In this document: in pieces, positions 1-64,000 of the stretch | Layout of the letters: each line of letters begins with the position of its first letter | Position numbering within the stretch: the first letter of the stretch is position 1 | Origin: Escherichia coli | GTDB lineage: Bacteria > Pseudomonadota > Gammaproteobacteria > Enterobacterales > Enterobacteriaceae | Direction: 5' to 3' (one strand) | Length of the DNA stretch: 64,000 nt | Assembly: GCF_029227855.1 (NCBI RefSeq) | Contig: NZ_CP074358.1 | The notes under the pieces: model-generated | What the model was told of the DNA's origin: nothing | The model's database searches: none | Seen by the model: only the letters and a program-made list of their open reading frames with translations | Position numbers and translations under genes: made by a program

Positions 1-2
1 GA

Positions 3-170
3 CGCGGGAAAGTACTTGTACTCAGGAAGGGAGATATCGAAATCCCTTCAGATCTTGCCGGGGTTCTCTATACCGAGCTTGATGAGCATGGTGGATGGAA
101 ACGCAAACTGCTGAGTGAGCTTGCGTATGCCGGTGTTCCTTTTGACAAGGATAAAGCATTAAGCGCCTGA
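3..170 (+). CDS. 3' end of an unidentified gene (55 codons in window, stop TGA 168-170)
   Basis: Open frame 3 entering from upstream of the window; ends just before a hairpin shared with the convergent gene; no motif recognised. Confidence 0.3.
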   Translation, partial: RGKVLVLRKGDIEIPSDLAGVLYTELDEHGGWKRKLLSELAYAGVPFDKDKALSA

Positions 171-185
171 TCTCCTTCATTTAGT

Positions 186-217
186 AAGAAAAAGGCCGCT
201 AAGCGGCCTTAATTTTT
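186..217. terminator. Bidirectional rho-independent terminator between convergent genes
   Basis: ggccgc-taa-gcggcc hairpin flanked by an A-run upstream and a T-run downstream (aaaaaggccgctaagcggccttaattttt). Confidence 0.6.
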
Positions 218-219
218 GG

Positions 220-2445
220 TCAGTCGTCATTTTCCAGCGCTGTTTTGAGCGCTTCCTGCTCCGGAGTCAGCTCGTTGCCGGACAGCATAACCTTCAACTT
301 CTCTTCGACTGCTGGCCAGTCATCAAAGAACGGACTGACCTGGTCACGCGCAATCCGGCGATATGCCCCTCGGTGGGAGCTGAAGACACTGGTCTGTAAT
401 CGTATCAACAGGTTAACAAGGCCTTCATCAGTGGTAGTAACTTCTCTGACCCATTGCTTCACGGTTTCACCTGAACTCATGTCTCTCCAGGCGTAGAGAT
501 ACCCGAGAAGAGACTTGCGCAGGAGAAGCTGTTGCTGAAGTTCTGGTTGATTCATACGTTCCGCAAACCTGTCACGCAACCGTTCCGTAATATCGCGACT
601 GAAAAGAGCATCTGAAGGCGAAGGTACTGCATTCTGAGCAAGTCCATGTTCCCAGATAAGATCCCGCATAAAATCGGCTATCCAGAACGGCGAAGCACCC
701 GTAACGATCAGTTTTTCCATAAGCGTGATCGTTCTGGTCTCATCAATATCCTGCATATGCTTCAGCAGATGCCGTACAACCTCATTAATGGCCATTTCAC
801 GCAGGGAAAACCATGGGTTACGGATACTGAAGCGAGTGCTCACCTCATCGGTGTGCTCGAAGAAAAAATGAACCAGTCCTGCGCACTCTTCGAAATTACG
901 TTCTCTTATCAGGCCTGGAGTCAGTCTGCTCAGTATATGTTCAAACCAGGTTCCGGACAGACTGCCCACACTGTTGATTTTTGAGAGCAGCAATTCAGAA
1001 AGCTGCTGCTGTTTTTCCGATACGCCAGCCTGTTCAAAAAGCTGTCTGAAGAATTCAGGTGGCAGAACATTCTGTGGTGAGGAGAAGGCAAAATAATATC
1101 GCCAGTGCGTCAGGCTGCTGAGTCGTTTACCGGTCGTCTGGATATGACGAAAATCCTCACTGACGGGCTCAAAAAGATTCAGATATTCATCATTATGTCC
1201 ACTGATACCTGGGATCCAGTCTGCAAGTGTCAGAAACGAGTCTGCATTTGATGCCCTGAACGTCTTCATACATCTGATAAGCCCCTCCCGGAAGTCTGCT
1301 TTCTCTCCGTCAGAAAGCATACCCTGACCGGTTTCAATCACGGACCGTTCTGTCAGGTAATGCTCTGTCCAGTCATACAGAGCCGGGTTTGTCACCCGTA
1401 TAAGCTGAAGCAGGCACAAATCAGGGAAATAAACAAAATCCCGCATCCCCGGATAAAGAAAAATCAGGGAATTAATGGCCTGATGGATTTCCCGTGGCGT
1501 CGAAAGTGCGGCACCATAGGTATCAGTCACCGCGATGAGATCCCTTACCATTCCAGAGTCTGGCGGTTGATTATTAATTTGCTGATATAGAGCCTCAGCC
1601 CGCTGGCGAAATTCATTACGTAAATCAAAGGCTTCAGGTCGGGGTAATTTAAAACTAAGCTGAATGATTTTCTGGAGATAACGGCTGCCATCTTCGATAT
1701 TCAGCGCATGTTCAACGGCATGAGTGATAATCTGCCTGTCATAACAGAGAATATGGGTAAAGCGGGGCAGATCGGCTACTGCACGCACAAGCCTGAACAC
1801 TTCCGCCACCTGGGATGGCTCCAGTCGGTCCAGATCATCCATGACAACAATGAACTTCAGATCCAGACTCACCAGTTGTCCTGCAATTTCAGCCCGAAGC
1901 TTTGTCGTGGTTTTCTGATCAACAGCCAGACGGCTGTCTGAAAATACCTTTATTCCGCCTGCTATCCAGTTAATAATGCTGGAAAACTGTCCGATATATT
2001 GAACCAGTGGAAGGACGCGCGATGAAGTATCCTGAGCATACTCAATCACTTTTTGAGCTTCCGGTGACAACAGATATTTACGCCAGAGCTTTTTGAAGCC
2101 CTTCGGGGGATAGCGTATTTCCATTTCCTGCTGGATAACCGTGGCAACCGGAAGAAAGAGCGCTTCAACCGGACTGCCGCCACTCAGCCAGGGAGAAATA
2201 TGCAGCACATGTGTGTGAGCATCTTTTTTCAGGGCAAGGTTTCTCAGGATCAGATTAAGGAGGCTTGTTTTACCCGATCCCCATGCACCTTCTATTCCGA
2301 CAACATTTGAAGCCTCCAGAGGAAGAGTAAGGATGGAACGGGATATATTTTCTGCGATATTACCGAAACCGTATCGATCCTCAGGTACATCTTCAACTGC
2401 CGCATCAAGCCCTTTCTGGTTCCACAGCTGCCTCAGTATCTTCAT
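220..2445 (-). CDS. pifA: KAP-family P-loop NTPase, 741 aa; probable PifA (phage T7 exclusion / abortive infection protein of F-like plasmids)
   Basis: Walker A GAWGSGKTS near N-terminus, Walker B-like hhhhDDLDR, size typical of KAP NTPases; PifA is a founding member of the KAP family; start 1 nt after upstream gene stop (TAATATG). Confidence 0.7.
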   Translation of the reverse strand: MKILRQLWNQKGLDAAVEDVPEDRYGFGNIAENISRSILTLPLEASNVVGIEGAWGSGKTSLLNLILRNLALKKDAHTHVLHISPWLSGGSPVEALFLPVATVIQQEMEIRYPPKGFKKLWRKYLLSPEAQKVIEYAQDTSSRVLPLVQYIGQFSSIINWIAGGIKVFSDSRLAVDQKTTTKLRAEIAGQLVSLDLKFIVVMDDLDRLEPSQVAEVFRLVRAVADLPRFTHILCYDRQIITHAVEHALNIEDGSRYLQKIIQLSFKLPRPEAFDLRNEFRQRAEALYQQINNQPPDSGMVRDLIAVTDTYGAALSTPREIHQAINSLIFLYPGMRDFVYFPDLCLLQLIRVTNPALYDWTEHYLTERSVIETGQGMLSDGEKADFREGLIRCMKTFRASNADSFLTLADWIPGISGHNDEYLNLFEPVSEDFRHIQTTGKRLSSLTHWRYYFAFSSPQNVLPPEFFRQLFEQAGVSEKQQQLSELLLSKINSVGSLSGTWFEHILSRLTPGLIRERNFEECAGLVHFFFEHTDEVSTRFSIRNPWFSLREMAINEVVRHLLKHMQDIDETRTITLMEKLIVTGASPFWIADFMRDLIWEHGLAQNAVPSPSDALFSRDITERLRDRFAERMNQPELQQQLLLRKSLLGYLYAWRDMSSGETVKQWVREVTTTDEGLVNLLIRLQTSVFSSHRGAYRRIARDQVSPFFDDWPAVEEKLKVMLSGNELTPEQEALKTALENDD

Positions 2446-2446
2446 A

Positions 2447-3538
2447 TTACAGATCTCCGTACAGGCAGCGCAGCCCGGTCAGGGCCTCCGCCAGCGGGCC
2501 TTCTTGACACCGCGTGGCGAGCTCCCGGACCAGCGTCTCAAAGGCCTCCGCCGGCATAAAAATCCGCAGGCCGTCTATCCCGAAGAAGCCCTCCGGCGTG
2601 ACGTTTCCGGGCGGGGAGAACATCACTCGCTCCCCCTGGTGACCGTGCGTCAGGGCTTCCGGATGCCGGGCATACAGCGTGAACAGGCCCAGCAGTTCGG
2701 ATAACGCTTCCCAGCCGTACGGCACCACGAAGTCCTGGCCGGTGATCAGCAGGTGCAGACGGGGTGTGGTGTACCAGGCCCCCGGGCGTTCTCCGGGGTG
2801 CTGGCCGTCAACGCGGATCTCCAGGCGCAGCGTGCCGGCCTCAATGGTTTCCGTGACGGCAGAAATAACCGGGCGCAGCTCCTGTGCCAGCGTTCTTGCC
2901 TGTTCTGTGTTCCAGTCCAGGCCGCGCAGCATCAACGGGAAAACAGCTTTCAGCCGCGGCAGGGTGAAGATTTCTGCCAGCACCGCGTCCGGCACCTCCG
3001 CCAGGCCAAAACAGTCGCTCTCGAGCGGACGCAGGAGGTGTTCGGCATACATCTGATCCACCACGGGGCGCAGCGCTGCCCGGAAGGCTTCAAACTCTTC
3101 CGTCCAGTTTTTCCCGGCCAGGCGGAAAATCCCCTTCAGGTAGTGACCGTCCACAGGGCGATCGTGCTCCACCTGCCAGGCCAGCAGGTTGCCAGTGATG
3201 TCCAGCAGCGTGTCCAGGGCCGGGAGTGTGGCCAGCCTATTATGCCCGCGCAGGAAGGCCTCCCTGACGTGAACCAGGACAAAGCGCAGTTCGTCGCGGG
3301 AGAGCGCTGACGTGCCGAAGGTCTGGCCCAGAATGATATGCCGGTACAGCTGCCGGACCGTGGCCTCCGGATCGGCAATGAGCTGAAAATACCCGTCACC
3401 GGGCGCGACCGTTTTCAGGCCGTCATCGAGGAAGCGTTCGGCTAGGGCGTTGACCGAAGTATTTTCCCGACCGGCACGCGTTTTCAGCGCCTCGATAAGT
3501 TTTTTGTGAAAACGCAGGTTAAGCTGGCTTAGCATCAT
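2447..3538 (-). CDS. pifC: 363 aa protein with N-terminal ribbon-helix-helix/Arc-like motif; probable PifC (RepC) autoregulator of the pif operon
   Basis: N-terminus LNLRFHKKLIEALKTRAGRENTSVNALAERFLDDGL resembles RHH DNA-binding domain; ~40 kDa; immediately upstream of and coupled to the KAP NTPase gene. Confidence 0.55.
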   Translation of the reverse strand: MMLSQLNLRFHKKLIEALKTRAGRENTSVNALAERFLDDGLKTVAPGDGYFQLIADPEATVRQLYRHIILGQTFGTSALSRDELRFVLVHVREAFLRGHNRLATLPALDTLLDITGNLLAWQVEHDRPVDGHYLKGIFRLAGKNWTEEFEAFRAALRPVVDQMYAEHLLRPLESDCFGLAEVPDAVLAEIFTLPRLKAVFPLMLRGLDWNTEQARTLAQELRPVISAVTETIEAGTLRLEIRVDGQHPGERPGAWYTTPRLHLLITGQDFVVPYGWEALSELLGLFTLYARHPEALTHGHQGERVMFSPPGNVTPEGFFGIDGLRIFMPAEAFETLVRELATRCQEGPLAEALTGLRCLYGDL

Positions 3539-3565
3539 CGATCCTTTAATGTTTGTTTTGTTCTT

Positions 3566-3582
3566 AATGCTAACCTAGCATT
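3566..3582. promoter_or_regulatory. Perfect palindrome aatgcta-acc-tagcatt in AT-rich region upstream of pifC; candidate operator (pifO-like)
   Basis: Inverted repeat read directly from sequence ~35 bp upstream of the pifC start on the - strand. Confidence 0.35.
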
Positions 3583-4220
3583 TTATTATTAGCTATTAAT
3601 CAGTTTTTTAGTTTTTGAAAATTGTGATGCTTCTAAAATTACTAAAATTGAGGATTTTAATGCTACAACAATGCCTGCCTCTTCTTATTTCTCCGGAGAT
3701 CCGAAAACCCCAAGTTCAGGATCTTCCTCTCCCCCCACACAACGCCACCTCCTGTAAGCACAATATGTGGTGCCGGATTCAGCTACTGATGACACTATAT
3801 GTTGTGTCATCTCCCTGACCTGTGATGCGTCGCGCAGGGGCGGAAAACAGCGATATGATGATTTCCTCAGCGTGGTACACTTCCGGAAACCCGTCAATAA
3901 CAGAAAAATCGGATCTGCCTGAAATGGGCATCCGGTAATTTAATGGCGTGGTTATATGCCTGCTTATTATCTGACAGGTGATGATTTATTTAGGGGAAAA
4001 TAATTCATGCTGACAGAGTGTTGTGCTGCCATGCGTAATAACTCTGAGCGACTGTTGCTTCCGGTATCAGTTGAGTGAGGATTTTCAGACCACCACGTTT
4101 TACTGACCAGTAAAAATTTTTTTTGCCCGCAAGGCTGACAAGTGACTTCTTTTAGAATTTCGGCATCCACAACCAATGGCAGGAAGCCCGATGCAAAAAT
4201 TTTTAAGGAGAGCTCTTTTA

Positions 4221-4460
4221 ATGAAAATTGCTCAGCAATTACTGGAAGCCGTTCTGCAATTTATGAATGCATCTGCAATGACTCAGGTGCTGACGTTGCT
4301 ATTCCTGGCTCTGATAATACAGGTACTGAAAACATTAATTACGGCGTGGATAGTAAGAAAACCATCTTCAGGAGAGATGGTTTTAGACCGGAAACCTGAC
4401 TCTGCCGGGCGTAAGGATCACTGCAGGCAGCTGTCTCAACAAAGGAAAAAACATGGCTGA
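4221..4460 (+). CDS. Small predicted membrane protein (79 aa), unknown function
   Basis: ATG 4221 preceded by aaggag; hydrophobic segment VLTLLFLALIIQVLKTLITAWIV; stop overlaps next start (ATGGCTGA). Confidence 0.35.
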   Translation: MKIAQQLLEAVLQFMNASAMTQVLTLLFLALIIQVLKTLITAWIVRKPSSGEMVLDRKPDSAGRKDHCRQLSQQRKKHG

Positions 4461-4742
4461 CTGGTTTATTGCAACTGAAGGTGTGAAGGTGGTGAAAGAT
4501 AGTGCCAGCCTGTGGCCGCAGATCATCACGGCGGTTTTGTCTGCCGGTACTGCATTTGGTGGTGTGTGGTACGGGCAGTGGCGGATAACACAGCGAGAGG
4601 AGGAAGCTGCAACAGCGAAGCTGGTCAGCGAACGTCTCTTTATTGCCACGGAGCTGGTTTTTCTGCTGGAGAGGTTTGCGCAGCGTTGTGCTCCAGCAGC
4701 AACAGCAACTGTGGAGCACGATCAGGATGGCAGAGGAGAAGC
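4453..4742 (+). pseudogene. Membrane-protein gene truncated by the IS3 insertion (about 96 native codons retained)
   Basis: Strong RBS aaaggaaaaaacATG; hydrophobic segment LWPQIITAVLSAGTAFGGVWYG; reading frame runs into the IS3 left inverted repeat and stops inside it. Confidence 0.4.
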
Positions 4743-4798
4743 TGATCTTACCCAGCAATAGTGGACACGCGGCTAAGTGAGTAAACTCTCAGTCAGAG

Positions 4799-5107
4799 GT
4801 GACTCACATGACAAAAACAGTATCAACCAGTAAAAAACCCCGTAAACAGCATTCGCCTGAATTTCGCAGTGAAGCCCTGAAGCTTGCTGAACGCATCGGT
4901 GTTACTGCCGCAGCCCGTGAACTCAGCCTGTATGAATCACAACTCTACAACTGGCGCAGTAAACAGCAAAATCAGCAGACGTCTTCTGAACGTGAACTGG
5001 AGATGTCTACCGAGATTGCACGTCTCAAACGCCAGCTGGCAGAACGGGATGAAGAGCTGGCTATCCTCCAAAAGGCCGCGACATACTTCGCGAAGCGCCT
5101 GAAATGA
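4799..5107 (+). CDS. IS3 OrfA (transposase N-terminal HTH part)
   Basis: 102 aa, helix-turn-helix and leucine-zipper-like C-terminus ([19 protein letters not shown]); inside the IS3 ends. Confidence 0.9.
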
Positions 5108-5970
5108 AGTATGTCTTTATTGAAAAACATCAGGCTGAGTTCAGCATCAAAGCAATGTGCCGCGTGCTCCGGGTGGCCCGCAGCGGCTGGTATACGTGGT
5201 GTCAGCGGCGGACAAGGATAAGCACGCGTCAGCAGTTCCGCCAACACTGCGACAGCGTTGTCCTCGCGGCTTTTACCCGGTCAAAACAGCGTTACGGTGC
5301 CCCACGCCTGACGGATGAACTGCGTGCTCAGGGTTACCCCTTTAACGTAAAAACCGTGGCGGCAAGCCTGCGCCGTCAGGGACTGAGGGCAAAGGCCTCC
5401 CGGAAGTTCAGCCCGGTCAGCTACCGCGCACACGGCCTGCCTGTGTCAGAAAATCTGTTGGAGCAGGATTTTTACGCCAGTGGCCCGAACCAGAAGTGGG
5501 CAGGAGACATCACGTACTTACGTACAGATGAAGGCTGGCTGTATCTGGCAGTGGTCATTGACCTGTGGTCACGTGCCGTTATTGGCTGGTCAATGTCGCC
5601 ACGCATGACGGCGCAACTGGCCTGCGATGCCCTGCAGATGGCGCTGTGGCGGCGTAAGAGGCCCCGGAACGTTATCGTTCACACGGACCGTGGAGGCCAG
5701 TACTGTTCAGCAGATTATCAGGCGCAACTGAAGCGGCATAATCTGCGTGGAAGTATGAGCGCAAAAGGTTGCTGCTACGATAATGCCTGCGTGGAAAGCT
5801 TCTTTCATTCGCTGAAAGTGGAATGTATCCATGGAGAACACTTTATCAGCCGGGAAATAATGCGGGCAACGGTGTTTAATTATATCGAATGTGATTACAA
5901 TCGGTGGCGGCGGCACAGTTGGTGTGGCGGCCTCAGTCCGGAACAATTTGAAAACAAGAACCTCGCTTAG
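5104..5970 (+). CDS. IS3 OrfB (transposase catalytic DDE part; expressed as OrfAB fusion by -1 frameshift)
   Basis: 288 aa with DDE/rve integrase core (WAGDITYL..., HTDRGGQY..., E in SFFHSLKVE). Confidence 0.9.
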
Positions 5971-6223
5971 GCCTGTGTCCATATTACGTGGGTAGGATCA
6001 GTTTGCATAAAAACGCAGCTATGTTGGGAGTAAAAGCACTGCGGTTATCACGAGAACTGAGAATGTTATGTGGCCTCCCTCTGCACGGCCTTTCCGATAC
6101 ACTATCGCCAACGAGGTTGGTATTGTTGAAAGCCAGAGGTAAAACACTCCAAAAGGAGTACGAAATGGTAAAGAAGTCTAAAAAGACCGAGCAAGAGATT
6201 GAGGATTTCATAAAGGGGACATC

Positions 6224-7015
6224 ATGAGTGGCCCACAATTGCTTTCCCTGCCTGGTTCTTTTTTAACGCCTCCGGCAACATTACCTGTTGCCATTGATTA
6301 CCCGGCTGCGCTGGCACTACGTCAGATGGCACTTGTGCAGGGCGAATTACCAAAATATCTGTTGGCGCCGGAGATCAGCGCCCTGCTCCGCTATGTACCG
6401 GATCTGCACCGCAAAATGTTGCTGGCCACCCTGTGGAACACGGGCGCACGTATAAACGAAGCGCTGGCGCTGACGCGGGGAGATTTTTCACTGGCGCCGC
6501 CATATCCGTTCGTACAGCTGGCCACGCTCAAACAACGGACTGAAAAAGCGACCAGAACGGCAGGCCGTGTCCCTGCTGGCAGTCAGGTGCATCGCCTGGT
6601 TCCCCTGTCCGATACACAATACGTCAGCCAACTGCAGATGATGGTGGCCACGCTGAAAATCCCACTGGAGCGCAGAAACAAACGAACCGGAAGAATGGAG
6701 AAGGCGCGCATCTGGGAAATCACCGACCGCACAGTTCGCACCTGGCTGAATGAAGCTGTAGAGGCCGCTGCGGCCGACGGCGTGACGTTCTCTGTTCCGG
6801 TTACCCCACATACTTTCCGCCATTCCTACGCGATGCATATGCTGTATGCTGGTATTCCGCTGAAGGTGCTGCAGAGCCTGATGGGGCACAAGTCGATTAG
6901 TTCGACAGATGTGTACACGAAGGTGTTTGCGCTGGATGTGGCTGCACGGCACCGGGTGCAGTTTTCGATGCCTGAGTCCGATGCTGTCACAATGCTGAAA
7001 AACAGACACGCATAA
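6224..7015 (+). CDS. resD: Tyrosine site-specific recombinase, ResD-like plasmid multimer resolvase
   Basis: C-terminal catalytic region with HTFRHSYAMHM...LMGHKSISSTDVYTKV (R..H..R..Y tyrosine recombinase signature). Confidence 0.8.
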   Translation: MSGPQLLSLPGSFLTPPATLPVAIDYPAALALRQMALVQGELPKYLLAPEISALLRYVPDLHRKMLLATLWNTGARINEALALTRGDFSLAPPYPFVQLATLKQRTEKATRTAGRVPAGSQVHRLVPLSDTQYVSQLQMMVATLKIPLERRNKRTGRMEKARIWEITDRTVRTWLNEAVEAAAADGVTFSVPVTPHTFRHSYAMHMLYAGIPLKVLQSLMGHKSISSTDVYTKVFALDVAARHRVQFSMPESDAVTMLKNRHA

Positions 7016-7152
7016 GTCACAAATCATAATTATGAATTGTGATTTATTCTATAAAAGAAGAGACCACTGCAATATGTGATCTCTTGTATGCAAGGGTGCT
7101 TAAACAGTGTGAATTCACAAGTGTGATTTCATAAGTAATAACTTCTTGATTA

Positions 7153-7428
7153 TTACGTTAGTGTTTTTAAGTATTGCTCAAGGGCTACTCTGACGATGGC
7201 ACTTACATTTTTTGGATCTTTACCATTGCGTTTATTCCTCAATGCCAGATCTTCTATTGTGACAAGCATGCTTTCACCAAGAGAGATTGTCGTCCGACAT
7301 TGTTTTTCTGGTTCGGGTTTTTCCGGCGCGCCGTATGGTTTATCCGCAAGGCGCTGAGCCAGAGCCTCTGCTTGTTCTACCGTAACTGCAGCTCTGTTTA
7401 ATGCTTGCTGGCTGGGTTTCTTCACCAT
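7153..7428 (-). CDS. Small centromere-binding protein of a type Ib partition system (ParG / small-ParB-like, 91 aa)
   Basis: Immediately downstream of and overlapping the ParA gene; RHH-like C-terminus (TTISLGESMLVTIEDLALRN...). Confidence 0.6.
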   Translation of the reverse strand: MVKKPSQQALNRAAVTVEQAEALAQRLADKPYGAPEKPEPEKQCRTTISLGESMLVTIEDLALRNKRNGKDPKNVSAIVRVALEQYLKTLT

Positions 7429-8066
7429 GGGCCAAATACCTCATTCATTAAATGTTCAATTTCTGCTCTGGCTGCTGTATTGTTCGTTTCTACTACACCG
7501 GTGCCGTTGCTCATGCAATCGCGATAGACTTTTCTGAAACAAATAACTGAATCCAGGACTTGAATTGTTGGGAATTCTTCAAGATATTCAAGGAATTCTT
7601 TTCTCTCATTTCCCCTCAAAACCGGATTGGTTGTTGCCATACTTTGTAAACAATAAACCTTAAGTTCCGGGTTAAGGTTACGCATTGCGTCTATCTGTTG
7701 TTCTAGTTCTGTAAGAGTATCCAGATCTGGTTGAGAACACTGTAGTGGCGCAATTATTTGATGTGCGACAACTCCACTCGTTATGAATTCCTTTGAGTTT
7801 CTTCCTGCGACATCCACTATTACATCATCGAACTTTTCATTCAGAGCCTGTAGTGTTTGTGTCAGGTTATCAAATTTCTCAACAAGGGTTATTGCTGGTA
7901 ACAGTCCTGCAGCTTCTCGTTCTGCATGATGTTTTGCGGCTGTTCGTTGTAGATCTCCGTTTAACAGGCAGACTTCCCTTCCTTTATTTGCGAGAGCAAT
8001 AGCCAGGTTTGATGCAATGGTAGTTTTCCCTGAACCACCTTTGTTCCCACCAACTACAGTAATCAT
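7422..8066 (-). CDS. parA: ParA-family partition ATPase (small, ParF-like, about 214 aa)
   Basis: Deviant Walker A GGNKGGSGKTT; start moved to MITVVGG (ATG at 8066 with gagg RBS) rather than the longer ORF-track start. Confidence 0.85.
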   Translation of the reverse strand: MITVVGGNKGGSGKTTIASNLAIALANKGREVCLLNGDLQRTAAKHHAEREAAGLLPAITLVEKFDNLTQTLQALNEKFDDVIVDVAGRNSKEFITSGVVAHQIIAPLQCSQPDLDTLTELEQQIDAMRNLNPELKVYCLQSMATTNPVLRGNERKEFLEYLEEFPTIQVLDSVICFRKVYRDCMSNGTGVVETNNTAARAEIEHLMNEVFGPW

Positions 8067-8084
8067 TGCAACCTCATAAATGTG

Positions 8085-8290
8085 ATGTGTGAAGTATGAT
8101 GATATTTTGACACGGTAACCTGATGTGTCAATATGCATTCATATTTATGAAGTATGAAATATGAAGTGTGTCATATGATGTAATAAATATTACTTGTGTT
8201 TTGTGATTTCATAACTATGATAGTTCTCAAATTGAGTATTACCTTGCAACCAGAAACAGTTATTTACTCAGATTGAGTATTTAAGGGGCT
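8085..8290. repeat. Iteron-rich intergenic region between divergent par operons (candidate shared centromere/promoter region)
   Basis: Repeated atgaagt(a/g)tg and tgtgatttcataa motifs between the divergent parA and parM starts. Confidence 0.5.
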
Positions 8291-8294
8291 ATAG

Positions 8295-9266
8295 ATGAAC
8301 GTATACTGCGATGATGGTTCAACAACAATCAAGTTGGCATGGAATGACAATGGGAAAATCTGTAAGTCGTTGTCGCAAAACTCATTTCGTCATGGATGGA
8401 AGGTTGACGGGTTAGGGATTCGCCAGACATTTAACTATGAACTGGATGGTAAAAAATACACGTATGATGAAGTTAGCAACCAATCTATTCTTACGACTCA
8501 TATTGAGTATCAATATACGGATGTTAACCTGTTAGCTGTGCATCACGCTTTACTGAATAGTGGATTAGCGCCTCAGCCTGTATCATTGACTGTGACTTTA
8601 CCTATCAGTGAGTTCTACACGAAAGAGTGTCAAAAAAATGAACTCAACATTCAGCGTAAAATTGAGAATTTAATGAGGCCGATTCGTCTTAATAAAGGCG
8701 ATGTTTTCACCATTGAACACGTTGATGTGATGCCTGAATCATTGCCAGCTGTGTTTTCTCGTCTGGTCATGGATAAAGTTGGTCAGTTCGAAAAATCGCT
8801 GGTAGTTGATATTGGCGGCACTACGCTTGATGTTGGTGTTATCGTTGGTCAATTTGACTCTGTAAGTGCCATTCATGGTAATTCTGGCATTGGTGTGTCT
8901 TCAGTTACGAAAGCTGCAATGAGTGCATTGCGCATGGCATCCAGTGATACCAGTTTCCTCGTTGCAGATGAATTGATTAAACGTCGTAATGATCCGGATT
9001 TTGTTCGGCAGGTTATAAATGACGAAACAAAAACTGATCTGGTCCTTAATACCATTGAGGGGGCTATTGCCAGTCTGGGGGAGCAAGTAGTCAATGAGCT
9101 CGGTGATTTTCATCATGTGAATCGTGTTTATGTTGTCGGTGGTGGGGCCCCGTTGATCTATGGTTCGATAAAAACGGCATGGCACCATCTTGGGCAAAAA
9201 GTAGTGATGATGGAGTCGCCACAGACAGCACTGGTTGAAGCTATCGCGGCTTTCAAAGAGGAGTAA
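8295..9266 (+). CDS. parM: Actin-like partition ATPase ParM/StbA
   Basis: N-terminal DDGSTTIKLAW and DIGGTTLD motifs of ParM/actin fold; 323 aa. Confidence 0.9.
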   Translation: MNVYCDDGSTTIKLAWNDNGKICKSLSQNSFRHGWKVDGLGIRQTFNYELDGKKYTYDEVSNQSILTTHIEYQYTDVNLLAVHHALLNSGLAPQPVSLTVTLPISEFYTKECQKNELNIQRKIENLMRPIRLNKGDVFTIEHVDVMPESLPAVFSRLVMDKVGQFEKSLVVDIGGTTLDVGVIVGQFDSVSAIHGNSGIGVSSVTKAAMSALRMASSDTSFLVADELIKRRNDPDFVRQVINDETKTDLVLNTIEGAIASLGEQVVNELGDFHHVNRVYVVGGGAPLIYGSIKTAWHHLGQKVVMMESPQTALVEAIAAFKEE

Positions 9267-9270
9267 TATT

Positions 9271-9663
9271 GTGGACGATGAACGGAAAAGGAAAAAATTC
9301 ACACTTTATCTGCATCCGGAAAAAGCTGCAGACTTTCAAACTTTGGAAGCGATAGAGTCCGTTCCGCGTTCTGAGCGTGGTGAGCTGTTCCGGAATGCAT
9401 TTATTTCTGGAATGGCGTTACACCAACTTGATCCTCGCCTGCCTGTATTGCTGACTGCCATTTTGAGCGAGGAGTTTTCAGCAGATCAGGTTGTAACCTT
9501 ACTCAGTCAGACGACTGGATGGAAGCCTTCTCAGGCCGATATCAGAGCTGTGTTGACTGAACTCGGTGCTTTGCAATCTGCTGAAAAAATGCCTCCTTCT
9601 GCTACTGATTCGGTGCAGGAGGCAATGAATGATGTGCGCCTTAAAATGCAAAAATTATTCTGA
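9271..9663 (+). CDS. parR: ParR/StbB centromere-binding adaptor
   Basis: Small basic ORF directly after parM; in-frame GTG at 9271 chosen just after the parM stop (ORF-track ATG at 9235 would overlap parM by 32 nt). Confidence 0.65.
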   Translation: MDDERKRKKFTLYLHPEKAADFQTLEAIESVPRSERGELFRNAFISGMALHQLDPRLPVLLTAILSEEFSADQVVTLLSQTTGWKPSQADIRAVLTELGALQSAEKMPPSATDSVQEAMNDVRLKMQKLF

Positions 9664-9674
9664 TATATCAGAAT
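9657..9674. repeat. Perfect 18-bp palindrome attctgatatatcagaat containing the stop codons of both convergent genes (parR and impB)
   Basis: Read directly; TGA at 9661-9663 (+) and TGA at 9670-9668 (-) are symmetric within the palindrome. Confidence 0.8.
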
Positions 9675-10939
9675 GAAGCAATGGGGATCTCAGTCCATTG
9701 TGTTGTATACGAAGGCGAGAGCATTTCCCGTTTCATTTGCCATTCAGGGGCGGTTCCTCGCCCCGCAAACCACACTTTCCCTTTTCCCGACTGGTTCAGT
9801 TCATCGAGTGTTTTCATTAACTTTTCACTGTTTTTACGGGGCTGGATTTCATCAAATAATCCCGGCTGCGCTATACCCGATGGTGTGAAATCAGCCAGCA
9901 TGACTCCTGCCTTCATATAGCGGTACCCTTCACGCCAGACATGGTTTAAGGCTCTGCATGCGGCGGCAATAATGTCCCGGCTGTCCTGTGTGGGCAATGG
10001 AAGCTTTTCCACAGCGGCATTGCTGTAACAGGGTTCTTTTACTGCAAAGGGGGATGTCCGTACAAATGTCGTCACCTGCCGGCAATACTGACGCTCCCCA
10101 CGTAGTTTCTCTGCGGCCCGCTCTGCATACTGAACAACAGCCTGGTGCATGGCATCTTTGTCTGTGATTCGTTCACCAAAACTGCGACTACAGACAATCT
10201 GCTGTTTTGCCGGTGGTGCTTCTTCCAGGGATATGCAGGACTCGCCGTTGAGTTCGCGTACCGTACGCTCAAGAATGACGCTGAAGTTTTTCCGGATGAA
10301 TGCCGTGTTAGCCTGCGCCAGCTGCAGTGCTGTGTTAATACCCAGCGCATTCAGCTTTTCCGTCAGTCTGCGTCCTACTCCCCAGACCTCACCAACTGGC
10401 TGCAGCCCCAGTAGCTTCAAGGTCCGATTACGGTTTTCTGCCGTCAGCGCGACCACTCCGGAAAACTGTGGCCATTGCTTTGTTGCCCACTGTGCACTTT
10501 TAGCCAGCGTTTTTGTAGGCGCAATGCCCACCCCCATGGTGAGTCCTGTCCAGCTCTTTACCTGTTCCCTGAGCTGATGACCAAAAAACTCCGGAGAGAT
10601 GCAATGATTTATCCCCCGCAAATCAATAAACATTTCATCAATTGAGTAGGGCTCAACTGCGGGAGAAAGCGACTCCAGAACAGCCATGACCCGTTGGCTC
10701 ATGCTGTGGTACAGCGCATAATTGCTGGAAAATACATGTATTTTCTTCTCCAGGCGCATCTGTCTCACCTGAAACCAGGGCTGCCCCATTCTGATGCCAA
10801 GGGCTTTTGCCTCCGGGCTGCGCGCGATCACACAGCCATCGTTATTGCTGAGTACGATGACCGGTTCGTTGCGAAGGTCCGGGCGGAAAACTTTTTCACA
10901 TGAGGCGTAGAAACTGTTGATATCAGCCAGTGCAAACAT
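9668..10939 (-). CDS. impB: Y-family error-prone DNA polymerase catalytic subunit (UmuC/MucB/ImpB family)
   Basis: N-terminus MFALADINSFYASCE...VIVLSNNDGCVIARS, typical UmuC/DinB fold; 423 aa. Confidence 0.9.
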   Translation of the reverse strand: MFALADINSFYASCEKVFRPDLRNEPVIVLSNNDGCVIARSPEAKALGIRMGQPWFQVRQMRLEKKIHVFSSNYALYHSMSQRVMAVLESLSPAVEPYSIDEMFIDLRGINHCISPEFFGHQLREQVKSWTGLTMGVGIAPTKTLAKSAQWATKQWPQFSGVVALTAENRNRTLKLLGLQPVGEVWGVGRRLTEKLNALGINTALQLAQANTAFIRKNFSVILERTVRELNGESCISLEEAPPAKQQIVCSRSFGERITDKDAMHQAVVQYAERAAEKLRGERQYCRQVTTFVRTSPFAVKEPCYSNAAVEKLPLPTQDSRDIIAAACRALNHVWREGYRYMKAGVMLADFTPSGIAQPGLFDEIQPRKNSEKLMKTLDELNQSGKGKVWFAGRGTAPEWQMKREMLSPSYTTQWTEIPIASF

Positions 10940-11376
10940 CAGCGTAACTCCCGCGTCCTGTGTATCACGTGAGTGACAACACCAAAAATACAGATGTTTT
11001 CCGGATACAGTGTGCGGAATTCCGGGCTGTCTGAAACCGGCTCCAGTGCCGGGCGTGGGCGCAACAGCAGTCGTTTGACGGTGAACTCACCGTCGATCTC
11101 AGCGATAACGATGTCCCCGTGTTGTGGTTTTTCGGCCCTGTCCACTACCAGCAGATCACCATTCTGCACGCCAGCCTGGTTCATCGATTCACCGCTGGCG
11201 CGCAGAAAGAAGGTGGCTGCAGGTCTGCTGATGCAATAGCTGTTCAGATCCAGTTCCTGCTCAGCATAATCAGTGGCAGGCGAAGGAAAACCGGCCTGGC
11301 AACGATCGGCAAACAACGGTCGCACGTAACTGTCATCGCCTGAAGGGTCAGCCGGACGGTGATAAACGGTACTCAT
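10939..11376 (-). CDS. impA: UmuD/MucA/ImpA-like LexA-type S24 peptidase accessory subunit
   Basis: 145 aa; S24 self-cleaving peptidase motifs (…AGFPSPA… SM… VVDR… GDIVIAEIDGEFTVKRL). Confidence 0.9.
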   Translation of the reverse strand: MSTVYHRPADPSGDDSYVRPLFADRCQAGFPSPATDYAEQELDLNSYCISRPAATFFLRASGESMNQAGVQNGDLLVVDRAEKPQHGDIVIAEIDGEFTVKRLLLRPRPALEPVSDSPEFRTLYPENICIFGVVTHVIHRTRELR

Positions 11377-11621
11377 GCTGCAGGCAGCCAGCTGTCGTCC
11401 TGCCAGATTTCTTCCAGCAGAGACAGGATACGTTCTTTATCCTTGTCGTTGCGGGCTCCTGTGACAGATACAGACGGGGCGCTGCCCTGGTCAATACGCA
11501 GCCAGATTTCCGGGTAGTGTGGTTTCAGACGTTGTTCGATTTCATTCTGTAGCGCCTGAAGTGTGCCTGATTTGAGGTTTTTTGTGCTCTGGCGGTCGAA
11601 AAGAATTTCAATGCGGATCAT
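11373..11621 (-). CDS. impC: ImpC-like small protein, first gene of impCAB operon (82 aa)
   Basis: Start moved to MIRIEILFDR (ATG 11621, ggaga RBS); overlaps impA start; position and size match ImpC. Confidence 0.7.
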   Translation of the reverse strand: MIRIEILFDRQSTKNLKSGTLQALQNEIEQRLKPHYPEIWLRIDQGSAPSVSVTGARNDKDKERILSLLEEIWQDDSWLPAA

Positions 11622-11644
11622 GTTCTCATCTCCCTTTTCTTTTG

Positions 11645-11660
11645 CTGTATGTATATACAG
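11645..11660. promoter_or_regulatory. LexA (SOS) box CTGTATGTATATACAG upstream of impC
   Basis: Matches CTGT-N8-ACAG consensus, about 25 bp upstream of impC start. Confidence 0.75.
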
Positions 11661-12012
11661 TATTCTAATAACTGAATTCACACAGTCAAATGTCCTTATT
11701 GTGACTAAAAAACGCTCAGCTCTCTGAGTGTGTGCCTGTATGCCTGCTGTGGACTGCTGTGTCCAGCTTATCCACAGCATTATGCGCACGGTTCTGTGGA
11801 CAAAATACCTGGTTACCCAGGCCGTGCCGGCACGTTAACCGGGCTGCATCCGATGCAAGTGTGTCGCTGTTGCCGGCCTCCTCACCCGGTCACGTTTCGT
11901 CGTTCCTCCTCCACGCGCTGCGGCTTCGGGGCCGCACCTGCATTCGTATGCGGTCGCCCGGTTACAGGTGCGGCACGGCCTGATGGAGGCCGCATGTAAG
12001 AGGAGAATTCCC

Positions 12013-12939
12013 ATGCCAAACTGGTGCGCCAATCGTATGTATTTTTCTGCCGAACCGGCACAGATTGCTGAGATTAAACGACTGGCCAGCGGTGCCGTCA
12101 CACCGTTTTATCGCCGCGCCACAAATGAAGGTATTCAGTTGTTTCTGGCCGGAAGTGCCGGACTTCTGCAAACCACTGAAGATGTGCGGTTTGAACCATG
12201 CCCCGGACTGAGCGCTGCCGGACGTGGCGTTGTATCGACGGAAAATATTGCGTTCACCCGCTGGCTGACACTCCTGCAGGACAGTGTACTGCTGGATGAG
12301 CAAAACTGCCTGATGCTGCATGAACTCTGGCTGCAGAGCGGTACTGGACAGCGTCGCTGGGAAGGATTACCGGATGATGCCAGGGAAACCATCACTGTGC
12401 ATTTCACCGCAAAAAGAGGTGACTGGTGTGACATCTGGGGTAACGAGGATATATCGGTGTGGTGGAACCGTCTGTGTGACAACGTACTGCCGGAAAAAAC
12501 CATGCCGTTTGACCTGTTGACGGTTCTGCCGACCCGCCTGGATGTTGAAGTAAATGGCTTTAACGGTGGTGTTCTGAACGGTGTTCCTTCTGCATATCAC
12601 TGGTATACAGAACGGTATGGCGTGAAGTGGCCTTGTGGGTATGACCTGAATATCAGCAGTCAGGGAGAAAACTTCATTCAGGTTGATTTCGACACGCCGT
12701 GGTGTCAGCCGGAAAGCGACGTTATTGCAGAATTAAGCCGCCGTTTCAGCTGCACGCTGGAGCACTGGTTTGCCGAACAGGGCTGTGATTTCTGTGGCTG
12801 GCAGTTGTATGAGCGCGGAGAGCTCGTTGATGTGCTGTGGGGGGAACTGGAATGGTCTTCCCCGACAGATGACGATGAGCTGCCGGAAGTCACCGGACCT
12901 GCGTGGATAGTCGACAATGTGGCGCATTATGGCGGATGA
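12013..12939 (+). CDS. Conserved hypothetical protein (308 aa), Cys/Trp-rich, first + strand gene of the leading-region block
   Basis: ATG 12013 with aggaga RBS; followed by hairpin terminator; no catalytic motif recognised. Confidence 0.55.
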   Translation: MPNWCANRMYFSAEPAQIAEIKRLASGAVTPFYRRATNEGIQLFLAGSAGLLQTTEDVRFEPCPGLSAAGRGVVSTENIAFTRWLTLLQDSVLLDEQNCLMLHELWLQSGTGQRRWEGLPDDARETITVHFTAKRGDWCDIWGNEDISVWWNRLCDNVLPEKTMPFDLLTVLPTRLDVEVNGFNGGVLNGVPSAYHWYTERYGVKWPCGYDLNISSQGENFIQVDFDTPWCQPESDVIAELSRRFSCTLEHWFAEQGCDFCGWQLYERGELVDVLWGELEWSSPTDDDELPEVTGPAWIVDNVAHYGG

Positions 12940-12952
12940 AGTATGACGGAGA

Positions 12953-12978
12953 CGGGCGGGCAACCGCCCGTTTCTTTT
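12953..12978 (+). terminator. Rho-independent terminator-like hairpin
   Basis: cgggcggg-caac-cgcccg followed by tttctttt. Confidence 0.55.
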
Positions 12979-13323
12979 CCGGTAAAGGATGTCGCCGTGC
13001 TCCTCTTTTTACTGCGCCGGCTGACGCGGCGCGGCATAAACGCTGCCTGTGGTCAGTGTCCCGCGTCCGGTGGGTACGGGACGGGCGCTTTTACCGCTCC
13101 CGGCTGGCGTCGGTGACAGTGTACGCCAGCCTGTCGCCCTTTTCTGATGAGCGCCCTTCAAGCCGCTTTCGCGGCATAGCCTTGCCGTCAAAAAGACGAC
13201 GGCTGCGGTATTCCACGGTCGGCCTGACCCGTTACCGGACGCGGTGAACAGCCCACAGGCAGCGGGGAACGGGCACCACAGGGGTGCCCTCCCGGTGCCT
13301 TCTGTAAGAGAAGGAGTGTTGTT

Positions 13324-14007
13324 ATGTCCCGTTTTGTCCTCGGTAACTGCATCGATGTTATGGCCCGTATTCCTGATAACGCCATTGATTTCATACTGAC
13401 TGACCCGCCATATCTCGTCGGTTTCCGTGACCGTTCCGGGCGCACCATCGCCGGTGATAAAACCGACGAATGGCTGCAACCGGCCTGTAATGAAATGTAC
13501 CGCGTGCTGAAAAAAGATGCGCTGATGGTGAGCTTCTATGGCTGGAACCGCGTCGATCGCTTTATGGCCGCCTGGAAAAATGCGGGATTCAGCGTGGTTG
13601 GCCACCTGGTATTTACCAAAACCTACACATCGAAGGCCGCATATGTGGGCTATCGCCACGAATGCGCTTACATCCTGGCAAAAGGGCGTCCGGCGCTGCC
13701 TCAGAAGCCATTGCCCGACGTGCTGGGCTGGAAATATTCAGGCAACCGCCATCACCCGACGGAAAAGCCTGTTACCAGCCTGCAACCACTGATTGAGAGC
13801 TTCACACACCCGAACGCGATTGTGCTGGACCCGTTTGCAGGCAGCGGCTCAACCTGTGTGGCTGCCCTTCAGTCCAGACGCCGGTATATCGGTATCGAGC
13901 TGCTTGAACAGTATCACCGTGCCGGACAGCAACGACTGGCCGCCGTGCAACGGGCCATGCAGCAGGGGGCCGCGAATAATAACTGGTTTGAACCGGAGGC
14001 TGCGTAA
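13324..14007 (+). CDS. Orphan DNA methyltransferase (N6-adenine/N4-cytosine type, beta-class motif order)
   Basis: DPPY motif IV (ILTDPPYLVGF) precedes motif I (FAGSGSTCVAA); RBS agaaggag; no restriction endonuclease partner nearby. Confidence 0.85.
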   Translation: MSRFVLGNCIDVMARIPDNAIDFILTDPPYLVGFRDRSGRTIAGDKTDEWLQPACNEMYRVLKKDALMVSFYGWNRVDRFMAAWKNAGFSVVGHLVFTKTYTSKAAYVGYRHECAYILAKGRPALPQKPLPDVLGWKYSGNRHHPTEKPVTSLQPLIESFTHPNAIVLDPFAGSGSTCVAALQSRRRYIGIELLEQYHRAGQQRLAAVQRAMQQGAANNNWFEPEAA

Positions 14008-14229
14008 ATGAACTATGCCGGACACGAAAACCTTCGTGCTGAAGTGGCGGAGGTGGCCAATGCCATGTGTGACCTTCGGGCCAGGCTGAACGATATGGAG
14101 CATCGCTGTCGCTTTGATTCCGATGTGCTCGTTGAACGCCTGGCACGCCAGACGCTGTATCGCGCCAATCGCCTGTTCATGGAGGCATATACCGAAATTC
14201 TTGAACTGGATGCGTGCTTCAAAGATTAA
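14008..14229 (+). CDS. Small hypothetical protein (73 aa), translationally coupled to the methyltransferase
   Basis: ATG directly abuts the upstream TAA stop. Confidence 0.45.
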   Translation: MNYAGHENLRAEVAEVANAMCDLRARLNDMEHRCRFDSDVLVERLARQTLYRANRLFMEAYTEILELDACFKD

Positions 14230-14241
14230 GGGGGAGACGAA

Positions 14242-14676
14242 ATGTACGGAACATGCAAAACGCTCTGCCGGGAGCTGGCAGCAAAGTATCCGGGAGACAC
14301 GCCGCTGATGCTGCTTATCTGGTCCCCGGAAGAGATTCAGGCCCTCGCTGACGGAATGGATATTTCCCTGTCCGATCATGAAATCAGGACTGTCCTGGCG
14401 CGCCTGGAGGACATCCCGGAAGACCAGCGGACTGAATCCGGTATTTCTTCCGCCGCTGCGATGGAGATTATCAGCAACGTGAGCGAAAACCGCCAGGTGA
14501 CCGTCTCTGCTGAACTGCTGGCGTCCCTGATTCAGACTGCTGAACAGGCACTGTGGAAACGTGAATGGGCCGCCCGGGATCATGGCCTCGCCGTCCCGGA
14601 ATGCGTCACCCGCCGTCAGGCGGTGATTAATCAGGCCCGCACCCTGCTGAAAAACAACACACACGAAAACGACTGA
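14242..14676 (+). CDS. DUF1380-like leading-region protein (paralog of 16394-16816)
   Basis: Shares acidic helical pattern and RQVTV(S/P)A motif with the 16394 ORF; family assignment from memory. Confidence 0.55.
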
Positions 14677-15293
14677 TGTTATCGCCGCCTGCCCTGCGGG
14701 CGGCGATACAGGGAGAACGCTTAATCATGAACGAAAACTGCACGCTGAACGCACTGATTTGTCGTCACGCCCGCAACCTGCTGCTGGCGCAGGGCTGGCC
14801 GGAGGAGACGGATGTTGATCAGCGAGATCCACAGAACTATCCGGGCTGGATCAGCATTTACGTGCGGCTGGATGCGCCCCGGCTGGCGACGTTACTCGTC
14901 AACCGCCACGATTGCGTACTGCCGCCGGTCCTGGCTTCCGCCATGCAAAAACTGACCGGAACCGGGGCGGAGCTGGTACTGTCCGGCAGTCAGTGGCAGT
15001 CGCTGCCGGTACTTCCGGCAGACGGAACGCAGGTGTCTTTCCCGTATGCCGGCGAATGGCTGATCGAAGACGAAATCAGGGCTGTACTTGCGGCGGTGCG
15101 CGATGCGGTACGCAGTGTCAGTTGCCGGGTGGCAGAAGATGCACGGCGTATCCGGGCGGCGCTGACCACCACCGGTCAGACGTTGCTGACCCGCCAGACG
15201 CGCCGCTTTCGTCTGGTTGTGAAGGAAAGCGATTACCCCTGCTGGCTTGATGAAGATGACGAAAATCTGCCGTGGTGCTCGATGCCATTCTGA
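14676..15293 (+). CDS. Hypothetical protein (205 aa if coupled start TGATG at 14676; 188 aa if ATG 14727)
   Basis: Start overlaps upstream stop; alternative ATG at 14727 has gggaga RBS. Confidence 0.45.
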
Positions 15294-15505
15294 ACCGTGG
15301 CGCACGTTTTTCCTCTGTGGAAATGTACCTGGTCTGTGAGTGTGTGGAGCATATCCTGGCCAGTGGTCTGGTCTGTGATGTGCTGCGTATACCAGATGAA
15401 CCGTCCCGTCGCTGGTTTGACCGGGATATTCTGCGGGAGGTTGTTCTGGAGGCACGGGATGAAATCCGCAGCATGGCGGATGCACTGGCGAAAATCCGGA
15501 AATGA
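15272..15505 (+). CDS. Small hypothetical protein (77 aa, GTG start)
   Basis: Overlaps end of upstream ORF by 22 nt; followed by hairpin ggcgg-ggaaaaatct-ccgcc with T-rich tail. Confidence 0.3.
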
Positions 15506-15921
15506 TGACGCTGGCGGGGAAAAATCTCCGCCTTTTCCAGCCGGTCCTCGGACAGAGCACAAAGGAAGTCGCCGCCGGGTCCGCTTTACCCGGCCATGCA
15601 GGGCATGGCCTTGTGGTTTTTCAGTTATGTGGCCTCAGCGTCGTGTGCGGGCTGTGCCGTGCCTCCATCTTAGCCGGGCTGGCGTTGATGCAAGGGTACG
15701 CTTCGCCGCTGCGGTCACCCGGTCCCTCCTTCCCGTCTGCCGTGATTTTCCGGTCGTTCACCCGCTCAGATTTCGCGGTCTCACCCTGCAACTCCCGTCA
15801 GCCGTGTGCGTCAGGCTGCGGCTTCCCTTGCGCCCCTGCATCCCCGCCTGTTCGCCCGGCTTTTATGGAGGCACGGCACCGCCCGGTGTCGCGGAATATG
15901 TGAACAACAGAGGAAAACATC

Positions 15922-16347
15922 ATGCAATATGCGAAACCTGTCACTCTGAATGTTGAAGAGTGCGACCGTCTCTCCTTTCTGCCGTATCTGTTTGGCAACG
16001 ATTTTCTGTATGCCGAGGCGTATGTGTACGCGCTGGCGCAAAAAATGATGCCGGAATATCAGGGAGGCTTCTGGCACTTCATCCGCCTGCCGGACGGTGG
16101 CGGTTACATGATGCCGGATGGCGACCGTTTCCACATGGTGAACGGTGCAAACTGGTTTGACCGTACCGTGAGTGCTGATGCCGCAGGCATCATCCTGACC
16201 TCCCTTGTGATTAACCGCCAGTTGTGGCTGTACCACGACAGCGGGGATGCAGGACTGACCCAGCTTTACCGGATGCGCGATGCGCAGTTGTGGCGTCACA
16301 TCGAATTTCACCCCGAATGCAACGCGATTTACGCGGCTCTGGACTGA
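15922..16347 (+). CDS. klcA: Antirestriction protein, KlcA/ArdB family
   Basis: [31 protein letters not shown] and [12 protein letters not shown] match recalled KlcA/ArdB pattern; 141 aa. Confidence 0.8.
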
Positions 16348-16393
16348 TTAACGGACGGGGCGGCAATGCCGCCCCTGTAAAGGAGACGAGAAC

Positions 16394-16816
16394 ATGTACT
16401 GTACTGTTAAAGAAATTATCCGCGAAGTGCTGGATACAGACGTGCCGGACAGTGAATGCGTTTTTGCCGTAGTGCTGACCCGTGGGGATGTGCGTCACAT
16501 AGCCCAGGACTGGAGTCTGACAGACGATGAGCTGGAAACCGTCATGCAGCGGCTGGACGATGCCTTTGAATATGGTGCGGATGTCAGCGTTGTTCACGGC
16601 GTTGTTCGTGAACTGATGGAAGAAAAGCGCGCCAGCCGTCAGGTGACAGTCCCGGCGGTGATGCTGGAAAAAGTGATGGCGCTGGCAGGCAGTGAAATGA
16701 AGCGCCTGTATGCCGTCGGGAGTGAGAACGGGGGCGACGGTGACGCATTCGTCAGGGAGGAACGCGAAGCAATGGACGTTGTGTTACAGGCGCTGGACGG
16801 GGAGACGATGTCATGA
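16394..16816 (+). CDS. DUF1380-like leading-region protein (140 aa)
   Basis: Acidic protein immediately after klcA, paralogous to 14242 ORF. Confidence 0.55.
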   Translation: MYCTVKEIIREVLDTDVPDSECVFAVVLTRGDVRHIAQDWSLTDDELETVMQRLDDAFEYGADVSVVHGVVRELMEEKRASRQVTVPAVMLEKVMALAGSEMKRLYAVGSENGGDGDAFVREEREAMDVVLQALDGETMS

Positions 16817-17004
16817 ATATCAGCACAGAAACCCGCGAAATTCTGCGTAATTACAGGGCCGTGATTAATGCGCGGCGTCGTGAAATGGGGCAGAAACCGC
16901 TCACCACCGCGCAGATTGTTGATGAAATCTGCGATTTTGTGGCGAATCAGCAGGCGGTTTTCCTGGGCGGTCACTACATCTTACAGGGTAGCAGAAACAG
17001 GTGA
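16813..17004 (+). CDS. Small hypothetical protein (63 aa), coupled (ATGA overlap)
   Basis: Start overlaps stop of upstream ORF. Confidence 0.4.
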   Translation: MNISTETREILRNYRAVINARRREMGQKPLTTAQIVDEICDFVANQQAVFLGGHYILQGSRNR

Positions 17005-17169
17005 TACAGGGGCAGGCGGTGGAGGCCGCCTGTCAGTCCGCGCGAAAACCCCTGGCAGGCTGACGCCTGCCGGAAGGGAAGCGGACCACGCTGGCGCGTC
17101 GCCCGTTACCCTTCCCGTCTGTGATGTGTCTGACTCAGGAGTGTTTCTTTCTTATGTTATGGAACTGTT

Positions 17170-17625
17170 CCTGATGTTGTTGTTCCTTTATCTGCTGCTC
17201 TGATTCTGACTACTGCAGTGTTGTTCTGTCTGCCGGGCGCACCTTCGGCTCCCGGCATCCCGGCAAAAGGCCGCCGGGATGTAAGGGGCAACGCCGTTTC
17301 GCGCACGCGCTCTCCGTCGTTGCGGCGGGTCCCTGCTCATTGCCTGCCGGTGCCACACACCCGTATGAGTCCCTGTCGCCGGGGGCTGATACAGCCACAA
17401 CCTGCCGCACTGACTGTCCAGGGTAAATGAACAGCCCACAAAATTTTTTACCCAAAACCCGGTAAAAAATTTTGCGTTCTGCCCAGGACAGGTGCGTCAG
17501 GCCGTGGCAGTGATGCCCCTTGCGGCGAAGGTTCTCAAACGGGTGAAGTTCATACCACAGGGAATACAGCAGCAGGTTCCCGCGAAACGTCAAAACCGCG
17601 GCTCCCGAAACTCAACGGGTGATGT
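17170..17625. repeat. Frpo/ssi-like structured non-coding repeat, copy A (short form)
   Basis: Shares 5' block ctgattctgactactgcagtgttg...cgggcgcaccttcggctcccggc and 3' block with copies B and C; lacks ~190 bp internal block; hairpin 17437-17476. Confidence 0.6.
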
Positions 17626-17853
17626 TCTTTAAAAATCAGGATTTATTTCAGGCTCCGGCAATACGCATTTATGTGTTCTGTCAGTCATCCGGCTGGCAGG
17701 TAATGAGAACGCAGGAACAGAAGGAGGAAAACACCGGAGAACGTCAGACGCAGATATGAAAAAAGCAGGTCAGGGACCTGCTTAATCCACACCGCAGAGA
17801 CTGCACGAACAGTCTTTACGGTTTCATTAATTAACGTCATAAGAGGCTAAATT

Positions 17854-18084
17854 ATGACAGTAAGTATTGTTTCACCTTCCGCAGCGGCTGTAAAGCCCCG
17901 CCGTCATCCCCGTTGCAGACGCGAAGACATCCCCGCGCCGGAAATTGACCCCGTGCTGAAAGCCTTCGGGCGACACATTGCCCGGAGTTTTCACCGGGGG
18001 CGTGGTGTACACATCCCCGCCATGAAAAACACGGCCTTCGGGCAGGTGCTCCGCACACTCGAACTGAAACGCGCTTTTAACTGA
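17854..18084 (+). CDS. Small basic hypothetical protein (76 aa)
   Basis: First ORF after repeat copy A; RBS agagg about 10 nt upstream. Confidence 0.35.
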   Translation: MTVSIVSPSAAAVKPRRHPRCRREDIPAPEIDPVLKAFGRHIARSFHRGRGVHIPAMKNTAFGQVLRTLELKRAFN

Positions 18085-18135
18085 TGAGGTGAGCCGCCCC
18101 GCGAGGGGCGGCAACAGACGGAAGGAGAACATTTT

Positions 18136-19497
18136 ATGACATTAGCAGCAATCACCATGACCGCCCCGGAAGCCGCCAGCCCTGTGCAGATGTACCGCGC
18201 GACCTACTCACCGGATGACAACAAACTGCGCCTGTATGCCGTGTCACGTCTTGACTCGGAGACGTATAAAAAAGTGCATGATGCCGGTTTCCGCTGGGCA
18301 CCAAAACAGGCGCTGTTTGTCGCGCCAGCCTGGACACCGGGCCGGGAAGACGTGCTCCTCTCACTTGCCGGAGAGATTGAGGATGAAGACAGCACGCTCG
18401 CTGAACGTCAGGAAGCACGGGCGGAGCGGTTTACCGGATACAGCGGAAAGCGGGCCAGTGAATCCGCACAGGCACTTGATGAAGTGGAAAGACTGGCCGC
18501 GATGATCCCGCCCGGTCAGCCCATTCTTGTGGGGCATCACAGCGAACGCCGCACCCGTCGTGATGCGCAGCGTATTGAAAACGGCATGAAACGAGCCGTG
18601 ATGCTCTTTGAACGTGCGGAATACTGGGAAGAGCGGGCGCGGTCGGCACTGCTTCACGCGAAGTATAAAGAACGTCCGGACGTTCGCTGGCGTCGTATCA
18701 AAAAAATCGAAGCTGATTTGCGCAAGGCTGAAAAGACCATCGCGCAGTCGCAGAAATATCTGACGATGTGGCGGGCTGAATCGCTGGATCTGAATATGGC
18801 AAAACTCATCAGCAGTCATGACCATATCAGCGCCTGTTTCCCGCTGGATACGTATCCGCGCCCGGCAGAAAAAAGCCAGTATGAAGGAAGTCGATCGTTA
18901 TGGTCGGCCCTGGATGATGACATCATCACCACGGAGCAGGCCCGCGAAATTGCGATCCGCTGTCATGAACGGCAGATTCAGCATCAACAACGCTGGGTTA
19001 ACCACTATCAGAACCGCCTGATCTATGAGCGTGCCATGCTGGACGAAAGCGGCGGCGTGGTTACCCGGACACAGGATTTTGAGCCGGGCGGACAGGTTTT
19101 CAGCCGGGGCGAGTGGCTGACCATCATCCGTGTGAACAAAAGCAACGGGGCGGTGAGTTCAGTCACAACGCCAAATTACAGTTTTCTCGGGTACAGCGGC
19201 ACGATGAAAGTGACGCCCGATCGCATCACGGACTACAAAGCACCATCGGCAGAAGAGGCTGCCGTCGCCAGTCAGGCCGCGAAGCGTCCGCCGGTAGTCA
19301 ACTATCCGGGGGAAGGTTTCCGGGAAATGACAAAGGCACAGTGGGCCGCCCTGCCCCGGGACTGTAAGGCCGTGCGCAGTGTGGCAGAAGCAGAAGACCA
19401 CGGGGCATACCGGTACCGCCGCACAATGGACAATAATTTCCGCCTGGTGAATGTGTATATCACCGACATGAAAATCACGGAAATCCCACAGAAATAA
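18136..19497 (+). CDS. Conserved hypothetical protein, 453 aa (DUF3560-like large leading-region protein)
   Basis: Long ORF with RBS ggaaggaga; charged helical middle region; family assignment from memory only. Confidence 0.65.
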   Translation: MTLAAITMTAPEAASPVQMYRATYSPDDNKLRLYAVSRLDSETYKKVHDAGFRWAPKQALFVAPAWTPGREDVLLSLAGEIEDEDSTLAERQEARAERFTGYSGKRASESAQALDEVERLAAMIPPGQPILVGHHSERRTRRDAQRIENGMKRAVMLFERAEYWEERARSALLHAKYKERPDVRWRRIKKIEADLRKAEKTIAQSQKYLTMWRAESLDLNMAKLISSHDHISACFPLDTYPRPAEKSQYEGSRSLWSALDDDIITTEQAREIAIRCHERQIQHQQRWVNHYQNRLIYERAMLDESGGVVTRTQDFEPGGQVFSRGEWLTIIRVNKSNGAVSSVTTPNYSFLGYSGTMKVTPDRITDYKAPSAEEAAVASQAAKRPPVVNYPGEGFREMTKAQWAALPRDCKAVRSVAEAEDHGAYRYRRTMDNNFRLVNVYITDMKITEIPQK

Positions 19498-19544
19498 GGT
19501 ATATCCCCCCGGGAAAATCCCCGGAGGATGACGGAGATAATGAT

Positions 19545-20108
19545 ATGCACAGTCAGTTAAGAGAACGTATCCGGCTGATGCGCGCAAGGCTGGATAACGC
19601 CGCGCCGGTTGCTGAAATCCGGGCTGAATCTCAGCTTTTTGTGACTCCTGCCCCGGTCTGTGATCGCCTGGTGATGCTGGCGGAGATCAGCAACCGTGAT
19701 CACATTCTGGAACCCTCTGCCGGCACCGGGGCCATACTGCGGGCGATTCGGGATACCGCGCCGGGGGCCATGTGTGATGCGGTGGAAATCAACAGCGGGC
19801 TGGTCCGGTATCTGCGGGAAAATTTTAACGGTGTCAGGGTTCAGTGTGGCGACTTCATGGAATGGCAGCCAGTGCAGTATTACAGCCGGGTTATCATGAA
19901 TCCGCCGTTCAGCCACGGGCAGGATATCCGGCATATCCTGCGGGCCTTTTCCCTGTTGCGTCCGGGTGGCGTGCTGGTCGCCGTCTGTCTCAACGGACCA
20001 CGCCAGCAGGAGAAGCTGTTACCGTTTTCTGACGTCCGCGAGGAGCTGCCGCGCGGCACGTTTGCTTATACCGATGTCCCGACGATGATTATTCGTCTGC
20101 GTGCCTGA
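19545..20108 (+). CDS. Small SAM-dependent methyltransferase-like protein (187 aa), candidate second orphan methyltransferase
   Basis: Motif I EPSAGTGA and NPPF motif; RBS ggagg. Confidence 0.65.
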   Translation: MHSQLRERIRLMRARLDNAAPVAEIRAESQLFVTPAPVCDRLVMLAEISNRDHILEPSAGTGAILRAIRDTAPGAMCDAVEINSGLVRYLRENFNGVRVQCGDFMEWQPVQYYSRVIMNPPFSHGQDIRHILRAFSLLRPGGVLVAVCLNGPRQQEKLLPFSDVREELPRGTFAYTDVPTMIIRLRA

Positions 20109-20264
20109 TGACACAGGGCCGGCGGGAGGATAAATGCCTGTCTGCCCGCGCCGGGAAAAAACGCGCGCCGGTGGCGCTGAAAGGGGCCGCGCTCACGCGC
20201 CGCCCCTTTCATTACGCGGACGTTCTGATGGGGGCTTCTGTTTCTTCATGCCTGTCATTTGTCT

Positions 20265-20965
20265 GTTACTGATGATGTTGTTGTTCCTGCTACTGCTACT
20301 GCTACTGCTACTGCTACTGCTACTGTTCTTCTTTTTCCTGCTGCTCTGATTCTGACTACTGCAGTGTTGTCCTGTCTGCCGGGCGCACCTTCGGCTCCCG
20401 GCTGCCTGGCGGCATCCGGTCGTCAGGCCCGACTCCGACAGGCAGCTGCTGGCGCACCTGCCAGTCTCCGCCGAACCCGCTGGCGCGGTTTCGGGCTGTC
20501 GCTACGGTCCGATGCGTGAAAACCCCGGGCTTGCAGCGACCGTTCCGGTCGCGCCACCCTTGTCGCGCCGTGGCCTGCGCTCCTGGCATCCCGGCAAAAG
20601 GCCGCCGGGATGTAAGGGGCAACGCCGTTTCGCAAACCGCGCTTCACGTCGTTGCGGCGGGTCCCTGCCCGTTGTTCTGTCCGGTGCCATTCACCTGTTT
20701 AAGCCCCTGTCGCCGGGGGCAAAGACAGCCACAACCGTCTCCGCCAGTCCAGGGGTGAAATGTACATCCCGCAAAACTTTTTGCCCAAAAGCAGGCAAAA
20801 ACTTTTGCGGTCTGCCCCCGGACAGTCGTTTCCGTCCGTGGCAGTGATGCCCCTTGCGGCGAAGGTTCTCAAAAAGGTGATGGTGAATACCGGAGGGAAC
20901 AAAAGGCAGGTCCCCGCAAAACGTCAAAACCGCGGCTCCCGAAACTCAAAAGATGATGGGGGCTG
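20265..20965. repeat. Frpo/ssi-like structured non-coding repeat, copy B (long form), immediately upstream of ssb
   Basis: Near-identical to copy C over ~620 bp; hairpin ccgcaaaactttttgcc-caaaagca-ggcaaaaacttttgcgg at 20769-20810. Confidence 0.6.
20287..20325. repeat. Hexanucleotide microsatellite (CTGCTA)x6.5
   Basis: Six perfect tandem ctgcta units plus ctg, at the 5' edge of repeat copy B; absent from copies A and C. Confidence 0.9.
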
Positions 20966-20991
20966 AAAACATCAACAGAAGGAGGCACATC

Positions 20992-21827
<836 letters not shown>

Positions 21828-21892
21828 GAGAGGTGCCGGACGGGGACACGTCCGGCAGACAATCATTATTACCGTTTTGGGAGGTACTAACT

Positions 21893-23851
21893 ATGTCAGT
21901 TACAGAGTCTAAGGCAAAAACGGAGCGTAAATCCAGCCGTAAACCTGCAAAAACGCAGGAAACAGTCCTGTCTGCCCTGCTGGCGCAGACGGAGGAAGTG
22001 AGCGTGCCGCTGGCCTCACTGATTAAATCACCGCTGAATGTGCGCACGGTGCCGTATTCTGTGGAGTCCGTCAGCGAACTGGCTGAGTCCATTAAGGGCG
22101 TTGGCCTGTTGCAGAATCTGGTCGTGCATACCCTGCCTGGTGACCGTTACGGTGTCGCCGCAGGTGGTCGCCGACTGGCTGCACTCAACATGCTGGCAGA
22201 GCGTGGCATCCTTACGGCTGACTGGCCTGTACGCGTGAAGGTCATTCCGCAGGAACTGGCGACTGCCGCATCAATGACTGAAAACGGTCATCGTCGGGAT
22301 ATGCACCCTGCCGAACAGATTGCCGGATTCCGCGCAATGGCGCAGGAAGGCAAAACACCTGCGCAGACTGGCGACCTGCTGGGCTATTCACCCCGCCACG
22401 TCCAGCGAATGCTGAAACTGGCAGACCTTGCACCCGTCATCCTTGATGCGCTGGCAGAAGACCGCATCACCACCGAACACTGTCAGGCGCTGGCGCTGGA
22501 GAACGACACCGCGCGTCAGGTGCAGGTGTTTGAAGCCGCCTGCCAGTCAGGATGGGGCGGTAAACCGGATGTGCGGGTTATCCGCAACCTGATTACCGAA
22601 AGTGAAGTGGCGGTGGCTGGGAACAGTAAATTCCGCTTCGTGGGGGCTGATGCCTTCTCGCCAGACGAACTGCGCACCGATTTGTTCAGCGACGACGAGG
22701 GTGGCTATGTGGACTGCGTGGCGCTCGATGCCGCCCTGCTGGAAAAACTCCAGGCTGTCGCAGAGTTCCTTCGGGAAGCCGAAGGCTGGGGATGGTGTGC
22801 CGGACGCATGGAGCCTGTAGATGAGTGCCGTGAGGATGCCGGAACATACCGCTGTCTGCCGGAGCCGGAAGCGGTGCTGACGGAGGCGGAAGAAGAACGT
22901 CTGAACGAACTGATGGCTCGTTACGACGCGCTGGAAAACCAGTGTGAGGAATCTGACCTGCTGGAAGCAGAAATGAAGCTGATGCGCTGCATGGCGAAGG
23001 TCAGAGCGTGGACGCCGGAGATGCGTGCCGGAGGTGGAGTGGTGGTGTCCTGGCGTTATGGCAACGTGTGTGTCCAGCGTGGTGTGCAGTTGCGCAGTGA
23101 GGATGACGTGGCTGACGACGCTGACCGCACGGAACAGGTGCAGGAGAAAGCGTCAGTGGGGGGAATCAGTCTGCCACTGCTGACGAAAATGTCTTCCGAA
23201 CGCACGCTGGCAGTCCAGGCGGCGCTTATGCAGCAACCGGACAAATCTCTGGCACTGCTGGCATGGACGCTCTGCCTGAATGTGTTTGGCAGCGGAGCGT
23301 ACAGTAAACCGGCACAAATCAGCCTGGAATGTAAACATTATTCGCTGACCAGCGATGCGCCGTCAGGGAAGGAAGGTGTCGCATTCATGGCGCTGATGGC
23401 AGAAAAAGCCCGTCTTGCTGCCCTGTTACCGGAGGGATGGTCACGGGACATGACGACCTTCCTGTCACTCAGTCAGGAGGTGCTGTTATCCCTGCTCAGT
23501 TTCTGCACCGCATGCAGCCTTAACGGTGTCCAGACCCGTGAGTGTGGTCACACGTCACGCAGTCCGCTTGACTCGCTGGAAAGCGCTATCGGATTCCACA
23601 TGCGCGACTGGTGGCAGCCGACAAAAGCAAACTTCTTCGGACACCTGAAAAAGCCGCAGATTATCACAGCCCTGAATGAGGCAGGACTGTCCGGTGCCGC
23701 ACGGGACGCGGAGAAGATGAAGAAAGGTGATGCGGCTGAACATGCAGAGCACCATAAGAAAGACAACCGCTGGGTTCCAGGCTGGATGTGTGCACCACAT
23801 CCACAGACAGATGCCACTGAACGCACCGATAACCTGGCTGATGCCGCCTGA
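21893..23851 (+). CDS. ParB-like nuclease-domain protein (652 aa) of the leading region
   Basis: N-terminal ParB/Srx box (GLLQNLVV...GGRRLAAL); RBS gggagg; start moved to MSVTESKAK. Confidence 0.8.
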   Translation: MSVTESKAKTERKSSRKPAKTQETVLSALLAQTEEVSVPLASLIKSPLNVRTVPYSVESVSELAESIKGVGLLQNLVVHTLPGDRYGVAAGGRRLAALNMLAERGILTADWPVRVKVIPQELATAASMTENGHRRDMHPAEQIAGFRAMAQEGKTPAQTGDLLGYSPRHVQRMLKLADLAPVILDALAEDRITTEHCQALALENDTARQVQVFEAACQSGWGGKPDVRVIRNLITESEVAVAGNSKFRFVGADAFSPDELRTDLFSDDEGGYVDCVALDAALLEKLQAVAEFLREAEGWGWCAGRMEPVDECREDAGTYRCLPEPEAVLTEAEEERLNELMARYDALENQCEESDLLEAEMKLMRCMAKVRAWTPEMRAGGGVVVSWRYGNVCVQRGVQLRSEDDVADDADRTEQVQEKASVGGISLPLLTKMSSERTLAVQAALMQQPDKSLALLAWTLCLNVFGSGAYSKPAQISLECKHYSLTSDAPSGKEGVAFMALMAEKARLAALLPEGWSRDMTTFLSLSQEVLLSLLSFCTACSLNGVQTRECGHTSRSPLDSLESAIGFHMRDWWQPTKANFFGHLKKPQIITALNEAGLSGAARDAEKMKKGDAAEHAEHHKKDNRWVPGWMCAPHPQTDATERTDNLADAA

Positions 23852-23905
23852 TGAACAACCACACCGCCCCGCCGGAGACGGGGCGGCAGCAAGGGAGATA
23901 TCGTG

Positions 23906-24340
23906 ATGAAAACTGAACTGACCCTGAATGCCCTGCAGTCCATGAACGCACAGGAATATGAAGATATCCGTGCTGCGGGAAGCGATATGCGCCGTAATCT
24001 CACTCACGAGGTGATGCGTGAAGTGGACGCACCGGCTAACTGGATGATGAATGGCGAGTATGGCAGTGAGTTCGGGGGCTTTTTCCCCGTCCAGGTTCGT
24101 TTCACGCCAGCCCACGAACGTTTCCACCTGGCGTTATGTTCACCGGGCGATGTCTCTCAGGTCTGGGTGCTGGTTCTGGTGAATGCCGGTGGTGAGCCGT
24201 TTGCGGTGGTTCAGGTACAGCGGCGGTTTGCACCGGAAGCCGTCAGCCATTCACTGGCACTGGCGGCGTCACTGGACGCGCAGGGGTACAGCGTCAGTGA
24301 CATCATCCATATCCTGATGGCGGAAGGAGGTCAGGCATGA
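23906..24340 (+). CDS. psiB: Plasmid SOS inhibition protein B
   Basis: 144 aa matching recalled PsiB ([25 protein letters not shown]...). Confidence 0.9.
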
Positions 24341-25056
24341 GCGCACGTTCACAGGCACTGGTTCCTCTCAGCACAGAGCAACAGGCCGCATGGCGGGCGG
24401 TGGCGGAGACCGAAAAACGCCGCCATCAGGGTAACACGCTGGCTGAATATCCGTATGCGGGGGCGTTTTTCCGCTGTCTGAACGGAAGCCGCAGGATATC
24501 GCTGTCTGACCTGCGATTTTTCATGCCGTCCCTGACCGCAGAAGAACTGCACGGCAACCGTCTTCAGTGGCTGTATGCCATCGATGTGCTGATTGAAACA
24601 CAGGGCGAGGTCTGCCTCCTTCCCCTTCCCGGTGATGCAGCAGAGCGCTTGTTCCCGTCGGTGCGGTTTCGTGTCAGGGAACGCAGTCGCCATAAATCCG
24701 CGCTGGTCATGCAGAAGTACAGCCGCCAGCAGGCGAGGGAGGCAGAGCAGAAAGCCCGTGCGTACCAGGCGCTGGTCGCTCAGGCTGAAATCGAACTGGC
24801 ATTCCATTCGCCGGAAACAGTCGGAAGCTGGCATGCACGCTGGAGTGACCGGGTGGCAGAGCATGACCTGGAAACCCTGTTCTGGCAGTGGGGCGAGCGT
24901 TTTCCGTCACTGGCCGGAATGGAACGCTGGCAGTGGCAGGATATGCCATTCTGGCAGGTCATCGCAGAGGCTGGTATGGCGGCAAGGGTGGTTGGTCATG
25001 CTGTTCGTGAGATGGAGCGGTGGATGGTGCCGAACAAACTCCGGGAGGCAGCGTGA
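24337..25056 (+). CDS. psiA: Plasmid SOS inhibition protein A
   Basis: 239 aa, coupled to psiB (ATGA overlap), matches recalled PsiA. Confidence 0.9.
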
Positions 25057-25249
25057 TGCGGCAACAATCACACGGATTTCCCGTGAACGGTCTGAATGAG
25101 CGGATTATTTTCAGGGAAAGTGAGTGTGGTCAGCGTGCAGGTATATGGGCTATGATGTGCCCGGCGCTTGAGGCTTTCTGCCTCATGACGTGAAGGTGGT
25201 TTGTTGCCGTGTTGTGTGGCAGAAAGAAGATAGCCCCGTAGTAAGTTAA

Positions 25250-25320
25250 TTTTCATTAACCACCACGAGGCATCCCTATGTCTAGTCCACATCAGGATAG
25301 CCTCTTACCGCGCTTTGCGC
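25250..25320 (-). ncRNA. sok: Candidate Sok-like antisense RNA of the hok/mok locus (approximate coordinates)
   Basis: Inferred from hok/sok architecture; region antisense to the mok translation-initiation region. Confidence 0.35.
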
Positions 25321-25490
25321 AAGGAGAAGAAGGCCATGAAACTACCACGAAGTTCCCTTGTCTGGTGTGTGTTGATCGTGTGTCTCACACTGTTGATATT
25401 CACTTATCTGACACGAAAATCGCTGTGCGAGATTCGTTACAGAGACGGACACAGGGAGGTGGCGGCTTTCATGGCTTACGAATCCGGTAA
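25278..25490 (+). CDS. mok: Mok-like overlapping reading frame (modulator of hok translation)
   Basis: 70-codon ORF overlapping hok in another frame, as in hok/sok loci. Confidence 0.5.
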
Positions 25491-25494
25491 GTAG
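25336..25494 (+). CDS. hok: Hok-family membrane toxin (52 aa)
   Basis: [52 protein letters not shown]; not in the ORF track because <60 aa; RBS aggagaag. Confidence 0.9.
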
Positions 25495-25744
25495 CAACCT
25501 GGAGGCGGGCGCAGGCCCGCCTTTTCAGGACTGATGCTGGTCTGACTACTGAAGCGCCTTTATAAAGGGGCTGCTGGTTCGCCGGTAGCCCCTTTCTCCT
25601 TGCTGATGTTGTACGGGCATGAACAACCTGACTTCAGGAAGGTCGTTTCCCTTCAGGAACGGGGATGAACGCGCGCCTGCGGCGCCCGTTCTTTTCCCCC
25701 GCCTTCTCTGGTTATGGCCTGTCAGAAATCACATCACCTTCCCT

Positions 25745-26395
25745 GTGATTATTCTCTTTTTCTTCCTGCTCTGATTCTGACTACTGCAGTGTTGTCCTGT
25801 CTGCCGGGCGCACCTTCGGCTCCCGGCTGCCTGGCGGCATCCGGTCGTCAGGCCCGACTCCGACAGGCAGCTGCTGGCGCACCTGCCAGTCTCCGCCGAA
25901 CCCGCTGGCGCGGTTTCGGGCTGTCGCTACGGTCCGATGCGTGAAAACCCCGGGCTTGCAGCGACCGTTCCGGTCGCGCCGCCTCTGTCGCGCCGTGGCC
26001 TGCGCTCCTGGCATCCCGGCAAAAGGCCGCCGGGATGTAAGGGGCAACGCCGTTTCGCAAACCGCGCTTCACGTCGTTGCGGCGGGTCCCTGCCCGTTGT
26101 TCTGTCCGGTGCCATTCACCTGTTTAAGCCCCTGTCGCCGGGGGCTGATACAGCCACAACCTGCCGCACTGACTGTCCAGGGTAAATGAACAGCCCGCAA
26201 AACTTTTTGCCCAGAAGCAGGCAAAAACTTTTGCGGTCTGCCCCCGGACAGTCGTTTCCGGCCGTGGCAGTGATGCCCCATGCGGCGAAGGTTCTCAAAC
26301 AGGTGATGGTGAATACCGGAGGGAACAAAAGGCAGGTCCCCGCAAAACGTCAAAACCGCGGCTCCCGAAACTCAACAGATGATGGGGGCTGAAAA
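25745..26395. repeat. Frpo/ssi-like structured non-coding repeat, copy C (long form)
   Basis: Near-identical to copy B; hairpin 26195-26236; 3' part resembles copy A (ctgatacagccacaacctgccgcactgactgtccagggtaaatgaacagccc). Confidence 0.6.
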
Positions 26396-26416
26396 CCAGA
26401 GAGAGGAGAAAGCAGG

Positions 26417-26704
26417 ATGAGTACCCGAAATATCCAAGTTAACACCGCGTCGTACACGCTTCTTGTTGCCGGGAAGAAAAAAAACACCGGGGAAGAGTGG
26501 GACGTCCTGGAATTCAGCAGCCTGACTGAGCTGAAAAAATATCGCAAAAGCCACCCGGAAAAGATGGCCTTCAGTTATAGCTACGCGCTCAGTCAGGGTG
26601 TGGATAAGCAGTTCCGCCATATCAACATTGCGGAAGCCGATCACTTCAAACAGTTCCTGCGTCAGATTAAGCGTGCCGGCCTCGATATCCGGGCGATCTG
26701 CTGA
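26417..26704 (+). CDS. Small conserved leading-region protein (95 aa)
   Basis: ATG 26417 with aggagaaagcagg RBS directly after repeat copy C. Confidence 0.55.
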   Translation: MSTRNIQVNTASYTLLVAGKKKNTGEEWDVLEFSSLTELKKYRKSHPEKMAFSYSYALSQGVDKQFRHINIAEADHFKQFLRQIKRAGLDIRAIC

Positions 26705-26823
26705 CCGGATGTGATGAATACCCCTCCTGATTGTTGCAATCTTGTTAATGGAGATCGGGGGGGGATGATATTAAGCGGAAAAATTTTTTATTAAATTTAT
26801 TCTTTCATAAAGGAGTAGCTGTT

Positions 26824-27588
26824 ATGCGATTAGCTTCCCGTTTTGGTCGGTATAATTCCATCCGCCGTGAACGTCCTTTAACGGATGATGAATTAATGCA
26901 GTTCGTGCCTTCGGTATTTTCCGGTGATAAACCTGAGTCCCGGAGTGAACGTTATACGTATATTCCAACAATCAATATCATCAATAAGTTACGTGATGAA
27001 GGTTTCCAGCCATTCTTTGCCTGTCAGAGTCGGGTTCGTGATTTGGGACGTCGCGAATACAGTAAACATATGTTACGTCTTCGCAGGGAAGGGCATATTA
27101 ACGGACAGGAAGTTCCTGAAATTATCCTGCTTAATTCACATGATGGTTCATCCAGTTATCAGATGATCCCCGGAATTTTTCGTTTTGTCTGCACAAATGG
27201 CCTGGTGTGCGGAAATAATTTTGGCGAAATCCGCGTTCCACATAAAGGTGATATTGTCGGGCAGGTTATCGAGGGAGCGTATGAAGTGCTCGGTGTCTTT
27301 GATAAGGTCACTGATAATATGGAGGCGATGAAAGAAATTCATCTTAACAGTGACGAGCAACATTTATTTGGCAGAGCTGCACTGATGGTCAGGTATGAAG
27401 ATGAAAATAAAACGCCAGTGACACCTGAACAGATAATTATTCCCCGTCGTCGGGAAGACAAACAGAACGATCTCTGGACAACCTGGCAGCGGGTTCAGGA
27501 GAATATGATAAAAGGTGGATTATCGGGGCGAAGTGCCTCCGGAAAAATACCAGGACAAGAGCCATTACAGGTATTGATGGTGATATAA
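26824..27588 (+). CDS. Conserved leading-region protein (254 aa), oriT-proximal
   Basis: RBS aaaggag; no catalytic motif recognised. Confidence 0.6.
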   Translation: MRLASRFGRYNSIRRERPLTDDELMQFVPSVFSGDKPESRSERYTYIPTINIINKLRDEGFQPFFACQSRVRDLGRREYSKHMLRLRREGHINGQEVPEIILLNSHDGSSSYQMIPGIFRFVCTNGLVCGNNFGEIRVPHKGDIVGQVIEGAYEVLGVFDKVTDNMEAMKEIHLNSDEQHLFGRAALMVRYEDENKTPVTPEQIIIPRRREDKQNDLWTTWQRVQENMIKGGLSGRSASGKIPGQEPLQVLMVI

Positions 27589-27940
27589 GAATCAACAAGG
27601 CGTTATGGGTGATTGCCGAACAGTTCAGAAAGTGGAAGTCATGATAATATAAGTAAAGCCCCGAAAAAATTTTCGGGGCTTTACTTATATTATCATTTTT
27701 CGGCATTGCTGTGTCGTCTGATATACCTCAATTTCATCAACCGGCTTTCCGGTTGTCTGTAAATATTGTGCCCGCGAAAAATGGTCTGGCAGGAGGCTGC
27801 GCAGTTACCGGGTATATATAAGATGGGTTCCCGCTTCGCGGGGCTTCGGCCAGTCAGTATTGTCACTCATATGATATTTTTGTGTGTGGCCTTCCATGCC
27901 GCTTTTGCGGCATAACCGGTATCTGACAATGTCTGTAAGA

Positions 27941-28450
27941 TTAATTGTTCTGCACGCTGTTAATTTCCGGAAGTGATTTCTTCGTGGCCGGAAGCCGGAT
28001 ACCTTTACTGCTTTTTATCCCGGTATAAATCCGGTAAACATCTGATGCGTAGGCAAGACGTCTCTGGTTCTGGCGTTCGGTTTTCCTGAATCCGGCATTG
28101 TATGCACCAACGGCCTCCCAGGTGACGCCCCATTTTTTAAATGCTATTGCCAGATAATAAGCACCGGTATAAATGTTCATGCAGGGATCTGTTGTCAGAT
28201 GTTCTGGCTTAATTCCGTAGCGGGCCAGTTCGTTAAAATGCTGGGAATCTACCTGCATCAGTCCGCTGCCATATCCCGTTACCGGATTAATACCGATGGC
28301 ATTAACCCGGTAACGGGATTCTTGCCATGATATTGCTCTCAGTAAATCAGGATCTATTTTGTAATCCCGGCCTGCAAGATCAAAGCAATCAGTGGCCTGG
28401 CAGATCTCATTTATAAACATCAGGCAGATGGCTAACATCCATTTTTTCAT
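27941..28450 (-). CDS. Lytic transglycosylase (F plasmid gene X / orf169 / P19 family), 169 aa
   Basis: Signal peptide [19 protein letters not shown]; SLT motifs ISWQESRY and GLMQV; start moved to MKKW (ATG 28450). Confidence 0.85.
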
Positions 28451-28499
28451 TTTTCCACCTCTGGTGACTTTATCCGTAAATAATTTAACCCACTCCACA

Positions 28500-28860
28500 A
28501 AAAGGCTCAACAGGTTGGTGGTTCTCACCACCAAAAGCACCACACCCCACGCAAAAACAAGTTTTTGCTGATTTTTCTTTATAAATAGAGAGTTATGAAA
28601 AATTAGTTTCTCTTACTCTCTTTATGATATTTAAAAAAGCGGTGTCGGCGCGGCTACAACAACGCGCCGACACCGCTTTGTAGGGGTGGTGCTGACTATT
28701 TTTATAAAAAACATTATTTTATATTAGGGGTGCTGCTAGCGGCGCGGTGTGTTTTTTTATAGGATACCGCTAGGGGCGCTGCTAGCGGTGCGTCCCTGTT
28801 TGCATTATGAATTTTAGTGTTTCGAAATTAACTTTATTTTATGTTCAAAAAAGGTAATCT
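28500..28860. other. oriT: Origin of transfer (oriT) with F-type nic region and inverted/direct repeats
   Basis: Bottom strand carries ttgcgtggggtgtggtgcttttggtggtgagaacc (F-like nic sequence, nick near 28540/28541); 14-bp inverted repeat gcggtgtcggcgcg/cgcgccgacaccgc at 28639-28676; direct repeats gctgctagcgg(c/t)gcg. Confidence 0.75.
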
Positions 28861-28863
28861 CTA

Positions 28864-29247
28864 ATGGCTAAGGTGAACCTGTATATCAGCAATGATGCCT
28901 ATGAAAAAATAAATGCGATTATTGAGAAGCGTCGACAGGAAGGGGCAAGGGAAAAAGATGTCAGTTTTTCAGCAACAGCTTCAATGCTTCTTGAACTGGG
29001 GCTTCGTGTACATGAGGCTCAGATGGAGCGTAAAGAGTCTGCATTTAATCAGACTGAGTTTAATAAATTGCTTCTTGAATGCGTTGTAAAAACACAATCA
29101 TCAGTAGCGAAAATTTTGGGTATTGAGTCTCTCAGTCCTCATGTCTCCGGAAATCCAAAGTTTGAATATGCCAATATGGTTGAAGATATCAGGGAGAAGG
29201 TATCATCTGAGATGGAACGATTTTTTCCAAAAAATGATGATGAATAA
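28864..29247 (+). CDS. traM: TraM relaxosome accessory protein
   Basis: 127 aa matching recalled F TraM (MAKVNLYISNDAYEKINAIIEKRRQEGAREKDVSFSATASMLLELGL...). Confidence 0.95.
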   Translation: MAKVNLYISNDAYEKINAIIEKRRQEGAREKDVSFSATASMLLELGLRVHEAQMERKESAFNQTEFNKLLLECVVKTQSSVAKILGIESLSPHVSGNPKFEYANMVEDIREKVSSEMERFFPKNDDE

Positions 29248-29354
29248 AAGAAATTTGACTTCGTTCAAATATCAGAGTTTTTATGATTTAAAAAGGTGAC
29301 AGTACGAAAGATAATTAGTATATTAATTACGTGGTTAATGCCACGTTAAAATTT

Positions 29355-29435
29355 GAATTTGAAAATCGCCGATGCAGGGAGTTCTCTCCTCCCTGCATCG
29401 ACTGTCCATAGAATCCTTTGTGAGGAGGTTCCTAT
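29355..29435 (-). ncRNA. finP: FinP antisense RNA (approximate), complementary to the traJ leader
   Basis: 12-bp perfect hairpin cgatgcagggag-ttctctc-ctccctgcatcg at 29370-29400 in the traJ 5' UTR; architecture of FinOP systems. Confidence 0.5.
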
Positions 29436-30123
29436 GTATCCGATGGATCGTATTCAACAAAAACATGCTCGTCAAATAGATCTGCTGGAAAATCTGACGG
29501 CAGTTATTCAGGATTATCCAAATCCAGCCTGTATCAGGGACGAAACTGGAAAATTTATTTTTTGCAATACGCTGTTTCATGAGTCATTTCTTACACAAGA
29601 TCAAAGTGCTGAAAAATGGCTTCTGTCGCAGAGAGATTTTTGTGAATTGATCTCTGTCACAGAGATGGAAGCATACAGGAATGAGCATACGCATCTTAAT
29701 CTTGTAGAGGATGTTTTTATTCAGAACAGATTCTGGACAATATCTGTCCAGTCATTTCTTAATGGACACAGAAATATCATTCTGTGGCAATTTTATGATG
29801 CTGCTCATGTTCGTCATAAAGACAGTTATAATCAAAAAACGATTGTCAGTGATGATATCAGAAATATAATCAGAAGAATGAGTGATGATTCTTCTGTATC
29901 ATCATATGTAAATGATGTCTTTTACTTATATAGCACCGGAATCAGTCATAATGCTATAGCAAGAATATTAAACATATCCATCTCCACATCAAAGAAACAC
30001 GCGTCTCTGATATGCGACTACTTCTCTGTTTCTAATAAAGATGAGTTAATCATCTTACTCTACAATAAAAAGTTTATTCATTATTTGTACGAGAAGGCTA
30101 TGTGTATCATAAATACGCGTTAA
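29434..30123 (+). CDS. traJ: TraJ transfer activator (229 aa)
   Basis: ATG 29434 with gaggagg RBS; AT-rich gene; position between traM and traY. Confidence 0.85.
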   Translation: MYPMDRIQQKHARQIDLLENLTAVIQDYPNPACIRDETGKFIFCNTLFHESFLTQDQSAEKWLLSQRDFCELISVTEMEAYRNEHTHLNLVEDVFIQNRFWTISVQSFLNGHRNIILWQFYDAAHVRHKDSYNQKTIVSDDIRNIIRRMSDDSSVSSYVNDVFYLYSTGISHNAIARILNISISTSKKHASLICDYFSVSNKDELIILLYNKKFIHYLYEKAMCIINTR

Positions 30124-30221
30124 TAAAGTGTTAATAAAATATAGGCTTTCCGTCTATTTACCTTTTCTGATTATTCTGCAAACATAAGTAGTAACCAGAA
30201 GATAAACAGCGGGAGGTGTTA

Positions 30222-30617
30222 TTGAAAAGATTTGGTACACGTTCTGCAACAGGTAAGATGGTAAAACTAAAATTACCTGTAGATGTGGAAAGTCTATTAA
30301 TTGAGGCAAGTAACAGAAGCGGAAGAAGTCGATCGTTTGAGGCAGTAATAAGACTTAAAGATCATCTTCACCGCTATCCAAAGTTTAACAGGGCAGGGAA
30401 TATCTATGGTAAGTCGCTGGTTAAGTATCTGACAATGCGTCTGGATGATGAAACTAACCAGCTACTTATTGCAGCCAAAAATCGTAGTGGATGGTGTAAA
30501 ACAGATGAGGCTGCAGACAGAGTTATTGATCATTTGATCAAGTTTCCTGATTTTTATAACTCGGAGATATTCAGGGAGGCAGATAAAGAGGAAGATATAA
30601 CATTTAATACACTCTAG
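30222..30617 (+). CDS. traY: TraY oriT-binding RHH protein (131 aa, TTG start)
   Basis: MKRFGTRSATGKMVKLKLPVDVESLLIEASNRSGRSRSFEAVIRL (tandem RHH); gggagg RBS 5 nt upstream of TTG. Confidence 0.85.
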   Translation: MKRFGTRSATGKMVKLKLPVDVESLLIEASNRSGRSRSFEAVIRLKDHLHRYPKFNRAGNIYGKSLVKYLTMRLDDETNQLLIAAKNRSGWCKTDEAADRVIDHLIKFPDFYNSEIFREADKEEDITFNTL

Positions 30618-30649
30618 TTTTATTCATTTATCCGAAATTGAGGTAACTT

Positions 30650-31009
30650 ATGAATGCTGTTTTAAGTGTTCAGGGTGCTTCTGCGCCCGTCAAAAAGAAG
30701 TCGTTTTTTTCTAAATTCACTCGTCTGAATATGCTTCGCCTGGCTCGCGCTGTGATCCCGGCTGCTGTTCTGATGATGTTCTTCCCGCAACTGGCAATGG
30801 CAGCACAGGGCCAGGACCTGATGGCAAGCGGTAACACCACGGTTAAGGCGACCTTCGGTAAGGACTCCAGTGTTGTTAAATGGGTCGTTCTGGCTGAAGT
30901 TCTGGTCGGTGCGGTCATGTACATGATGACCAAAAACGTCAAGTTCCTGGCCGGTTTTGCCATCATCTCTGTATTTATTGCTGTGGGTATGGCCGTCGTT
31001 GGCCTCTGA
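30650..31009 (+). CDS. traA: Propilin TraA (F-pilin precursor)
   Basis: Long leader then mature pilin ...[65 protein letters not shown]. Confidence 0.95.
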
Positions 31010-31023
31010 CAGGAAATAAAACG

Positions 31024-31335
31024 ATGTCGGGAGACGAGAATAAACTTAAGAAATATCGTTTCCCGGAAACACTGACCAACCAGAGCCGCTGGTTTGGCCT
31101 GCCACTGGATGAACTGATCCCCGCAGCAATCTGTATTGGCTGGGGTATCACAACATCGAAATATCTGTTCGGTATTGGTGCAGCGGTTCTGGTTTATTTC
31201 GGGATTAAAAAACTGAAAAAAGGGCGGGGCAGTTCCTGGTTACGTGACCTGATTTACTGGTATATGCCAACAGCCCTGCTGCGCGGTATTTTTCATAATG
31301 TTCCCGATTCGTGTTTCCGGCAGTGGATTAAATAG
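31024..31335 (+). CDS. traL: TraL pilus assembly protein
   Basis: Small membrane protein following traA in F order. Confidence 0.85.
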
Positions 31336-31356
31336 AACTGATACCAGGATTGTTAT

Positions 31357-31923
31357 ATGGAACACGGTGCCCGTTTAAGTACCAGTCGTGTAATGGCCAT
31401 CGCCTTTATATTTATGTCAGTGCTTATTGTTCTCAGCCTCTCTGTTAACGTCATTCAGGGGGTGAATAACTACCGTCTTCAGAATGAGCAACGCACTGCG
31501 GTGACGCCAATGGCATTTAATGCCCCCTTTGCCGTGTCACAGAATAGTGCCGATACCTCTTATTTACAGCAGATGGCGCTGTCATTTATTGCCCTCCGTC
31601 TGAATGTTTCATCAGAAACTGTCGATGCCTCACATCAGGCGCTTCTGCAATATATTCGTCCGGGGGCACAGAACCAGATGAAAGTTATTCTGGCCGAAGA
31701 AGCCCAGCGTATTAAAAACGATAACGTGAATTCTGCTTTTTTCCAGACCAGTGTCCGTGTCTGGCCTCAGTATGGCCGTGTGGAAATTCGTGGAGTGCTT
31801 AAAACCTGGATTGGTGATTCAAAACCTTTCACTGATATCAAACATTACATCCTTATTCTGAAGCGGGAAAACGGGGTGACCTGGCTGGATAATTTCGGGG
31901 AAACAGACGATGAGAAAAAATAA
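31357..31923 (+). CDS. traE: TraE pilus assembly protein
   Basis: 188 aa with N-terminal TM; F gene order. Confidence 0.9.
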
Positions 31924-32638
31924 TACAGCAATAATATTCGGCGGCCTGTTTTTTTCCTGCAACGTGATGGCCGGAGCCGGTACGCTGGCCCCCACAGTGG
32001 TGCCAATGGTGAACGGTGGTCAGGCCAGTATTGCCATCAGTAATACCAGCCCGAATCTGTTTACCGTTCCCGGTGACCGGATTATCGCCGTGAACAGTCT
32101 GGATGGTGCCCTGACCAATAATGAGCAGACTGCTTCCGGCGGTGTGGTGGTGGCCACCGTCAACAAAAAGCCCTTTACGTTCATTCTGGAAACTGAGCGG
32201 GGTCTGAACCTTTCCATTCAGGCCGTTCCCCGTGAAGGCGCGGGGCGTACCATTCAGCTGGTCAGTGACCTGCGCGGAACCGGAGAAGAAGCCGGCGCGT
32301 GGGAAACGTCCACGCCTTACGAATCCCTGCTTGTGACCATCAGCCAGGCTGTCCGTGGCGGAAAATTACCTGCAGGCTGGTATCAGGTTCCTGTGACAAA
32401 GGAAACCCTGAAGGCCCCTGCGGGTCTGTCTTCAGTGGCAGATGCAGTATGGATGGGGAATCACCTGAAGATGGTCCGCTTTACCGTGGAAAATAAAACG
32501 CTGTCTGCCCTGAATATCCGGGAAAGTGATTTCTGGCAGCCGGGAACCCGTGCCGTGATGTTCAGCCAGCCTGCCAGCCAGTTACTGGCAGGTGCGCGCA
32601 TGGATGTGTATGTCATCCGTGACGGGGAGGGCAACTGA
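31910..32638 (+). CDS. traK: TraK secretin-like T4SS protein
   Basis: 242 aa, signal peptide; F gene order. Confidence 0.9.
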
Positions 32639-34065
32639 TGGCCAGTATCAATACCATTGTGAAACGCAAGCAGTACCTGTGGCTGGGGATTGTGGTTGTC
32701 GGTGCAGCCTCCGCGATTGGTGGTGCGCTGTATCTGTCTGATGTGGACATGTCCGGTAACGGTGAAACCGTGGCTGAACAGGAGCCTGTGCCGGATATGA
32801 CCGGTGTGGTGGATACGACCTTTGATGACAAGGTGCGTCAGCATGCCACCACCGAGATGCAGGTGACGGCAGCGCAGATGCAGAAGCAGTATGAGGAAAT
32901 CCGTCGTGAGCTGGATGTTCTGAACAAACAGCGCGGTGATGACCAGCGTCGTATTGAAAAGCTGGGACAGGACAATGCCGCCCTGGCAGAGCAGGTAAAA
33001 GCCCTGGGTGCTAATCCCGTCACGGCGACCGGTGAGCCTGTACCGCAGATGCCTGCCTCACCGCCCGGCCCGGAAGGCGAACCACAGCCAGGAAACACCC
33101 CCGTATCCTTCCCGCCGCAGGGCAGCGTTGCTGTTCCACCGCCGACGGCGTTTTATCCCGGGAATGGTGTCACGCCACCACCACAGGTGACGTACCAGTC
33201 TGTGCCGGTGCCTAACCGGATACAGCGTAAGGTGTTTACCCGTAATGAGGGAAAACAGGGACCATCACTGCCGTACATTCCGTCAGGAAGTTTTGCGAAA
33301 GCCATGCTGATTGAAGGGGCGGATGCCAATGCCTCTGTCACCGGTAATGAATCCACGGTGCCGATGCAGCTGCGTATCACCGGCCTGGTGGAAATGCCGA
33401 ACAGCAAGACGTATGACGCAACGGGATGTTTTGTGGGTCTGGAAGCCTGGGGGGATGTGTCCAGTGAGCGTGCCATTGTACGCACCCGCAATATCAGTTG
33501 CCTGAAGGACGGCAAAACTATTGATATGCCGATTAAGGGGCATGTCAGCTTCCGGGGTAAAAACGGTATCAAGGGCGAAGTGGTGATGCGTAACGGCAAA
33601 ATCCTCGGCTGGGCATGGGGCGCGGGATTTGTTGACGGTATCGGTCAGGGAATGGAGCGCGCCTCCCAGCCGGCTGTCGGGCTGGGTGCCACAGCCGCTT
33701 ACGGGGCTGGTGATGTCCTGAAAATGGGTATCGGTGGCGGCGCATCGAAAGCCGCACAGACGCTCAGTGACTACTACATCAAACGTGCCGAACAGTATCA
33801 CCCGGTGATACCGATTGGTGCGGGCAACGAAGTGACCGTGGTGTTCCAGGACGGCTTCCAGCTGAAAACCGTGGAAGAGATGGCGCTGGAACGCACGCAG
33901 AGCAGAGCGGAAGAAGACAATCCGGAAAGTCCGGTTCCTGTTCCGCCATCGGCTGAAAGTCATCTTAACGGCTTTAATACTGACCAGATGCTGAAGCAGC
34001 TGGGCAACCTGAATCCGCAGCAGTTTATGTCCGGCAGCCAGGGAGGGGGCAACGATGGCAAATAA
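32638..34065 (+). CDS. traB: TraB (VirB10-like) T4SS protein
   Basis: 475 aa, N-terminal TM, coiled coil and Pro-rich linker, C-terminal VirB10-like domain. Confidence 0.9.
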   Translation: MASINTIVKRKQYLWLGIVVVGAASAIGGALYLSDVDMSGNGETVAEQEPVPDMTGVVDTTFDDKVRQHATTEMQVTAAQMQKQYEEIRRELDVLNKQRGDDQRRIEKLGQDNAALAEQVKALGANPVTATGEPVPQMPASPPGPEGEPQPGNTPVSFPPQGSVAVPPPTAFYPGNGVTPPPQVTYQSVPVPNRIQRKVFTRNEGKQGPSLPYIPSGSFAKAMLIEGADANASVTGNESTVPMQLRITGLVEMPNSKTYDATGCFVGLEAWGDVSSERAIVRTRNISCLKDGKTIDMPIKGHVSFRGKNGIKGEVVMRNGKILGWAWGAGFVDGIGQGMERASQPAVGLGATAAYGAGDVLKMGIGGGASKAAQTLSDYYIKRAEQYHPVIPIGAGNEVTVVFQDGFQLKTVEEMALERTQSRAEEDNPESPVPVPPSAESHLNGFNTDQMLKQLGNLNPQQFMSGSQGGGNDGK

Positions 34066-34645
34066 TATGTCGTCCCGTCAGGCGTGCCATGCCGCCCGGT
34101 ATGTTGTCGCCCGGGTTCTGCGAGGACTGTTCTGGTGTCTGAAGTACACCGTCATTCTGCCACTGGCCACAATGGCCCTGATGGCTCTGTTTGTTTTATG
34201 GAAGGACAACACCACGCCGGGGAAATTACTGGTTAAGGAGATTAACTTCGTAAGACAAACAGCACCTGCCGGACAGTTCCCGGTCAGTGAATGCTGGTTT
34301 TCTTCCTCTGATTCTTCAGGCAGATCAGAAATACAGGATATCTGCCATTACCGCGCGGCTGATGCTGCAGATTATGTCAGGGAGACTGACCGGTCACTGA
34401 TGCAACTGGTCACCGCATTATGGGCAACACTGGCACTGATGTATGTCTCGCTGGCAGCGATCACCGGGAAATATCCGGTGCGACCCGGAAAAATGAAATG
34501 TATCCGGGTGGTAACCGCAGATGAACATCTGAAGGAAGTTTATACGGAAGACGCTTCCCTGCCGGGAAAAATCAGGAAATGCCCTGCTTATCTTCCTGAT
34601 GACAGAACAAACAGAAACAACGGAGATAAAAATGAACATGCGTAA
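34055..34645 (+). CDS. traP: TraP
   Basis: 196 aa membrane protein in F position. Confidence 0.8.
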   Translation: MANNMSSRQACHAARYVVARVLRGLFWCLKYTVILPLATMALMALFVLWKDNTTPGKLLVKEINFVRQTAPAGQFPVSECWFSSSDSSGRSEIQDICHYRAADAADYVRETDRSLMQLVTALWATLALMYVSLAAITGKYPVRPGKMKCIRVVTADEHLKEVYTEDASLPGKIRKCPAYLPDDRTNRNNGDKNEHA

Positions 34646-34829
34646 TATTAATGTTATTACAGCCCTCTCTGTGCCAGGTAAAACCGTGTCAGATGATTTT
34701 ATGCATGCTGTTCTCTGTAACTGCGCCACAAGAATCGTACTTCCTGCACCGGAGAAATTCGGTTCTGAGTCATTGCCGGACAATTTTAATATGACTGCTG
34801 TCGGTGTGATGAAGAATTCAGAAATATAA
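34632..34829 (+). CDS. trbD: TrbD (65 aa)
   Basis: Start moved to MNMRNINV (ATG 34632); F order. Confidence 0.65.
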   Translation: MNMRNINVITALSVPGKTVSDDFMHAVLCNCATRIVLPAPEKFGSESLPDNFNMTAVGVMKNSEI

Positions 34830-34840
34830 GGAACCCTTCG

Positions 34841-35092
34841 ATGAATAAGCTGGTTTCTGATGGCAGCGTCAAAAAAATAAATTATCCGGTGCTGTATGAG
34901 TCCGGAATAACACCTCCGTTATGTGAAGTCAGTGCACCAGAACCTGATGCGGGGGGAAAACGCATTGTGGCATATGTTTATAAATCATCACGGAGTACGG
35001 TTTTTGAAAATCCTGACATTGTAAAAACCTGTACGGTCAGGGATTTGAAGAAGGATTTTGTGAACTGCGATGAGAAAGGTGAGGGACAATGA
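34841..35092 (+). CDS. trbG: TrbG (83 aa)
   Basis: Size and position as in F. Confidence 0.7.
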   Translation: MNKLVSDGSVKKINYPVLYESGITPPLCEVSAPEPDAGGKRIVAYVYKSSRSTVFENPDIVKTCTVRDLKKDFVNCDEKGEGQ

Positions 35093-35604
35093 AACAGATT
35101 TCTTTATTTATTCCTCTGCTGGGGACCTTATTACTTTCCGGCTGTGCCGGAACCAGTACGGAATTTGAGTGTAACGCCACCACATCCGATACCTGTATGA
35201 CGATGGAGCAGGCCAATGAGAAGGCCAAAAAACTGGAGCAGTCCTCAGAAGCAAAGCCGGTTGCGGCATCACTGCCGCGCCTGGCTGAAGGGAACTTCCG
35301 GACAATGCCGGTGCAGACCGTCACCGCGACCACTCCGTCCGGCAGCAGACCTGCGGTGACAGCACATCTGGAGCAGAAACTGCTGGTACCACGCCCGCTG
35401 TTTACCGCTGCCCGGGAAGTGAAAACGGTTGTTCCGGTCAGTTCAGTTACGCCGGTAACACCTCCTCGTCCGCTAAGAACGGGTGAGCAGACGGCAGCAT
35501 TATGGATAGCGCCTTATATTGATAACCAGGATGTTTATCATCAGCCATCCAGCGTGTTTTTTGTTATTAAACCGTCTGCGTGGGGAAAACCACGTATTAA
35601 TTAA
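35089..35604 (+). CDS. traV: TraV outer-membrane lipoprotein
   Basis: Lipobox LLLSGCAG; 171 aa. Confidence 0.9.
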   Translation: MKQISLFIPLLGTLLLSGCAGTSTEFECNATTSDTCMTMEQANEKAKKLEQSSEAKPVAASLPRLAEGNFRTMPVQTVTATTPSGSRPAVTAHLEQKLLVPRPLFTAAREVKTVVPVSSVTPVTPPRPLRTGEQTAALWIAPYIDNQDVYHQPSSVFFVIKPSAWGKPRIN

Positions 35605-35738
35605 CTGGCCCTGAAGTTGTATATCAGCCGGCAATGCCGGCGGGCTTTCTGTATTCAAAATCTGCCTGTAAAACGAGTGCCCTGTGCGTGAAAAGGGATG
35701 GGCGGTAGCGTGTCAGAACATGTCGGGAGGAATATTCC

Positions 35739-35960
35739 GTGAGTGATGAAGCCGATGAAGCATATTCAGTGACAGAACAACTGACCATGACAGGAATAAA
35801 CCGGATACGCCAGAAAATAAATGCTCATGGTATTCCTGTTTATCTCTGTGAAGCATGCGGAAATCCTATTCCGGAAGCCCGGCGGAAAATATTTCCCGGT
35901 GTGACGTTGTGCGTTGAATGTCAGGCGTATCAGGAAAGACAGAGAAAACATTATGCATAA
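35739..35960 (+). CDS. traR: TraR (DksA/TraR zinc-finger family)
   Basis: C4 zinc finger CEACGNPIPE...CVECQ; 73 aa. Confidence 0.9.
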   Translation: MSDEADEAYSVTEQLTMTGINRIRQKINAHGIPVYLCEACGNPIPEARRKIFPGVTLCVECQAYQERQRKHYA

Positions 35961-36119
35961 GTCAGTCGCAGAACATAGTGATTTAATTCCGGATGAACAT
36001 GAGTGGATATTCAGAAAACAGAAATCTTTGTATATGCGCCGGGAAATGGCGCGTTAATTACAGGTATTCCCTTCATGGCTACCGCATTTCTCGCTTTATT
36101 TTTCAACTAAGGAATTCAT

Positions 36120-38747
36120 GTGAATAACCCACTTGAGGCCGTCACTCAGGCGGTTAACTCCCTCGTCACAGCACTGAAACTGCCTGACGAATCCGCAAAG
36201 GCCAATGAAGTTCTGGGCGAAATGAGCTTCCCGCAGTTCAGCCGTCTGCTGCCGTACCGTGATTACAACCAGGAATCCGGTCTGTTCATGAATGACACCA
36301 CGATGGGCTTTATGCTGGAAGCCATCCCCATCAATGGGGCGAATGAGTCCATTGTGGAGGCCCTCGATCACATGCTGCGCACCAAACTGCCGCGCGGTAT
36401 TCCGTTGTGTATCCATCTGATGTCCAGTCAGCTGGTTGGTGACAGGATTGAATACGGGCTGCGTGAGTTCTCCTGGTCAGGTGAACAGGCTGAACGGTTT
36501 AACGCCATTACCCGGGCCTATTATATGAAAGCGGCAGCGACACAGTTTCCGCTGCCGGAGGGGATGAATCTGCCCCTGACCCTGCGCCATTACCGGGTGT
36601 TTATCTCGTACTGTTCTCCTTCGAAGAAAAAAAGCCGGGCCGACATTCTGGAAATGGAAAACCTGGTGAAAATCATCCGGGCGTCGTTACAGGGGGCCAG
36701 TATCACCACACAGACGGTGGATGCACAGGCCTTTATCGATATTGTCGGGGAGATGATTAACCATAACCCGGACTCCCTGTACCCGAAAAGACGTCAGCTG
36801 GACCCGTATTCTGATCTGAATTATCAGTGTGTGGAGGACAGTTTTGATCTGAAAGTCCGGGCTGATTACCTGACGCTGGGCCTGCGTGAGAACGGCAGGA
36901 ACAGCACGGCCCGCATCCTGAATTTCCATCTGGCCCGTAACCCGGAAATCGCCTTCCTGTGGAACGTGGCCGACAACTACAGCAACCTGCTGAACCCGGA
37001 ACTGTCCATCTCCTGTCCGTTCATCCTGACGCTGACTCTGGTGGTGGAAGACCAGGTGAAAACCCACAGCGAAGCCAACCTGAAGTACATGGACCTGGAG
37101 AAAAAGTCGAAGACCTCCTATGCCAAATGGTTTCCGTCCGTGGAGAAAGAGGCGAAGGAGTGGGGGGAACTGCGTCAGCGGCTGGGCTCCGGTCAGTCCT
37201 CCGTGGTGTCCTACTTCCTCAACATCACAGCATTCTGCAAGGACAATAATGAAACGGCGCTGGAAGTGGAGCAGGACATCCTGAACAGCTTTCGTAAAAA
37301 CGGTTTTGAGCTGATTTCACCGCGCTTTAACCACATGCGCAATTTCCTGACCTGCCTGCCCTTTATGGCCGGGAAAGGGCTGTTTAAACAGCTGAAAGAG
37401 GCCGGAGTGGTTCAGCGCGCAGAGAGCTTTAATGTTGCCAACCTGATGCCGTTAGTGGCGGATAACCCCCTGACACCGGCAGGTCTGCTGGCACCCACCT
37501 ACCGTAACCAGCTGGCGTTTATCGATATTTTCTTCCGGGGGATGAATAACACCAACTACAACATGGCGGTCTGTGGCACCTCCGGGGCCGGTAAAACCGG
37601 GCTGATACAGCCACTTATCCGCAGCGTGCTGGACTCCGGAGGCTTTGCCGTGGTGTTCGACATGGGGGATGGATACAAGTCCCTGTGTGAGAACATGGGC
37701 GGGGTGTATCTGGACGGTGAAACCCTGCGTTTTAACCCGTTTGCGAACATCACCGATATTGACCAGTCAGCGGAGCGTGTCCGTGACCAGTTGTCAGTGA
37801 TGGCCAGCCCCAACGGTAACCTGGATGAAGTGCATGAAGGTCTGCTGTTGCAGGCGGTCAGAGCCTCCTGGCTGGCCAAAGAGAACAGAGCACGTATTGA
37901 TGACGTGGTGGATTTCCTGAAAAACGCCAGTGACAGCGAGCAGTATGCCGAGTCACCGACTATCCGCAGCCGTCTGGACGAAATGATTGTGCTGCTTGAC
38001 CAGTACACTGCCAACGGCACTTACGGCCAGTATTTTAACTCTGATGAGCCGTCCCTGCGGGATGACGCAAAAATGGTGGTGCTGGAGCTGGGCGGACTGG
38101 AAGACCGTCCGTCACTGCTGGTTGCGGTGATGTTCTCCCTGATTATCTACATCGAGAACAGGATGTACCGCACGCCGCGTAACCTCAAGAAACTGAACGT
38201 TATTGATGAAGGCTGGCGTCTGCTGGACTTCAAAAATCACAAGGTCGGTGAATTTATTGAGAAAGGCTACCGTACGGCCCGCCGTCATACCGGTGCCTAT
38301 ATCACCATCACACAGAACATCGTCGACTTTGACTCTGATAAGGCCTCCAGTGCTGCCCGCGCGGCATGGGGTAACTCCTCCTACAAAATTATCCTCAAAC
38401 AGAGTGCGAAGGAGTTCGCGAAATACAACCAACTGTATCCGGACCAGTTCCTGCCACTGCAGCGCGACATGATTGGTAAGTTTGGTGCGGCCAAAGACCA
38501 GTGGTTCAGTTCCTTCCTGCTGCAGGTGGAAAACCATTCCTCCTGGCACCGTCTGTTTGTGGACCCGTTAAGCCGCGCCATGTACAGCTCTGACGGCCCG
38601 GATTTTGAGTTTGTGCAGCAGAAGCGTAAAGAGGGGCTGAGTATTCATGAGGCGGTGTGGCAGCTGGCGTGGAAGAAGTCAGGGCCGGAGATGGCTTCGC
38701 TGGAAGCCTGGCTGGAAGAACATGAGAAATACAGGAGTGTTGCATGA
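36120..38747 (+). CDS. traC: TraC (VirB4-like) T4SS ATPase
   Basis: 875 aa; Walker A CGTSGAGKTG; GTG start. Confidence 0.95.
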   Translation: MNNPLEAVTQAVNSLVTALKLPDESAKANEVLGEMSFPQFSRLLPYRDYNQESGLFMNDTTMGFMLEAIPINGANESIVEALDHMLRTKLPRGIPLCIHLMSSQLVGDRIEYGLREFSWSGEQAERFNAITRAYYMKAAATQFPLPEGMNLPLTLRHYRVFISYCSPSKKKSRADILEMENLVKIIRASLQGASITTQTVDAQAFIDIVGEMINHNPDSLYPKRRQLDPYSDLNYQCVEDSFDLKVRADYLTLGLRENGRNSTARILNFHLARNPEIAFLWNVADNYSNLLNPELSISCPFILTLTLVVEDQVKTHSEANLKYMDLEKKSKTSYAKWFPSVEKEAKEWGELRQRLGSGQSSVVSYFLNITAFCKDNNETALEVEQDILNSFRKNGFELISPRFNHMRNFLTCLPFMAGKGLFKQLKEAGVVQRAESFNVANLMPLVADNPLTPAGLLAPTYRNQLAFIDIFFRGMNNTNYNMAVCGTSGAGKTGLIQPLIRSVLDSGGFAVVFDMGDGYKSLCENMGGVYLDGETLRFNPFANITDIDQSAERVRDQLSVMASPNGNLDEVHEGLLLQAVRASWLAKENRARIDDVVDFLKNASDSEQYAESPTIRSRLDEMIVLLDQYTANGTYGQYFNSDEPSLRDDAKMVVLELGGLEDRPSLLVAVMFSLIIYIENRMYRTPRNLKKLNVIDEGWRLLDFKNHKVGEFIEKGYRTARRHTGAYITITQNIVDFDSDKASSAARAAWGNSSYKIILKQSAKEFAKYNQLYPDQFLPLQRDMIGKFGAAKDQWFSSFLLQVENHSSWHRLFVDPLSRAMYSSDGPDFEFVQQKRKEGLSIHEAVWQLAWKKSGPEMASLEAWLEEHEKYRSVA

Positions 38748-39130
38748 GTTCAACGCAGAAACCCGCCGACGTCACGGCAGAACGACGCAGCCACTGGTGG
38801 TGGAAGGTGCCGGGATGCCTGGCAATGGTGTTACTGAACGCAGCCGTCAGTTACGGCATTGTCAGACTGAACGCACCGGTGACTGTCGCCTTCAACATGA
38901 AACAGACCGTGGATGCGTTTTTTGACAGCGCCAGTCAGAAACAACTGTCAGAAGCGCAGTCAAAAGCCCTTTCAGCGCGTTTTAACACGGCACTGGAAGC
39001 CAGCCTGCAGGCGTGGCAGCAGAAACACCACGCGGTCATTCTGGTGTCGCCTGCTGTGGTACAGGGGGCACCGGATATCACCCGGGAAATCCAGCAGGAT
39101 ATTGCCCGGCGAATGAGGGCGGAACCATGA
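38744..39130 (+). CDS. trbI: TrbI
   Basis: 128 aa, N-terminal TM; F order. Confidence 0.85.
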   Translation: MSSTQKPADVTAERRSHWWWKVPGCLAMVLLNAAVSYGIVRLNAPVTVAFNMKQTVDAFFDSASQKQLSEAQSKALSARFNTALEASLQAWQQKHHAVILVSPAVVQGAPDITREIQQDIARRMRAEP

Positions 39131-39759
39131 GATGCCGGGGGCTGATTGCCCTGCTGATATGGGGGCAGAGTGTGGCCGCCGCCGATCTTGGTACCTGGGG
39201 CGATCTGTGGCCGGTAAAGGAGCCGGACATGCTGACGGTGATCATGCAGCGCCTGACGGCACTGGAGCAGTCCGGTGAGATGGGCCGGAAAATGGATGCC
39301 TTTAAGGAGCGGGTGATCCGCAACAGTCTGCGGCCCCCTGCCGTGCCCGGTATCGGACGCACGGAGAAATACGGTAGCCGGTTGTTTGACCCGTCCGTCA
39401 GACTGACTGCGGATATCCGGGATAACGAAGGGCGGGGGGTTGCCCGTCAGGGTGAAGTGATGAATCCGCTGCAGTATGTTCCTTTTAACCAGACGCTGTA
39501 TTTCATCAATGGCGATGATCCGGCGCAGGTGGCCTGGATGAAACGCCAGACGCCGCCCACACTGGAGAGCAAAATTATCCTCGTGCAGGGCAGTATCCCG
39601 GAGATGCAGAAGTCTCTGGACAGCCGTGTTTACTTTGACCAGAACGGTGTGCTCTGCCAGCGCCTCGGCATTGATCAGGTCCCGGCACGGGTGAGCGCCG
39701 TTCCCGGCGATCGCTTCCTGAAGGTGGAATTTATTCCGGCAGAGGAGGGCAGAAAATGA
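39127..39759 (+). CDS. traW: TraW pilus assembly protein (210 aa)
   Basis: Start moved to MRCRGLIALLIWGQSVAA (signal peptide), ATG 39127 overlapping trbI stop. Confidence 0.85.
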   Translation: MRCRGLIALLIWGQSVAAADLGTWGDLWPVKEPDMLTVIMQRLTALEQSGEMGRKMDAFKERVIRNSLRPPAVPGIGRTEKYGSRLFDPSVRLTADIRDNEGRGVARQGEVMNPLQYVPFNQTLYFINGDDPAQVAWMKRQTPPTLESKIILVQGSIPEMQKSLDSRVYFDQNGVLCQRLGIDQVPARVSAVPGDRFLKVEFIPAEEGRK

Positions 39760-40748
39760 AGCGAAGCCTGTGGCTGCTGATGTTATTCCTTCTCGCCGGT
39801 CATGTCCCTGCAGCGTCTGCGGATTCTGCCTGTGAGGGGCGTTTTGTAAACCCGATCACGGATATCTGCTGGAGCTGTATTTTCCCGCTCTCGCTGGGCA
39901 GTATCAAAGTCAGTCAGGGTAAGGTCCCCGACACGGCGAACCCGTCGATGCCCATTCAGATTTGTCCGGCACCGCCGCCGCTGTTCAGGCGTATCGGGCT
40001 GGCCATTGGTTACTGGGAGCCGATGGCGCTGACGGACGTCACCCGATCACCGGGATGCATGGTTAACCTGGGCTTCAGCCTGCCGGCTTTTGGTAAAACG
40101 GCACAGGGAACGGCGAAAAAGGATGAGAAGCAGGTGAACGGGGCGTTCTATCACGTTCACTGGTACAAATACCCGCTGACGTACTGGCTTAACATCATCA
40201 CATCGCTGGGCTGTCTGGAAGGTGGTGACCTGGATATCGCTTATCTTTCTGAAATCGACCCCACCTGGACGGACAGCAGCCTGACCACCATTCTCAATCC
40301 GGAAGCTGTCATCTTTGCCAATCCGATAGCACAGGGGGCCTGTGCAGCAGATGCCATTGCCAGCGCCTTTAATATGCCTCTCGATGTTCTGTTCTGGTGT
40401 GCCGGTTCGCAGGGCAGTATGTACCCGTTCAATGGCTGGGTGAGTAATGAGTCCAGTCCGTTGCAGTCTTCCCTGCTGGTCAGTGAACGCATGGCGTTCA
40501 AGCTGCACCGTCAGGGCATGATTATGGAAACCATCGGGAAAAATAACGCCGTCTGTAATGAATATCCGTCCCCAATCCTGCCCAAAGAACGCTGGCGTTA
40601 CCAGATGGTGAATATGTACCCGGACAGCGGACAGTGCCACCCGTTCGGGCGCAGTGTGACCCGCTGGGAAACCGGGAAAAATCCGCCCAATACAAAGAAA
40701 AACTTCGGCTACCTGATGTGGCGTAAACGTAACTGTGTCTTCCTGTGA
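39756..40748 (+). CDS. traU: TraU
   Basis: 330 aa with signal peptide; F order. Confidence 0.9.
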   Translation: MKRSLWLLMLFLLAGHVPAASADSACEGRFVNPITDICWSCIFPLSLGSIKVSQGKVPDTANPSMPIQICPAPPPLFRRIGLAIGYWEPMALTDVTRSPGCMVNLGFSLPAFGKTAQGTAKKDEKQVNGAFYHVHWYKYPLTYWLNIITSLGCLEGGDLDIAYLSEIDPTWTDSSLTTILNPEAVIFANPIAQGACAADAIASAFNMPLDVLFWCAGSQGSMYPFNGWVSNESSPLQSSLLVSERMAFKLHRQGMIMETIGKNNAVCNEYPSPILPKERWRYQMVNMYPDSGQCHPFGRSVTRWETGKNPPNTKKNFGYLMWRKRNCVFL

Positions 40749-40753
40749 GGTGA

Positions 40754-41395
40754 ATGATGAAGCTGAGTATGAAATCTCTGGCAGCACTGCTGATGATGCT
40801 GAACGGGGCGGTTATGGCGTCAGAAAACGTGAACACTCCTGAAAACCGCCAGTTCCTGAAGCAGCAGGAAAATTTAAGCAGACAACTGCGTGAAAAACCT
40901 GACCATCAGCTGAAAGCCTGGGCGGAGAAGCAGGTGCTGGAAAACCCCCTTCAGCGTTCAGATAACCATTTCCTGGATGAGCTGGTTCGTAAACAGCAGG
41001 CTTCGCAGGACGGGAAACCCCGGCAGGGTGCTCTGTATTTTGTGTCGTTTTCCATTCCCGAAGAGGGGCTGAAACGAATGCTGGGCGAAACCCGGCACTA
41101 CGGTATACCCGCCACACTGCGGGGCATGGTGAACAATGACCTGAAGACCACCGCTGAAGCCGTGCTGTCCCTGGTGAAAGACGGCGCGACTGATGGTGTT
41201 CAGATCGACCCGACGCTGTTTTCACAGTACGGCATTCGCAGTGTACCGGCACTGGTGGTGTTCTGCAGTCAGGGATACGACATCATCCGGGGAAACCTGC
41301 GGGTCGGCCAGGCGCTGGAGAAAGTGGCCGCCACGGGTGACTGCCGGCAGGTGGCTCATGATTTACTGGCAGGGAAAGGAGATTCCGGGAAATGA
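40754..41395 (+). CDS. trbC: TrbC
   Basis: Signal peptide, about 212 aa; F order. Confidence 0.85.
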   Translation: MMKLSMKSLAALLMMLNGAVMASENVNTPENRQFLKQQENLSRQLREKPDHQLKAWAEKQVLENPLQRSDNHFLDELVRKQQASQDGKPRQGALYFVSFSIPEEGLKRMLGETRHYGIPATLRGMVNNDLKTTAEAVLSLVKDGATDGVQIDPTLFSQYGIRSVPALVVFCSQGYDIIRGNLRVGQALEKVAATGDCRQVAHDLLAGKGDSGK

Positions 41396-43200
41396 AACGT
41401 ATTTTACCTCTGATACTGGCTCTGGTTGCCGGCATGGCACAGGCTGACAGCAACAGTGATTACCGGGCCGGCTCTGATTTTGCTCACCAGATCAAAGGAC
41501 AGGGAAGCAGCAGTATTCAGGGCTTTAAGCCACAGGAGAGTATCCCCGGCTATAACGCGAATCCGGACGAGACAAAATATTACGGTGGCGTGACTGCCGG
41601 CGGGGATGGCGGCCTGAAAAATGACGGCACCACGGAATGGGCGACCGGTGAAACCGGAAAAACCATCACAGAGTCATTCATGAACAAGCCGAAAGACATT
41701 CTTTCACCGGATGCACCGTTTATCCAGACCGGCAGGGATGTGGTGAACCGGGCTGACAGCATTGTGGGAAACACCGGGCAGCAGTGCAGTGCGCAGGAGA
41801 TTAGCCGGAGTGAATACACGAATTACACCTGTGAGCGGGATTTACAGGTGGAGCAGTACTGCACACGAACTGCCCGTATGGAGCTGCAGGGGAGTACCAC
41901 ATGGGAAACCCGGACGCTGGAGTATGAAATGAGTCAGCTACCTGCACGTGAAGTGAATGGTCAGTATGTTGTCTCCATTACCTCTCCCGTTACCGGTGAA
42001 ATTGTCGATGCGCATTACAGCTGGAGTCGTACTTACCTACAAAAGAGTGTACCTATGACAATTACAGTACTGGGAACACCACTGAGCTGGAATGCCAAAT
42101 ACTCAGCAGATGCCTCATTTACACCAGTACAGAAAACACTGACTGCCGGTGTGGCTTTTACGTCATCTCACCCCGTCCGGGTCGGGAATACAAAATTCAG
42201 ACGTCATACGGCAATGAAGCTGCGTCTGGTTGTCAGGGTAAAAAAAGCCTCGTACACCCCGTATGTTGTCTGGTCTGAAAGCTGCCCGTTCAGCAAGGAG
42301 CTGGGGAAACTGACAAAAACAGAATGTACGGAGGCTGGCGGGAACAGGACGCTGGTGAAAGACGGTCAGTCATACAGTATGTACCAGAGCTGCTGGGCAT
42401 ACCGGGACACGTATGTCACACAGTCAGCAGACAAGGGAACCTGTCAGACCTACACCGACAATCCAGCCTGTACCCTGGTGTCACACCAGTGCGCCTTTTA
42501 CTCCGAAGAAGGTGCCTGTCTGCATGAATATGCCACGTACTCCTGTGAGTCAAAAACATCCGGGAAAGTGATGGTCTGCGGGGGAGACGTCTTCTGTCTC
42601 GATGGCGAATGCGATAAGGCTCAGAGCGGGAAGAGTAATGATTTTGCCGAAGCAGTTTCTCAGCTGGCAGCACTGGCCGCTGCAGGTAAGGATGTTGCGG
42701 CGCTGAACGGGGTGGATGTCCGTGCTTTCACCGGTCAGGCGAAATTTTGTAAGAAGGCTGCAGCCGGATACAGCAACTGCTGTAAGGACAGCGGCTGGGG
42801 ACAGGATATCGGGCTGGCCAAATGCAGCAGTGATGAAAAAGCCCTGGCTAAAGCAAAATCAAACAAACTGACCGTCAGTGTCGGAGAGTTCTGTTCGAAG
42901 AAAGTGCTGGGTGTCTGTCTGGAGAAAAAACGCAGCTACTGTCAGTTTGATTCGAAGCTGGCGCAGATAGTCCAGCAGCAGGGGCGCAACGGTCAGCTGA
43001 GTATCAGTTTTGGCAGTGCGAAGCATCCTGACTGTCGGGGGATTACGGTTGATGAGCTGCAGAAAATTCAGTTCGACAGACTGGATTTCACTAACTTCTA
43101 CGAAGACCTGATGAATAACCAGAAAATCCCGGACAGTGGTGTTCTGACGCAGAAAGTGAAAGAGCAGATTGCTGACCAGCTGAAACAGGCAGGACAGTAA
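41392..43200 (+). CDS. traN: TraN mating-pair stabilisation outer-membrane protein
   Basis: 602 aa, signal peptide, Cys-rich C-terminal half. Confidence 0.95.
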   Translation: MKRILPLILALVAGMAQADSNSDYRAGSDFAHQIKGQGSSSIQGFKPQESIPGYNANPDETKYYGGVTAGGDGGLKNDGTTEWATGETGKTITESFMNKPKDILSPDAPFIQTGRDVVNRADSIVGNTGQQCSAQEISRSEYTNYTCERDLQVEQYCTRTARMELQGSTTWETRTLEYEMSQLPAREVNGQYVVSITSPVTGEIVDAHYSWSRTYLQKSVPMTITVLGTPLSWNAKYSADASFTPVQKTLTAGVAFTSSHPVRVGNTKFRRHTAMKLRLVVRVKKASYTPYVVWSESCPFSKELGKLTKTECTEAGGNRTLVKDGQSYSMYQSCWAYRDTYVTQSADKGTCQTYTDNPACTLVSHQCAFYSEEGACLHEYATYSCESKTSGKVMVCGGDVFCLDGECDKAQSGKSNDFAEAVSQLAALAAAGKDVAALNGVDVRAFTGQAKFCKKAAAGYSNCCKDSGWGQDIGLAKCSSDEKALAKAKSNKLTVSVGEFCSKKVLGVCLEKKRSYCQFDSKLAQIVQQQGRNGQLSISFGSAKHPDCRGITVDELQKIQFDRLDFTNFYEDLMNNQKIPDSGVLTQKVKEQIADQLKQAGQ

Positions 43201-43223
43201 GGTAGGGAAAATAACCGGGGAAA

Positions 43224-43484
43224 ATGATGAAAGTCATATTCACGTCGAACCGTTTTATTGATTTTCTTATCCGGCTTTTGATTACAGCGATTGTCATTTC
43301 CCCAGTAATTATCTGGTCGTGGGATACGGTAAAAGAAACCACTGCAGGTGAGATACTTGCTGCTGCTTTCGTTATTTTTTACTCCGGTGTGCTCCTGTTT
43401 ATTCTGTATTTTTGTTTTTCTGCCCTGACTGACCTGCAGAAACCTGATGAAAGAAAAAGTGATGAAAGGAATGAAGATGAATAA
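43224..43484 (+). CDS. trbE: TrbE
   Basis: 86 aa membrane protein; F order. Confidence 0.75.
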   Translation: MMKVIFTSNRFIDFLIRLLITAIVISPVIIWSWDTVKETTAGEILAAAFVIFYSGVLLFILYFCFSALTDLQKPDERKSDERNEDE

Positions 43485-44220
43485 AGCATTACTGCCGCTG
43501 TTACTCTGCTGCTTTATTTTTCCGGCGTCAGGAAAAGATGCAGGCTGGCAGTGGTATAACGAGAAAATAAATCCGAAGGAAAAAGAAAATAAACCAGTAC
43601 CTGCAGCCCCCCGTCAGGAGCCGGACATTATGCAGAAACTGGCCGCACTGCAGACGGCAACAAAGCGGGCGCTGTACGAAGCTATTCTGTATCCCGGCGT
43701 GGATAATTTTGTGAAATATTTCCGGCTGCAGAATTACTGGACTCAGCAGGCCGGGTTTTTCACCATGAGCGCCAAAAAAGCCATGCTGGCGCATCCCGAA
43801 CTGGACTATAACCTGCAGTACAGCCATTACAACGGCACGGTCCGGAACCAGCTGGCGGCAGACCAGGTGCAGCAGCGACAGGCCATTGCGAAACTGGCTG
43901 AACACTACGGCATCATGTTCTTTTACCGGGGGCAGGACCCCATCGACGGGCAGCTGGCGCAGGTCATTAATGGCTTCAGGGATACCTATGGTCTGAGTGT
44001 TATTCCCGTTTCCGTGGATGGCGTGATTAATCCGCTGTTGCCGGATTCCCGGACTGACCAGGGGCAGGCGCAGCGCCTCGGCGTGAAATATTTCCCGGCC
44101 ATGATGCTGGTTGACCCGAAACAGGGCAGTGTTCGTCCGTTATCATACGGTTTTATTTCGCAGGACGACCTGGCAAAACAATTCCTGAACGTTTCTGAAG
44201 ATTTTAAACCCAATTTTTAA
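43477..44220 (+). CDS. traF: TraF (thioredoxin-fold pilus assembly protein), 247 aa
   Basis: Start moved to MNKALLPLLLCCFIFPASG signal peptide. Confidence 0.9.
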   Translation: MNKALLPLLLCCFIFPASGKDAGWQWYNEKINPKEKENKPVPAAPRQEPDIMQKLAALQTATKRALYEAILYPGVDNFVKYFRLQNYWTQQAGFFTMSAKKAMLAHPELDYNLQYSHYNGTVRNQLAADQVQQRQAIAKLAEHYGIMFFYRGQDPIDGQLAQVINGFRDTYGLSVIPVSVDGVINPLLPDSRTDQGQAQRLGVKYFPAMMLVDPKQGSVRPLSYGFISQDDLAKQFLNVSEDFKPNF

Positions 44221-44235
44221 TCGCGGATTTGATTT

Positions 44236-44583
44236 ATGAGTGAAGATTATTTGAAAATGTTTACAGGTGTTGTTCTGTTAATATTTGTCATTATTGCCGG
44301 TTATTTCTTTTCTGAGCGTAATGACAGGAAAATGTTTCTCCTGAGCTCACTGGTTTTCCTTGTTATTAATATCGCGTGTTTATATGTGCTGACTGCCAGT
44401 CTCTGGTTTCTGTGTGGTGCAATTATGAATCAGGGCGCAGCAATGGTTGTTCCAATGGTTATTGGCTCATTACCGAACGTTACGAGCTTCGACGGGTTCA
44501 GAAGAATATTTATCTGTATTATGTTGTCATCAGTATGGTCCGGAGTGATGTGGTTTTTTATAAGGGGGCTTATGACAGGCTAA
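44236..44583 (+). CDS. trbA: TrbA
   Basis: 115 aa polytopic membrane protein; F order. Confidence 0.75.
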   Translation: MSEDYLKMFTGVVLLIFVIIAGYFFSERNDRKMFLLSSLVFLVINIACLYVLTASLWFLCGAIMNQGAAMVVPMVIGSLPNVTSFDGFRRIFICIMLSSVWSGVMWFFIRGLMTG

Positions 44584-44701
44584 GTCATATAAAACGGTAA
44601 TAAAAACCATACAAAATAATGAGGTTGATCTGATTAATATCACACAAACGCGAATATTACAGACATAAATACTCTCATGTAAATAATAACCGGAGTTTAA
44701 C

Positions 44702-44986
44702 ATGATAAGTAAACGTAGATTCTCTTTACCCCGGCTTGATATTACGGGAATGTGGGTATTTTCCCTGGGTGTCTGGTTTCATATCGTCGCCCGTCTTGTT
44801 TACAGCAAACCCTGGATGGCTTTTTTTCTGGCGGAGTTGATTGCGGCCATCCTTGTGCTGTTCGGCGCATACCAGGTGCTGGATGCATGGATTGCCCGTG
44901 TCAGCCGGGAAGAGCGTGAGGCACTGGAAGCCAGGCAACAGGCCATGATGGAAGGGCAGCAGGAGGGCAGACATGTCTCTCATTAA
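44702..44986 (+). CDS. traQ: TraQ pilin chaperone
   Basis: 94 aa, TM segment; F order. Confidence 0.85.
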   Translation: MISKRRFSLPRLDITGMWVFSLGVWFHIVARLVYSKPWMAFFLAELIAAILVLFGAYQVLDAWIARVSREEREALEARQQAMMEGQQEGRHVSH

Positions 44987-45518
44987 ATCACTGTTGTTCA
45001 CCCTGTTGCTGGCAGCCGCTGCCGTGCAGGCCTCCACCCGGGATGAAATTGAACGACTCTGGAATCCGCAGGGCATGGCCGCGCAGCCTGCACAACCGGC
45101 AGCAGGCACGTCAGCCAGGACAGAAAAGCCAGCCCCCCGCTGGTTCCGCCTCAGCAACGGCAGGCAGGTTAACCTGGCCGACTGGAAGGTGGTGCTGTTT
45201 ATGCAGGGGCATTGCCCTTACTGTCACCAGTTTGACCCGGTACTGAAACAGCTGGCACAGCAGTACGGCTTTTTCGTTTTTCCCTACACCCTGGATGGTC
45301 AGGGGGATACCGCCTTTCCGGAGGCATTGCCGGTGCCACCGGACGTGATGCAGACCTTCTTCCCGAATATCCCAGTGGCCACACCGACCACCTTCCTGGT
45401 CAACGTCAACACGCTTGAGGCATTACCGCTTTTACAGGGGGCAACGGATGCTGCCGGTTTTATGGCGCGGATGGATACCGTTCTGCAGATGTACGGAGGG
45501 AAAAAAGGTGCGAAATAA
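44973..45518 (+). CDS. trbB: TrbB thioredoxin-like disulfide isomerase
   Basis: CPYC active-site motif; signal peptide. Confidence 0.9.
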   Translation: MSLIKSLLFTLLLAAAAVQASTRDEIERLWNPQGMAAQPAQPAAGTSARTEKPAPRWFRLSNGRQVNLADWKVVLFMQGHCPYCHQFDPVLKQLAQQYGFFVFPYTLDGQGDTAFPEALPVPPDVMQTFFPNIPVATPTTFLVNVNTLEALPLLQGATDAAGFMARMDTVLQMYGGKKGAK

Positions 45519-45810
45519 GCAGGTGGTGTTACTCATTGCCGGAATATCCGGCATCGCGACGGGAATAATCGTCAGCCTGAATATCCCCTTTATCCATCAG
45601 GGGCTTTTTTATCCCGCCAGCCCTGTAGAAATTGTCGTTTCGCTGTGCCTTACCTTTTCTGTTTCTGTTGTGTTTTTTGTGGGGGCAATTGTGGGATGGA
45701 TTTCGGTGTCTGAAATATATTACAGCCGCAGGACTGGACGGAAATATCGGGATATTCCTGCTGAAATGTCGTATGCGCCGGGAGAACAAATTAAGGGAGG
45801 GCAAGAATGA
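45508..45810 (+). CDS. trbJ: TrbJ (about 100 aa, GTG start overlapping trbB end)
   Basis: Small membrane protein between trbB and traH; start uncertain. Confidence 0.55.
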   Translation: MRNKQVVLLIAGISGIATGIIVSLNIPFIHQGLFYPASPVEIVVSLCLTFSVSVVFFVGAIVGWISVSEIYYSRRTGRKYRDIPAEMSYAPGEQIKGGQE

Positions 45811-47183
45811 TGCCACGCATTAAACCTCTTCTGGTTCTTTGTGCTGCTTTACTGACGGTCACACCCGCAGCGTCAGCGGATGTGAACAGCGACATGAATC
45901 AGTTCTTTAACAAGCTGGGCTTCGCCTCCAATACCACACAGCCGGGCGTCTGGCAGGGGCAGGCCGCCGGTTATGCTTACGGTGGCTCCCTGTATGCCCG
46001 TACTCAGGTCAAAAATGTTCAGCTGATTTCCATGACGCTGCCGGATATCAATGCCGGATGTGGCGGCATCGACGCCTATCTCGGCTCGTTCAGTTTTATT
46101 AATGGCGAGCAGCTGCAGCGTTTTGTTAAGCAGATTATGAGCAATGCTGCCGGTTACTTTTTTGACCTTGCCCTGCAGACAACGGTGCCGGAAATCAAAA
46201 CCGCAAAAGACTTCCTGCAGAAAATGGCAAGCGACATTAACAGTATGAACCTCAGTTCCTGCCAGGCTGCACAGGGGATTATCGGCGGGCTTTTTCCCCG
46301 GACGCAGGTGTCCCAGCAGAAAGTCTGTCAGGACATTGCCGGTGAGAGCAATATTTTTGCTGACTGGGCGGCTTCCCGGCAGGGATGTACCGTTGGCGGG
46401 AAATCTGACAGTGTCAGGGATAAAGCCAGCGACAAGGATAAGGAGCGGGTGACCAAAAACATCAACATCATGTGGAATGCGCTTTCCAAAAACAGAATGT
46501 TTGACGGCAACAAAGAGCTGAAAGAATTTGTGATGACGCTGACCGGCTCACTGGTGTTTGGTCCCAACGGCGAAATCACACCGCTGTCAGCCAGAACCAC
46601 TGACCGCTCAATTATCCGGGCCATGATGGAAGGCGGCACAGCAAAAATTTATCACTGCAACGATTCTGATAAATGCCTGAAAGTGGTGGCAGAGACACCG
46701 GTGACCATCAGCCGGGATAATGCACTGAAGTCTCAGATTACTAAACTTCTGGCCAGCATTCAGAACAAGGCGGTCAGTGACACGCCTCTGGATGACAAGG
46801 AAAAAGGCTTTATTTCCAGTACCACCATCCCCGTCTTCAAATACCTGGTTGACCCGCAGATGCTCGGTGTTTCCAACAGTATGATTTACCAGCTGACGGA
46901 CTATATCGGTTACGACATCCTGCTGCAGTACATTCAGGAGCTGATACAGCAGGCCCGGGCGATGGTGGCCACAGGAAATTATGACGAAGCAGTTATCGAA
47001 CATATTAACGACAACATGAATGATGCCACCCGGCAGATTGCGGCGTTTCAGTCACAGGTGCAGGTACAGCAGGATGCGCTGCTGGTTGTCGATCGTCAGA
47101 TGAGCTACATGCGTCAGCAGCTTTCCGCCCGCATGCTCAGTCGTTACCAGAACAACTATCACTTCGGAGGGAGCACGCTGTGA
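45807..47183 (+). CDS. traH: TraH
   Basis: 458 aa, signal peptide; F order. Confidence 0.95.
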   Translation: MMPRIKPLLVLCAALLTVTPAASADVNSDMNQFFNKLGFASNTTQPGVWQGQAAGYAYGGSLYARTQVKNVQLISMTLPDINAGCGGIDAYLGSFSFINGEQLQRFVKQIMSNAAGYFFDLALQTTVPEIKTAKDFLQKMASDINSMNLSSCQAAQGIIGGLFPRTQVSQQKVCQDIAGESNIFADWAASRQGCTVGGKSDSVRDKASDKDKERVTKNINIMWNALSKNRMFDGNKELKEFVMTLTGSLVFGPNGEITPLSARTTDRSIIRAMMEGGTAKIYHCNDSDKCLKVVAETPVTISRDNALKSQITKLLASIQNKAVSDTPLDDKEKGFISSTTIPVFKYLVDPQMLGVSNSMIYQLTDYIGYDILLQYIQELIQQARAMVATGNYDEAVIEHINDNMNDATRQIAAFQSQVQVQQDALLVVDRQMSYMRQQLSARMLSRYQNNYHFGGSTL

Positions 47184-50002
47184 ATGAAGTTTATGTGATT
47201 GCCGGTGGTGAGTGGTTGCGGAATAACCTGAACGCCATTGCCGCCTTTATGGGAACCAGGACGTGGGATTCCATTGAAAAAATTGCGCTCACATTGTCTG
47301 TTCTCGCGGTGGCCGTGATGTGGGTACAGCGGCACAACGTGATGGATTTGCTGGGCTGGGTGGCCGTGTTTGTGCTTATCAGCCTGCTGGTTAATGTCCG
47401 CACATCGGTGCAGATTATTGATAACAGTGACCTGGTCAAAGTTCACCGGGTGGATAATGTACCGGTCGGACTGGCGATGCCACTTTCACTGACGACCCGT
47501 ATCGGGCATGCAATGGTGGCCAGTTACGAGATGATCTTCACGCAACCGGACAGTGTCACCTACAGCAAAACGGGGATGCTGTTTGGCGCAGAACTGGTAT
47601 CAAAAAGCACCGACTTTTTGTCCCGCAATCCGGAAATCGCCAATCTTTTCCAGGATTATGTGCAGAACTGCGTGATGGGGGATATTTACCTGAACCACAA
47701 ATACACGCTGGAGGAGCTGATGGCCTCCGCTGATCCCTACACGCTGATTTTTTCCCGCCCCAGTCCGCTACGGGGCGTTTATGACAGCAATAATAATTTC
47801 GTGACCTGTAAGGACGCGTCGGTTTCGCTGAAAGACAAGCTGAATCTGGATACACAGAGTGGCGGAAAAACCTGGCATTATTATGCCCAGCAGCTATTTG
47901 GTGGACGCCCTGATCCGAACCTGTTGTTCAGTACGCTGATTGGCGACAGTTACAGTTACTTCTATGGCTCAAGTAAATCAGCCAGCCAGATCATCCGCCA
48001 GAATGTCACCATCAATGCGCTGAAGGAGGGGATCACCAGTTATGCCGCGCGTAATGGTGATTCAGCCAGCCTGGTGAATCTGGCCACCACGTCATCGATG
48101 GAGAAGCAACGTCTGGCACATGTCTCCATCGGTCATGTGGCGATGCGGACACTGCCCATGACGCAGACCATCCTGACGGGGATCGCCATCGGTATTTTCC
48201 CGCTTCTGGTACTGGCGGTTGTCTTCAACAAACTGACGCTATCCGTCCTGAAAGGCTATGTGTTTGCCCTGATGTGGTTGCAGTCATGGCCAATGTTGTA
48301 CGCCATTCTGAACAGCGCCATGACATTTTATGCGAAGCAGAATGGTGCACCGGTGGTGCTCTCGGAAATTTCACAGATACAGCTGAAATACTCCGATCTG
48401 GCTTCCACTGCCGGGTATCTTTCCATGATGATCCCGCCATTATCCTGGATGATGGTCAGGGGACTCGGGGCCGGATTTTCCAGTGTGTACAGCCATTTCG
48501 CTTCCTCTGCTATCAGCCCGACTGCCAGTGCGGCAGGTAGTGTGGTTGACGGTAATTACTCCTACGGCAACATGCAGACGGAAAACGTGAACGGCTTCAG
48601 CTGGAGCACCAACAGCACCACGTCGTTTGGTCAGATGATGTACCAGACCGGCAGTGGCGCAACCGCCACACAGACCCGTGACGGTAATATGGTGATGGAT
48701 GCGAGCGGGGCGATGTCCCGTTTACCGGTCGGTATCAATGCAACGCGTCAGATTGCGGCGGCACAACAGGAAATGGCCCGGGAGGCGTCGAACAGAGCAG
48801 AAAGCGCCCTGCATGGGTTCAGCAGCAGTATTGCCAGTGCCTGGAACTCGCTCAGTCAGTTTGGTTCTAACCGGGGGAGCAGTGATTCTGTCACCGGTGG
48901 TGCTGACAGCACGATGAGCGCACAGGACTCCATGATGGCCAGCCGTATGCGCAGCGCAGTGGAAAGCTATGCGAAGGCGCATAATATCAGTAATGAGCAG
49001 GCGACAAGAGAACTGGCATCAAGAAGTACGAGAGGTTCTGCGGGGATGTATGGCGATGCTCATGCTGAATGGGGGGTTAAACCTAAAATTCTTGGTGTTG
49101 GTGGTGGCGTAGGTGTTAGAGGTGGTGGTCGGGCAAGTATTGACTGGAGTGATGAGGATGCGCATCAGGCCAGCAGTGGTTCACGGGCCAGCCATGATGC
49201 TCGCCATGATATCGATGCCAGGGCTACACAAGACTTTAAAGAGGCCAGCGATTACTTTACCAGTCGCAAGGTCAGTGAATCCGGCAGCCATACGGACAAT
49301 AATGCCGATTCCCGTGTGGACCAGCTGTCTGCAGCCCTGAACTCAGCAAAACAGAGTTACGACCAGTACACGACGAATATGACCCGCAGCCATGAATATG
49401 CTGAAATGGCATCCCGTACTGAAAGCATGAGTGGGCAGATGAGTGAAGACCTGTCGCAACAGTTTGCACAGTATGTGATGAAACACGCGCCGCAGGATGC
49501 CGAAGCTATTCTGACAAACACCAGTTCACCGGAGATTGCAGAACGCCGTCGGGCTATGGCGTGGTCTTTCGTTCAGGAACAGGTGCAGCCTGGTGTTGAT
49601 AATGCCTGGCGTGAATCCCGTGGGGACATCGGTAAAGGAATGGAGAGCGTACCTTCGGGGGGGGGCAGCCAGGATATTATTGCTGATTATCAGGGGCATC
49701 AGGCCATTATTGAGCAAAGAACGCAGGACAGTAATATCCGTAATGATGTAAAACATCAGGTTGATAATATGGTCACAGAATACCGAGGCAATATCGGAGA
49801 TACTCAGAGCAGCATACGTGGCGAAGAAAATATTGTAGGAAGACAGTATTCTGAACTACAAAATCACCATAAAACAGAGGCATTATCTCAGAATAATAAA
49901 TATAATGAAGAAAAATCGGGTCAGGAAAGAATGCCCGGGGCTGACAGTCCACAGGAACTGATGAAAAGAGCAAAGGAGTATCAGGATAAGCACAAGCAAT
50001 AA
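47180..50002 (+). CDS. traG: TraG (F-type, VirB6-like N-terminal domain plus mating-pair stabilisation/entry-exclusion C-terminal domain)
   Basis: 940 aa; polytopic N-terminal half, hydrophilic C-terminal half. Confidence 0.95.
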   Translation: MNEVYVIAGGEWLRNNLNAIAAFMGTRTWDSIEKIALTLSVLAVAVMWVQRHNVMDLLGWVAVFVLISLLVNVRTSVQIIDNSDLVKVHRVDNVPVGLAMPLSLTTRIGHAMVASYEMIFTQPDSVTYSKTGMLFGAELVSKSTDFLSRNPEIANLFQDYVQNCVMGDIYLNHKYTLEELMASADPYTLIFSRPSPLRGVYDSNNNFVTCKDASVSLKDKLNLDTQSGGKTWHYYAQQLFGGRPDPNLLFSTLIGDSYSYFYGSSKSASQIIRQNVTINALKEGITSYAARNGDSASLVNLATTSSMEKQRLAHVSIGHVAMRTLPMTQTILTGIAIGIFPLLVLAVVFNKLTLSVLKGYVFALMWLQSWPMLYAILNSAMTFYAKQNGAPVVLSEISQIQLKYSDLASTAGYLSMMIPPLSWMMVRGLGAGFSSVYSHFASSAISPTASAAGSVVDGNYSYGNMQTENVNGFSWSTNSTTSFGQMMYQTGSGATATQTRDGNMVMDASGAMSRLPVGINATRQIAAAQQEMAREASNRAESALHGFSSSIASAWNSLSQFGSNRGSSDSVTGGADSTMSAQDSMMASRMRSAVESYAKAHNISNEQATRELASRSTRGSAGMYGDAHAEWGVKPKILGVGGGVGVRGGGRASIDWSDEDAHQASSGSRASHDARHDIDARATQDFKEASDYFTSRKVSESGSHTDNNADSRVDQLSAALNSAKQSYDQYTTNMTRSHEYAEMASRTESMSGQMSEDLSQQFAQYVMKHAPQDAEAILTNTSSPEIAERRRAMAWSFVQEQVQPGVDNAWRESRGDIGKGMESVPSGGGSQDIIADYQGHQAIIEQRTQDSNIRNDVKHQVDNMVTEYRGNIGDTQSSIRGEENIVGRQYSELQNHHKTEALSQNNKYNEEKSGQERMPGADSPQELMKRAKEYQDKHKQ

Positions 50003-50022
50003 TATTGTATGGGGAGATGATA

Positions 50023-50520
50023 ATGAAAAATTTAGCTCATATTGCTCTGGTGACGGTGATACAGCTCATTGCCTGTTATCTGGCTGATTGGGGGAGTGCC
50101 GAAACAGTTTTTATCCTGTGCTTTATTGTACTATGGCAGGGATTGTTTATATGGTTATTTTCTCAAATACGAAAAAAACGGCATGTGTCGGATGAGTTTA
50201 AATTCAGTAAAGGCGTTTGGTATATACTGATGCCAGTATCTTCCTTACTCTCTCCGTTATTAAGCCTGATGGTTTTTATCATTGGTACACTATACGAATT
50301 AAGGCGAATTAGTGGTTGTGTAAGTGTAAGAGAATGGATGCAATCTCAGGTAAATGAACAAACTAATGAAGATTTGCATCTGGATTTTGATGATGTGAAT
50401 TTTGATTATGTGGATTTTTATCGTACTAATCCGGCAACAGGATTAGCTATGCATGGAGGATTTGATTCAGCAGGAAATACTTTTGGGACTTGTTGGCAGG
50501 ACTATGATGACAGGCGATAA
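50023..50520 (+). CDS. traS: TraS entry-exclusion inner-membrane protein
   Basis: AT-rich hydrophobic ORF between traG and traT; ATG 50023 with ggggag RBS. Confidence 0.7.
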
Positions 50521-50551
50521 GAAAACTGTGGTTTGTAATAAAGGTAATTTG

Positions 50552-51283
50552 ATGAAAACAAAAAAATTGATGATGGTTGCACTGGTCAGTTCCACTCTGG
50601 CCCTTTCAGGGTGTGGTGCGATGAGCACAGCAATCAAGAAGCGTAACCTTGAGGTGAAGACTCAGATGAGTGAGACCATCTGGCTTGAACCCGCCAGCGA
50701 ACGCACGGTATTTCTGCAGATCAAAAACACGTCTGATAAAGACATGAGTGGGCTGCAGGGCAAAATTGCTGATGCTGTGAAAGCAAAAGGATATCAGGTG
50801 GTGACTTCTCCGGATAAAGCCTACTACTGGATTCAGGCGAATGTGCTGAAGGCCGATAAGATGGATCTGCGGGAATCTCAGGGATGGCTGAACCATGGTT
50901 ATGAAGGCGCAGCAGTTGGTGCAGCGTTAGGTGCCGGTATCACCGGATATAATTCCAGTTCTGCCGGTGCCACACTCGGTGTGGGCCTTGCTGCCGGTCT
51001 GGTGGGTATGGCTGCAGATGCGATGGTGGAAGATGTGAACTATACCATGATCACGGATGTGCAGATTGCAGAGCGTACTAAGGCAACGGTGACAACGGAC
51101 AATGTTGCCGCCCTGCGTCAGGGCACATCAGGTGCGAAAATTCAGACCAGTACTGAAACAGGTAACCAGCATAAATACCAGACCCGTGTGGTCTCAAATG
51201 CGAACAAGGTTAACCTGAAATTTGAAGAGGCGAAGCCTGTTCTCGAAGACCAGCTGGCCAAATCAATCGCAAATATTCTCTGA
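50552..51283 (+). CDS. traT: TraT surface-exclusion / serum-resistance lipoprotein (243 aa)
   Basis: Lipobox LALSGCGA; start moved to [14 protein letters not shown]. Confidence 0.95.
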
Positions 51284-51290
51284 TTATCTT

Positions 51291-51317
51291 CCGGAGGCTG
51301 GTCTGACCGGCCTCCTG
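51291..51317 (+). terminator. Hairpin after traT (possible partial terminator)
   Basis: ggaggctggtc-t-gaccggcctcc stem; no strong T-run. Confidence 0.4.
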
Positions 51318-51535
51318 ACTGACGCCTCGCTTTGCTCGTTGTCCAACCCCGGAAAGAAATAAAATAAATTTTATTTCTCCCCGGCGTTTCCGAAATAAAT
51401 ATGAAAACACTGAGCGGTTGTGCAAATTCTTTGTGCGACCGTGAAGTGTTGCCGGCGAAGCCGGAATTTAACGGTTATTAATTTTTTCATCATTAATAAT
51501 CAGTCCGACTGACTTTCTTTCTTCGGAATATCATC

Positions 51536-53725
51536 ATGAGTTTTAACGCAAAGGATATGACCCAGGGCGGTCAGATTGCGTCCATGCGTATCCGCATGTT
51601 CAGCCAGATCGCCAATATCATGCTTTACTGCCTGTTTATTTTTTTCTGGATACTCGTTGGTCTGGTTTTATGGGTAAAAATAAGCTGGCAGACGTTTGTG
51701 AACGGCTGTATTTACTGGTGGTGTACCACGCTGGAAGGCATGCGGGATTTAATCAAGTCCCAGCCGGTCTATGAGATCCAGTATTACGGCAAAACCTTCC
51801 GGATGAATGCTGCTCAGGTACTGCATGATAAATATATGATCTGGTGCGGAGAGCAGCTATGGTCCGCATCCGTTCTGGCCACAGTTGTGGCACTGGTTAT
51901 TTGCCTGATTACCTTCTTTGTTGTCTCCTGGATTCTGGGGCGTCAGGGTAAACAACAGAGCGAAAATGAAGTCACAGGTGGTCGTCAGCTGACAGACAAT
52001 CCGAAAGACGTTGCCCGGATGCTGAAAAAAGACGGCAAGGACTCCGATATCCGGATTGGCGACCTGCCGATTATCCGGGATTCTGAAATCCAGAACTTCT
52101 GTCTGCACGGCACGGTCGGGGCCGGTAAGTCGGAAGTTATCCGTCGTCTGGCCAACTACGCCCGTCAGCGCGGTGATATGGTGGTGATTTATGACCGTTC
52201 AGGGGAATTTGTTAAAAGTTACTATGATCCCTCCATCGATAAGATCCTGAATCCGCTGGATGCCCGCTGTGCCGCCTGGGATTTATGGAAGGAGTGTCTG
52301 ACACAGCCGGATTTTGATAATACGGCAAATACCCTGATCCCGATGGGCACAAAAGAGGACCCGTTCTGGCAGGGTTCAGGACGTACCATTTTTGCGGAAG
52401 CGGCGTACCTGATGCGTAATGACCCCAACCGCAGCTACAGCAAACTGGTGGACACACTGCTTTCCATCAAAATCGAAAAACTGCGTACCTTCCTGCGTAA
52501 TTCACCGGCGGCCAACCTGGTGGAAGAGAAAATTGAGAAAACGGCGATTTCCATCCGTGCTGTGCTGACCAACTACGTGAAAGCCATCCGTTACCTGCAG
52601 GGGATTGAGCATAACGGTGAGTCTTTTACCATCCGTGACTGGATGCGGGGTGTCCGGGAAGATCAGAAAAACGGCTGGCTGTTTATCTCGTCGAATGCCG
52701 ACACCCATGCCTCCCTGAAGCCGGTGATCTCCATGTGGCTGTCCATTGCCATTCGTGGTCTGCTGGCAATGGGAGAAAACCGTAACCGTCGTGTGTGGTT
52801 TTTCTGTGATGAGCTACCCACGTTACACAAACTGCCGGACCTGGTGGAGATCCTGCCGGAAGCCCGTAAGTTCGGTGGCTGTTATGTGTTTGGTATCCAG
52901 TCCTATGCCCAGCTGGAAGATATCTACGGTGAGAAAGCGGCTGCCACGCTGTTTGACGTCATGAACACCCGTGCCTTTTTCCGTTCTCCCAGCCATAAGA
53001 TTGCAGAGTTCGCTGCCGGTGAGATTGGTGAGAAAGAGCACCTGAAAGCCAGCGAGCAGTACTCCTACGGTGCTGATCCGGTACGTGACGGGGTATCGAC
53101 CGGTAAGGATATGGAGCGCCAGACGCTGGTCAGTTATTCCGACATTCAGTCTCTGCCGGATTTGACCTGTTATGTCACCCTGCCCGGACCGTATCCGGCA
53201 GTAAAACTCTCACTGAAATATCAGGCACGTCCGAAGGTTGCCCCTGAGTTTATTCCGCGTGACATCAACCCGGAAATGGAGAACCGCCTGAGCGCCGTAC
53301 TTGCCGCAAGGGAAGCAGAAGGTCGTCAGATGGCCAGCCTCTTCGAACCGGATGTGCCGGAAGTTGTTTCCGGAGAAGACGTGACTCAGGCTGAACAGCC
53401 GCAACAGCCGCAACAGCCGCAACAGCCGCAACAGCCGCAACAGCCGGTGTCTCCTGCCATCAACGATAAGAAGTCAGATTCAGGTGTGAATGTTCCGGCA
53501 GGGGGGATCGAGCAGGAGCTGAAAATGAAACCGGAAGAAGAGATGGAACAGCAACTGCCACCCGGGATCAGTGAATCCGGTGAAGTGGTGGATATGGCCG
53601 CTTATGAGGCATGGCAACAGGAAAATCATCCGGACATCCAGCAGCAGATGCAGCGTCGTGAAGAGGTGAACATTAATGTGCACCGGGAGCGCGGGGAGGA
53701 TGTTGAGCCGGGAGATGATTTCTGA
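51536..53725 (+). CDS. traD: TraD type IV coupling protein
   Basis: 729 aa; N-terminal TM segments, Walker [10 protein letters not shown]-terminal (QQP)n tail. Confidence 0.95.
53393..53446 (+). repeat. 9-bp tandem repeat (caacagccg x6, first unit gaacagccg) encoding the TraD QQP tail
   Basis: Read directly from sequence; translates to [18 protein letters not shown]. Confidence 0.9.
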
Positions 53726-56700
53726 TGATGAGTATCGCGCAGGTCAGATCGGCCGGAAGTGCCGGTAACTATTATACCGACAAGGATAATTACTATGTGC
53801 TGGGCAGCATGGGAGAACGCTGGGCCGGCAGGGGGGCTGAACAGCTGGGACTGCAGGGCAGTGTCGATAAGGATGTTTTTACCCGTCTTCTGGAGGGAAG
53901 GCTGCCGGACGGAGCGGATCTAAGCCGCATGCAGGATGGCAGTAACAGGCATCGTCCCGGCTACGACCTGACCTTCTCCGCCCCCAAAAGTGTCTCCATG
54001 ATGGCCATGTTAGGTGGCGATAAGCGCCTGATTGATGCACATAACCAGGCCGTGAACTTTGCTGTTCGTCAGGTGGAGGCGCTGGCCTCCACACGGGTGA
54101 TGACGGACGGACAGTCAGAAACGGTGCTGACCGGTAATCTGGTGATGGCACTGTTTAACCACGACACCAGTCGCGATCAGGAACCACAGTTACACACGCA
54201 TGCGGTGGTGGCTAATGTCACGCAGCATAACGGTGAGTGGAAGACACTGAGCAGTGACAAAGTGGGGAAAACGGGGTTCATTGAGAATGTGTACGCTAAT
54301 CAGATTGCCTTTGGCAGGCTCTATCGGGAAAAACTGAAAGAGCAGGTTGAGGCGCTGGGCTATGAAACCGAAGTGGTGGGTAAGCACGGTATGTGGGAGA
54401 TGCCGGGCGTACCGGTGGAGGCCTTTTCCGGACGCTCACAGGCTATCCGAGAGGCCGTCGGGGAAGATGCCTCGCTGAAATCCCGGGATGTGGCGGCACT
54501 GGATACGCGAAAATCCAAACAGCACGTCGATCCTGAAGTCAGAATGGCTGAATGGATGCAGACGCTGAAGGAAACCGGGTTCGACATCCGGGCATATCGT
54601 GACGCGGCGGATCAGCGTGCGGAGACCCGCACGCAGGCGCCCGGGGCTGTTTCACTGGAGGGGCCGGATGTGCAGCAGGCGGTGACACAGGCGATTGCCG
54701 GATTAAGTGAACGAAAAGTGCAGTTTACGTACACGGACGTGCTGGCCAGAACAGTCGGCATACTGCCGCCGGAAAATGGTGTGATTGAACGGGCACGCGC
54801 CGGTATCGATGAGGCCATCAGCCGTGAGCAGCTCATCCCCCTCGATCGTGAGAAGGGGCTGTTCACGTCCGGGATTCATGTGCTCGATGAGCTGTCAGTC
54901 CGGGCACTCAGTCGTGACATCATGAAACAGAACCGGGTGACCGTACATCCGGAGAAAAGTGTCCCCCGGACGGCCGGTTACAGCGATGCGGTCAGTGTTT
55001 TGGCACAGGATCGCCCGTCGCTGGCTATTGTGTCCGGGCAGGGCGGTGCAGCCGGGCAGCGTGAGCGGGTGGCGGAGCTGGTCATGATGGCCCGGGAGCA
55101 GGGGCGGGAGGTGCAGATTATCGCCGCTGACCGTCGCTCGCAGATGAACCTGAAGCAGGATGAACGGCTGTCCGGTGAGCTGATAACCGGACGTCGTCAG
55201 CTGCAGGAGGGCATGGCCTTCACGCCGGGCAATACTGTTATCGTTGACCAGGGCGAAAAACTCTCCCTGAAAGAGACGTTAACCCTGCTGGACGGTGCTG
55301 CACGTCATAACGTACAGGTCCTGATAACCGACAGCGGGCAGCGAACCGGTACAGGCAGTGCACTGATGGCCATGAAAGATGCCGGGGTGAACACATATCG
55401 CTGGCAGGGGGGAGAACAGCGGCCGGCCACCATCATCAGTGAACCGGACCGTAATGTCCGCTATGCCCGGCTGGCAGGAGATTTTGCGGCCAGCGTGAAA
55501 GCCGGAGAAGAGAACGTGGCACAGGTCAGCGGGGTACGGGAACAGGCCATACTGACACAGGCCATTCGCAGTGAGCTGAAAACACAGGGCGTGCTCGGAC
55601 GCCCGGAGGTAACCATGACCGCCCTGTCGCCGGTCTGGCTGGACAGCCGGAGCCGTTATCTGCGGGATATGTACCGTCCGGGGATGGTGATGGAGCAGTG
55701 GAACCCGGAGACACGCAGTCATGACCGCTATGTTATCGACCGGGTGACGGCGCAGAGTCACAGCCTGACCCTGCGGGATGCGCAGGGTGAAACGCAGGTG
55801 GTGCGTATTTCCTCCCTGGACAGCAGCTGGTCGCTGTTCCGGCCGGAAAAAATGCCGGTGGCAGACGGCGAGCGACTGAGGGTGACAGGGAAAATTCCCG
55901 GACTCCGCGTCTCCGGCGGTGACCGCCTGCAGGTGGCATCCGTCAGTGAAGATGCGATGACGGTTGTTGTGCCGGGGCGGGCTGAACCGGCCTCCCTGCC
56001 TGTGAGCGATTCACCATTCATGGCACTGAAGCTGGAGAACGGCTGGGTGGAAACGCCAGGGCATTCCGTCAGCGACAGTGCGACGGTTTTTGCCTCCGTC
56101 ACACAGATGGCAATGGACAATGCCACCCTGAACGGTCTGGCCCGCAGTGGTCGTGATGTCCGGCTGTATTCCTCACTGGATGAAACCCGTACTGCGGAAA
56201 AACTTGCCCGCCATCCCTCCTTTACGGTGGTTTCTGAGCAGATAAAGGCGCGTGCCGGTGAGACATTGCTGGAAACCGCTATCAGTCTGCAGAAAGCCGG
56301 ACTTCACACGCCGGCACAGCAGGCCATTCATCTGGCCCTTTCTGTGGTGGAAAGTAAAAACCTGGCCTTCAGCATGGTGGACCTGCTGACAGAGGCGAAG
56401 TCGTTTGCTGCAGAAGGAACCAGTTTTGTTGACCTGGGACGGGAAATCAATACGCAGATAAAACGCGGTGATTTACTGCATGTGGATGTGGCAAAAGGCT
56501 ATGGCACAGACCTGCTGGTTTCCCGTGCGTCGTATGAGGCAGAAAAGAGCATTCTTCGCCATATTCTCGAAGGTAAGGAGGCGGTCACGCCGCTGATGGA
56601 GAGAGTACCTGGCGAACTCATGGAGAAACTGACATCAGGACAGCGTGCCGCCACCCGCATGATACTGGAAACGTCCGACCGTTTCACGGTGGTGCAGGGC

Positions 56701-58995
56701 TATGCCGGTGTGGGTAAGACCACACAGTTCCGGGCGGTGATGTCAGCCGTGAACATGCTGCCGGAGAGAGAGCGTCCCCGTGTCGTTGGGCTGGGGCCCA
56801 CGCACCGTGCGGTCGGGGAGATGCGCAGTGCCGGCGTGGATGCGCAGACACTGGCGTCTTTTCTGCATGACACGCAGCTGCAGCAGCGCAGCGGAGAAAC
56901 GCCGGATTTCAGCAACACGCTGTTCCTGCTTGATGAGAGCTCAATGGTGGGCAATACCGACATGGCACGGGCATACGCCCTGATTGCGGCCGGTGGCGGT
57001 CGTGCTGTGGCCAGCGGCGACACGGACCAGCTGCAGGCCATCGCGCCCGGTCAGCCTTTCCGTCTCCAGCAGACGCGCAGTGCTGTCGATGTGGCCATCA
57101 TGAAGGAGATTGTGCGTCAGACGCCGGAACTGCGGGAGGCGGTATACAGCCTGATTAACCGGGATGTGGAAAGGGCACTGTCCGGGCTTGAGAGTGTGAA
57201 ACCGTCTCAGGTGCCACGTCAGGAGGGCGCATGGGCACCGGAGCACTCCGTGACGGAGTTCAGTCACAGCCAGGAAGCGAAACTGGCAGAAGCGCAGCAG
57301 AAGTCGATGCTGAAAGGCGAGGCTTTCCCGGATGTCCCCATGACACTGTATGAAGCCATTGTCCGCGACTATACCGGCAGGACACCGAAAGCACGGGAGC
57401 AGACGCTTATTGTCACGCACCTGAATGAGGACCGGCGCGTGCTGAACAGCATGATTCATGATGCACGGGAAAAGGCCGGTGAGCTGGGGCAGGAGCAGGT
57501 CATGGTGCCTGTCCTGAACACAGCGAATATACGCGACGGGGAGTTGCGTCGTCTCTCCACCTGGGAGACACATCGGGACGCACTTGCCCTGGTGGATAAT
57601 GTGTATCACCGGATTGCCGGTATCAGCAAGGATGACGGGCTGATAACCCTGCAGGATGCGGAAGGTAACACGCGGCTGATTTCGCCCCGGGAGGCGGTGG
57701 CTGAAGGCGTCACACTGTACACTCCGGACACCATCCGGGTGGGAACCGGTGACCGGATGCGCTTCACGAAGAGTGACCGGGAGCGCGGTTATGTGGCCAA
57801 CAGCGTCTGGACGGTGACAGCGGTTTCCGGTGACAGTGTCACGCTGTCGGACGGACAGCAGACCCGGGTGATTCGCCCCGGTCAGGAGCGGGCAGAGCAA
57901 CATATTGACCTGGCCTATGCCATCACCGCCCACGGTGCGCAGGGGGCAAGTGAAACCTTTGCCATTGCGCTTGAAGGCACGGAAGGTAACCGGAAACAGA
58001 TGGCCGGCTTTGAGTCAGCCTACGTGGCCCTGTCGCGTATGAAGCAGCATGTGCAGGTGTATACCGATAACCGTCAGGGCTGGACGGATGCCATTAACAA
58101 TGCCGTACAGAAAGGAACTGCCCACGATGTGCTTGAGCCGAAATCGGACCGGGAGGTCATGAATGCAGAGCGGCTGTTCAGTACGGCGCGGGAGCTGCGG
58201 GACGTGGCGGCCGGCCGTGCCGTTCTCCGTCAGGCAGGGCTGGCCGGGGGAGACAGTCCTGCACGGTTTATTGCACCCGGGCGCAAATATCCGCAGCCGT
58301 ATGTGGCACTGCCGGCTTTTGACCGTAACGGCAAGTCAGCAGGTATCTGGCTGAACCCGCTGACCACGGATGACGGAAATGGGCTGCGGGGCTTCAGTGG
58401 TGAAGGCCGGGTGAAAGGCAGCGGGGATGCGCAGTTCGTGACCCTGCAGGGCAGCCGTAACGGAGAGAGCCTGCTGGCTGATAATATGCAGGATGGTGTC
58501 CGGATTGCCCGTGATAATCCTGACAGCGGTGTGGTGGTAAGAATCGCCGGTGAAGGTCGTCCGTGGAATCCCGGTACCATCACCGGTGGTCGCGTGTGGG
58601 GGGATATCCCGGACAACAGCGTTCAGCCGGGAGCCGGAAATGGCGAACCGGTCACGGCAGAGGTACTGGCACAGCGGCAGGCTGAAGAGGCCATCCGCCG
58701 TGAAACGGAACGCCGTGCGGATGAAATTGTCCGTAAAATGGCAGAGAACAAACCTGACCTGCCGGACGGCAAAACAGAGCAGGCTGTCAGGGATATTGCC
58801 GGGCTGGAGCGTGACCGATCTGCCATATCTGAACGGGAAGCCGCGCTGCCGGAGAGTGTACTGCGTGAACCACAACGGGTGCGGGAAGCGGTCCGGGAGG
58901 TCGCCCGGGAAAATCTGCTGCAGGAGCGACTGCAGCAGATGGAGCGGGATATGGTTCGTGACCTGCAGAAAGAGAAAACCCTGGGCGGAGACTGA
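53725..58995 (+). CDS. traI: TraI relaxase-helicase (MobF family)
   Basis: 1756 aa; N-terminal relaxase (HTH...H.H motifs), two helicase regions with Walker A GYAGVGKTT; start overlaps traD stop (TGATG). Confidence 0.97.
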   Translation: MMSIAQVRSAGSAGNYYTDKDNYYVLGSMGERWAGRGAEQLGLQGSVDKDVFTRLLEGRLPDGADLSRMQDGSNRHRPGYDLTFSAPKSVSMMAMLGGDKRLIDAHNQAVNFAVRQVEALASTRVMTDGQSETVLTGNLVMALFNHDTSRDQEPQLHTHAVVANVTQHNGEWKTLSSDKVGKTGFIENVYANQIAFGRLYREKLKEQVEALGYETEVVGKHGMWEMPGVPVEAFSGRSQAIREAVGEDASLKSRDVAALDTRKSKQHVDPEVRMAEWMQTLKETGFDIRAYRDAADQRAETRTQAPGAVSLEGPDVQQAVTQAIAGLSERKVQFTYTDVLARTVGILPPENGVIERARAGIDEAISREQLIPLDREKGLFTSGIHVLDELSVRALSRDIMKQNRVTVHPEKSVPRTAGYSDAVSVLAQDRPSLAIVSGQGGAAGQRERVAELVMMAREQGREVQIIAADRRSQMNLKQDERLSGELITGRRQLQEGMAFTPGNTVIVDQGEKLSLKETLTLLDGAARHNVQVLITDSGQRTGTGSALMAMKDAGVNTYRWQGGEQRPATIISEPDRNVRYARLAGDFAASVKAGEENVAQVSGVREQAILTQAIRSELKTQGVLGRPEVTMTALSPVWLDSRSRYLRDMYRPGMVMEQWNPETRSHDRYVIDRVTAQSHSLTLRDAQGETQVVRISSLDSSWSLFRPEKMPVADGERLRVTGKIPGLRVSGGDRLQVASVSEDAMTVVVPGRAEPASLPVSDSPFMALKLENGWVETPGHSVSDSATVFASVTQMAMDNATLNGLARSGRDVRLYSSLDETRTAEKLARHPSFTVVSEQIKARAGETLLETAISLQKAGLHTPAQQAIHLALSVVESKNLAFSMVDLLTEAKSFAAEGTSFVDLGREINTQIKRGDLLHVDVAKGYGTDLLVSRASYEAEKSILRHILEGKEAVTPLMERVPGELMEKLTSGQRAATRMILETSDRFTVVQGYAGVGKTTQFRAVMSAVNMLPERERPRVVGLGPTHRAVGEMRSAGVDAQTLASFLHDTQLQQRSGETPDFSNTLFLLDESSMVGNTDMARAYALIAAGGGRAVASGDTDQLQAIAPGQPFRLQQTRSAVDVAIMKEIVRQTPELREAVYSLINRDVERALSGLESVKPSQVPRQEGAWAPEHSVTEFSHSQEAKLAEAQQKSMLKGEAFPDVPMTLYEAIVRDYTGRTPKAREQTLIVTHLNEDRRVLNSMIHDAREKAGELGQEQVMVPVLNTANIRDGELRRLSTWETHRDALALVDNVYHRIAGISKDDGLITLQDAEGNTRLISPREAVAEGVTLYTPDTIRVGTGDRMRFTKSDRERGYVANSVWTVTAVSGDSVTLSDGQQTRVIRPGQERAEQHIDLAYAITAHGAQGASETFAIALEGTEGNRKQMAGFESAYVALSRMKQHVQVYTDNRQGWTDAINNAVQKGTAHDVLEPKSDREVMNAERLFSTARELRDVAAGRAVLRQAGLAGGDSPARFIAPGRKYPQPYVALPAFDRNGKSAGIWLNPLTTDDGNGLRGFSGEGRVKGSGDAQFVTLQGSRNGESLLADNMQDGVRIARDNPDSGVVVRIAGEGRPWNPGTITGGRVWGDIPDNSVQPGAGNGEPVTAEVLAQRQAEEAIRRETERRADEIVRKMAENKPDLPDGKTEQAVRDIAGLERDRSAISEREAALPESVLREPQRVREAVREVARENLLQERLQQMERDMVRDLQKEKTLGGD

Positions 58996-59014
58996 TACAG
59001 GAAGATAAACGCTG

Positions 59015-59761
59015 ATGACAACGGATAACACGAACACAACACGTAATGATTCACTGGCTGCCCGGACCGATACTTGGTTGCAGTCGTTGCTGGTCTGGTC
59101 ACCCGGACAGCGGGATATCATCAAAACGGTGGCACTGGTGCTGATGGTTCTGGACCATGCAAACCGCATTCTACATCTGGACCTGTCGTGAATGTTTCTG
59201 GTCGGGCGTGGGGCCTTTCCGCTGTTTGCCCTGGTGTGGGGGCTGAATCTGTCCCGTCATACGCATATCCGGCAGGAGGCCATTAACCGGCTGTGGGGAT
59301 GGGCGGTGATTGCCCAGTTCGCATATTATCTGGCCGGCTTTCCCTGGTATGAGGGGAATATCCTGTTTGCCTTTGCAGTTGCGGCACAGGTGCTGACATG
59401 GTGTGAAACGCGCACCTGGTGGCGTTCCGCAGAGACCATGTTGCTTCTGGCAATGTGGTTACCTTTCTCCGGCACCAGTTACGGCATTGCCGGGCAGCTG
59501 ATGCTGGCAGTCAACCACAGGCTGTACCGGGCGGAAGACAGAATGGAACGTCTGGCGCTGGTCGCCTGCCTGCTGGCTGTTATTCCGGCGCTTAACCTTG
59601 CCACCAGTGATGCAGCGGCGGTGGCCGGCCTTGTGATGACGGTGCTGACCGTTGGTCTGGTGTCGTGTGCAGGAAAATCATTACCCCGTTTCTGGCCCGG
59701 GGATTTTTTCCCGACGTTCTATGCCTGTCATCTGGCTGTGCTGGGCGTTCTGGCGCTGTGA
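59015..59761 (+). pseudogene. traX: traX (F-pilin acetylase) interrupted by an in-frame TGA at codon 59 (59189-59191)
   Basis: 58-codon ORF from ATG 59015 and the 189-codon ORF 59192-59761 are contiguous in one frame, separated by a single TGA; together they give a TraX-sized polytopic membrane protein. Confidence 0.7.
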
Positions 59762-59815
59762 CGGGTGTGGTATCTTTGGCCGCAAGAGGATGATTCGTCA
59801 GAGGCAGAACACAGC

Positions 59816-60376
59816 ATGACAGAGCAGAAGCGACCGGTACTGACACTGAAGCGGAAGACAGAGGGAACAGCGCCTGTCCGCAGCCGGAAAACCATCATCA
59901 ATGTCACCACGCCACCAAAATGGAAGGTGAAAAAGCAGAAGCTGGCGGAGAAAGCGGCTCGGGAGGCAGAGCTGGCGGCAAAAAAAGCGCAGGCCAGACA
60001 GGCGCTGTCCATTTATCTGAACCTGCCCACACTGGATGAAGCCGTGAACACCCTGAAGCCCTGGTGGCCGGGATTATTTGACGGTGACACCCCCCGGCTT
60101 CTGGCCTGCGGTATCCGGGACGTGTTACTGGAAGACGTGGCGCAGCGGAATATCCCGCTCTCGCATAAAAAACTGCGCAGGGCGCTGAAGGCCATCACCC
60201 GTTCAGAAAGCTATCTGTGTGCCATGAAAGCCGGTGCCTGCCGGTATGACACGGAAGGGTATGTGACGGAGCATATTTCTCAGGAGGAGGAAGCGTATGC
60301 GGCAGAGCGTCTGGATAAAATCCGTCGCCAGAACCGGATAAAGGCAGAACTTCAGGCCGTGCTTGATGAGAAATAA
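59816..60376 (+). CDS. finO: FinO fertility-inhibition RNA chaperone (186 aa), apparently intact
   Basis: [17 protein letters not shown]...; uninterrupted reading frame; hairpin gcctcc-N10-ggaggc after stop. Confidence 0.9.
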
Positions 60377-61233
60377 AAAAAAGCCTCCATCAGAGAGAGG
60401 AGGCAGGGAAATAAGGCTTAAAAGGAAATAACTTCCGTACCCGAAAGGAAGCCAGTCCACTGAATTATTTACCACAATAATACTGACGACTAAAAGGGAG
60501 GGGCAGAAAAATGAATGGATTCAGAAACAGTTCACGGAACGGTCAGGTCTGGCGCTGGCAGCGTGCCGGAAGCCGGGCCGTTATTCTGGAGGTCAGTGGA
60601 CGCTGGATGGATGCGGCAGAAGCATGGCGACGGGCTGCCGGTGTTGCGCCCCGGACAGACTGGCGGCAGTTTGCCCGAAAAAGGGCTGCACACTGCCACC
60701 GGCGCTGCCGGGGAAGGGTGTAACGAAAAAAGCAGCCTTCATTACTCCTGGAGTCAGAAGGCTGAATAATGCATGAGATTTACTTTTTTAATCTCCGGTC
60801 GGGTAGTATGACCGGACAACTCTGAGTAGCACAGAGTTTTTTTCCGTATTAAGTCGTGATTTTATATTTTGTGATTTATTTCACAAAATAAGGTGTTATT
60901 CAATGTGTGCTGCAATATTCAGGATGCCTGAAATACAGGTGCCATTTATTTGATATGGAGAATAACATGAGGGAATATATTCCACTGGTATTATTTATCT
61001 TTTCATAGCCGGTATTGTCTGCAGATATTTATGGGCAGGTTGTTCGTGTACTGGGCCAGCAGGAAAGTCTGTGCAGAAGCTTACGGTTTGAATAAGTTGA
61101 ACCCCATAAGACTCTGATTAATATAATTTGTGGCACACAGATACTTGCGGGAAAAGTGTTTCGCACTGAATCTTAACTGGAAATGTAAACTATTTTTAAC
61201 ACCCCCAAAATCCTTTTGGGGAACAACTCATGC

Positions 61234-61551
61234 TTACAATTTCTGCCCCATACATTTTCTCCAGGCACTCCCCTCATTACCATTGTCGAGGAACGTAGAG
61301 GTTGCATATGGAATGCCTCTGATTTTTGTTGATGTGAATGGGCCATCAGACGTCGAAGTTGTACGGAGTTTTGATGTTAGTACGTATTTACCACTTATGC
61401 CTTTCTCTGCCAGAGCTCTTGATTTTATGATAACTAAATCTGCACATTTCTCTGCGGCTACATATTGCGGGTCTTTTTCAACCTTTCCAGCACATGCAGT
61501 TATCGTTAAAACGGTAGCGGCGGCTAACAACTTACCTGGTTTCATCTTCAT
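61234..61551 (-). CDS. Putative lipoprotein (105 aa), unknown function
   Basis: Signal peptide with lipobox LTITACAG; modest RBS. Confidence 0.45.
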   Translation of the reverse strand: MKMKPGKLLAAATVLTITACAGKVEKDPQYVAAEKCADLVIIKSRALAEKGISGKYVLTSKLRTTSTSDGPFTSTKIRGIPYATSTFLDNGNEGSAWRKCMGQKL

Positions 61552-61888
61552 ACCTTATTGGGTGTATTAAAAACAGTAGGCTGCCAAAGTCTTAAACAAG
61601 TTTCAATTCTCCATGACTGCTCAACATCAGACAGAGGGAATTCCCATTCTGGACCAGCGGGAGCATACGAACAATAATTTACGGTTTCGCGCTATAGCTG
61701 GCTCAAGTTAGGTTGGACCCTGAATCTCCAGACAACCAATATCTGATCGCGCCAGTGGTGGCAGTTATTAAGCAACAGGGAATGTAGTATTATCGCGGCG
61801 GGTGTCTGAGCCTTTCTGGTTCAGGCAAGACGCAGGTACCAGAAATGCGAAGACCCCACTTGTTAATCCATTAACTCGTGAGGTCTGC

Positions 61889-62095
61889 ATGAAGTACCTT
61901 AACACTACTGATTGTAGCCTCTTCCTTGCAGAGAGGTCAAAGTTTATGACGAAATATGCCCTTATCGGGTTGCTCGCCGTGTGCGCCACGGTGTTGTGTT
62001 TTTCACTGATATTCAGGGAACGGTTATGTGAGCTGAATATTCACAGAGGAAATACAGTGGTGCAGGTAACTCTGGCCTACGAAGCACGGAAGTAA
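61889..62095 (+). CDS. srnB: SrnB/Hok-family membrane toxin (68-aa frame; Hok-like core from internal Met at 61946)
   Basis: MKYLNTTDCSLFLAERSKFMTKYALIGLLAVCATVLCFSLIFRERLCELNIHRGNTVVQVTLAYEARK; hairpin cggggac-ggaa-gtccccg downstream at ~62104-62128. Confidence 0.85.
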   Translation: MKYLNTTDCSLFLAERSKFMTKYALIGLLAVCATVLCFSLIFRERLCELNIHRGNTVVQVTLAYEARK

Positions 62096-62378
62096 GCTGC
62101 CGGGCGGGGACGGAAGTCCCCGCTTTCCGGAAGTGTGAGGTATTTCAGGGGCAGACACCCTATATACCAGAAACAGCCGGTCCCGCCCGGGGCCGGCACC
62201 CTGGCTAAGGCATTTCCAGCTTTTCAGTCATTTCATTATCAAAATCACATTAAACGGTCGTAATCAGACATGATTTGTGCGCCAACACAGATCATCGTCA
62301 CAACTTTCAAGTCGCTGATTTCAAAAAACTGTAGTATTCTCTGCGAAACGATCCCTGTTTGAGAATTGAGGAGGCGAG

Positions 62379-62636
62379 ATGTCGCAGACAGAAAATGCAG
62401 TGACTTCCTCATCAGGCACCAAGCGTACATACCGGAAAGGTAACCCTGTTCCGGCCAGAGAGAGGCAAAGAGCTTCTCTGGCTCGCAGAAGCAACACTCA
62501 TAAGGCTTTTCATGCGGTTATTCAGGCCCGGTTAAAAGACAGGCTGAGTGAACTGGCGGATGAGGAAGGTATTACTCAGGCGCAGATGCTTGAAAAACTG
62601 ATTGAATCAGAGCTGAAACGCAGAGCGACTTCGTAA
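62379..62636 (+). CDS. repA2: RepA2/CopB copy-number repressor of IncFII replicons
   Basis: 85 aa, [11 protein letters not shown]... with GITQAQ helix; gaggagg RBS. Confidence 0.85.
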
Positions 62637-62714
62637 ATATTCACATTCTTGCTTATCTCAGGAGTGAGTGGTAGATTGCTGATCGTTTAAGGAATTTTGT
62701 GGCTGGCCACGCCG

Positions 62715-62810
62715 TAAGGTGGCAGGGAACTGGTTCTGATGTGGATTTACAGGAGCCAGAAAAGTGAAAACCCCGATAATCTTCTCTAACTTTGGCGAGT
62801 CCAGAAAGAT
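62715..62810 (-). ncRNA. copA: CopA-like antisense RNA (approximate), targeting the repA1 leader (CopT)
   Basis: Located between copB and tap; sense strand carries tttggcg loop motif as in CopT; coordinates inferred. Confidence 0.4.
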
Positions 62811-62869
62811 TACCGGGGCTAACAAGAAACTGCATAGAAGCTGTTGCTCTATGCGGGGAGTATAGTTAT

Positions 62870-62944
62870 ATGCCCGGAAAAGTTCAAGACTTCTTTCTGT
62901 GCTCACTCCTTCTGTGCAACATAAGTGCAGGATGGTGTGACTGA
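62870..62944 (+). CDS. tap: Tap/RepA6 leader peptide (24 aa) translationally coupled to repA1
   Basis: [24 protein letters not shown]; stop TGA overlaps repA1 GTG start. Confidence 0.75.
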
Positions 62945-63794
62945 TCTTCAACAAACGTATTACCGCCAGGTAAAGAACCCGAATCCGGTGTTTACACCCC
63001 GTGAAGGAGCAGGAACGCTGCCGTTCTGCGAAAAACTCATGGAAAAGGCGGTGGACTTCACCTCCCGTTTTGATTTCGCCATTCATGTGGCGCATGCCCG
63101 TTCGCGTGGTCTGCGTCGGCGCATGCCACCGGTACTGCGTCGCCGGGCCATTGATGCGCTGCTGCAGGGGCTGTGTTTTCACTATGACCCGCTGGCCAAC
63201 CGCGTCCAGTGCTCCATCACCACGCTGGCCATTGAGTGCGGACTGGCGACGGAGTCTGCTGCCGGAACACTTTCCATCACCCGTGCCACCCGTGCCCTGA
63301 CGTTCCTGTCAGAGCTGGGATTGATTACCTATCAGACGGAATATGACCCGCTTATTGGCTGCTATATTCCGACCGACATCACGTTCACACCGGCGCTGTT
63401 TGCCGCTCTCGATATCTCAGAAGAGGCGGTGGCTTCCGCACGCCGCAGCCGTGTGGAATGGGAAAACAGACAGCGCAAAAAGCAGGGGCTGGATACCCTA
63501 GGTATGGATGAACTGATTGCGAAAGCCTGGCGTTTTGTGCGTGAGCGTTTCCGCAGTTACCAGACAGAGCTTAAGTCCCGGGGAATAAAGCGTGCCCGTG
63601 CGCGTCGTGATGCGAACAGGGAACGCCAGGATATCGTCACCCTGGTGAAACGACAGCTGACACGTGAAATCTCGGAAGGACGCTTCACTGCCAATCGTGA
63701 GGCGGTAAAACGCGAAGTGGAGCGTCGTGTGAAGGAGCGCATGATTCTGTCACGTAACCGTAATTACAGCCGGCTGGCCACAGCCTCCCCCTGA
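62937..63794 (+). CDS. repA1: RepA1 replication initiator of IncFII (RepFIIA) replicon
   Basis: GTG start at 62937; [39 protein letters not shown]... matches recalled RepA1. Confidence 0.9.
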
Positions 63795-63969
63795 ACCTGA
63801 CCTCCTCTGAATAATCCGGCCCGCGCCGGAGGCTTCCGCACGTCTGAAGCCCGATAGTGCACAAAAAAACAGCACCACATACAAAAAACAACCTCATCAT
63901 CCACCTTCAGGTGCATCCGGTTCCCCCTGTTTTTAATACAAAATACGCCTCAGCTATGGGGAATTTTGC

Positions 63970-63978
63970 TTATCCACA
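63970..63978 (+). promoter_or_regulatory. DnaA box TTATCCACA at the start of the vegetative origin downstream of repA1
   Basis: Exact consensus DnaA box about 175 bp after the repA1 stop; origin continues beyond window. Confidence 0.6.
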
Positions 63979-64000
63979 TTTAACTGCAAGGGACTTCCCC

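What the first reader, a model, noticed from the sequence alone, without database searches (positions are those of the whole stretch)
220..3538. KAP NTPase two-gene operon consistent with the pifC-pifA phage T7 exclusion system; no pifB-like gene follows
A 363-aa protein with an RHH-like N-terminus is followed, 1 nt later, by a 741-aa KAP-family P-loop NTPase (Walker A GAWGSGKTS). This matches the F plasmid pif operon, a known abortive-infection defence. In F the operon continues with pifB; here a bidirectional terminator and a convergent gene follow immediately. I did consider whether this is an undescribed defence pair, but the architecture fits Pif.
Basis: partly seen in the sequence, partly recalled or inferred. 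Interest (0 to 1): 0.4.

Follow-up and report, generated by a model that had tools for sequence, protein, structure and literature searches.

The report
F-plasmid pifC–pifA phage-exclusion operon
This is the long-known pifC–pifA operon of the E. coli F plasmid, which makes cells abort phage T7 infection and blocks rival plasmids; it is present here almost letter for letter, so it is ordinary.

Summary
On the minus strand, a 363-codon ORF (2447-3538) lies 1 nt upstream of a 741-codon KAP P-loop NTPase ORF (220-2445). A hairpin follows at 192-210, then the 3' end of a convergent gene.

PifC is 362/362 identical to F-plasmid PifC. PifA is 740/741 identical to F PifA (E530D only). Window 1-3716 differs from F at 2 bases, and the 180 nt upstream of pifC are identical in F, R64 and pAA.

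The one implied oddity, "no pifB follows", is not a difference from F. In the F reference sequence pifA is followed by the same terminator and the same convergent gene. That gene encodes a TIR-like protein matching the PADLOC candidate PDC-S35. Homologous loci on other plasmids are also two-gene units.

Verdict: already known, low interest.

One side observation may deserve follow-up. PifC stays 87-93% identical in plasmids whose downstream NTPase is only 36-41% identical. In some plasmids the NTPase is replaced by an unrelated 289-aa candidate defence protein. This suggests cargo swapping behind a constant regulator.

The parts
220..2445 (-). pifA: a 741-aa KAP-family P-loop NTPase, the phage T7 exclusion (abortive infection) protein
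   Evidence: 740/741 identical to F PifA WP_000698737.1, differing only by E530D. PADLOC PifA 2.9e-290. Pfam KAP_NTPase residues 28-331, E 6e-43. Walker A at 53-60 and Walker B at 198-204, with no TM-grade hydrophobic segment (maximum KD19 1.27).
2447..3535 (-). pifC: a 362-aa autorepressor of the pif operon and fertility-inhibition factor. The ORF extends one codon further, to an ATG at 3538.
   Evidence: 362/362 identical to F PifC WP_000952217.1. Annotated 'transcriptional repressor PifC' in F and many other plasmids. Fertility-inhibition role from PMC5696584.
3539..3716 (-). pifC promoter/operator region, including the AAGGA Shine-Dalgarno at 3542-3546
   Evidence: Identical base for base in the window, F, R64 and pAA. 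There are no mismatches to F below 3717 apart from two in pifA. No strong sigma-70 consensus was found; the promoter position is inferred.
3567..3581 (.). Palindrome ATGCTA-GGT-TAGCAT, the candidate PifC operator (pifO), about 30 nt upstream of the start codon
   Evidence: Found. Conserved in the K. variicola, K. pneumoniae and E. coli p147 pifC loci although their flanking sequence diverges, and absent upstream of the PifC-like gene that has non-KAP cargo. Its function as an operator is inferred and was not tested.
3657..3665 (.). Second copy of the half-site TAGCATTAA (coding strand), 93 nt upstream of the first
   Evidence: Direct repeat D5. Conserved in L004 and L005.
192..210 (.). Bidirectional intrinsic terminator shared by pifA and the convergent gene
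   Evidence: 8-bp stem with 6 G-C pairs, a 3-nt loop and T-runs on both strands. Identical to F.
1..170 (+). 3' end (last 55 codons plus the stop codon) of a convergent gene for a 299-aa TIR-like protein. It is a neighbour, not part of the pif operon.
   Evidence: Identical to F WP_000963206.1. The full-length F protein hits Pfam CAP12-PCTIR_TIR at 7.9e-37 and PADLOC PDC-S35 at 2.3e-65.

Best explanation
The locus is the pifC-pifA operon of the F plasmid, carried here on an IncF-type conjugative plasmid.

Shown by sequence identity: both proteins, the proximal 180 nt of upstream DNA and the terminator are the F versions.

Established in the literature for those same proteins:
- PifC represses its own operon.
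- PifC also inhibits conjugation of co-resident IncP and IncW plasmids by acting on their type IV coupling protein.
- PifA is a membrane-associated KAP P-loop NTPase without transmembrane helices.
- When phage T7 expresses gp1.2 or the capsid protein gp10, PifA-containing cells suffer membrane depolarisation and nucleotide leakage, and the infection aborts.
- T3 and other gp1.2 variants escape.

Inferred here:
- PifC binds through an Arc-like N-terminus to the conserved ATGCTA-GGT-TAGCAT palindrome just upstream of its start codon.
- pifA is translationally coupled to pifC (1-nt gap, GGAG 9 nt upstream).
- PifA acts as a STAND/AAA+-like sensor-switch, in which the all-helical C-terminal two-thirds senses the phage proteins and the NTPase drives assembly at the membrane.
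For: Identity to F. Family models: PADLOC PifA 2.9e-290 and Pfam KAP_NTPase. Annotation as 'phage T7 exclusion protein' and 'transcriptional repressor PifC' in hundreds of plasmids.

Same gene order, terminator and convergent neighbour in F, R64 and pAA.

Literature: PifA and T7 gp1.2/gp10 (PMC8594841; PMC3276506; PMC11990801). Membrane depolarisation, nucleotide leakage and lack of TM helices (PMC13001434). PifC fertility inhibition through coupling proteins, with F and R64 pifC (PMC5696584).

No TM segment in PifA. The AF2 model has an alpha/beta P-loop core at 47-264 and a helical C-terminal region at 270-682. Its nearest solved folds are the RADAR RdrA ATPase, Orc/Cdc6 and NB-ARC NTPases. 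The palindrome is conserved across divergent loci.
Against: No phenotype can be tested here. The E530D difference from F PifA is untested, although that alignment column varies among homologues (E/D/S).

The promoter scan finds no good sigma-70 match, so the promoter and operator assignment is only an inference.

The RHH assignment of PifC is weak. The fold matches for PifA have low TM-scores (about 0.2) and rest on a pLDDT 75.7 model built from 8 sequences.

Sequence upstream of 3717 differs from F and an IS3 lies 1.2 kb upstream. This could in principle alter expression.
Confidence: 0.95

Rival explanations
1. The operon is mainly a plasmid-versus-plasmid weapon. On this reading PifC's fertility inhibition of rival conjugative plasmids is the primary function, and T7 exclusion by PifA is a narrow side-effect rather than its selected function.
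For: PifC alone inhibits IncP and IncW conjugation by about 4 logs (PMC5696584). Among the well over 100 phages of the two BASEL collections, only four (T7, Bas65, Bas102 and Bas105) were inhibited by PifA, and the authors suggest it may have another primary role (PMC8594841; PMC11990801; see also PMC12632615). PifC is much more conserved than PifA across plasmids.
Against: PifA-like KAP NTPases sit among other defence genes (CBASS-like pair, Ppl, RES, TIR-like) in every locus examined. KAP NTPases protect against phage in other bacteria (PMC12632615). Rapid divergence of PifA is what an immune sensor would show. The two roles are not mutually exclusive.
Confidence: 0.2
2. This is a new, undescribed two-gene defence pair that only resembles Pif in architecture.
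For: None beyond the architecture. NCBIfam has no equivalog model that names either protein.
Against: Identity to the F proteins is 100% and 99.9%, and the PADLOC PifA model scores 2.9e-290.
Confidence: 0.01
3. The operon is a silent or decaying copy, for example because of the mosaic junction and IS3 upstream.
For: Thirty mismatches to F cluster at 3717-3874, and homology to F ends at 3889. IS3 lies at 4743-6000 without a target-site duplication. In the spread-sampled PifC hits, many Klebsiella plasmids, which dominate the roughly 600 plasmids with 90-95%-identical PifA, carry an N-terminally truncated pifC, so decay of this locus does occur.
Against: Both ORFs are intact, with 1 nonsynonymous change in 1103 codons. 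The 180 nt upstream of pifC and the terminator are identical to F, R64 and pAA. The IS3 is 1.2 kb away from the pifC start.
Confidence: 0.04

Closest known systems
pifC-pifA operon of E. coli plasmid F (NC_002483, 42445-45760)
   Same: PifC is 362/362 identical and PifA 740/741. The 1-nt gap, terminator, convergent TIR-like neighbour and 180-nt promoter-proximal region are the same.
   Different: PifA carries E530D plus one synonymous change. There are 30 substitutions at 180-340 nt upstream of pifC, and homology to F is lost beyond window 3889. In F that region leads to ccdAB. Here it leads to two small ORFs, an IS3 and a resD-like integrase.
pif locus of IncI1 plasmid R64 (NC_005014)
   Same: 98.9% DNA identity over window 1-3985. 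The PifA protein accession is the same as in F, and the convergent neighbour is the same.
   Different: The plasmid backbone differs (IncI1, MOBP). R64 pifC is not listed in the PLSDB gene table for that record.
Divergent pifC + KAP NTPase pairs on Klebsiella, E. coli, Rahnella and Serratia plasmids (L004, L005, L007-L010)
   Same: All are two-gene units with a 1-2-nt gap (L005 abuts) and a PifC-like protein followed by a 728-754-aa KAP NTPase. The palindrome upstream of pifC is kept in L004, L005 and L007, the three of these loci that were aligned; L008-L010 were not examined.
   Different: The NTPase is only 36-43% identical to PifA, while PifC ranges from 37% to 93%. Phage specificity is unknown.
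KAP-family P-loop NTPases (Pfam PF07693) and RADAR RdrA / STAND-type defence NTPases
   Same: P-loop core with a helical C-terminal region. RdrA, Orc/Cdc6 and NB-ARC are the nearest solved folds.
   Different: PifA has no transmembrane helices (PMC13001434). No recognisable effector domain was found. TM-scores to solved structures are only about 0.2.

Membership tests
F-plasmid Pif (phage T7 exclusion) system | PifA protein: full-length orthologue of F PifA | tested here: met
   740/741 identity with no gaps. The PADLOC PifA HMM scores 2.9e-290 over residues 8-740.
F-plasmid Pif (phage T7 exclusion) system | pifC regulator gene immediately upstream in the same operon | tested here: met
   362/362 identity to F PifC, with a 1-nt gap to pifA.
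F-plasmid Pif (phage T7 exclusion) system | Cis-acting control region (pifO/promoter) upstream of pifC | tested here: met
   Window 3539-3716 is identical to F, R64 and pAA. The exact operator is inferred to be the palindrome at 3567-3581. Binding was not tested.
   It is absent here. It is equally absent from the F reference sequence, R64 and pAA, where a convergent gene follows pifA. It is therefore not a defining feature of the sequenced system. The 1980s papers that defined pifB could not be retrieved.
F-plasmid Pif (phage T7 exclusion) system | Abortive infection of T7 triggered by gp1.2 or gp10, with T3 escaping | not testable with these tools
   Literature only.
KAP P-loop NTPases (PF07693) | KAP NTPase domain with Walker A and Walker B motifs | tested here: met
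   Pfam E 6.3e-43 over residues 28-331. GAWGSGKT at 53 and FIVVMDD at 198.
KAP P-loop NTPases (PF07693) | Transmembrane helices associated with the NTPase domain | tested here: not met
   The highest 19-residue Kyte-Doolittle mean is 1.27. This matches the published statement that PifA lacks TM helices (PMC13001434). The AF2 model shows a soluble helical insertion at 92-170 in that position.
Ribbon-helix-helix (Arc/CopG-like) DNA-binding domain, for the PifC N-terminus | N-terminal beta-strand followed by two helices, with sequence similarity to RHH families | tested here: inconclusive
   Pfam DUF6364 at E 0.0015 over residues 2-44. The AF2 monomer has coil at 1-10 and helices at 11-24 and 28-41. 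BLASTP against the Arc sequence (recalled from memory) gives 8/29 identities and E 3e-4. There is no PDB hit by sequence or by fold.
PifC fertility-inhibition factors | Same protein as the pifC shown to inhibit IncP and IncW conjugation | tested here: met
   Identical to F PifC, the protein cloned from pOX38 in PMC5696584. The phenotype is not testable here.

The most novel reading that the evidence does not exclude
PifC may be a constant 'front end' behind which defence cargo is exchanged on IncF and IncI plasmids. PifC stays 87-93% identical in loci whose KAP NTPase is only 36-41% identical to PifA. An 81%-identical PifC is followed, at the same 1-nt spacing, by an unrelated 289-aa PDC-S64-like protein. 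GC3 jumps from 0.76 in pifC to 0.49 in pifA. On this reading PifC's conservation is held by its second job (fertility inhibition and autoregulation), while the downstream immune sensor is swapped by recombination at the gene junction. A weaker speculation is that the historical 'pifB' corresponds to the convergent TIR-like gene.
Probability: 0.3. Interest if true: 0.4.

Novelty: already known. Interest (0 to 1): 0.1.

Why it matters
For the finding itself there is little to add. It re-identifies a textbook abortive-infection operon on an F-like plasmid. About 4.5% of complete E. coli genomes (243 of 5426) carry at least 80% of this block.

The practical value is annotation:
- The 'P-loop NTPase fold protein' here is PifA.
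- The upstream gene is both a repressor and a fertility inhibitor.
- The convergent gene is a TIR-like candidate defence gene (PDC-S35), which makes this corner of F a small defence island.

The side observation of discordant PifC and PifA conservation, if followed up, could offer natural PifA allele series for working out how a KAP NTPase recognises phage proteins. That mechanism is still unknown.

Tried and rejected
Literature on pifB. Four full-text searches and two look-ups by PMC id found nothing usable. Hits were Wolbachia PifA/PifB or anaesthesia 'PIFB', and the 1983-1991 J Bacteriol and MGG papers are not held. What 'pifB' was mapped to therefore remains unresolved. I rely only on the sequenced F record.

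NCBIfam gave no equivalog for either protein, only a weak QatA N-terminal hit at 39 bits against a cut-off of 600.

PDB sequence searches found no relative of PifC or PifA. The 57-aa N-terminal query hit only designed repeat proteins.

Foldseek of the PifC model against the PDB gave nothing significant. The best hits were PUR-alpha repeats at E about 0.1.

The sigma-70 scan found no convincing pifC promoter.

The preprint on plasmid hyper-variability hotspots does not mention PifA, PifC or KAP.

The 'new defence pair' reading was considered and rejected on the identity evidence.
Full report
**Observation**

The window holds two adjacent minus-strand ORFs: 2447-3538 (363 codons) and 220-2445 (741 codons). 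On the coding strand the junction reads GGAGATCTG-TAA-T-ATG. One nucleotide separates the genes, and a GGAG lies 9 nt before the pifA start.

The 741-aa protein has a Pfam KAP_NTPase domain at residues 28-331 (E 6e-43). Its Walker A motif GAWGSGKT is at 53-60 and its Walker B motif FIVVMDD at 198-204.

Downstream, the hairpin AAGGCCGC-TAA-GCGGCCTT at 192-210 scores as a terminator on both strands. A plus-strand reading frame ends at 168-170.

**Identity**

- Against the F plasmid reference (NC_002483), the 741-aa protein is 740/741 identical to the protein annotated at the pifA position. The only difference is E530D.
- The upstream protein is 362/362 identical to PifC, counted from the second ATG.
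- Window 1-3889 aligns without gaps to F 42226-46114 with 32 mismatches. Two are in pifA (one synonymous). None are in pifC, the terminator or the convergent gene's 3' end. Thirty cluster at 3717-3874.
- The PADLOC PifA model scores 2.9e-290.
- The same block is 98.9% identical in the IncI1 plasmid R64.
- At least 80% of the block is present in 289 PLSDB plasmids and in 243 of 5426 complete E. coli genomes. It is often annotated 'phage T7 exclusion protein' and 'transcriptional repressor PifC'.
- No PLSDB plasmid encodes the E530 allele exactly; the best match is 99.9%. That alignment column varies among homologues (E/D/S).

**The 'missing pifB'**

In F itself, pifA (42445-44670, minus strand) is followed 49 nt later by a convergent gene at 41496-42395. 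No co-directional gene is annotated. R64 and pAA show the same arrangement.

Homologous pifC + KAP-NTPase loci on Klebsiella, E. coli and Serratia plasmids are also two-gene units followed by convergent or unrelated genes. Only a Rahnella locus has a co-directional 457-aa ORF, 142 nt after the NTPase, and that ORF has no PADLOC match.

The window therefore does not differ from F in this respect. The papers that defined pifB genetically could not be retrieved. From my own memory, later work by Molineux's group found pifA alone sufficient for exclusion. I could not verify that here.

**Control region**

The 180 nt upstream of pifC are identical in the window, F, R64 and pAA. Beyond that point the four sequences diverge.

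This stretch contains a palindrome ATGCTA-GGT-TAGCAT (3567-3581) about 30 nt upstream of the start codon, and a second TAGCATTAA copy at 3657-3665. The palindrome is retained upstream of pifC in three divergent loci whose flanking sequence differs. It is absent upstream of a PifC-like gene that carries different cargo. I infer that it is the PifC operator (pifO).

The promoter itself could not be placed, because no good sigma-70 match exists. An inverted repeat AGATCC(N16)GGATCT at 3697-3724 is also kept in L004 and L005. Its role is unknown.

**The proteins**

*PifC.* It has no Pfam domain apart from a weak DUF6364 match at residues 2-44 (E 0.0015). A 7-sequence AF2 model (pLDDT 70.9) shows an unstructured stretch at 1-8, then helices at 11-24 and 28-41. 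An all-helical middle region and a small beta-sheet at 227-270 follow. The model has no significant PDB fold match. BLASTP against P22 Arc (sequence recalled from memory) aligns QLNLRF...SVN with pairwise E 3e-4. 'RHH-like' is therefore plausible but not established.

*PifA.* It has no transmembrane-grade segment, in agreement with the literature (PMC13001434). An 8-sequence AF2 model (pLDDT 75.7) gives a P-loop alpha/beta core at 47-264 with a helical insertion at 92-170. An all-helical region follows at 270-682. The nearest solved folds are the RADAR RdrA ATPase, Orc/Cdc6 and plant NB-ARC domains, at low TM-scores. No structure of PifA or a close relative exists in the PDB.

**Mechanism**

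The following is established in the literature for these same proteins.
- T7 is excluded by F through PifA. Sensitivity depends on T7 gp1.2 and on the capsid protein gp10, and T3-type gp1.2 escapes (PMC3276506; PMC8594841; PMC11990801).
- Exclusion involves membrane depolarisation and nucleotide leakage (PMC13001434).
- PifC is the operon's regulator and is also a fertility inhibitor. Cloned pifC from an F derivative reduces IncW (R388) and IncP conjugation. F and R64 as co-resident plasmids cut R388 transfer by about 4 logs, by targeting the type IV coupling protein (PMC5696584).

The following is inferred here.
- PifC binds the palindrome as an operator.
- pifA translation is coupled to pifC.
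- PifA acts as a STAND-like sensor-switch.

How PifA damages the membrane is not known.

**Context**

The window is an IncF-type conjugative plasmid. It carries FinP/traJ at 29.3 kb, a tra operon including a 1756-aa TraI ORF, CopA at 62.8 kb and two sok RNAs.

The pif block is a mosaic insert. Other plasmids such as CP058011 match the window at 99.4% from 3688 onward but lack pifCA. An IS3 at 4743-6000 has no target-site duplication. Relative to CP058011 it replaces 169 bp of a 229-aa hypothetical gene.

**Side observations**

- The convergent neighbour, of which only the last 55 codons lie in the window, encodes a 299-aa protein. It has a CAP12/Pycsar-type TIR domain (Pfam 7.9e-37) and matches the PADLOC candidate system PDC-S35 (2.3e-65).
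- PifC and PifA are conserved discordantly. PifC is 91%, 93% and 87% identical in L004, L005 and L007, while the NTPase is 41%, 37% and 36% identical.
- GC3 is 0.76 in pifC against 0.485 in pifA.
- In plasmids such as CP032991 and CP142931, an 81%-identical PifC is followed 1 nt later (in CP032991) by a 289-aa protein instead of a KAP NTPase. That protein has weak PDC-S64, DUF3644 and HEPN similarity.
- Neighbouring genes in these loci are defence genes: a CBASS-like cyclase with an S-4TM effector, Ppl, RES and AAA ATPases.
- Many Klebsiella plasmids keep a 91% PifA next to a pifC lacking codons 1-60.
- These points suggest recombinational exchange of cargo behind a conserved PifC. I did not find this described, but I did not search exhaustively.

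**Verdict**

The system is already known and the copy here is near-identical to the prototype. Interest is low.

Noticed in passing
window 1-170 (+); full gene in L002:3497-4396 (F plasmid 41496-42395): The gene convergent with pifA encodes a 299-aa protein with a CAP12/Pycsar-type TIR domain (Pfam 7.9e-37). It matches the PADLOC candidate single-gene system PDC-S35 (2.3e-65). It is preceded by an overlapping 96-aa ORF. The pair travels with pifCA in F, R64 and pAA, and the TIR-like gene also follows the NTPase in L012. F thus seems to carry an uncharacterised TIR defence gene back to back with pif.
   Followed up: partly
L004, L005, L007 compared with window 220-3535: PifC is 87-93% identical while the downstream KAP NTPase is only 36-41% identical. 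GC3 is 0.76 in pifC against 0.485 in pifA. This looks like recombinational swapping of the NTPase behind a constant regulator.
   Followed up: partly
L006:4501-6460 (E. coli CP032991) and L011:3501-5460 (CP142931): An 81%-identical PifC homologue is followed, 1 nt later in L006 (in L011 the annotated cargo ORF starts at 4582, within the PifC-homologous stretch), by a 289-aa non-KAP protein with weak PDC-S64, DUF3644 and HEPN similarity. The pair sits between a CBASS-like cyclase with an S-4TM effector and an AAA ATPase. The upstream palindrome seen at pifC is not conserved in L006, the only one of the two aligned.
   Followed up: partly
Klebsiella plasmids, e.g. NZ_CP041374.1 128663-131795 (hits H37, H100): In the spread-sampled hits, many Klebsiella plasmids carry a 91%-identical PifA next to a pifC that lacks the first 60 codons (the putative DNA-binding end) and is left unannotated. 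How pifA is expressed or controlled there is unclear.
   Followed up: no
window 3688-3889: This is a mosaic junction. Identity to F is essentially perfect up to 3716, then 30 mismatches fall in 3717-3874, and homology ends at 3889. Plasmids lacking pifCA (e.g. CP058011) match the window at 99.4% from 3688 onward.
   Followed up: partly
window 4743-6000: A complete IS3 (1258 bp, orfA 4799-5107 and orfB 5104-5970) has no 3-bp target-site duplication (flanks AGC and GTT). Relative to CP058011 it replaces 169 bp of a 229-aa hypothetical gene lying just upstream of a resD-like integrase (6224-7015).
   Followed up: yes
window 3697-3724: An inverted repeat AGATCC(N16)GGATCT lies about 160-190 nt upstream of pifC. 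Its arms are conserved in the K. variicola and K. pneumoniae loci although the spacer differs. Its function is unknown (upstream terminator or protein-binding site).
   Followed up: no
L008:7980-9353 (Rahnella victoriana plasmid): This is the only examined locus where a co-directional ORF follows the KAP NTPase (457 aa, 142-nt gap, no PADLOC hit). It is a possible third gene in that lineage.
   Followed up: no
window 17760-17859, 25162-25338, 29329-29440, 47899-47984, 56574-56650, 60620-60802, 61800-61956, 62762-62852: Rfam gathering-threshold hits typical of an IncF plasmid: FinP and the traJ 5' UTR, CopA, two sok antitoxin RNAs, and antisense RNAs AS-pc01, AS-pc02, AS-traI and AS-traG. All are ordinary backbone features.
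   Followed up: no

Follow-up and report, generated by a model that had tools for sequence, protein, structure and literature searches.

A conserved palindrome upstream of pifC is very probably the core of the F-type pif operator, and its arms covary with one residue of the PifC N-terminal strand

Autoregulation of the pif operon of the F plasmid, in which the protein PifC acts through the operator pifO, is already known, and reportedly goes back to studies by Miller & Malamy in 1983/1984 and by Kennedy, Chandler & Lane in 1988. We take it that pifO was defined genetically in the 1980s as a cis-acting operator upstream of pifC, and that the pifC promoter was mapped as well. A full-text literature search found no paper describing the operator, the original 1984/1988 pifO papers being beyond its reach. 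In Arc and Mnt, two ribbon-helix-helix (RHH) proteins, it is the residues of the N-terminal strand that set specificity, and the Mnt operator is also a 17-bp palindrome, whose half-sites are spaced by about one helical turn and bind a tetramer. PifC also blocks the conjugation of rival IncP and IncW plasmids via their coupling proteins (PMC5696584), and in the reference list of that paper pifC is called the 'pif operon regulatory gene'.

The locus described here lies in a 64-kb stretch of Escherichia coli DNA, which as a whole is referred to as the window. It carries pifC (2447–3535, minus strand) and pifA (220–2445, minus strand, 741 codons), the latter beginning 2 bp past the end of the former, so that pifC is the first gene of the pair. 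pifA encodes a KAP-family P-loop NTPase associated with phage T7 exclusion and is the presumed co-regulated cargo; its homolog in a relative's locus carries the annotation 'phage T7 exclusion protein'. The first-pass annotation, made from the sequence alone, had called the regulatory gene pifC, and the name is borne out by a protein 100% identical to PifC of F, for which the RefSeq product name is 'transcriptional repressor PifC'. Two neighbouring in-frame ATGs are found at 3533–3538, of which only the second (3535) is kept in all homologs and is also the start used in the F annotation; therefore, PifC probably has 362 aa, rather than the 363 aa listed for the open reading frame from 3538. The DNA is identical to that of F (NC_002483) from the pifC start to about position 3720, that is, over about 180 bp upstream of pifC, and the region is therefore F's pif control region.

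Beyond that point, the window has another history. Identity to F is lost near 3720, and positions 3690–4750 are 99% identical to other E. coli plasmids, in which this junction to pifC is absent; IS3-family orfA and orfB follow at 4799–5107 and 5104–5970. By these matches, the window is a mosaic carrying an F-type pif module, since F identity stops at about 3720 while 3690–4750 matches other E. coli plasmids. The unannotated segment at 3682–3985 has matches in more than 3,000 IncF-type plasmids, with or without pifC, and contains the conserved block TTTTCGGATCT at 3697–3707 on the minus strand; this CGGATC block persists upstream of PifC homologs of 36% identity (loci L017 and L033). This segment may be part of the F primary origin region.

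The proposed PifC operator, AATGCTAACCTAGCATT, occupies window positions 3566–3582 and consists of perfect 7-bp arms (3566–3572 and 3576–3582) around a 3-bp spacer, AATGCTA-ACC-TAGCATT on the strand presented and AATGCTA-GGT-TAGCATT in the pifC sense, while the flanking bases T3565 and T3583 add nothing to the pairing. The same 17-mer is present in F (positions 5793–5809 of the F locus, L001). Its near edge is 28–31 bp upstream of the pifC start, depending on which of the two ATGs is taken, and from its centre, 3574, it is 36 bp to the first in-frame ATG (3538) and 39 bp to the second (3535). G+C amounts to 29% over the surrounding 162 bp, and the earlier description of a perfect palindrome in AT-rich DNA about 35 bp upstream of pifC is confirmed. 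The palindrome by itself is within chance expectation: with perfect 7-bp arms and a spacer of 0–6 bp as the criterion, equal palindromes arise in 11.5% of Markov-1 shuffles when 100 bp of the region are taken and in 14.9% when 162 bp are taken, and 87 palindromes with such arms are present in the whole window. Its significance comes instead from its conservation among relatives and from its covariation with residue 6 of PifC. The 13-bp core, TGCTA-N3-TAGCA, occurs once in the window even when one mismatch is allowed, and the same search (one mismatch at most) found no second full PifC site there, for example in the origin-like segment.

For the comparison among relatives, 36 loci with PifC homologs were assembled (19 representative genomes, 10 plasmids and 7 distant cluster representatives), in which identity to F PifC runs from 100% to about 36%, and is lower (about 25–35%) for two subfamilies of about 300 aa. 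A repeat search by profile gave essentially the same close relatives, and an exhaustive search of representatives reached the distant members. The core (3568–3580 in the window) is the most conserved upstream element in homologs to about 36% identity and beyond. Within it, GCTA-N3-TAGCA is invariant in the site-bearing homologs of the Asn6 type, from F to proteins of 36% identity (L017 and L033) and to a distant 297-aa subfamily (L031), while variation is seen in the spacer, which is GGT, TGC, TGA or GCA according to lineage, and at the outermost T of the left arm. In an alignment anchored on the site with one sequence per lineage, the information content is 2.0 bits at the nine core positions versus a mean of 0.72 bits in the flanks. 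The position is kept as well, the core starting 47 bp before the ATG in 12 of the 14 Asn6-type loci that bear it, and the site is still present in L024, where other DNA has taken the place of everything upstream of about −60. Elsewhere the site is decayed or missing: L003 has a decayed left arm (GTAGCTA) with the right arm intact, L030 (Asn6, with Met5) shows scattered TTGCTA/TAGCAA half-sites and no clean 13-bp core, and L037 (Ser6, in an aberrant strand, MPNQQSLCF) has no clear site upstream. L036, with 26 bp of upstream DNA only, is uninformative.

The palindrome may overlap a promoter. A putative −10 hexamer, TAGGTT (3572–3577, minus strand), lies at the palindrome centre, the left arm contributing its last two bases, the right arm its first base and the spacer the three between, and a putative −35 hexamer, TTAATA (3594–3599, minus strand), lies 16 bp upstream of it. 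Across lineages the −10 reads TAGGTT, TATGCT or TATGAT, with T1, A2 and T6 constant, and the −35 position in the F clade reads TTAATA, TAAATA or TTTATA; in most class A loci, the top or near-top promoter candidate combines the conserved central TAnnnT of the palindrome with a hexamer resembling TTAATA 16–17 bp upstream. These results are soft, as the scan used our own position weight matrices (PWMs); TAGGTT is weak, matching the consensus at three of six positions, and a stricter consensus scan returned no promoter at this region. A weak, positionally conserved promoter with its −10 at the palindrome centre is suggested by the comparison of lineages. Downstream, the Shine-Dalgarno sequence of pifC can be read as AAGGA (3542–3546, minus strand), within an AAAGGA block that is kept in the class A alignment.

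Further upstream, at a distance of about 125 bp from the ATG and about 90 bp from the palindrome, a distal half-site, TTAATGCTA (TAGCATTAA in the pifC sense), lies at 3657–3665; it is an exact copy of one operator arm plus two flanking bases and is conserved in the F clade. A distal promoter candidate has its −10 in the same place, either TAGCAT at 3665–3660 or TAAAAT at 3659–3654, and the combination ATGAGA-17-TAGCAT scores 9.2 in four loci in the PWM scan. The distal half-site could serve PifC as an additional binding half-site, or it could supply the −10 for a second promoter. Another candidate for an extra half-site, ATGCTAAG at the pifC start (3530–3537), was rejected, as it encodes Met-Leu and its third codon position varies elsewhere.

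Which part of PifC might read such a site is indicated by structural models. In the AlphaFold2 (AF2) model of the monomer, helices 11–23 and 28–41 follow unstructured residues 1–10, whereas in a linked-dimer model, built from two copies of residues 1–47 joined by a flexible linker with 27 homologs as input, each copy shows a strand at 2–10 and the helices 11–23 and 28–41, with pLDDT of about 86–90. A DNA-binding RHH domain is thus predicted for codons 1–42 (3410–3535, minus strand), with SQLNLRF in its strand. The best PDB match of the linked-dimer model is 9f0x_E (TM 0.71, E 1.4e-4, about 100 residues), a tandem-RHH chain of the F relaxosome; the tandem-RHH chains of about 110 residues in the relaxosome cryo-EM structures are, from their size and fold, presumably TraY. 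The single-chain Arc 1u9p comes next, with a probability of 1.00. Searches with sequence gave fainter signals, the N-terminal profile finding Arc (E 0.12) and Mnt (E 0.45) as its top two PDB sequences, both weak, the Pfam scan yielding a sub-threshold DUF6364 alone (20.3 bits, E 8e-4, where the cutoff is 27.3 bits), and the NCBIfam scan yielding noise and nothing relevant. In the weak alignment to Arc, the PifC strand SQLNLRF is paired with PQFNLRW, so that Q4, N6 and R8 fall on Arc Q9, N11 and R13, and S27-V28-N29 on S32-V33-N34. Arc reads its TAGA box with Gln9, Asn11 and Arg13 from each of the two strands (PMC12645479). The PifC operator arm contains TAGC, and since Q4, N6 and R8 fall on this base-reading triad, residue 6 would be the central base-reading position of the ribbon. 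The models support an Arc/Mnt-like RHH at the PifC N-terminus, in which paired strands would form one antiparallel ribbon, and the alignments support the proposal that the polar strand residues face the DNA and set operator specificity.

The remainder of the protein, residues ~43–362 (window 2447–3409), is modelled confidently, with pLDDT mostly above 90. A Foldseek search of the full-length model against the PDB returned no significant fold match, the best matches of the C-terminal domain being weak ones to PUR-alpha and Whirly (WHY1/PBF-2) repeats (E about 0.08–0.3). This fold is of interest in view of the further activities of PifC, at an origin and towards coupling proteins.

That PifC itself recognizes the palindrome is also indicated by residue 6. 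Most homologs carry either Asn at this position, in a strand of the type MLSQLNLRF, or Thr, and the two groups have different upstream sites. TGCTA-N3-TAGCA is found in 14 of 16 Asn6 loci and in none of the 18 Thr6 loci, while TGACA-N3-TGTCA is found in 14 of 18 Thr6 loci and in none of the 16 Asn6 loci; two further, distant Thr6 loci carry a tandem TGTCATGTCA, likewise absent from all 16 Asn6 loci. The two operator types have the 17-bp frame AATG...CATT in common; what sets them apart is the inner part of the arms, CTA in one and ACA in the other. Among the 362 alignment columns, residue 6 is the only one associated perfectly with operator type, its mutual information of 1.0 bit being equal to the class entropy, and the runner-up column reaches 0.78 bit. 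Asn6/GCTA loci intermingle with Thr6/GACA loci in trees based only on the C-terminal domain, and parsimony on such a tree gives 8 changes at residue 6, about six of them between Asn and Thr. The apparent count of independent co-switches is inflated, however, because no more than about 130 bp separate codon 6 from the operator and recombination would carry both together.

The position of the site also differs between the two groups. The Thr6-type palindrome lies at −93 to −134 and adjoins a good −35-like TTGACY instead of lying over a −10, and therefore the regulatory geometry is not uniform across the PifC family. Some Thr6 loci possess, between the promoter region and the start codon, a second and unrelated palindrome, CTGTATTCAGAGAATACAG or TGTATTCAAAGAATATA, at −39 to −21 in L006, L007 and L010 and at −38 from the ATG in L026, L027 and L029; it is absent in F-type loci. 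In the distant homolog L038, which has Ser at the position of residue 6 (strand VPSSFRF), there is no palindrome upstream, and two direct repeats of GTATTACAC are located at −55 to −17 from the ATG. These repeats may represent a third operator type.

We lean towards the view that the PifC family harbors a natural and repeatedly used RHH specificity switch, in which Asn6 would read arms of T-A-G-C-A and Thr6 arms of T-G-T-C-A, with about six joint switches of protein and operator, in copies on plasmids and on chromosomes, suggested by the sequence comparison. These 'switches' may be module exchanges instead of point changes, and even then the lasting retention of each residue/operator pairing needs explanation. 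Such a switch may keep co-resident PifC-controlled cassettes, serving phage exclusion and fertility inhibition, from repressing one another. If a single residue suffices, the pairing would provide a compact entry for the RHH recognition code and an orthogonal pair of repressor and operator parts.

Taken together, the palindrome is very probably the operator of the pif operon and the core of F pifO, bound by RHH dimers of PifC in negative autoregulation. The proposal of the first-pass annotation, that it is a candidate operator for an RHH-containing PifC autoregulator, gains computational support from the conservation of the core, the covariation with residue 6, the RHH model and the identity of pifC, and the assignment is inferential but strong. 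Inference likewise extends to PifC binding and its stoichiometry, to the promoter as placed here and to the direction of regulation; that PifC represses follows the literature on F and the name that RefSeq gives the product. Mechanistically, the N-terminal strands (SQLNLRF) of two PifC chains would come together as a two-stranded ribbon and enter the major groove, where Gln4, Asn6 and Arg8 would read the bases. One dimer would occupy each arm (AATGCTA and TAGCATT), and because the arm centres are 10 bp apart, or one helical turn, the two dimers would share one face of the DNA and form a tetramer, as in the operator complexes of Arc and Mnt. Since the site overlaps the probable −10 (3577–3572), bound PifC would cover this hexamer and keep RNA polymerase off, so that pifC-pifA would be repressed. 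The leader of the transcript would be about 30 nt long and would contain the AAGGA sequence.

The best surviving alternative, which is compatible with the operator role, is that the palindrome serves mainly as a site of PifC (RepC) for replication from oriV1/ori-1, with autoregulation being secondary or absent. According to Tanimoto & Iino in 1984, pifC is reportedly required for replication from ori-1, located between pifC and ccd, and this need of the F primary origin for PifC speaks for such a role. So do the further conserved upstream blocks (TTTTCGGATCT and the CATCAC repeats), which are kept even in distant homologs, and the presence of segment 3682–3985 in more than 3,000 IncF plasmids. 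However, the spacing of the site is fixed to the pifC start codon (−47) and not to these upstream blocks, and many plasmids have the segment without pifC or the palindrome. In addition, the window holds a single full site, while origins usually have several. The fixed distance to the start codon and the retention of the site in L024, despite the replaced DNA upstream, point to promoter control in the sequence comparison, and a mainly replicative role is thus considered unlikely.

Binding by a protein other than PifC, either a host factor or another plasmid regulator, has a much smaller chance of being correct. The link between PifC and the site is a comparative one, and the nearby conserved motifs (CATCAC repeats and AGTAAT) suggest that further factors probably act in the region. 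Yet the site travels with pifC on plasmids and chromosomes of many genera, and its class is predicted perfectly by one residue of the PifC DNA-reading strand, a tie that another binding protein would leave unexplained.

The chance that the palindrome acts as an RNA hairpin, whether in the pifC 5' leader for the control of stability or translation or as a terminator for transcription from the opposite side, is slighter still. In either orientation, its RNA can pair into a stem of 7 bp closed by a loop of 3 nt (−5.5 and −5.0 kcal/mol, z about −2), and TTTTATTATT follows it on the plus strand. Nevertheless, having 2 G-C pairs, the stem is weak, and the palindrome is absent from the terminators that the scan listed; the arms show no compensatory changes, the left arm of L003 (GTAGCTA) breaking the stem; and no plus-strand gene reads into the site. 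With a −10 at its centre, the palindrome would be incompletely transcribed, and an RNA role would leave the covariation with a DNA-facing protein residue unexplained. With such a weak stem, a z of about −2 and arms without compensatory changes, an intrinsic terminator or regulatory RNA hairpin was rejected. Finally, a functionless palindrome arising by chance in AT-rich DNA, an idea to which the 12–15% of region shuffles with an equally good palindrome and the roughly 1.2 occurrences of the core (one mismatch at most) expected per window of this size lend some color, is effectively refuted by the sequence comparison, given a nine-position core that is invariant and fixed in position while the flanks are near-random between lineages, its perfect covariation with PifC residue 6, and loci that are unlikely to be recent mutual copies because the proteins are only 36–87% identical.

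The operator of the pif operon matters beyond its own circuit. PifC sets the level of PifA, the agent of the classic F-encoded exclusion of phage T7, and with the exact operator bases and the reading residue in hand, the circuit would be easy to derepress, titrate or rewire. The residue/operator pairing shows how related PifC cassettes could coexist without cross-talk, and the Asn/Thr pair offers a natural example for the rules by which RHH proteins read DNA. With respect to cargo, PifC homologs precede the KAP NTPase PifA in L023, L024, L028 and L030, and an unrelated protein of about 290 aa in L025 and L026, and an S-4TM pore-forming effector and the anti-phage protein Ppl are among the neighbors in the plasmid loci L023–L030. 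RHH proteins of the PifC type may regulate small defence cassettes in general.

Compared with the described systems, the closest is the F pif operon itself: the DNA is the same, PifC is the annotated repressor there, and the site lies where the upstream cis-acting operator is expected. The flagged palindrome very probably belongs to this long-known regulatory system and is not something new. With respect to F pifO, the proposed base-level assignment of the operator, that of the RHH fold and the covariation with residue 6 come from this analysis and not from the papers of the 1980s. The new content, drawn from sequence comparison, is modest, consisting of a proposed base-level operator core, the probable Arc-like RHH assignment of the PifC N-terminus and the pairing of Asn6/Thr6 with GCTA/GACA.

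Next come Arc and Mnt of phage P22 (immI region), which are the best PDB sequence matches of PifC at a marginal similarity (E 0.12–0.45). PifC shares with Arc the Gln-x-Asn-x-Arg triad of the strand and the Ser-Val-Asn start of helix B, and its operator arm, TAGC(A), resembles the TAGA box of Arc. The two phage repressors are small, at 53–82 aa, whereas PifC has 362 aa with a C-terminal domain of about 320 aa whose fold is unmatched; moreover, PifC is plasmid-borne, controls a phage-exclusion gene and has a different operator sequence. The plasmid RHH regulators and antitoxins (TraY, CopG, ParG, omega and the CcdA/ParD type) resemble PifC in having an N-terminal RHH, which reads repeats or palindromes over their own promoters as proposed here for PifC, and the linked-dimer model of PifC 1–47 is structurally similar to the tandem-RHH chain in the F relaxosome, with a TM of about 0.7. 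In contrast to RHH antitoxins, PifC is without a toxin partner, and unlike the plasmid RHH regulators, its site is a single inverted pair instead of an array of direct heptads, and its C-terminal domain separately inhibits the coupling proteins of rival plasmids (PMC5696584).

Follow-up and report, generated by a model that had tools for sequence, protein, structure and literature searches.

The window analysed here is a 64,000-nucleotide stretch of Escherichia coli DNA (contig NZ_CP074358.1 of RefSeq assembly GCF_029227855.1), read 5' to 3' on one strand. Near its left end, a complete copy of IS3 lies within the second of two overlapping plus-strand open reading frames (ORFs). This pair is preceded by the pif genes and the rfsF/oriV-1 region, as in the F plasmid, and is followed by a gene for a ResD-type recombinase. 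The features of the locus are as follows:

220..2445, minus strand: pifA (PADLOC PifA, E 2.9e-290)
2447..3538, minus strand: pifC
3697..3940, no strand assigned: conserved non-coding block corresponding to the F rfsF/oriV-1 region (98.7% identity to F), presumed target region of ResD
3941..4190, plus strand: leader region of the two-gene unit with its putative promoter, from alignments
4191..4460, plus strand: first ORF, intact; the ATG at 4191 gives 89 aa, that at 4221 gives 79 aa
4453..4742, plus strand: 5' fragment of a 229-aa gene (nt 1-290), from alignment with the intact gene in NZ_CP025905.1
4743..6000, plus strand: complete IS3, 1258 bp, from its termini, inverted repeats, orfA/orfB, and NCBIfam match
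4743..4781: IS3 left inverted repeat
4808..5107, plus strand: IS3 orfA (NCBIfam transpos_IS3, E 1.9e-09)
5104..5970, plus strand: IS3 orfB (NCBIfam transpos_IS3, IS3 family transposase, E 3.3e-101)
5962..6000: IS3 right inverted repeat
6001..6227, plus strand: 3' fragment of the 229-aa gene (nt 464-690), from alignment with relatives
6224..7015, plus strand: resD, encoding an intact ResD-type tyrosine recombinase of 263 aa (Xer and tyrosine-recombinase models)

The left part of the locus is closely related to F: positions 1..3940 share 98.7% identity with the pifA-pifC-rfsF/oriV1 region of that plasmid. The first base of the non-coding block at 3697..3940 corresponds to F nt 45922. The RepFIA segment as given in PMC4398462 also starts there and contains two rfsF sites, with oriV-1, ccdAB, and resD after them. 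The block is conserved across IncF, IncR, Serratia, Pantoea, and Pectobacterium loci, and the motifs kept in it are GATCCGAAAA..GGATC (CGGATC in most relatives), CTATATGTTGTGT, CGTGGTACACTTCCGGAAA, AAATCGGATC, and TCCGGTAATT. Homology to F ends at 3940 and returns inside the recombinase gene at 6284, and the window recombinase is 90% identical to F ResD over 244 residues at the amino acid level. In the F annotation, rfsF/oriV1 is followed by ccdA, ccdB, and resD in that order; the gap in F homology (3941 to approximately 6283) therefore places the two-gene unit of the window in the ccdA-ccdB slot of F. The leader of the unit contains the sequence GCTGCTTATTATC (3959..3971), which is kept in loci with the 229-aa family and is absent from F. 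A scan for promoter and terminator consensus sequences returned nothing above chance.

The IS3 copy and the interrupted gene

The element begins with TGATCTTACCC and ends with GGGTAGGATCA, giving the TG...CA termini (TGATC...GATCA), and its inverted repeats are identical at 28 of 39 positions. Many annotated IS3 copies match its ends at 99-100% identity, and the canonical length of IS3 is likewise 1258 bp. An AAAAG run is present at 5070..5074, in the orfA/orfB overlap region. Two statements of an earlier, sequence-only reading of this DNA are borne out by direct reading of the letters: IS3 interrupts the second of two overlapping plus-strand ORFs, and it lacks a matching 3-bp duplication. The triplet bordering the element on the left is AGC (4740..4742), while that on the right is GTT (6001..6003); a 3-bp target duplication is therefore absent, and the present arrangement is not that of a simple insertion. 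The identity of the element as IS3 is unaffected by this loss, which is a state of the window copy.

The same reading had proposed that the uninterrupted gene be sought in related plasmids, and it was found there. When intact, the gene is 690 bp in length and encodes a 229-aa protein, annotated as WP_000796232.1 in NZ_CP025905.1 (locus L001), where the intact pair occupies 14661..15612. Both flanks of IS3 belong to this one gene and have the same orientation; relative to NZ_CP025905.1, the window copy is without nt 291-463 (173 bp), with the gap falling exactly at IS3. The wider flanks (3900..4742 and 6001..7100) match many plasmids at greater than 99% identity, with 173 bp between the two matches. 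When the flanks were joined into a 400-base query, 411 PLSDB records were matched at a coverage of at least 80%: among the 40 matches listed, each full-length one consists of two pieces spanning approximately 573 bp (the query plus approximately 173 bp), and none of those listed has the 173-bp deletion without IS3. The missing bases are also absent from the rest of the window. The target duplication is thus missing because the 173 bp next to IS3 have been lost.

The consequence for the gene is a null allele, made up of a stub encoding 96 N-terminal residues and a 3' remnant, and the loss of 173 bp is not a multiple of three. The truncated ORF has 96 native codons and two bases of codon 97, which is completed inside IS3; it continues with DLTQQ and stops at 4759..4761, also inside the element. 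Searches of PLSDB, 5426 complete E. coli genomes, species-representative genomes, and JGI metagenome contigs returned neither IS3 junction, and the IS3-carrying allele is unique so far.

We consider it highly probable that IS3 inserted into this gene, a conserved upstream partner of ResD, and that a local deletion anchored at the element followed. In the first step, IS3 would have entered the gene at either the left or the right junction seen today, making the usual 3-bp duplication. In the second, an event anchored at one end of IS3 would have removed 176 bp (173 bp of the gene and one copy of the duplicate). Two routes to this deletion can be envisaged: an IS3 end may have attacked its own molecule a short distance away (adjacent deletion), or a second IS3 may have landed 173 bp away in direct orientation, with homologous recombination between the copies. 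Both yield an identical product, and the sequence cannot separate them. IS3-family elements normally move via a circular copy, and classical adjacent deletion is not a standard route for them, so the two-copy route is kept. We infer this two-step history rather than observe it, since no relative with IS3 at either site and an intact duplication was found in the collections searched.

The sequence-only reading had taken the unequal triplets to mark a recombination junction between two IS3 copies. It was right that this is not a simple insertion, but the colinearity of the flanks within one gene argues for insertion and deletion at an IS3 end rather than for a junction of distant copies. Were the element a hybrid of two distant copies, the locus would mark the junction of an inversion, a large deletion, or a cointegrate. 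Such a history would fit the differing triplets, and the replicon extends beyond the 64-kb window and could hold another IS3. However, a single gene contains both flanks in one orientation, a spacing of 173 bp separates them in each full-length match listed for the joined-flank query (411 plasmids), and the gene order on both sides (pifCA-rfsF to the left, resD-parAB-parM to the right) matches that of the relatives. Furthermore, neither another IS3 nor long repeats were found in the 64-kb window. A hybrid of distant copies is thus extremely improbable; two IS3 copies could have recombined only if the second lay 173 bp away in direct orientation.

A deletion that was not driven by the IS, but arose by replication slippage or microhomology and ended at the IS3 terminus by chance, is also improbable, if not to the same degree. 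The deleted segment and IS3 both begin with TGA, and this 3-bp microhomology at the left junction leaves a small chance of a slippage-type event; at the right junction, the microhomology is 1 bp (A). Three bases are a very short homology, however, and a deletion that ends precisely where an IS begins bears the mark of an IS-linked event. No relative among the matches listed has this deletion without IS3. Insertion followed by IS3-anchored deletion is accordingly the history that we retain, and an ordinary one: it represents routine plasmid wear and tear.

The gene pair and the 229-aa family

For the first ORF we use the ATG at 4191, following RefSeq in relatives, and the second ORF starts at 4453, so that the two overlap by 8 nt. 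The 89-aa product is strongly hydrophobic in one segment (Kyte-Doolittle 19-residue maximum of 2.29 at residues 33-51) and a basic C-terminus (RKDHCRQLSQQRKKHG). The ORF was found by tblastn in only 85 PLSDB plasmids, nearly all of them with more than 95% identity. Divergent copies are few and lie in degenerate loci where the ORF is broken, and they give no evidence of selection on its coding sequence. More distant relatives of the locus have unrelated ORFs of 104-132 aa in this position, one of which is DUF3223/HamC-like. The 89-aa ORF is thus not conserved outside a narrow clade; it is either a variable partner or the occupant of a cargo slot.

The second protein is of a different kind. Its Kyte-Doolittle maximum is 1.25, below the usual threshold of 1.6, and an AF2 model (mean pLDDT of 82) predicts a four-helix bundle preceded by one weakly hydrophobic helix. 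Of the two hydrophobic ORFs described in the sequence-only reading, the first is therefore strongly and the second only weakly so. The label of a two-gene small membrane-protein module fits only the first ORF and overstates the pair; the disrupted gene encodes a 229-aa protein with the predicted fold just described. The two ORFs also differ with respect to conservation: relatives are contiguous at this site without IS3, and in them the first ORF is unconserved while the second is strongly conserved.

The 229-aa family is large. A tblastn search placed it in 2099 of 72,556 PLSDB plasmids (about 3%), a large protein collection yielded 272 homologues (all hypothetical where named), and a profile search returned 1009 representatives at 50% identity. 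The N-terminal 28 or so residues are nearly invariant even though their codons show many third-position changes, which indicates that selection acts on the protein. Distant members are without this N-terminal peptide and do not always have a recombinase gene adjacent to them.

Database searches gave two named matches to the protein: the PADLOC phage defence candidate PDC-S67 (E 1.3e-15; residues 33-210 align with positions 6-186 of the 203-position profile) and phrog_33426 (E 5.6e-21). No Pfam match was obtained with the single sequence or with two alignments (76 members in all), the only NCBIfam match was at chance level, and a PDB profile search returned nothing. Several homologues are labelled DUF4760 in UniProt; we could not reproduce this assignment, as Pfam-A scans of the query and of 76 family members gave no match to DUF4760 at E <= 0.1. 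Literature searches with PDC-S67, the RefSeq protein accessions, and DUF4760 found nothing useful, and PDC-S67 appeared in no paper.

The gene is dispensable, as it is also broken outside the window. In several plasmids, it is truncated at approximately the equivalent of window position 4709 by the end of an IS26-type element, which we take to be IS26. In loci L017 and L018, it is broken by frameshifts and deletions, and resD is open in L018.

Adjacency to resD and readings of function

In all 10 of the enterobacterial plasmid or integrative-element settings examined, the 229-aa gene is directly upstream of a ResD-like recombinase gene or its fragments. These settings comprise E. coli IncF, Klebsiella IncR, Serratia, Pantoea, Citrobacter, Klebsiella grimontii, and Pectobacterium loci and a metagenome contig. 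The gene lies directly 5' of a Phage_integrase gene in L001, L002, L003/L004, L006, L007, L008, L010, L011, and L018, and a family member adjoins recombinase gene fragments in L009. In the window, its stop codon overlaps the resD start (ATGA), and a stop/start overlap with the recombinase gene is also present in L001, L006, L008, and L010. The order of the cassette is rfsF block, variable small ORF, 229-aa family gene, and resD.

This arrangement could mean that the 229-aa protein serves ResD/rfsF dimer resolution in an accessory or regulatory role, e.g. as a membrane tether or timer. Such a role would fit the position immediately 5' of the ResD-like gene in every enterobacterial setting examined, the stop/start overlaps in the window and the four loci above, and the retention of the gene together with an rfsF-like block in both IncF and IncR, whose family members share 32% identity. 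However, F has ccdAB in the slot and no family member there, and F ResD resolves dimers at rfsF without one. Furthermore, the 229-aa gene is broken where resD persists (the latter is intact both in the window and in L018 and carries an annotation in L019), and the distant family members without an adjacent recombinase gene also argue against this role. We regard it as unlikely.

Rather less likely still is that the gene acts on its own in anti-phage defence, a role suggested by its PADLOC label PDC-S67. The matches to PDC-S67 and phrog_33426 fit this possibility, and the far side of rfsF often carries defence genes (PifA, SMODS+S-4TM, KAP NTPase, putAbiC); some distant family members are near YobI-ATPase or ORC/Cdc6-like genes. 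PDC entries are only candidates, however, and their models are chosen by neighbourhood. The 229-aa gene is part of the backbone, fixed beside resD, whereas the defence genes are variable cargo beyond rfsF, and the neighbour in the IncR backbone is vapBC. The association with defence may therefore be guilt by proximity.

The holin function raised in the sequence-only reading is unlikely because there are no lysis genes nearby. The neighbours are pifC, rfsF, resD, and parAB, with no endolysin or lysis cassette among them, and the holin reading was rejected on this context. Holin-type features (a hydrophobic segment and a basic tail) are present in the 89-aa ORF; the 229-aa protein, with its hydropathy maximum of 1.25, does not fit. 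Neither protein showed similarity to a known toxin, antitoxin, or holin in Pfam, NCBIfam, or PDB.

The reading that we tentatively place first, ahead of a ResD accessory role and then of a defence gene, is that the 229-aa gene and the small ORF form a dispensable, ccd-like stability or abortive module and do not act as a recombination cofactor. In such a module, a variable small upstream protein would partner a conserved, membrane-associated effector with a four-helix bundle, and both would be co-expressed with ResD. Several observations favour this: the two ORFs share 8 nt and lie in the slot of ccdAB, the upstream ORF is variable (unrelated among relatives) while the downstream 229-aa gene is conserved, the downstream gene has been lost repeatedly, and its product matches PDC-S67 (E 1.3e-15). 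Against it stand the lack of similarity to toxins, antitoxins, and holins noted above, the weakness of the hydrophobic helix, the small ORF without evidence of selection, and the candidate status of PDC-S67. A type II toxin-antitoxin pair would consist of two small genes, whereas the downstream product here has 229 aa and the upstream ORF differs between relatives; the adjacency and ATGA coupling fit a ResD accessory role equally well.

A more speculative extension of the ccd-like reading, and a doubtful one, is that the 229-aa family and the small ORF are an unrecognised stability or abortive module that is wired into the ResD operon and interchangeable with ccdAB. Its effector would act on the membrane and might be released on failed dimer resolution, failed plasmid inheritance, or phage attack. 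If true, this would explain the presence of the unit in the ccdAB slot in thousands of enterobacterial plasmids, its defence flag, and its repeated inactivation by IS elements.

The IS3 event provides a worked example in which a missing target duplication can mean a small local deletion and need not mean a large rearrangement. The gene that was hit is a very common, uncharacterised backbone gene tied to ResD in enterobacterial plasmids and placed in the ccdAB slot of F. It adjoins the boundary of the rfsF region, where gene sets (often anti-phage) differ between plasmids, and its natural knockouts are ready comparisons for plasmid stability, dimer resolution, and phage resistance. The lead to keep is this uncharacterised family of ResD partners in the ccdAB slot.

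Comparison with known systems

With respect to IS3 itself (IS3 family, IS3 group), the window copy has the same length, TG...CA ends, imperfect terminal repeats, and overlapping orfA and orfB. It differs in the absence of the usual 3-bp direct repeat and in the loss of 173 bp of the adjoining target.

The closest counterpart of the locus as a whole is the RepFIA region of F. The left neighbours (pifA, pifC, and rfsF/oriV-1) are the same, with 98.7% nucleotide identity, and in both plasmids resD is directly preceded by a two-gene unit transcribed in its direction. The pair itself is unrelated: an 89-aa hydrophobic ORF and a 229-aa helical protein are found in the window in place of ccdA and ccdB, and the replaced segment (3941 to about 6283) takes in approximately the first 20 codons of resD.

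The rfsF-resD cassette of the IncR backbone (e.g. in pKPS30) has the same order as that of the window. Its family member is 247 aa in length, is 32% identical to the 229-aa protein, and has a stop/start overlap with the gene for a site-specific integrase. In contrast to the window, the IncR small ORF (116 aa) is unrelated, the left neighbour is vapBC rather than pifCA, and the family gene is intact.

Finally, the 229-aa sequence matches PDC-S67 and phrog_33426 over most of its length. Both are unannotated groupings, and the match therefore names the family without explaining it.

Left-hand sequence and the rfsF/oriV-1 block

The left-hand end of the window carries an F-type operon of the pif system, which is the classic system for T7 exclusion:

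220..3538, - strand, F-type pif operon (pifA and pifC)

The operon is 98.7% identical to that of the F plasmid at the nucleotide level and encodes PifA (741 aa; PADLOC PifA match, E 2.9e-290) and PifC (363 aa).

Comparison with loci L001-L011, drawn from relatives, places a mosaic boundary at 3690..3940: the sequence is of F type up to 3940 and of p300709_60 type from 3690 onward, the overlap between the two being confined to the conserved non-coding rfsF/oriV-1 block. No PLSDB record matched window 2400..4742 over its full length at more than approximately 95%. The cargo to the left of the block differs among relatives (SMODS+S-4TM, KAP NTPase, putAbiC, AAA_15, vapBC or colicin), a variety that fits the swapping of gene sets at rfsF reported previously (PMC8004404, PMC9412624).

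Within the block, a perfect palindrome is found at 3788..3811 (GATGACAC-N8-GTGTCATC). Its centre, CTATATGTTGTGT, is kept across distant loci, and its arms are not conserved in F. The palindrome is a possible recombinase core site.

IS3 junctions and other broken copies of the 229-aa gene

At the right junction of IS3, the 3' remnant of the disrupted 229-aa gene is still read in its native frame by an ORF that keeps the ATGA overlap with resD and could maintain translational coupling to this recombinase gene:

5988..6227, + strand, GTG-initiated 79-aa ORF with its start inside the IS3 right end

The segment missing at the IS3 site begins with TGAGTTCTTATTACC in the intact locus (L001, 3844..3858), which bears a loose likeness to the IS3 left end, TGATCTTACCC (window 4743..4757). 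Target sequences resembling the element's own ends are known for IS3-family elements; the likeness here may be due to chance.

The 229-aa gene is also broken in other plasmids. In a second lineage, represented by L019 (NZ_CP093922.1, approximately 2960..3001), it is cut short at a point corresponding to window position ~4709, 34 bp from the IS3 site; the other records of this truncation are matched only at positions 167-400 of the 400-base query joined from both IS3 flanks. The truncating end in this lineage reads GGCACTGTTGCAAATAGTCGG, which we take to be IS26, and resD is annotated as intact (263 aa) in L019. Both the small ORF preceding the 229-aa gene and the gene itself are frameshifted or partly deleted in two more plasmids (L017, 1722..2428; L018, 1479..2432), and the full-length recombinase ORF downstream is still open in L018.

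Two further variations of the cassette were observed. In a Serratia plasmid, the first copy of the 229-aa family is separated from the recombinase gene by a second one that has diverged (209 aa; L002, 6722..7351), and a Pectobacterium locus has a DUF3223/HamC-like protein (L003, 5609..5968; PADLOC HamC2, E 2.3e-4) in the small-ORF slot.

Plasmid backbone and partition genes

Window 9668..63794 is an IncFII-type conjugative plasmid backbone carrying umuC, a DNA methylase gene, psiA and a candidate transfer region, called from ORF sizes, that includes a 1756-aa ORF (53725..58995). The replication protein lies near its right-hand end:

62925..63794, IncFII RepA

The leading region, close to psiA and the ParB-like gene, contains families of direct repeats (213 and 300 nt) at 17424..26396; they are spaced approximately 5.4 kb apart, and their closest copies are 97-98% identical.

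Divergent partition genes (7153..9266) adjoin resD:

7153..7428, - strand, 91-aa partner
7422..8138, - strand, ParA-type ATPase
8295..9266, + strand, ParM-type gene

The arrangement is similar to that of the pB171 double par locus.

What the first reader, a model, noticed from the sequence alone, without database searches (positions are those of the whole stretch)
7153..9663. Divergent double partition locus (type Ib ParA/small-ParB leftward, type II ParM/ParR rightward) sharing an iteron-rich region
A small ParA (Walker A GGNKGGSGKTT) with an overlapping 91-aa RHH-like partner is transcribed leftward. An actin-like ParM with ParR is transcribed rightward. The ~200 bp between them carries repeated atgaagt(a/g)tg and tgtgatttcataa motifs. 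The arrangement resembles the pB171 par1/par2 double locus.
Basis: partly seen in the sequence, partly recalled or inferred. Interest (0 to 1): 0.3.

Follow-up and report, generated by a model that had tools for sequence, protein, structure and literature searches.

The report
pB171-type double plasmid partition locus
This is an intact copy of the well-studied pB171 double partition locus, two plasmid-segregation machines sharing one centromere region, which sits on about one in seven completely sequenced E. coli genomes, so it is real but ordinary.

Summary
Window 7153-9663 encodes, leftward, a 214-aa Walker-type ParA and an overlapping 91-aa ribbon-helix-helix ParB. Rightward it encodes a 323-aa actin-like ParM and a 130-aa ParR. 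The two pairs are separated by 228 bp.

This does not merely resemble pB171 par1/par2. It is an allele of that locus:
- ParR is 126/130 identical to the crystallised pB171 ParR (PDB 2JD3).
- Contigs encoding that exact ParR carry ParB 91/91, ParA 213/214 and ParM 320-321/323 identical to the window, with spacers of the same length.

The repeats resolve into two kinds:
- ParB-type heptads have a T(A/G)TGA core in 7-bp register. There are 13 in 8074-8223 (parC1) and 9 in 7017-7133 (parC2), against about 4 per kb in the window overall.
- Two copies of CTCA(A/G)ATTGAGTATT lie 41 bp apart just upstream of parM. They match the published "two 10-bp direct repeats" bound by ParR.

- parC2 lies outside the given coordinates (7016-7152).
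- 'tgtgatttcataa' occurs once in each centromere, not twice in the spacer.
- parR starts at GTG 9271.

The locus covers at least 80% of the query in 981 PLSDB plasmids and in 734 of 5,426 complete E. coli genomes. It is already known and of low interest.

The parts
7017..7044 (.). Distal ParB-type heptad cluster (TCACAAA TCATAAT | TATGAAT TGTGATT; two leftward and two rightward units forming an 18+18-nt palindrome), immediately after the integrase stop codon. Probably the outer part of parC2.
   Evidence: Four T[AG]TGA cores lie in exact 7-bp register. Palindrome I5 is 89% complementary. Assignment to parC2 is inferred: the same 74-bp segment also occurs beside the integrase in about 520 plasmids without par2.
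7058..7085 (-). Terminator-like hairpin followed by a T run. It is the candidate terminator of the parAB transcript and lies between the two parC2 heptad clusters. It is convergent with the integrase gene.
   Evidence: 10-pair stem, then CTTTTATAGA. G+C-rich hairpins occupy the equivalent position in distant homologues L003 and L004.
7108..7135 (.). parB-proximal parC2 heptad cluster (TGTGAAT TCACAAG TGTGATT TCATAAG, alternating orientation).
   Evidence: (family D2). The Enterobacter and Edwardsiella homologues have 4 to 8 heptads at the same place, e.g. TTCATAC x6.
7153..7428 (-). parB: 91-aa ribbon-helix-helix centromere-binding protein and autorepressor of par2.
   Evidence: Pfam RHH_1 lies above its cut-off. 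It is 91/91 identical in loci carrying the exact pB171 ParR. The predicted DNA-reading strand CRTT(I/V)SL is invariant in homologues of 74-84% identity. The exact sequence was seen on at least 1000 contigs.
7422..8066 (-). parA: 214-aa type Ib deviant-Walker-A partition ATPase (KGGSGKTT), with no N-terminal DNA-binding domain.
   Evidence: NF041546 ParA_partition 1e-33, below the equivalog cut-off. The closest solved structures are type Ib ParF/ParA. It is 213/214 identical to pB171-allele loci. The start at 8066 follows GAGG and agrees with RefSeq.
8072..8225 (.). ParB-binding part of parC1: three heptad clusters (8072-8101, 8137-8180, 8202-8222) that flank and overlap the par2 promoter and reach the candidate par1 promoter.
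   Evidence: It holds 13 T[AG]TGA cores in 7-bp register and in-register double heptads. The blocks are conserved against a 75%-identical homologue. Substitutions among alleles are mostly A/G at heptad position 2.
8104..8131 (-). Candidate par2 promoter P2 (TTGACA, 16 nt, TG-CAAAAT), reading towards parA between heptad clusters.
   Evidence: 10 of 12 matches, extended -10. Both hexamers are retained in L003. It was not mapped here.
8194..8221 (+). Candidate par1 promoter P1 (TTGTGT, 16 nt, TATGAT), overlapped by the third ParB heptad cluster.
   Evidence: Read from the sequence and inferred. The block ATAAATATTACTTGTGTTTT...ATTTCATA..TATGA is conserved in L003. It fell below the scan's threshold.
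8226..8281 (+). ParR-binding part of parC1: two direct repeats CTCA(A/G)ATTGAGTATT (8226-8240 and 8267-8281), 41 bp start to start, ending 14 bp before the parM ATG.
   Evidence: family D6; two exact copies, 0.12 expected. They are invariant in six pB171-allele loci. [quoted passage not shown]
8295..9266 (+). parM: 323-aa actin-like filament-forming ATPase of par1.
   Evidence: Pfam StbA_N 1.7e-64 and ParM C-terminal domain 8.4e-44. It is 43% identical to R1 ParM over 291 residues. It is 320-321/323 identical to pB171-allele loci.
9271..9663 (+). parR: 130-aa centromere-binding adaptor of par1, with a GTG start.
   Evidence: Pfam Plasmid_stab_B. It is 126/130 identical to PDB 2JD3, pB171 ParR; the differences are F10Y, L101S, A104V and Q127K. 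The start matches RefSeq.

Best explanation
The region is a functional-looking allele of the pB171 double partition locus on an F-type conjugative plasmid. The mechanisms below are established for pB171; they are inferred for this copy, which was not tested.

par2 (type Ib):
- ParB dimers use their ribbon-helix-helix domain to bind arrays of 7-bp units with core T(A/G)TGA.
- The arrays lie upstream of parA (parC1) and downstream of parB (parC2).
- The resulting partition complexes stimulate the ATPase of nucleoid-bound ParA-ATP.
- Plasmids follow the receding ParA and end up evenly spaced over the nucleoid.
- The same heptads bracket the parA promoter, so ParB autoregulates parAB.

par1 (type II):
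- ParR binds the two ATTGAGTATT repeats just upstream of parM.
- It forms the helical ParR/parC scaffold, which captures the ends of ParM-ATP filaments.
- Their growth pushes sister plasmids apart.
- ParR bound there represses parMR.

Cross-talk: the third ParB heptad cluster overlaps the candidate parM promoter. ParB is therefore expected to dampen par1 as well. This step is inferred from the sequence and from my recollection of Ringgaard et al. 2007, which I could not read here.
For: Shown here:
- Gene content, order and family membership.
- 97% identity of ParR to 2JD3. The literature ties 2JD3 to pB171.
- Loci encoding the exact pB171 ParR differ from the window by 0, 1 and 2-3 residues in ParB, ParA and ParM, and have equal spacer lengths.
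- Heptad density is about 15-20 times background at exactly two places, both flanking parAB.
- The ParR repeats are significant and invariant.
- A promoter-like site for parA sits between heptad clusters, and a terminator-like hairpin follows parB.
- Comparative support: in plasmids 70-75% identical, ParB stays 74-84% identical with an unchanged predicted recognition strand, and the same T[AG]TGA heptads recur on both sides.
- In those same plasmids ParR falls to 31-58% identity, and the Edwardsiella locus has different repeats upstream of parM.
- All four ORFs are intact, and the three checked (ParA, ParB, ParM) are exact matches to sequences seen on at least 1000 contigs each.

From the literature:
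- pB171 has dual repeat arrays upstream and downstream of its par operon (PMC7602700).
- ParB of pB171 is an RHH protein with two parC sites (PMC2441792).
- par2 constructs carrying parC1, parA, parB and parC2 stabilise mini-R1 and space plasmids evenly over the nucleoid (PMC4270457).
Against: - No function was tested here.
- The pB171 record itself (AB024946/NC_002142) is not in the accessible collections. Identity to pB171 for ParA, ParB, ParM and the centromeres therefore rests on loci chosen because they encode the exact crystallised ParR, not on the type plasmid.
- The primary papers defining parC1, parC2 and the promoters could not be read. The promoter positions, the cross-repression step and the published repeat counts are thus inference or memory.
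- My recollection is that the ParB repeats were published as 6-bp units. What I see is a 5-bp core at 7-bp spacing.
- The distal heptad cluster (7017-7044) also occurs next to the integrase in plasmids lacking par2. It may not be a working part of parC2.
Confidence: 0.93

Rival explanations
1. Only one of the two systems is active in this copy. The other would be a decaying passenger, for example with a mutated centromere or promoter, so the locus would work as a single partition system.
For: - The spacer differs from pB171-allele loci at 6-12 of 228 positions. That is a higher rate than in the flanking genes.
- ParR carries four substitutions relative to 2JD3.
- Redundancy could relax selection on one half.
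Against: - All four ORFs are full length. The ParA, ParB and ParM sequences are each seen on at least 1000 contigs.
- The spacer substitutions are mostly A/G changes at the degenerate heptad position and keep the T[AG]TGA core.
- The ParR repeats are unchanged in all six compared loci.
- The two-system arrangement is conserved down to 70% nucleotide identity in other genera. That argues both halves are under selection.
Confidence: 0.05
2. The leftward pair is not a partition system. On this view it is a MipZ-like positioning ATPase with a CopG-type transcriptional regulator, as the RefSeq product names suggest, and the repeats are simple operator sites.
For: - RefSeq calls the ATPase 'division plane positioning ATPase MipZ' and the small protein 'hypothetical protein' or 'CopG family transcriptional regulator'.
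- The best Pfam hit by E-value is MipZ, covering residues 2-52 only.
- ParA scores below the NCBIfam ParA_partition cut-off, 116.6 against 180.
Against: - The MipZ hit covers only the P-loop region.
- The full-length best matches are ParA_partition over residues 7-209 and the type Ib partition ATPases ParF/ParA in the PDB.
- The proteins are 99.5-100% identical to those in loci encoding the exact pB171 ParR. The pB171 par2 system is an experimentally established partition system (PMC4270457).
- More than 20 phased heptads at two sites flanking the operon is a centromere-like layout, not a minimal operator.
Confidence: 0.01
3. The distal heptad palindrome (7017-7044) belongs to the neighbouring ResD-like tyrosine recombinase module, for example as a recombinase core site or part of its 3' end. 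On this view it is not part of parC2, and the working parC2 is only the four or five heptads next to parB.
For: - The 74-bp segment 7016-7089 is found in 1513 plasmids, whereas the parB-proximal segment is found in only 991.
- In pSMS35_130 it follows the same integrase and is then followed by colicin M immunity genes, with no par2.
- It is an almost perfect palindrome (I5), a shape typical of recombinase core sites.
- Distant homologues have heptads only between the terminator hairpin and parB.
Against: - Its four units match the ParB heptad core exactly and sit in exact 7-bp register. That is very unlikely by chance.
- The par-less plasmids could simply retain a remnant left when par2 was replaced.
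- From memory, pB171 parC2 was described with about 18 repeats. That number would need the whole 137-bp spacer.
Confidence: 0.25

Closest known systems
pB171 par1/par2 double partition locus (E. coli EPEC plasmid pB171; Ebersbach & Gerdes 2001; Ringgaard et al. 2007)
   Same: - Same gene order and orientation (parB, parA leftward; parM, parR rightward).
- ParR is 126/130 identical to the crystallised pB171 ParR.
- ParB, ParA and ParM are 100%, 99.5% and 99% identical to loci encoding that ParR.
- There is a shared parC1 between the operons and a second ParB site downstream of parB.
- Two 10-bp ParR repeats lie upstream of parM.
   Different: - It is an allelic variant only: four ParR substitutions (F10Y, L101S, A104V, Q127K), one in ParA and two or three in ParM.
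- The 228-bp parC1 has 6-12 point changes and the 137-bp parB-integrase spacer has 6-7.
- It sits on a different F-type backbone. An IS3-family element lies upstream of the integrase where related loci have ccdAB.
- Direct alignment to the pB171 record could not be done.
R1 parMRC (type II partition system)
   Same: - An actin-like ParM, 43% identical over 291 residues.
- A small RHH ParR encoded downstream.
- Direct repeats upstream of parM that serve as both centromere and operator.
   Different: - R1 parC has ten 11-bp repeats flanking the promoter (from my own knowledge). Here there are only two repeats of a different sequence.
- R1 has no divergent parAB partner.
pSM19035 delta/omega and TP228 ParF/ParG (type Ib systems with RHH centromere-binding proteins)
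   Same: - A small Walker ATPase without an N-terminal DNA-binding domain.
- An RHH protein with a presumably flexible N-terminal tail.
- Centromeres built of short units in direct and inverted orientation. Omega also reads 7-bp heptads (from my own knowledge).
- ParF and TP228 ParA are among the closest solved structures to this ParA.
   Different: - Sequence similarity is low: ParA to ParF scores E about 3e-7, and ParB has no detectable PDB relative.
- The heptad sequence is different.
- Those systems are not paired with a type II system.
R27 (IncHI1) double partitioning modules and other plasmids with two par systems
   Same: Two partition systems of different types are carried together on one low-copy plasmid (cited in PMC13245405).
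   Different: The proteins are different. As far as I recall, R27 does not have a single shared centromere region between divergent operons; this was not tested here.

Membership tests
pB171 par1/par2 double locus | Divergent operons parA-parB and parM-parR separated by a short shared cis-acting region (parC1) | tested here: met
   parB 7153-7428(-), parA 7422-8066(-), a 228-bp spacer, parM 8295-9266(+), parR 9271-9663(+).
pB171 par1/par2 double locus | ParR sequence matches pB171 ParR | tested here: met
   126/130 identical to PDB 2JD3. PMC3074162 identifies 2JD3 as pB171 ParR.
pB171 par1/par2 double locus | ParA, ParB and ParM sequences match those of pB171 | tested here: inconclusive
   The pB171 record was not retrievable. 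By proxy, six contigs encoding the exact 2JD3 ParR have ParB 91/91, ParA 213/214 and ParM 320-321/323 identical to the window.
pB171 par1/par2 double locus | ParB-binding repeat arrays both upstream of parA (parC1) and downstream of parB (parC2) | tested here: met
   13 and 9 T[AG]TGA cores in 7-bp register at 8074-8223 and 7017-7133, the two densest sites in 64 kb. The published description of dual arrays is in PMC7602700. Binding itself was not tested.
pB171 par1/par2 double locus | [quoted passage not shown] | tested here: met
   ATTGAGTATT occurs within 15-nt repeats at 8226-8240 and 8267-8281. The published feature is quoted in PMC9426499. Binding itself was not tested.
pB171 par1/par2 double locus | Each half stabilises an unstable replicon; ParA oscillates or redistributes over the nucleoid | not testable with these tools
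   This needs plasmid-loss assays and microscopy. It is published for pB171 par2 (PMC4270457).
Type Ib partition system (ParA Walker ATPase + RHH ParB) | Small ParA (about 200-230 aa) with deviant Walker A KGGxxGK[ST] and no N-terminal HTH domain | tested here: met
   214 aa. The Walker A motif KGGSGKTT starts at residue 9, so there is no room for an N-terminal domain. ParA_partition aligns over residues 7-209.
Type Ib partition system (ParA Walker ATPase + RHH ParB) | Small centromere-binding protein with a ribbon-helix-helix fold | tested here: met
   Pfam RHH_1 over residues 45-88, 21.7 bits against a 20.5 cut-off. The margin is narrow. No structure prediction was run and no PDB relative was found.
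Type II partition system (ParMRC) | Actin-fold ParM ATPase followed by a ParR adaptor, with the centromere upstream of parM | tested here: met
   StbA_N and ParM C-terminal domains. R1 ParM matches at E 2e-75. Plasmid_stab_B ParR. The repeats lie upstream of parM.

The most novel reading that the evidence does not exclude
The 74-bp segment 7016-7089 carries four perfectly phased ParB-type heptads plus a hairpin. It persists next to the ResD-like integrase in roughly 500 plasmids that lack par2, such as ColBM-type IncF plasmids like pSMS35_130. It might there act as an orphan centromere. That would let these plasmids be partitioned in trans by ParAB from a co-resident pB171-type plasmid, or make them exert partition incompatibility against it. 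This would be a hidden layer of interaction among F-type plasmids.
Probability: 0.08. Interest if true: 0.35.

Novelty: already known. Interest (0 to 1): 0.08.

Why it matters
As a discovery it matters little, because pB171 par1/par2 has been a model partition system since 2001. Three practical points come out of the check.

- The locus is very common. It covers at least 80% of the query in 734 of 5,426 complete E. coli genomes and in 981 PLSDB plasmids, including Salmonella and Klebsiella plasmids.
- Standard annotation hides it. ParA is labelled 'division plane positioning ATPase MipZ' and ParB 'hypothetical protein'. No NCBIfam model matches ParB or ParR.
- The comparison with distant homologues gives a clean sequence-level picture of the two centromere codes: a conserved ParB heptad and a diverging ParR repeat.

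These points could help annotate partition specificity and predict partition incompatibility among F-type resistance and virulence plasmids.

Tried and rejected
- **pB171 record:** I tried to fetch it under AB024946, NC_002142 and NC_002142.1. It is not in the collections.
- **Primary papers:** I tried to read Ebersbach & Gerdes 2001 (PMC64986) and Ringgaard et al. 2007 (JBC). Neither is held. Full-text searches for parC1/parC2 found only one modelling paper, which names the constructs but does not print the repeats. One search failed on syntax.
- **PDB searches:** ParA and ParB have no close solved relatives. There is only distant ParF/ParA for ParA and chance-level hits for ParB.
- **Longest ORFs:** I considered them as the true genes (parA from ATG 8138, 238 aa; parR from TTG 9235, 142 aa) and rejected them. 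The 8138 start would place the heptads and the promoter inside the gene. RefSeq and the crystallised ParR begin at 8066 and 9271.
- **Promoter between the ParR repeats:** I looked for one (TTGCAA at 8244) and found no acceptable -10 hexamer at 15-19 bp. The better candidate lies upstream (TTGTGT-16-TATGAT), but it is unproven.
- **Distal heptad cluster:** I considered that it might be chance. I rejected this on its exact 7-bp register, but its functional assignment remains open.
Full report
**What is there.** The interval holds four intact genes in two divergent pairs.

- parA runs leftward at 7422-8066 and encodes 214 aa beginning MITVVGGNKGGSGKTT.
- parB runs leftward at 7153-7428 and encodes 91 aa. 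Its ATG overlaps the parA stop within ATGGTGA.
- parM runs rightward at 8295-9266 and encodes 323 aa.
- parR follows four bases later, from GTG 9271 to 9663, and encodes 130 aa.

Pfam supports all four assignments. ParA is a MinD/ParA-class P-loop ATPase. ParB hits RHH_1 just above its gathering score. ParM hits StbA_N at 1.7e-64 plus the ParM C-terminal domain. ParR hits Plasmid_stab_B at about 1e-29.

The mechanically longest ORFs start at ATG 8138 for parA and TTG 9235 for parR. These are not the real starts. A GAGG Shine-Dalgarno sequence precedes ATG 8066. RefSeq annotates 214 and 130 aa on a 100%-identical plasmid. The crystallised ParR also begins at the GTG position. The spacer between parA and parM is therefore 228 bp (8067-8294).

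**It is the pB171 locus, not merely like it.**

- ParR matches one PDB entry, 2JD3, at E 2.5e-78 and 126/130 identity. The differences are F10Y, L101S, A104V and Q127K.
- PMC3074162 states that 2JD3 is pB171 ParR.
- The pB171 record itself could not be fetched. I therefore looked up contigs that encode exactly the 2JD3 sequence.
- Six such loci all show the same layout. Compared with the window, ParB is 91/91, ParA 213/214 and ParM 320-321/323 identical.
- In those loci the parA-parM spacer and the parB-integrase spacer have the same lengths as here (228 and 137 bp). They carry 6-12 and 6-7 point differences.
- ParM is 43% identical to R1 ParM. ParA's nearest solved relatives are the type Ib ATPases ParF and TP228 ParA.

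- The core occurs 13 times in 8074-8223 and 9 times in 7017-7133. The window as a whole averages about 4 per kb on both strands.
- These are the two densest 150-bp stretches in the 64 kb. The next best holds 4.
- Upstream of parA the units form three clusters: 8072-8101, 8137-8180 and 8202-8222.
- Downstream of parB there are two clusters, 7108-7135 and 7017-7044. A terminator-like hairpin at 7058-7085 separates them.
It occurs once in each centromere (8202 and 7122), not twice in the spacer.
- The downstream array is the equivalent of pB171 parC2.

- CTCA(A/G)ATTGAGTATT occurs at 8226-8240 and 8267-8281, 41 bp apart, ending 14 bp before the parM ATG.
- Shuffles predict 0.12 matches.
- These repeats are unchanged in all six pB171-allele loci. 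Many of the spacer substitutions are A/G changes at the second heptad position, which keep the core.

**Comparative support.** Plasmids from Enterobacter hormaechei (75% nucleotide identity) and Edwardsiella tarda (70%) keep the whole arrangement: integrase, parB, parA, parM, parR.

- Their ParB proteins are 84% and 74% identical to the window's, with an invariant CRTT(I/V)SL segment.
- Both carry T[AG]TGA heptads upstream of parA and between parB and a G+C-rich hairpin. The Edwardsiella plasmid has TGTGATG x7 and TTCATAC x6.
- Their ParR proteins are only 58% and 31% identical.
- The Edwardsiella locus has different repeats upstream of parM (TTTATCTC x3).

A conserved reader with a conserved site, and a diverged reader with a diverged site, is what one expects if ParB reads the heptads and ParR the longer repeats.

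**Regulatory signals.**

- A strong promoter-like site for parA lies on the minus strand at 8131-8104 (TTGACA, 16 nt, TG-CAAAAT). It sits between heptad clusters, and both hexamers are kept in the Enterobacter homologue.
- For parM the best candidate is TTGTGT-16-TATGAT at 8194-8221. It lies in a block conserved in that homologue and is overlapped by the third heptad cluster.
- That position would give ParB a hold on par1 expression, as the title of Ringgaard et al. 2007 ('regulatory cross-talk') suggests.
- This promoter fell below the scan's threshold, and I could not read the paper. The step is inference.

**Mechanism.** I take the mechanism to be that established for pB171. It is shown in the literature and inferred for this copy.

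- ParB-heptad complexes at parC1 and parC2 stimulate nucleoid-bound ParA-ATP. Plasmids become evenly spaced over the nucleoid (PMC4270457).
- ParR on its two repeats forms the helical scaffold seen in 2JD3 (PMC5016525). That scaffold couples the plasmid to growing ParM filaments.

**Distribution and context.**

- The 2.7-kb locus covers at least 80% of the query in 981 PLSDB plasmids, mostly conjugative ones from Escherichia, Salmonella and Klebsiella.
- It does the same in 734 of 5,426 complete E. coli genomes, almost always on plasmids.
- The window is an F-type conjugative plasmid. Downstream lie impCAB-like genes, leading-region genes and tra genes.
- ParA, ParB and ParM are exact matches to sequences each seen on at least 1000 contigs.

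**Open point.** The 74 bp at 7016-7089 (distal heptads plus hairpin) occur in 1513 plasmids, whereas the parB-proximal segment occurs in only 991.

- In pSMS35_130 the segment follows the same integrase and is then followed by colicin M genes.
- Either this is a remnant of parC2 left when par2 was replaced, or the palindrome belongs to the integrase module.
- The exact heptad register favours a ParB site. Only a footprint would settle it.

**Verdict.** The feature is already known and extremely common, so interest is low.

Noticed in passing
window 7016-7089; L002 4017-4090: A 74-bp segment (four phased ParB-type heptads forming a palindrome, plus a terminator-like hairpin) is present in 1513 PLSDB plasmids. 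The adjacent parB-proximal DNA is present in only 991. About 500 plasmids therefore keep the segment beside the ResD-like integrase without par2; in pSMS35_130 colicin M immunity genes follow it.
   Followed up: partly
window 8497-8511: A third near-copy of the ParR repeat (CTCATATTGAGTATC, 2 mismatches, core ATTGAGTAT intact) lies inside parM, about 230 bp downstream of the second repeat. It could be chance or an extra ParR site.
   Followed up: no
window 7153-8066 and 9271-9663: Public annotation obscures this model system. RefSeq names ParA 'division plane positioning ATPase MipZ' and ParB 'hypothetical protein'. No NCBIfam model hits ParB or ParR, and ParA scores below the ParA_partition cut-off (116.6 against 180).
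   Followed up: yes
window 6224-9663; L003 1604-5000; L004 1550-5176: The five-gene block (tyrosine recombinase rightward, parB and parA leftward, parM and parR rightward) is conserved as a unit in Enterobacter and Edwardsiella plasmids at only 70-75% nucleotide identity. This suggests a long-standing 'stability island' combining a likely multimer resolvase with two partition systems.
   Followed up: partly
window 5104-6276; L006 410-1008: Loci carrying the exact pB171 ParR have ccdA-ccdB immediately upstream of the integrase, as in F. In the window, homology to them begins only at 6276, inside the integrase gene. An IS3-family transposase ORF (5104-5970) lies upstream, so the ccdAB addiction module appears to be missing at this position.
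   Followed up: partly
window 9663-11789: A convergent impCAB/umuDC-like operon (Y-family polymerase 9668-10939, UmuD-like 10939-11376, DinI-like upstream) ends only 4 nt from the parR stop codon. No terminator-like structure was detected between the two.
   Followed up: no
window 8067-8294 compared with L006-L011 2797-3024: Among near-identical alleles the shared centromere spacer varies more (3-5%) than the flanking genes (1% or less). The changes are concentrated at the A/G position of the heptads, as if heptad identity drifts freely between TATGA and TGTGA.
   Followed up: partly
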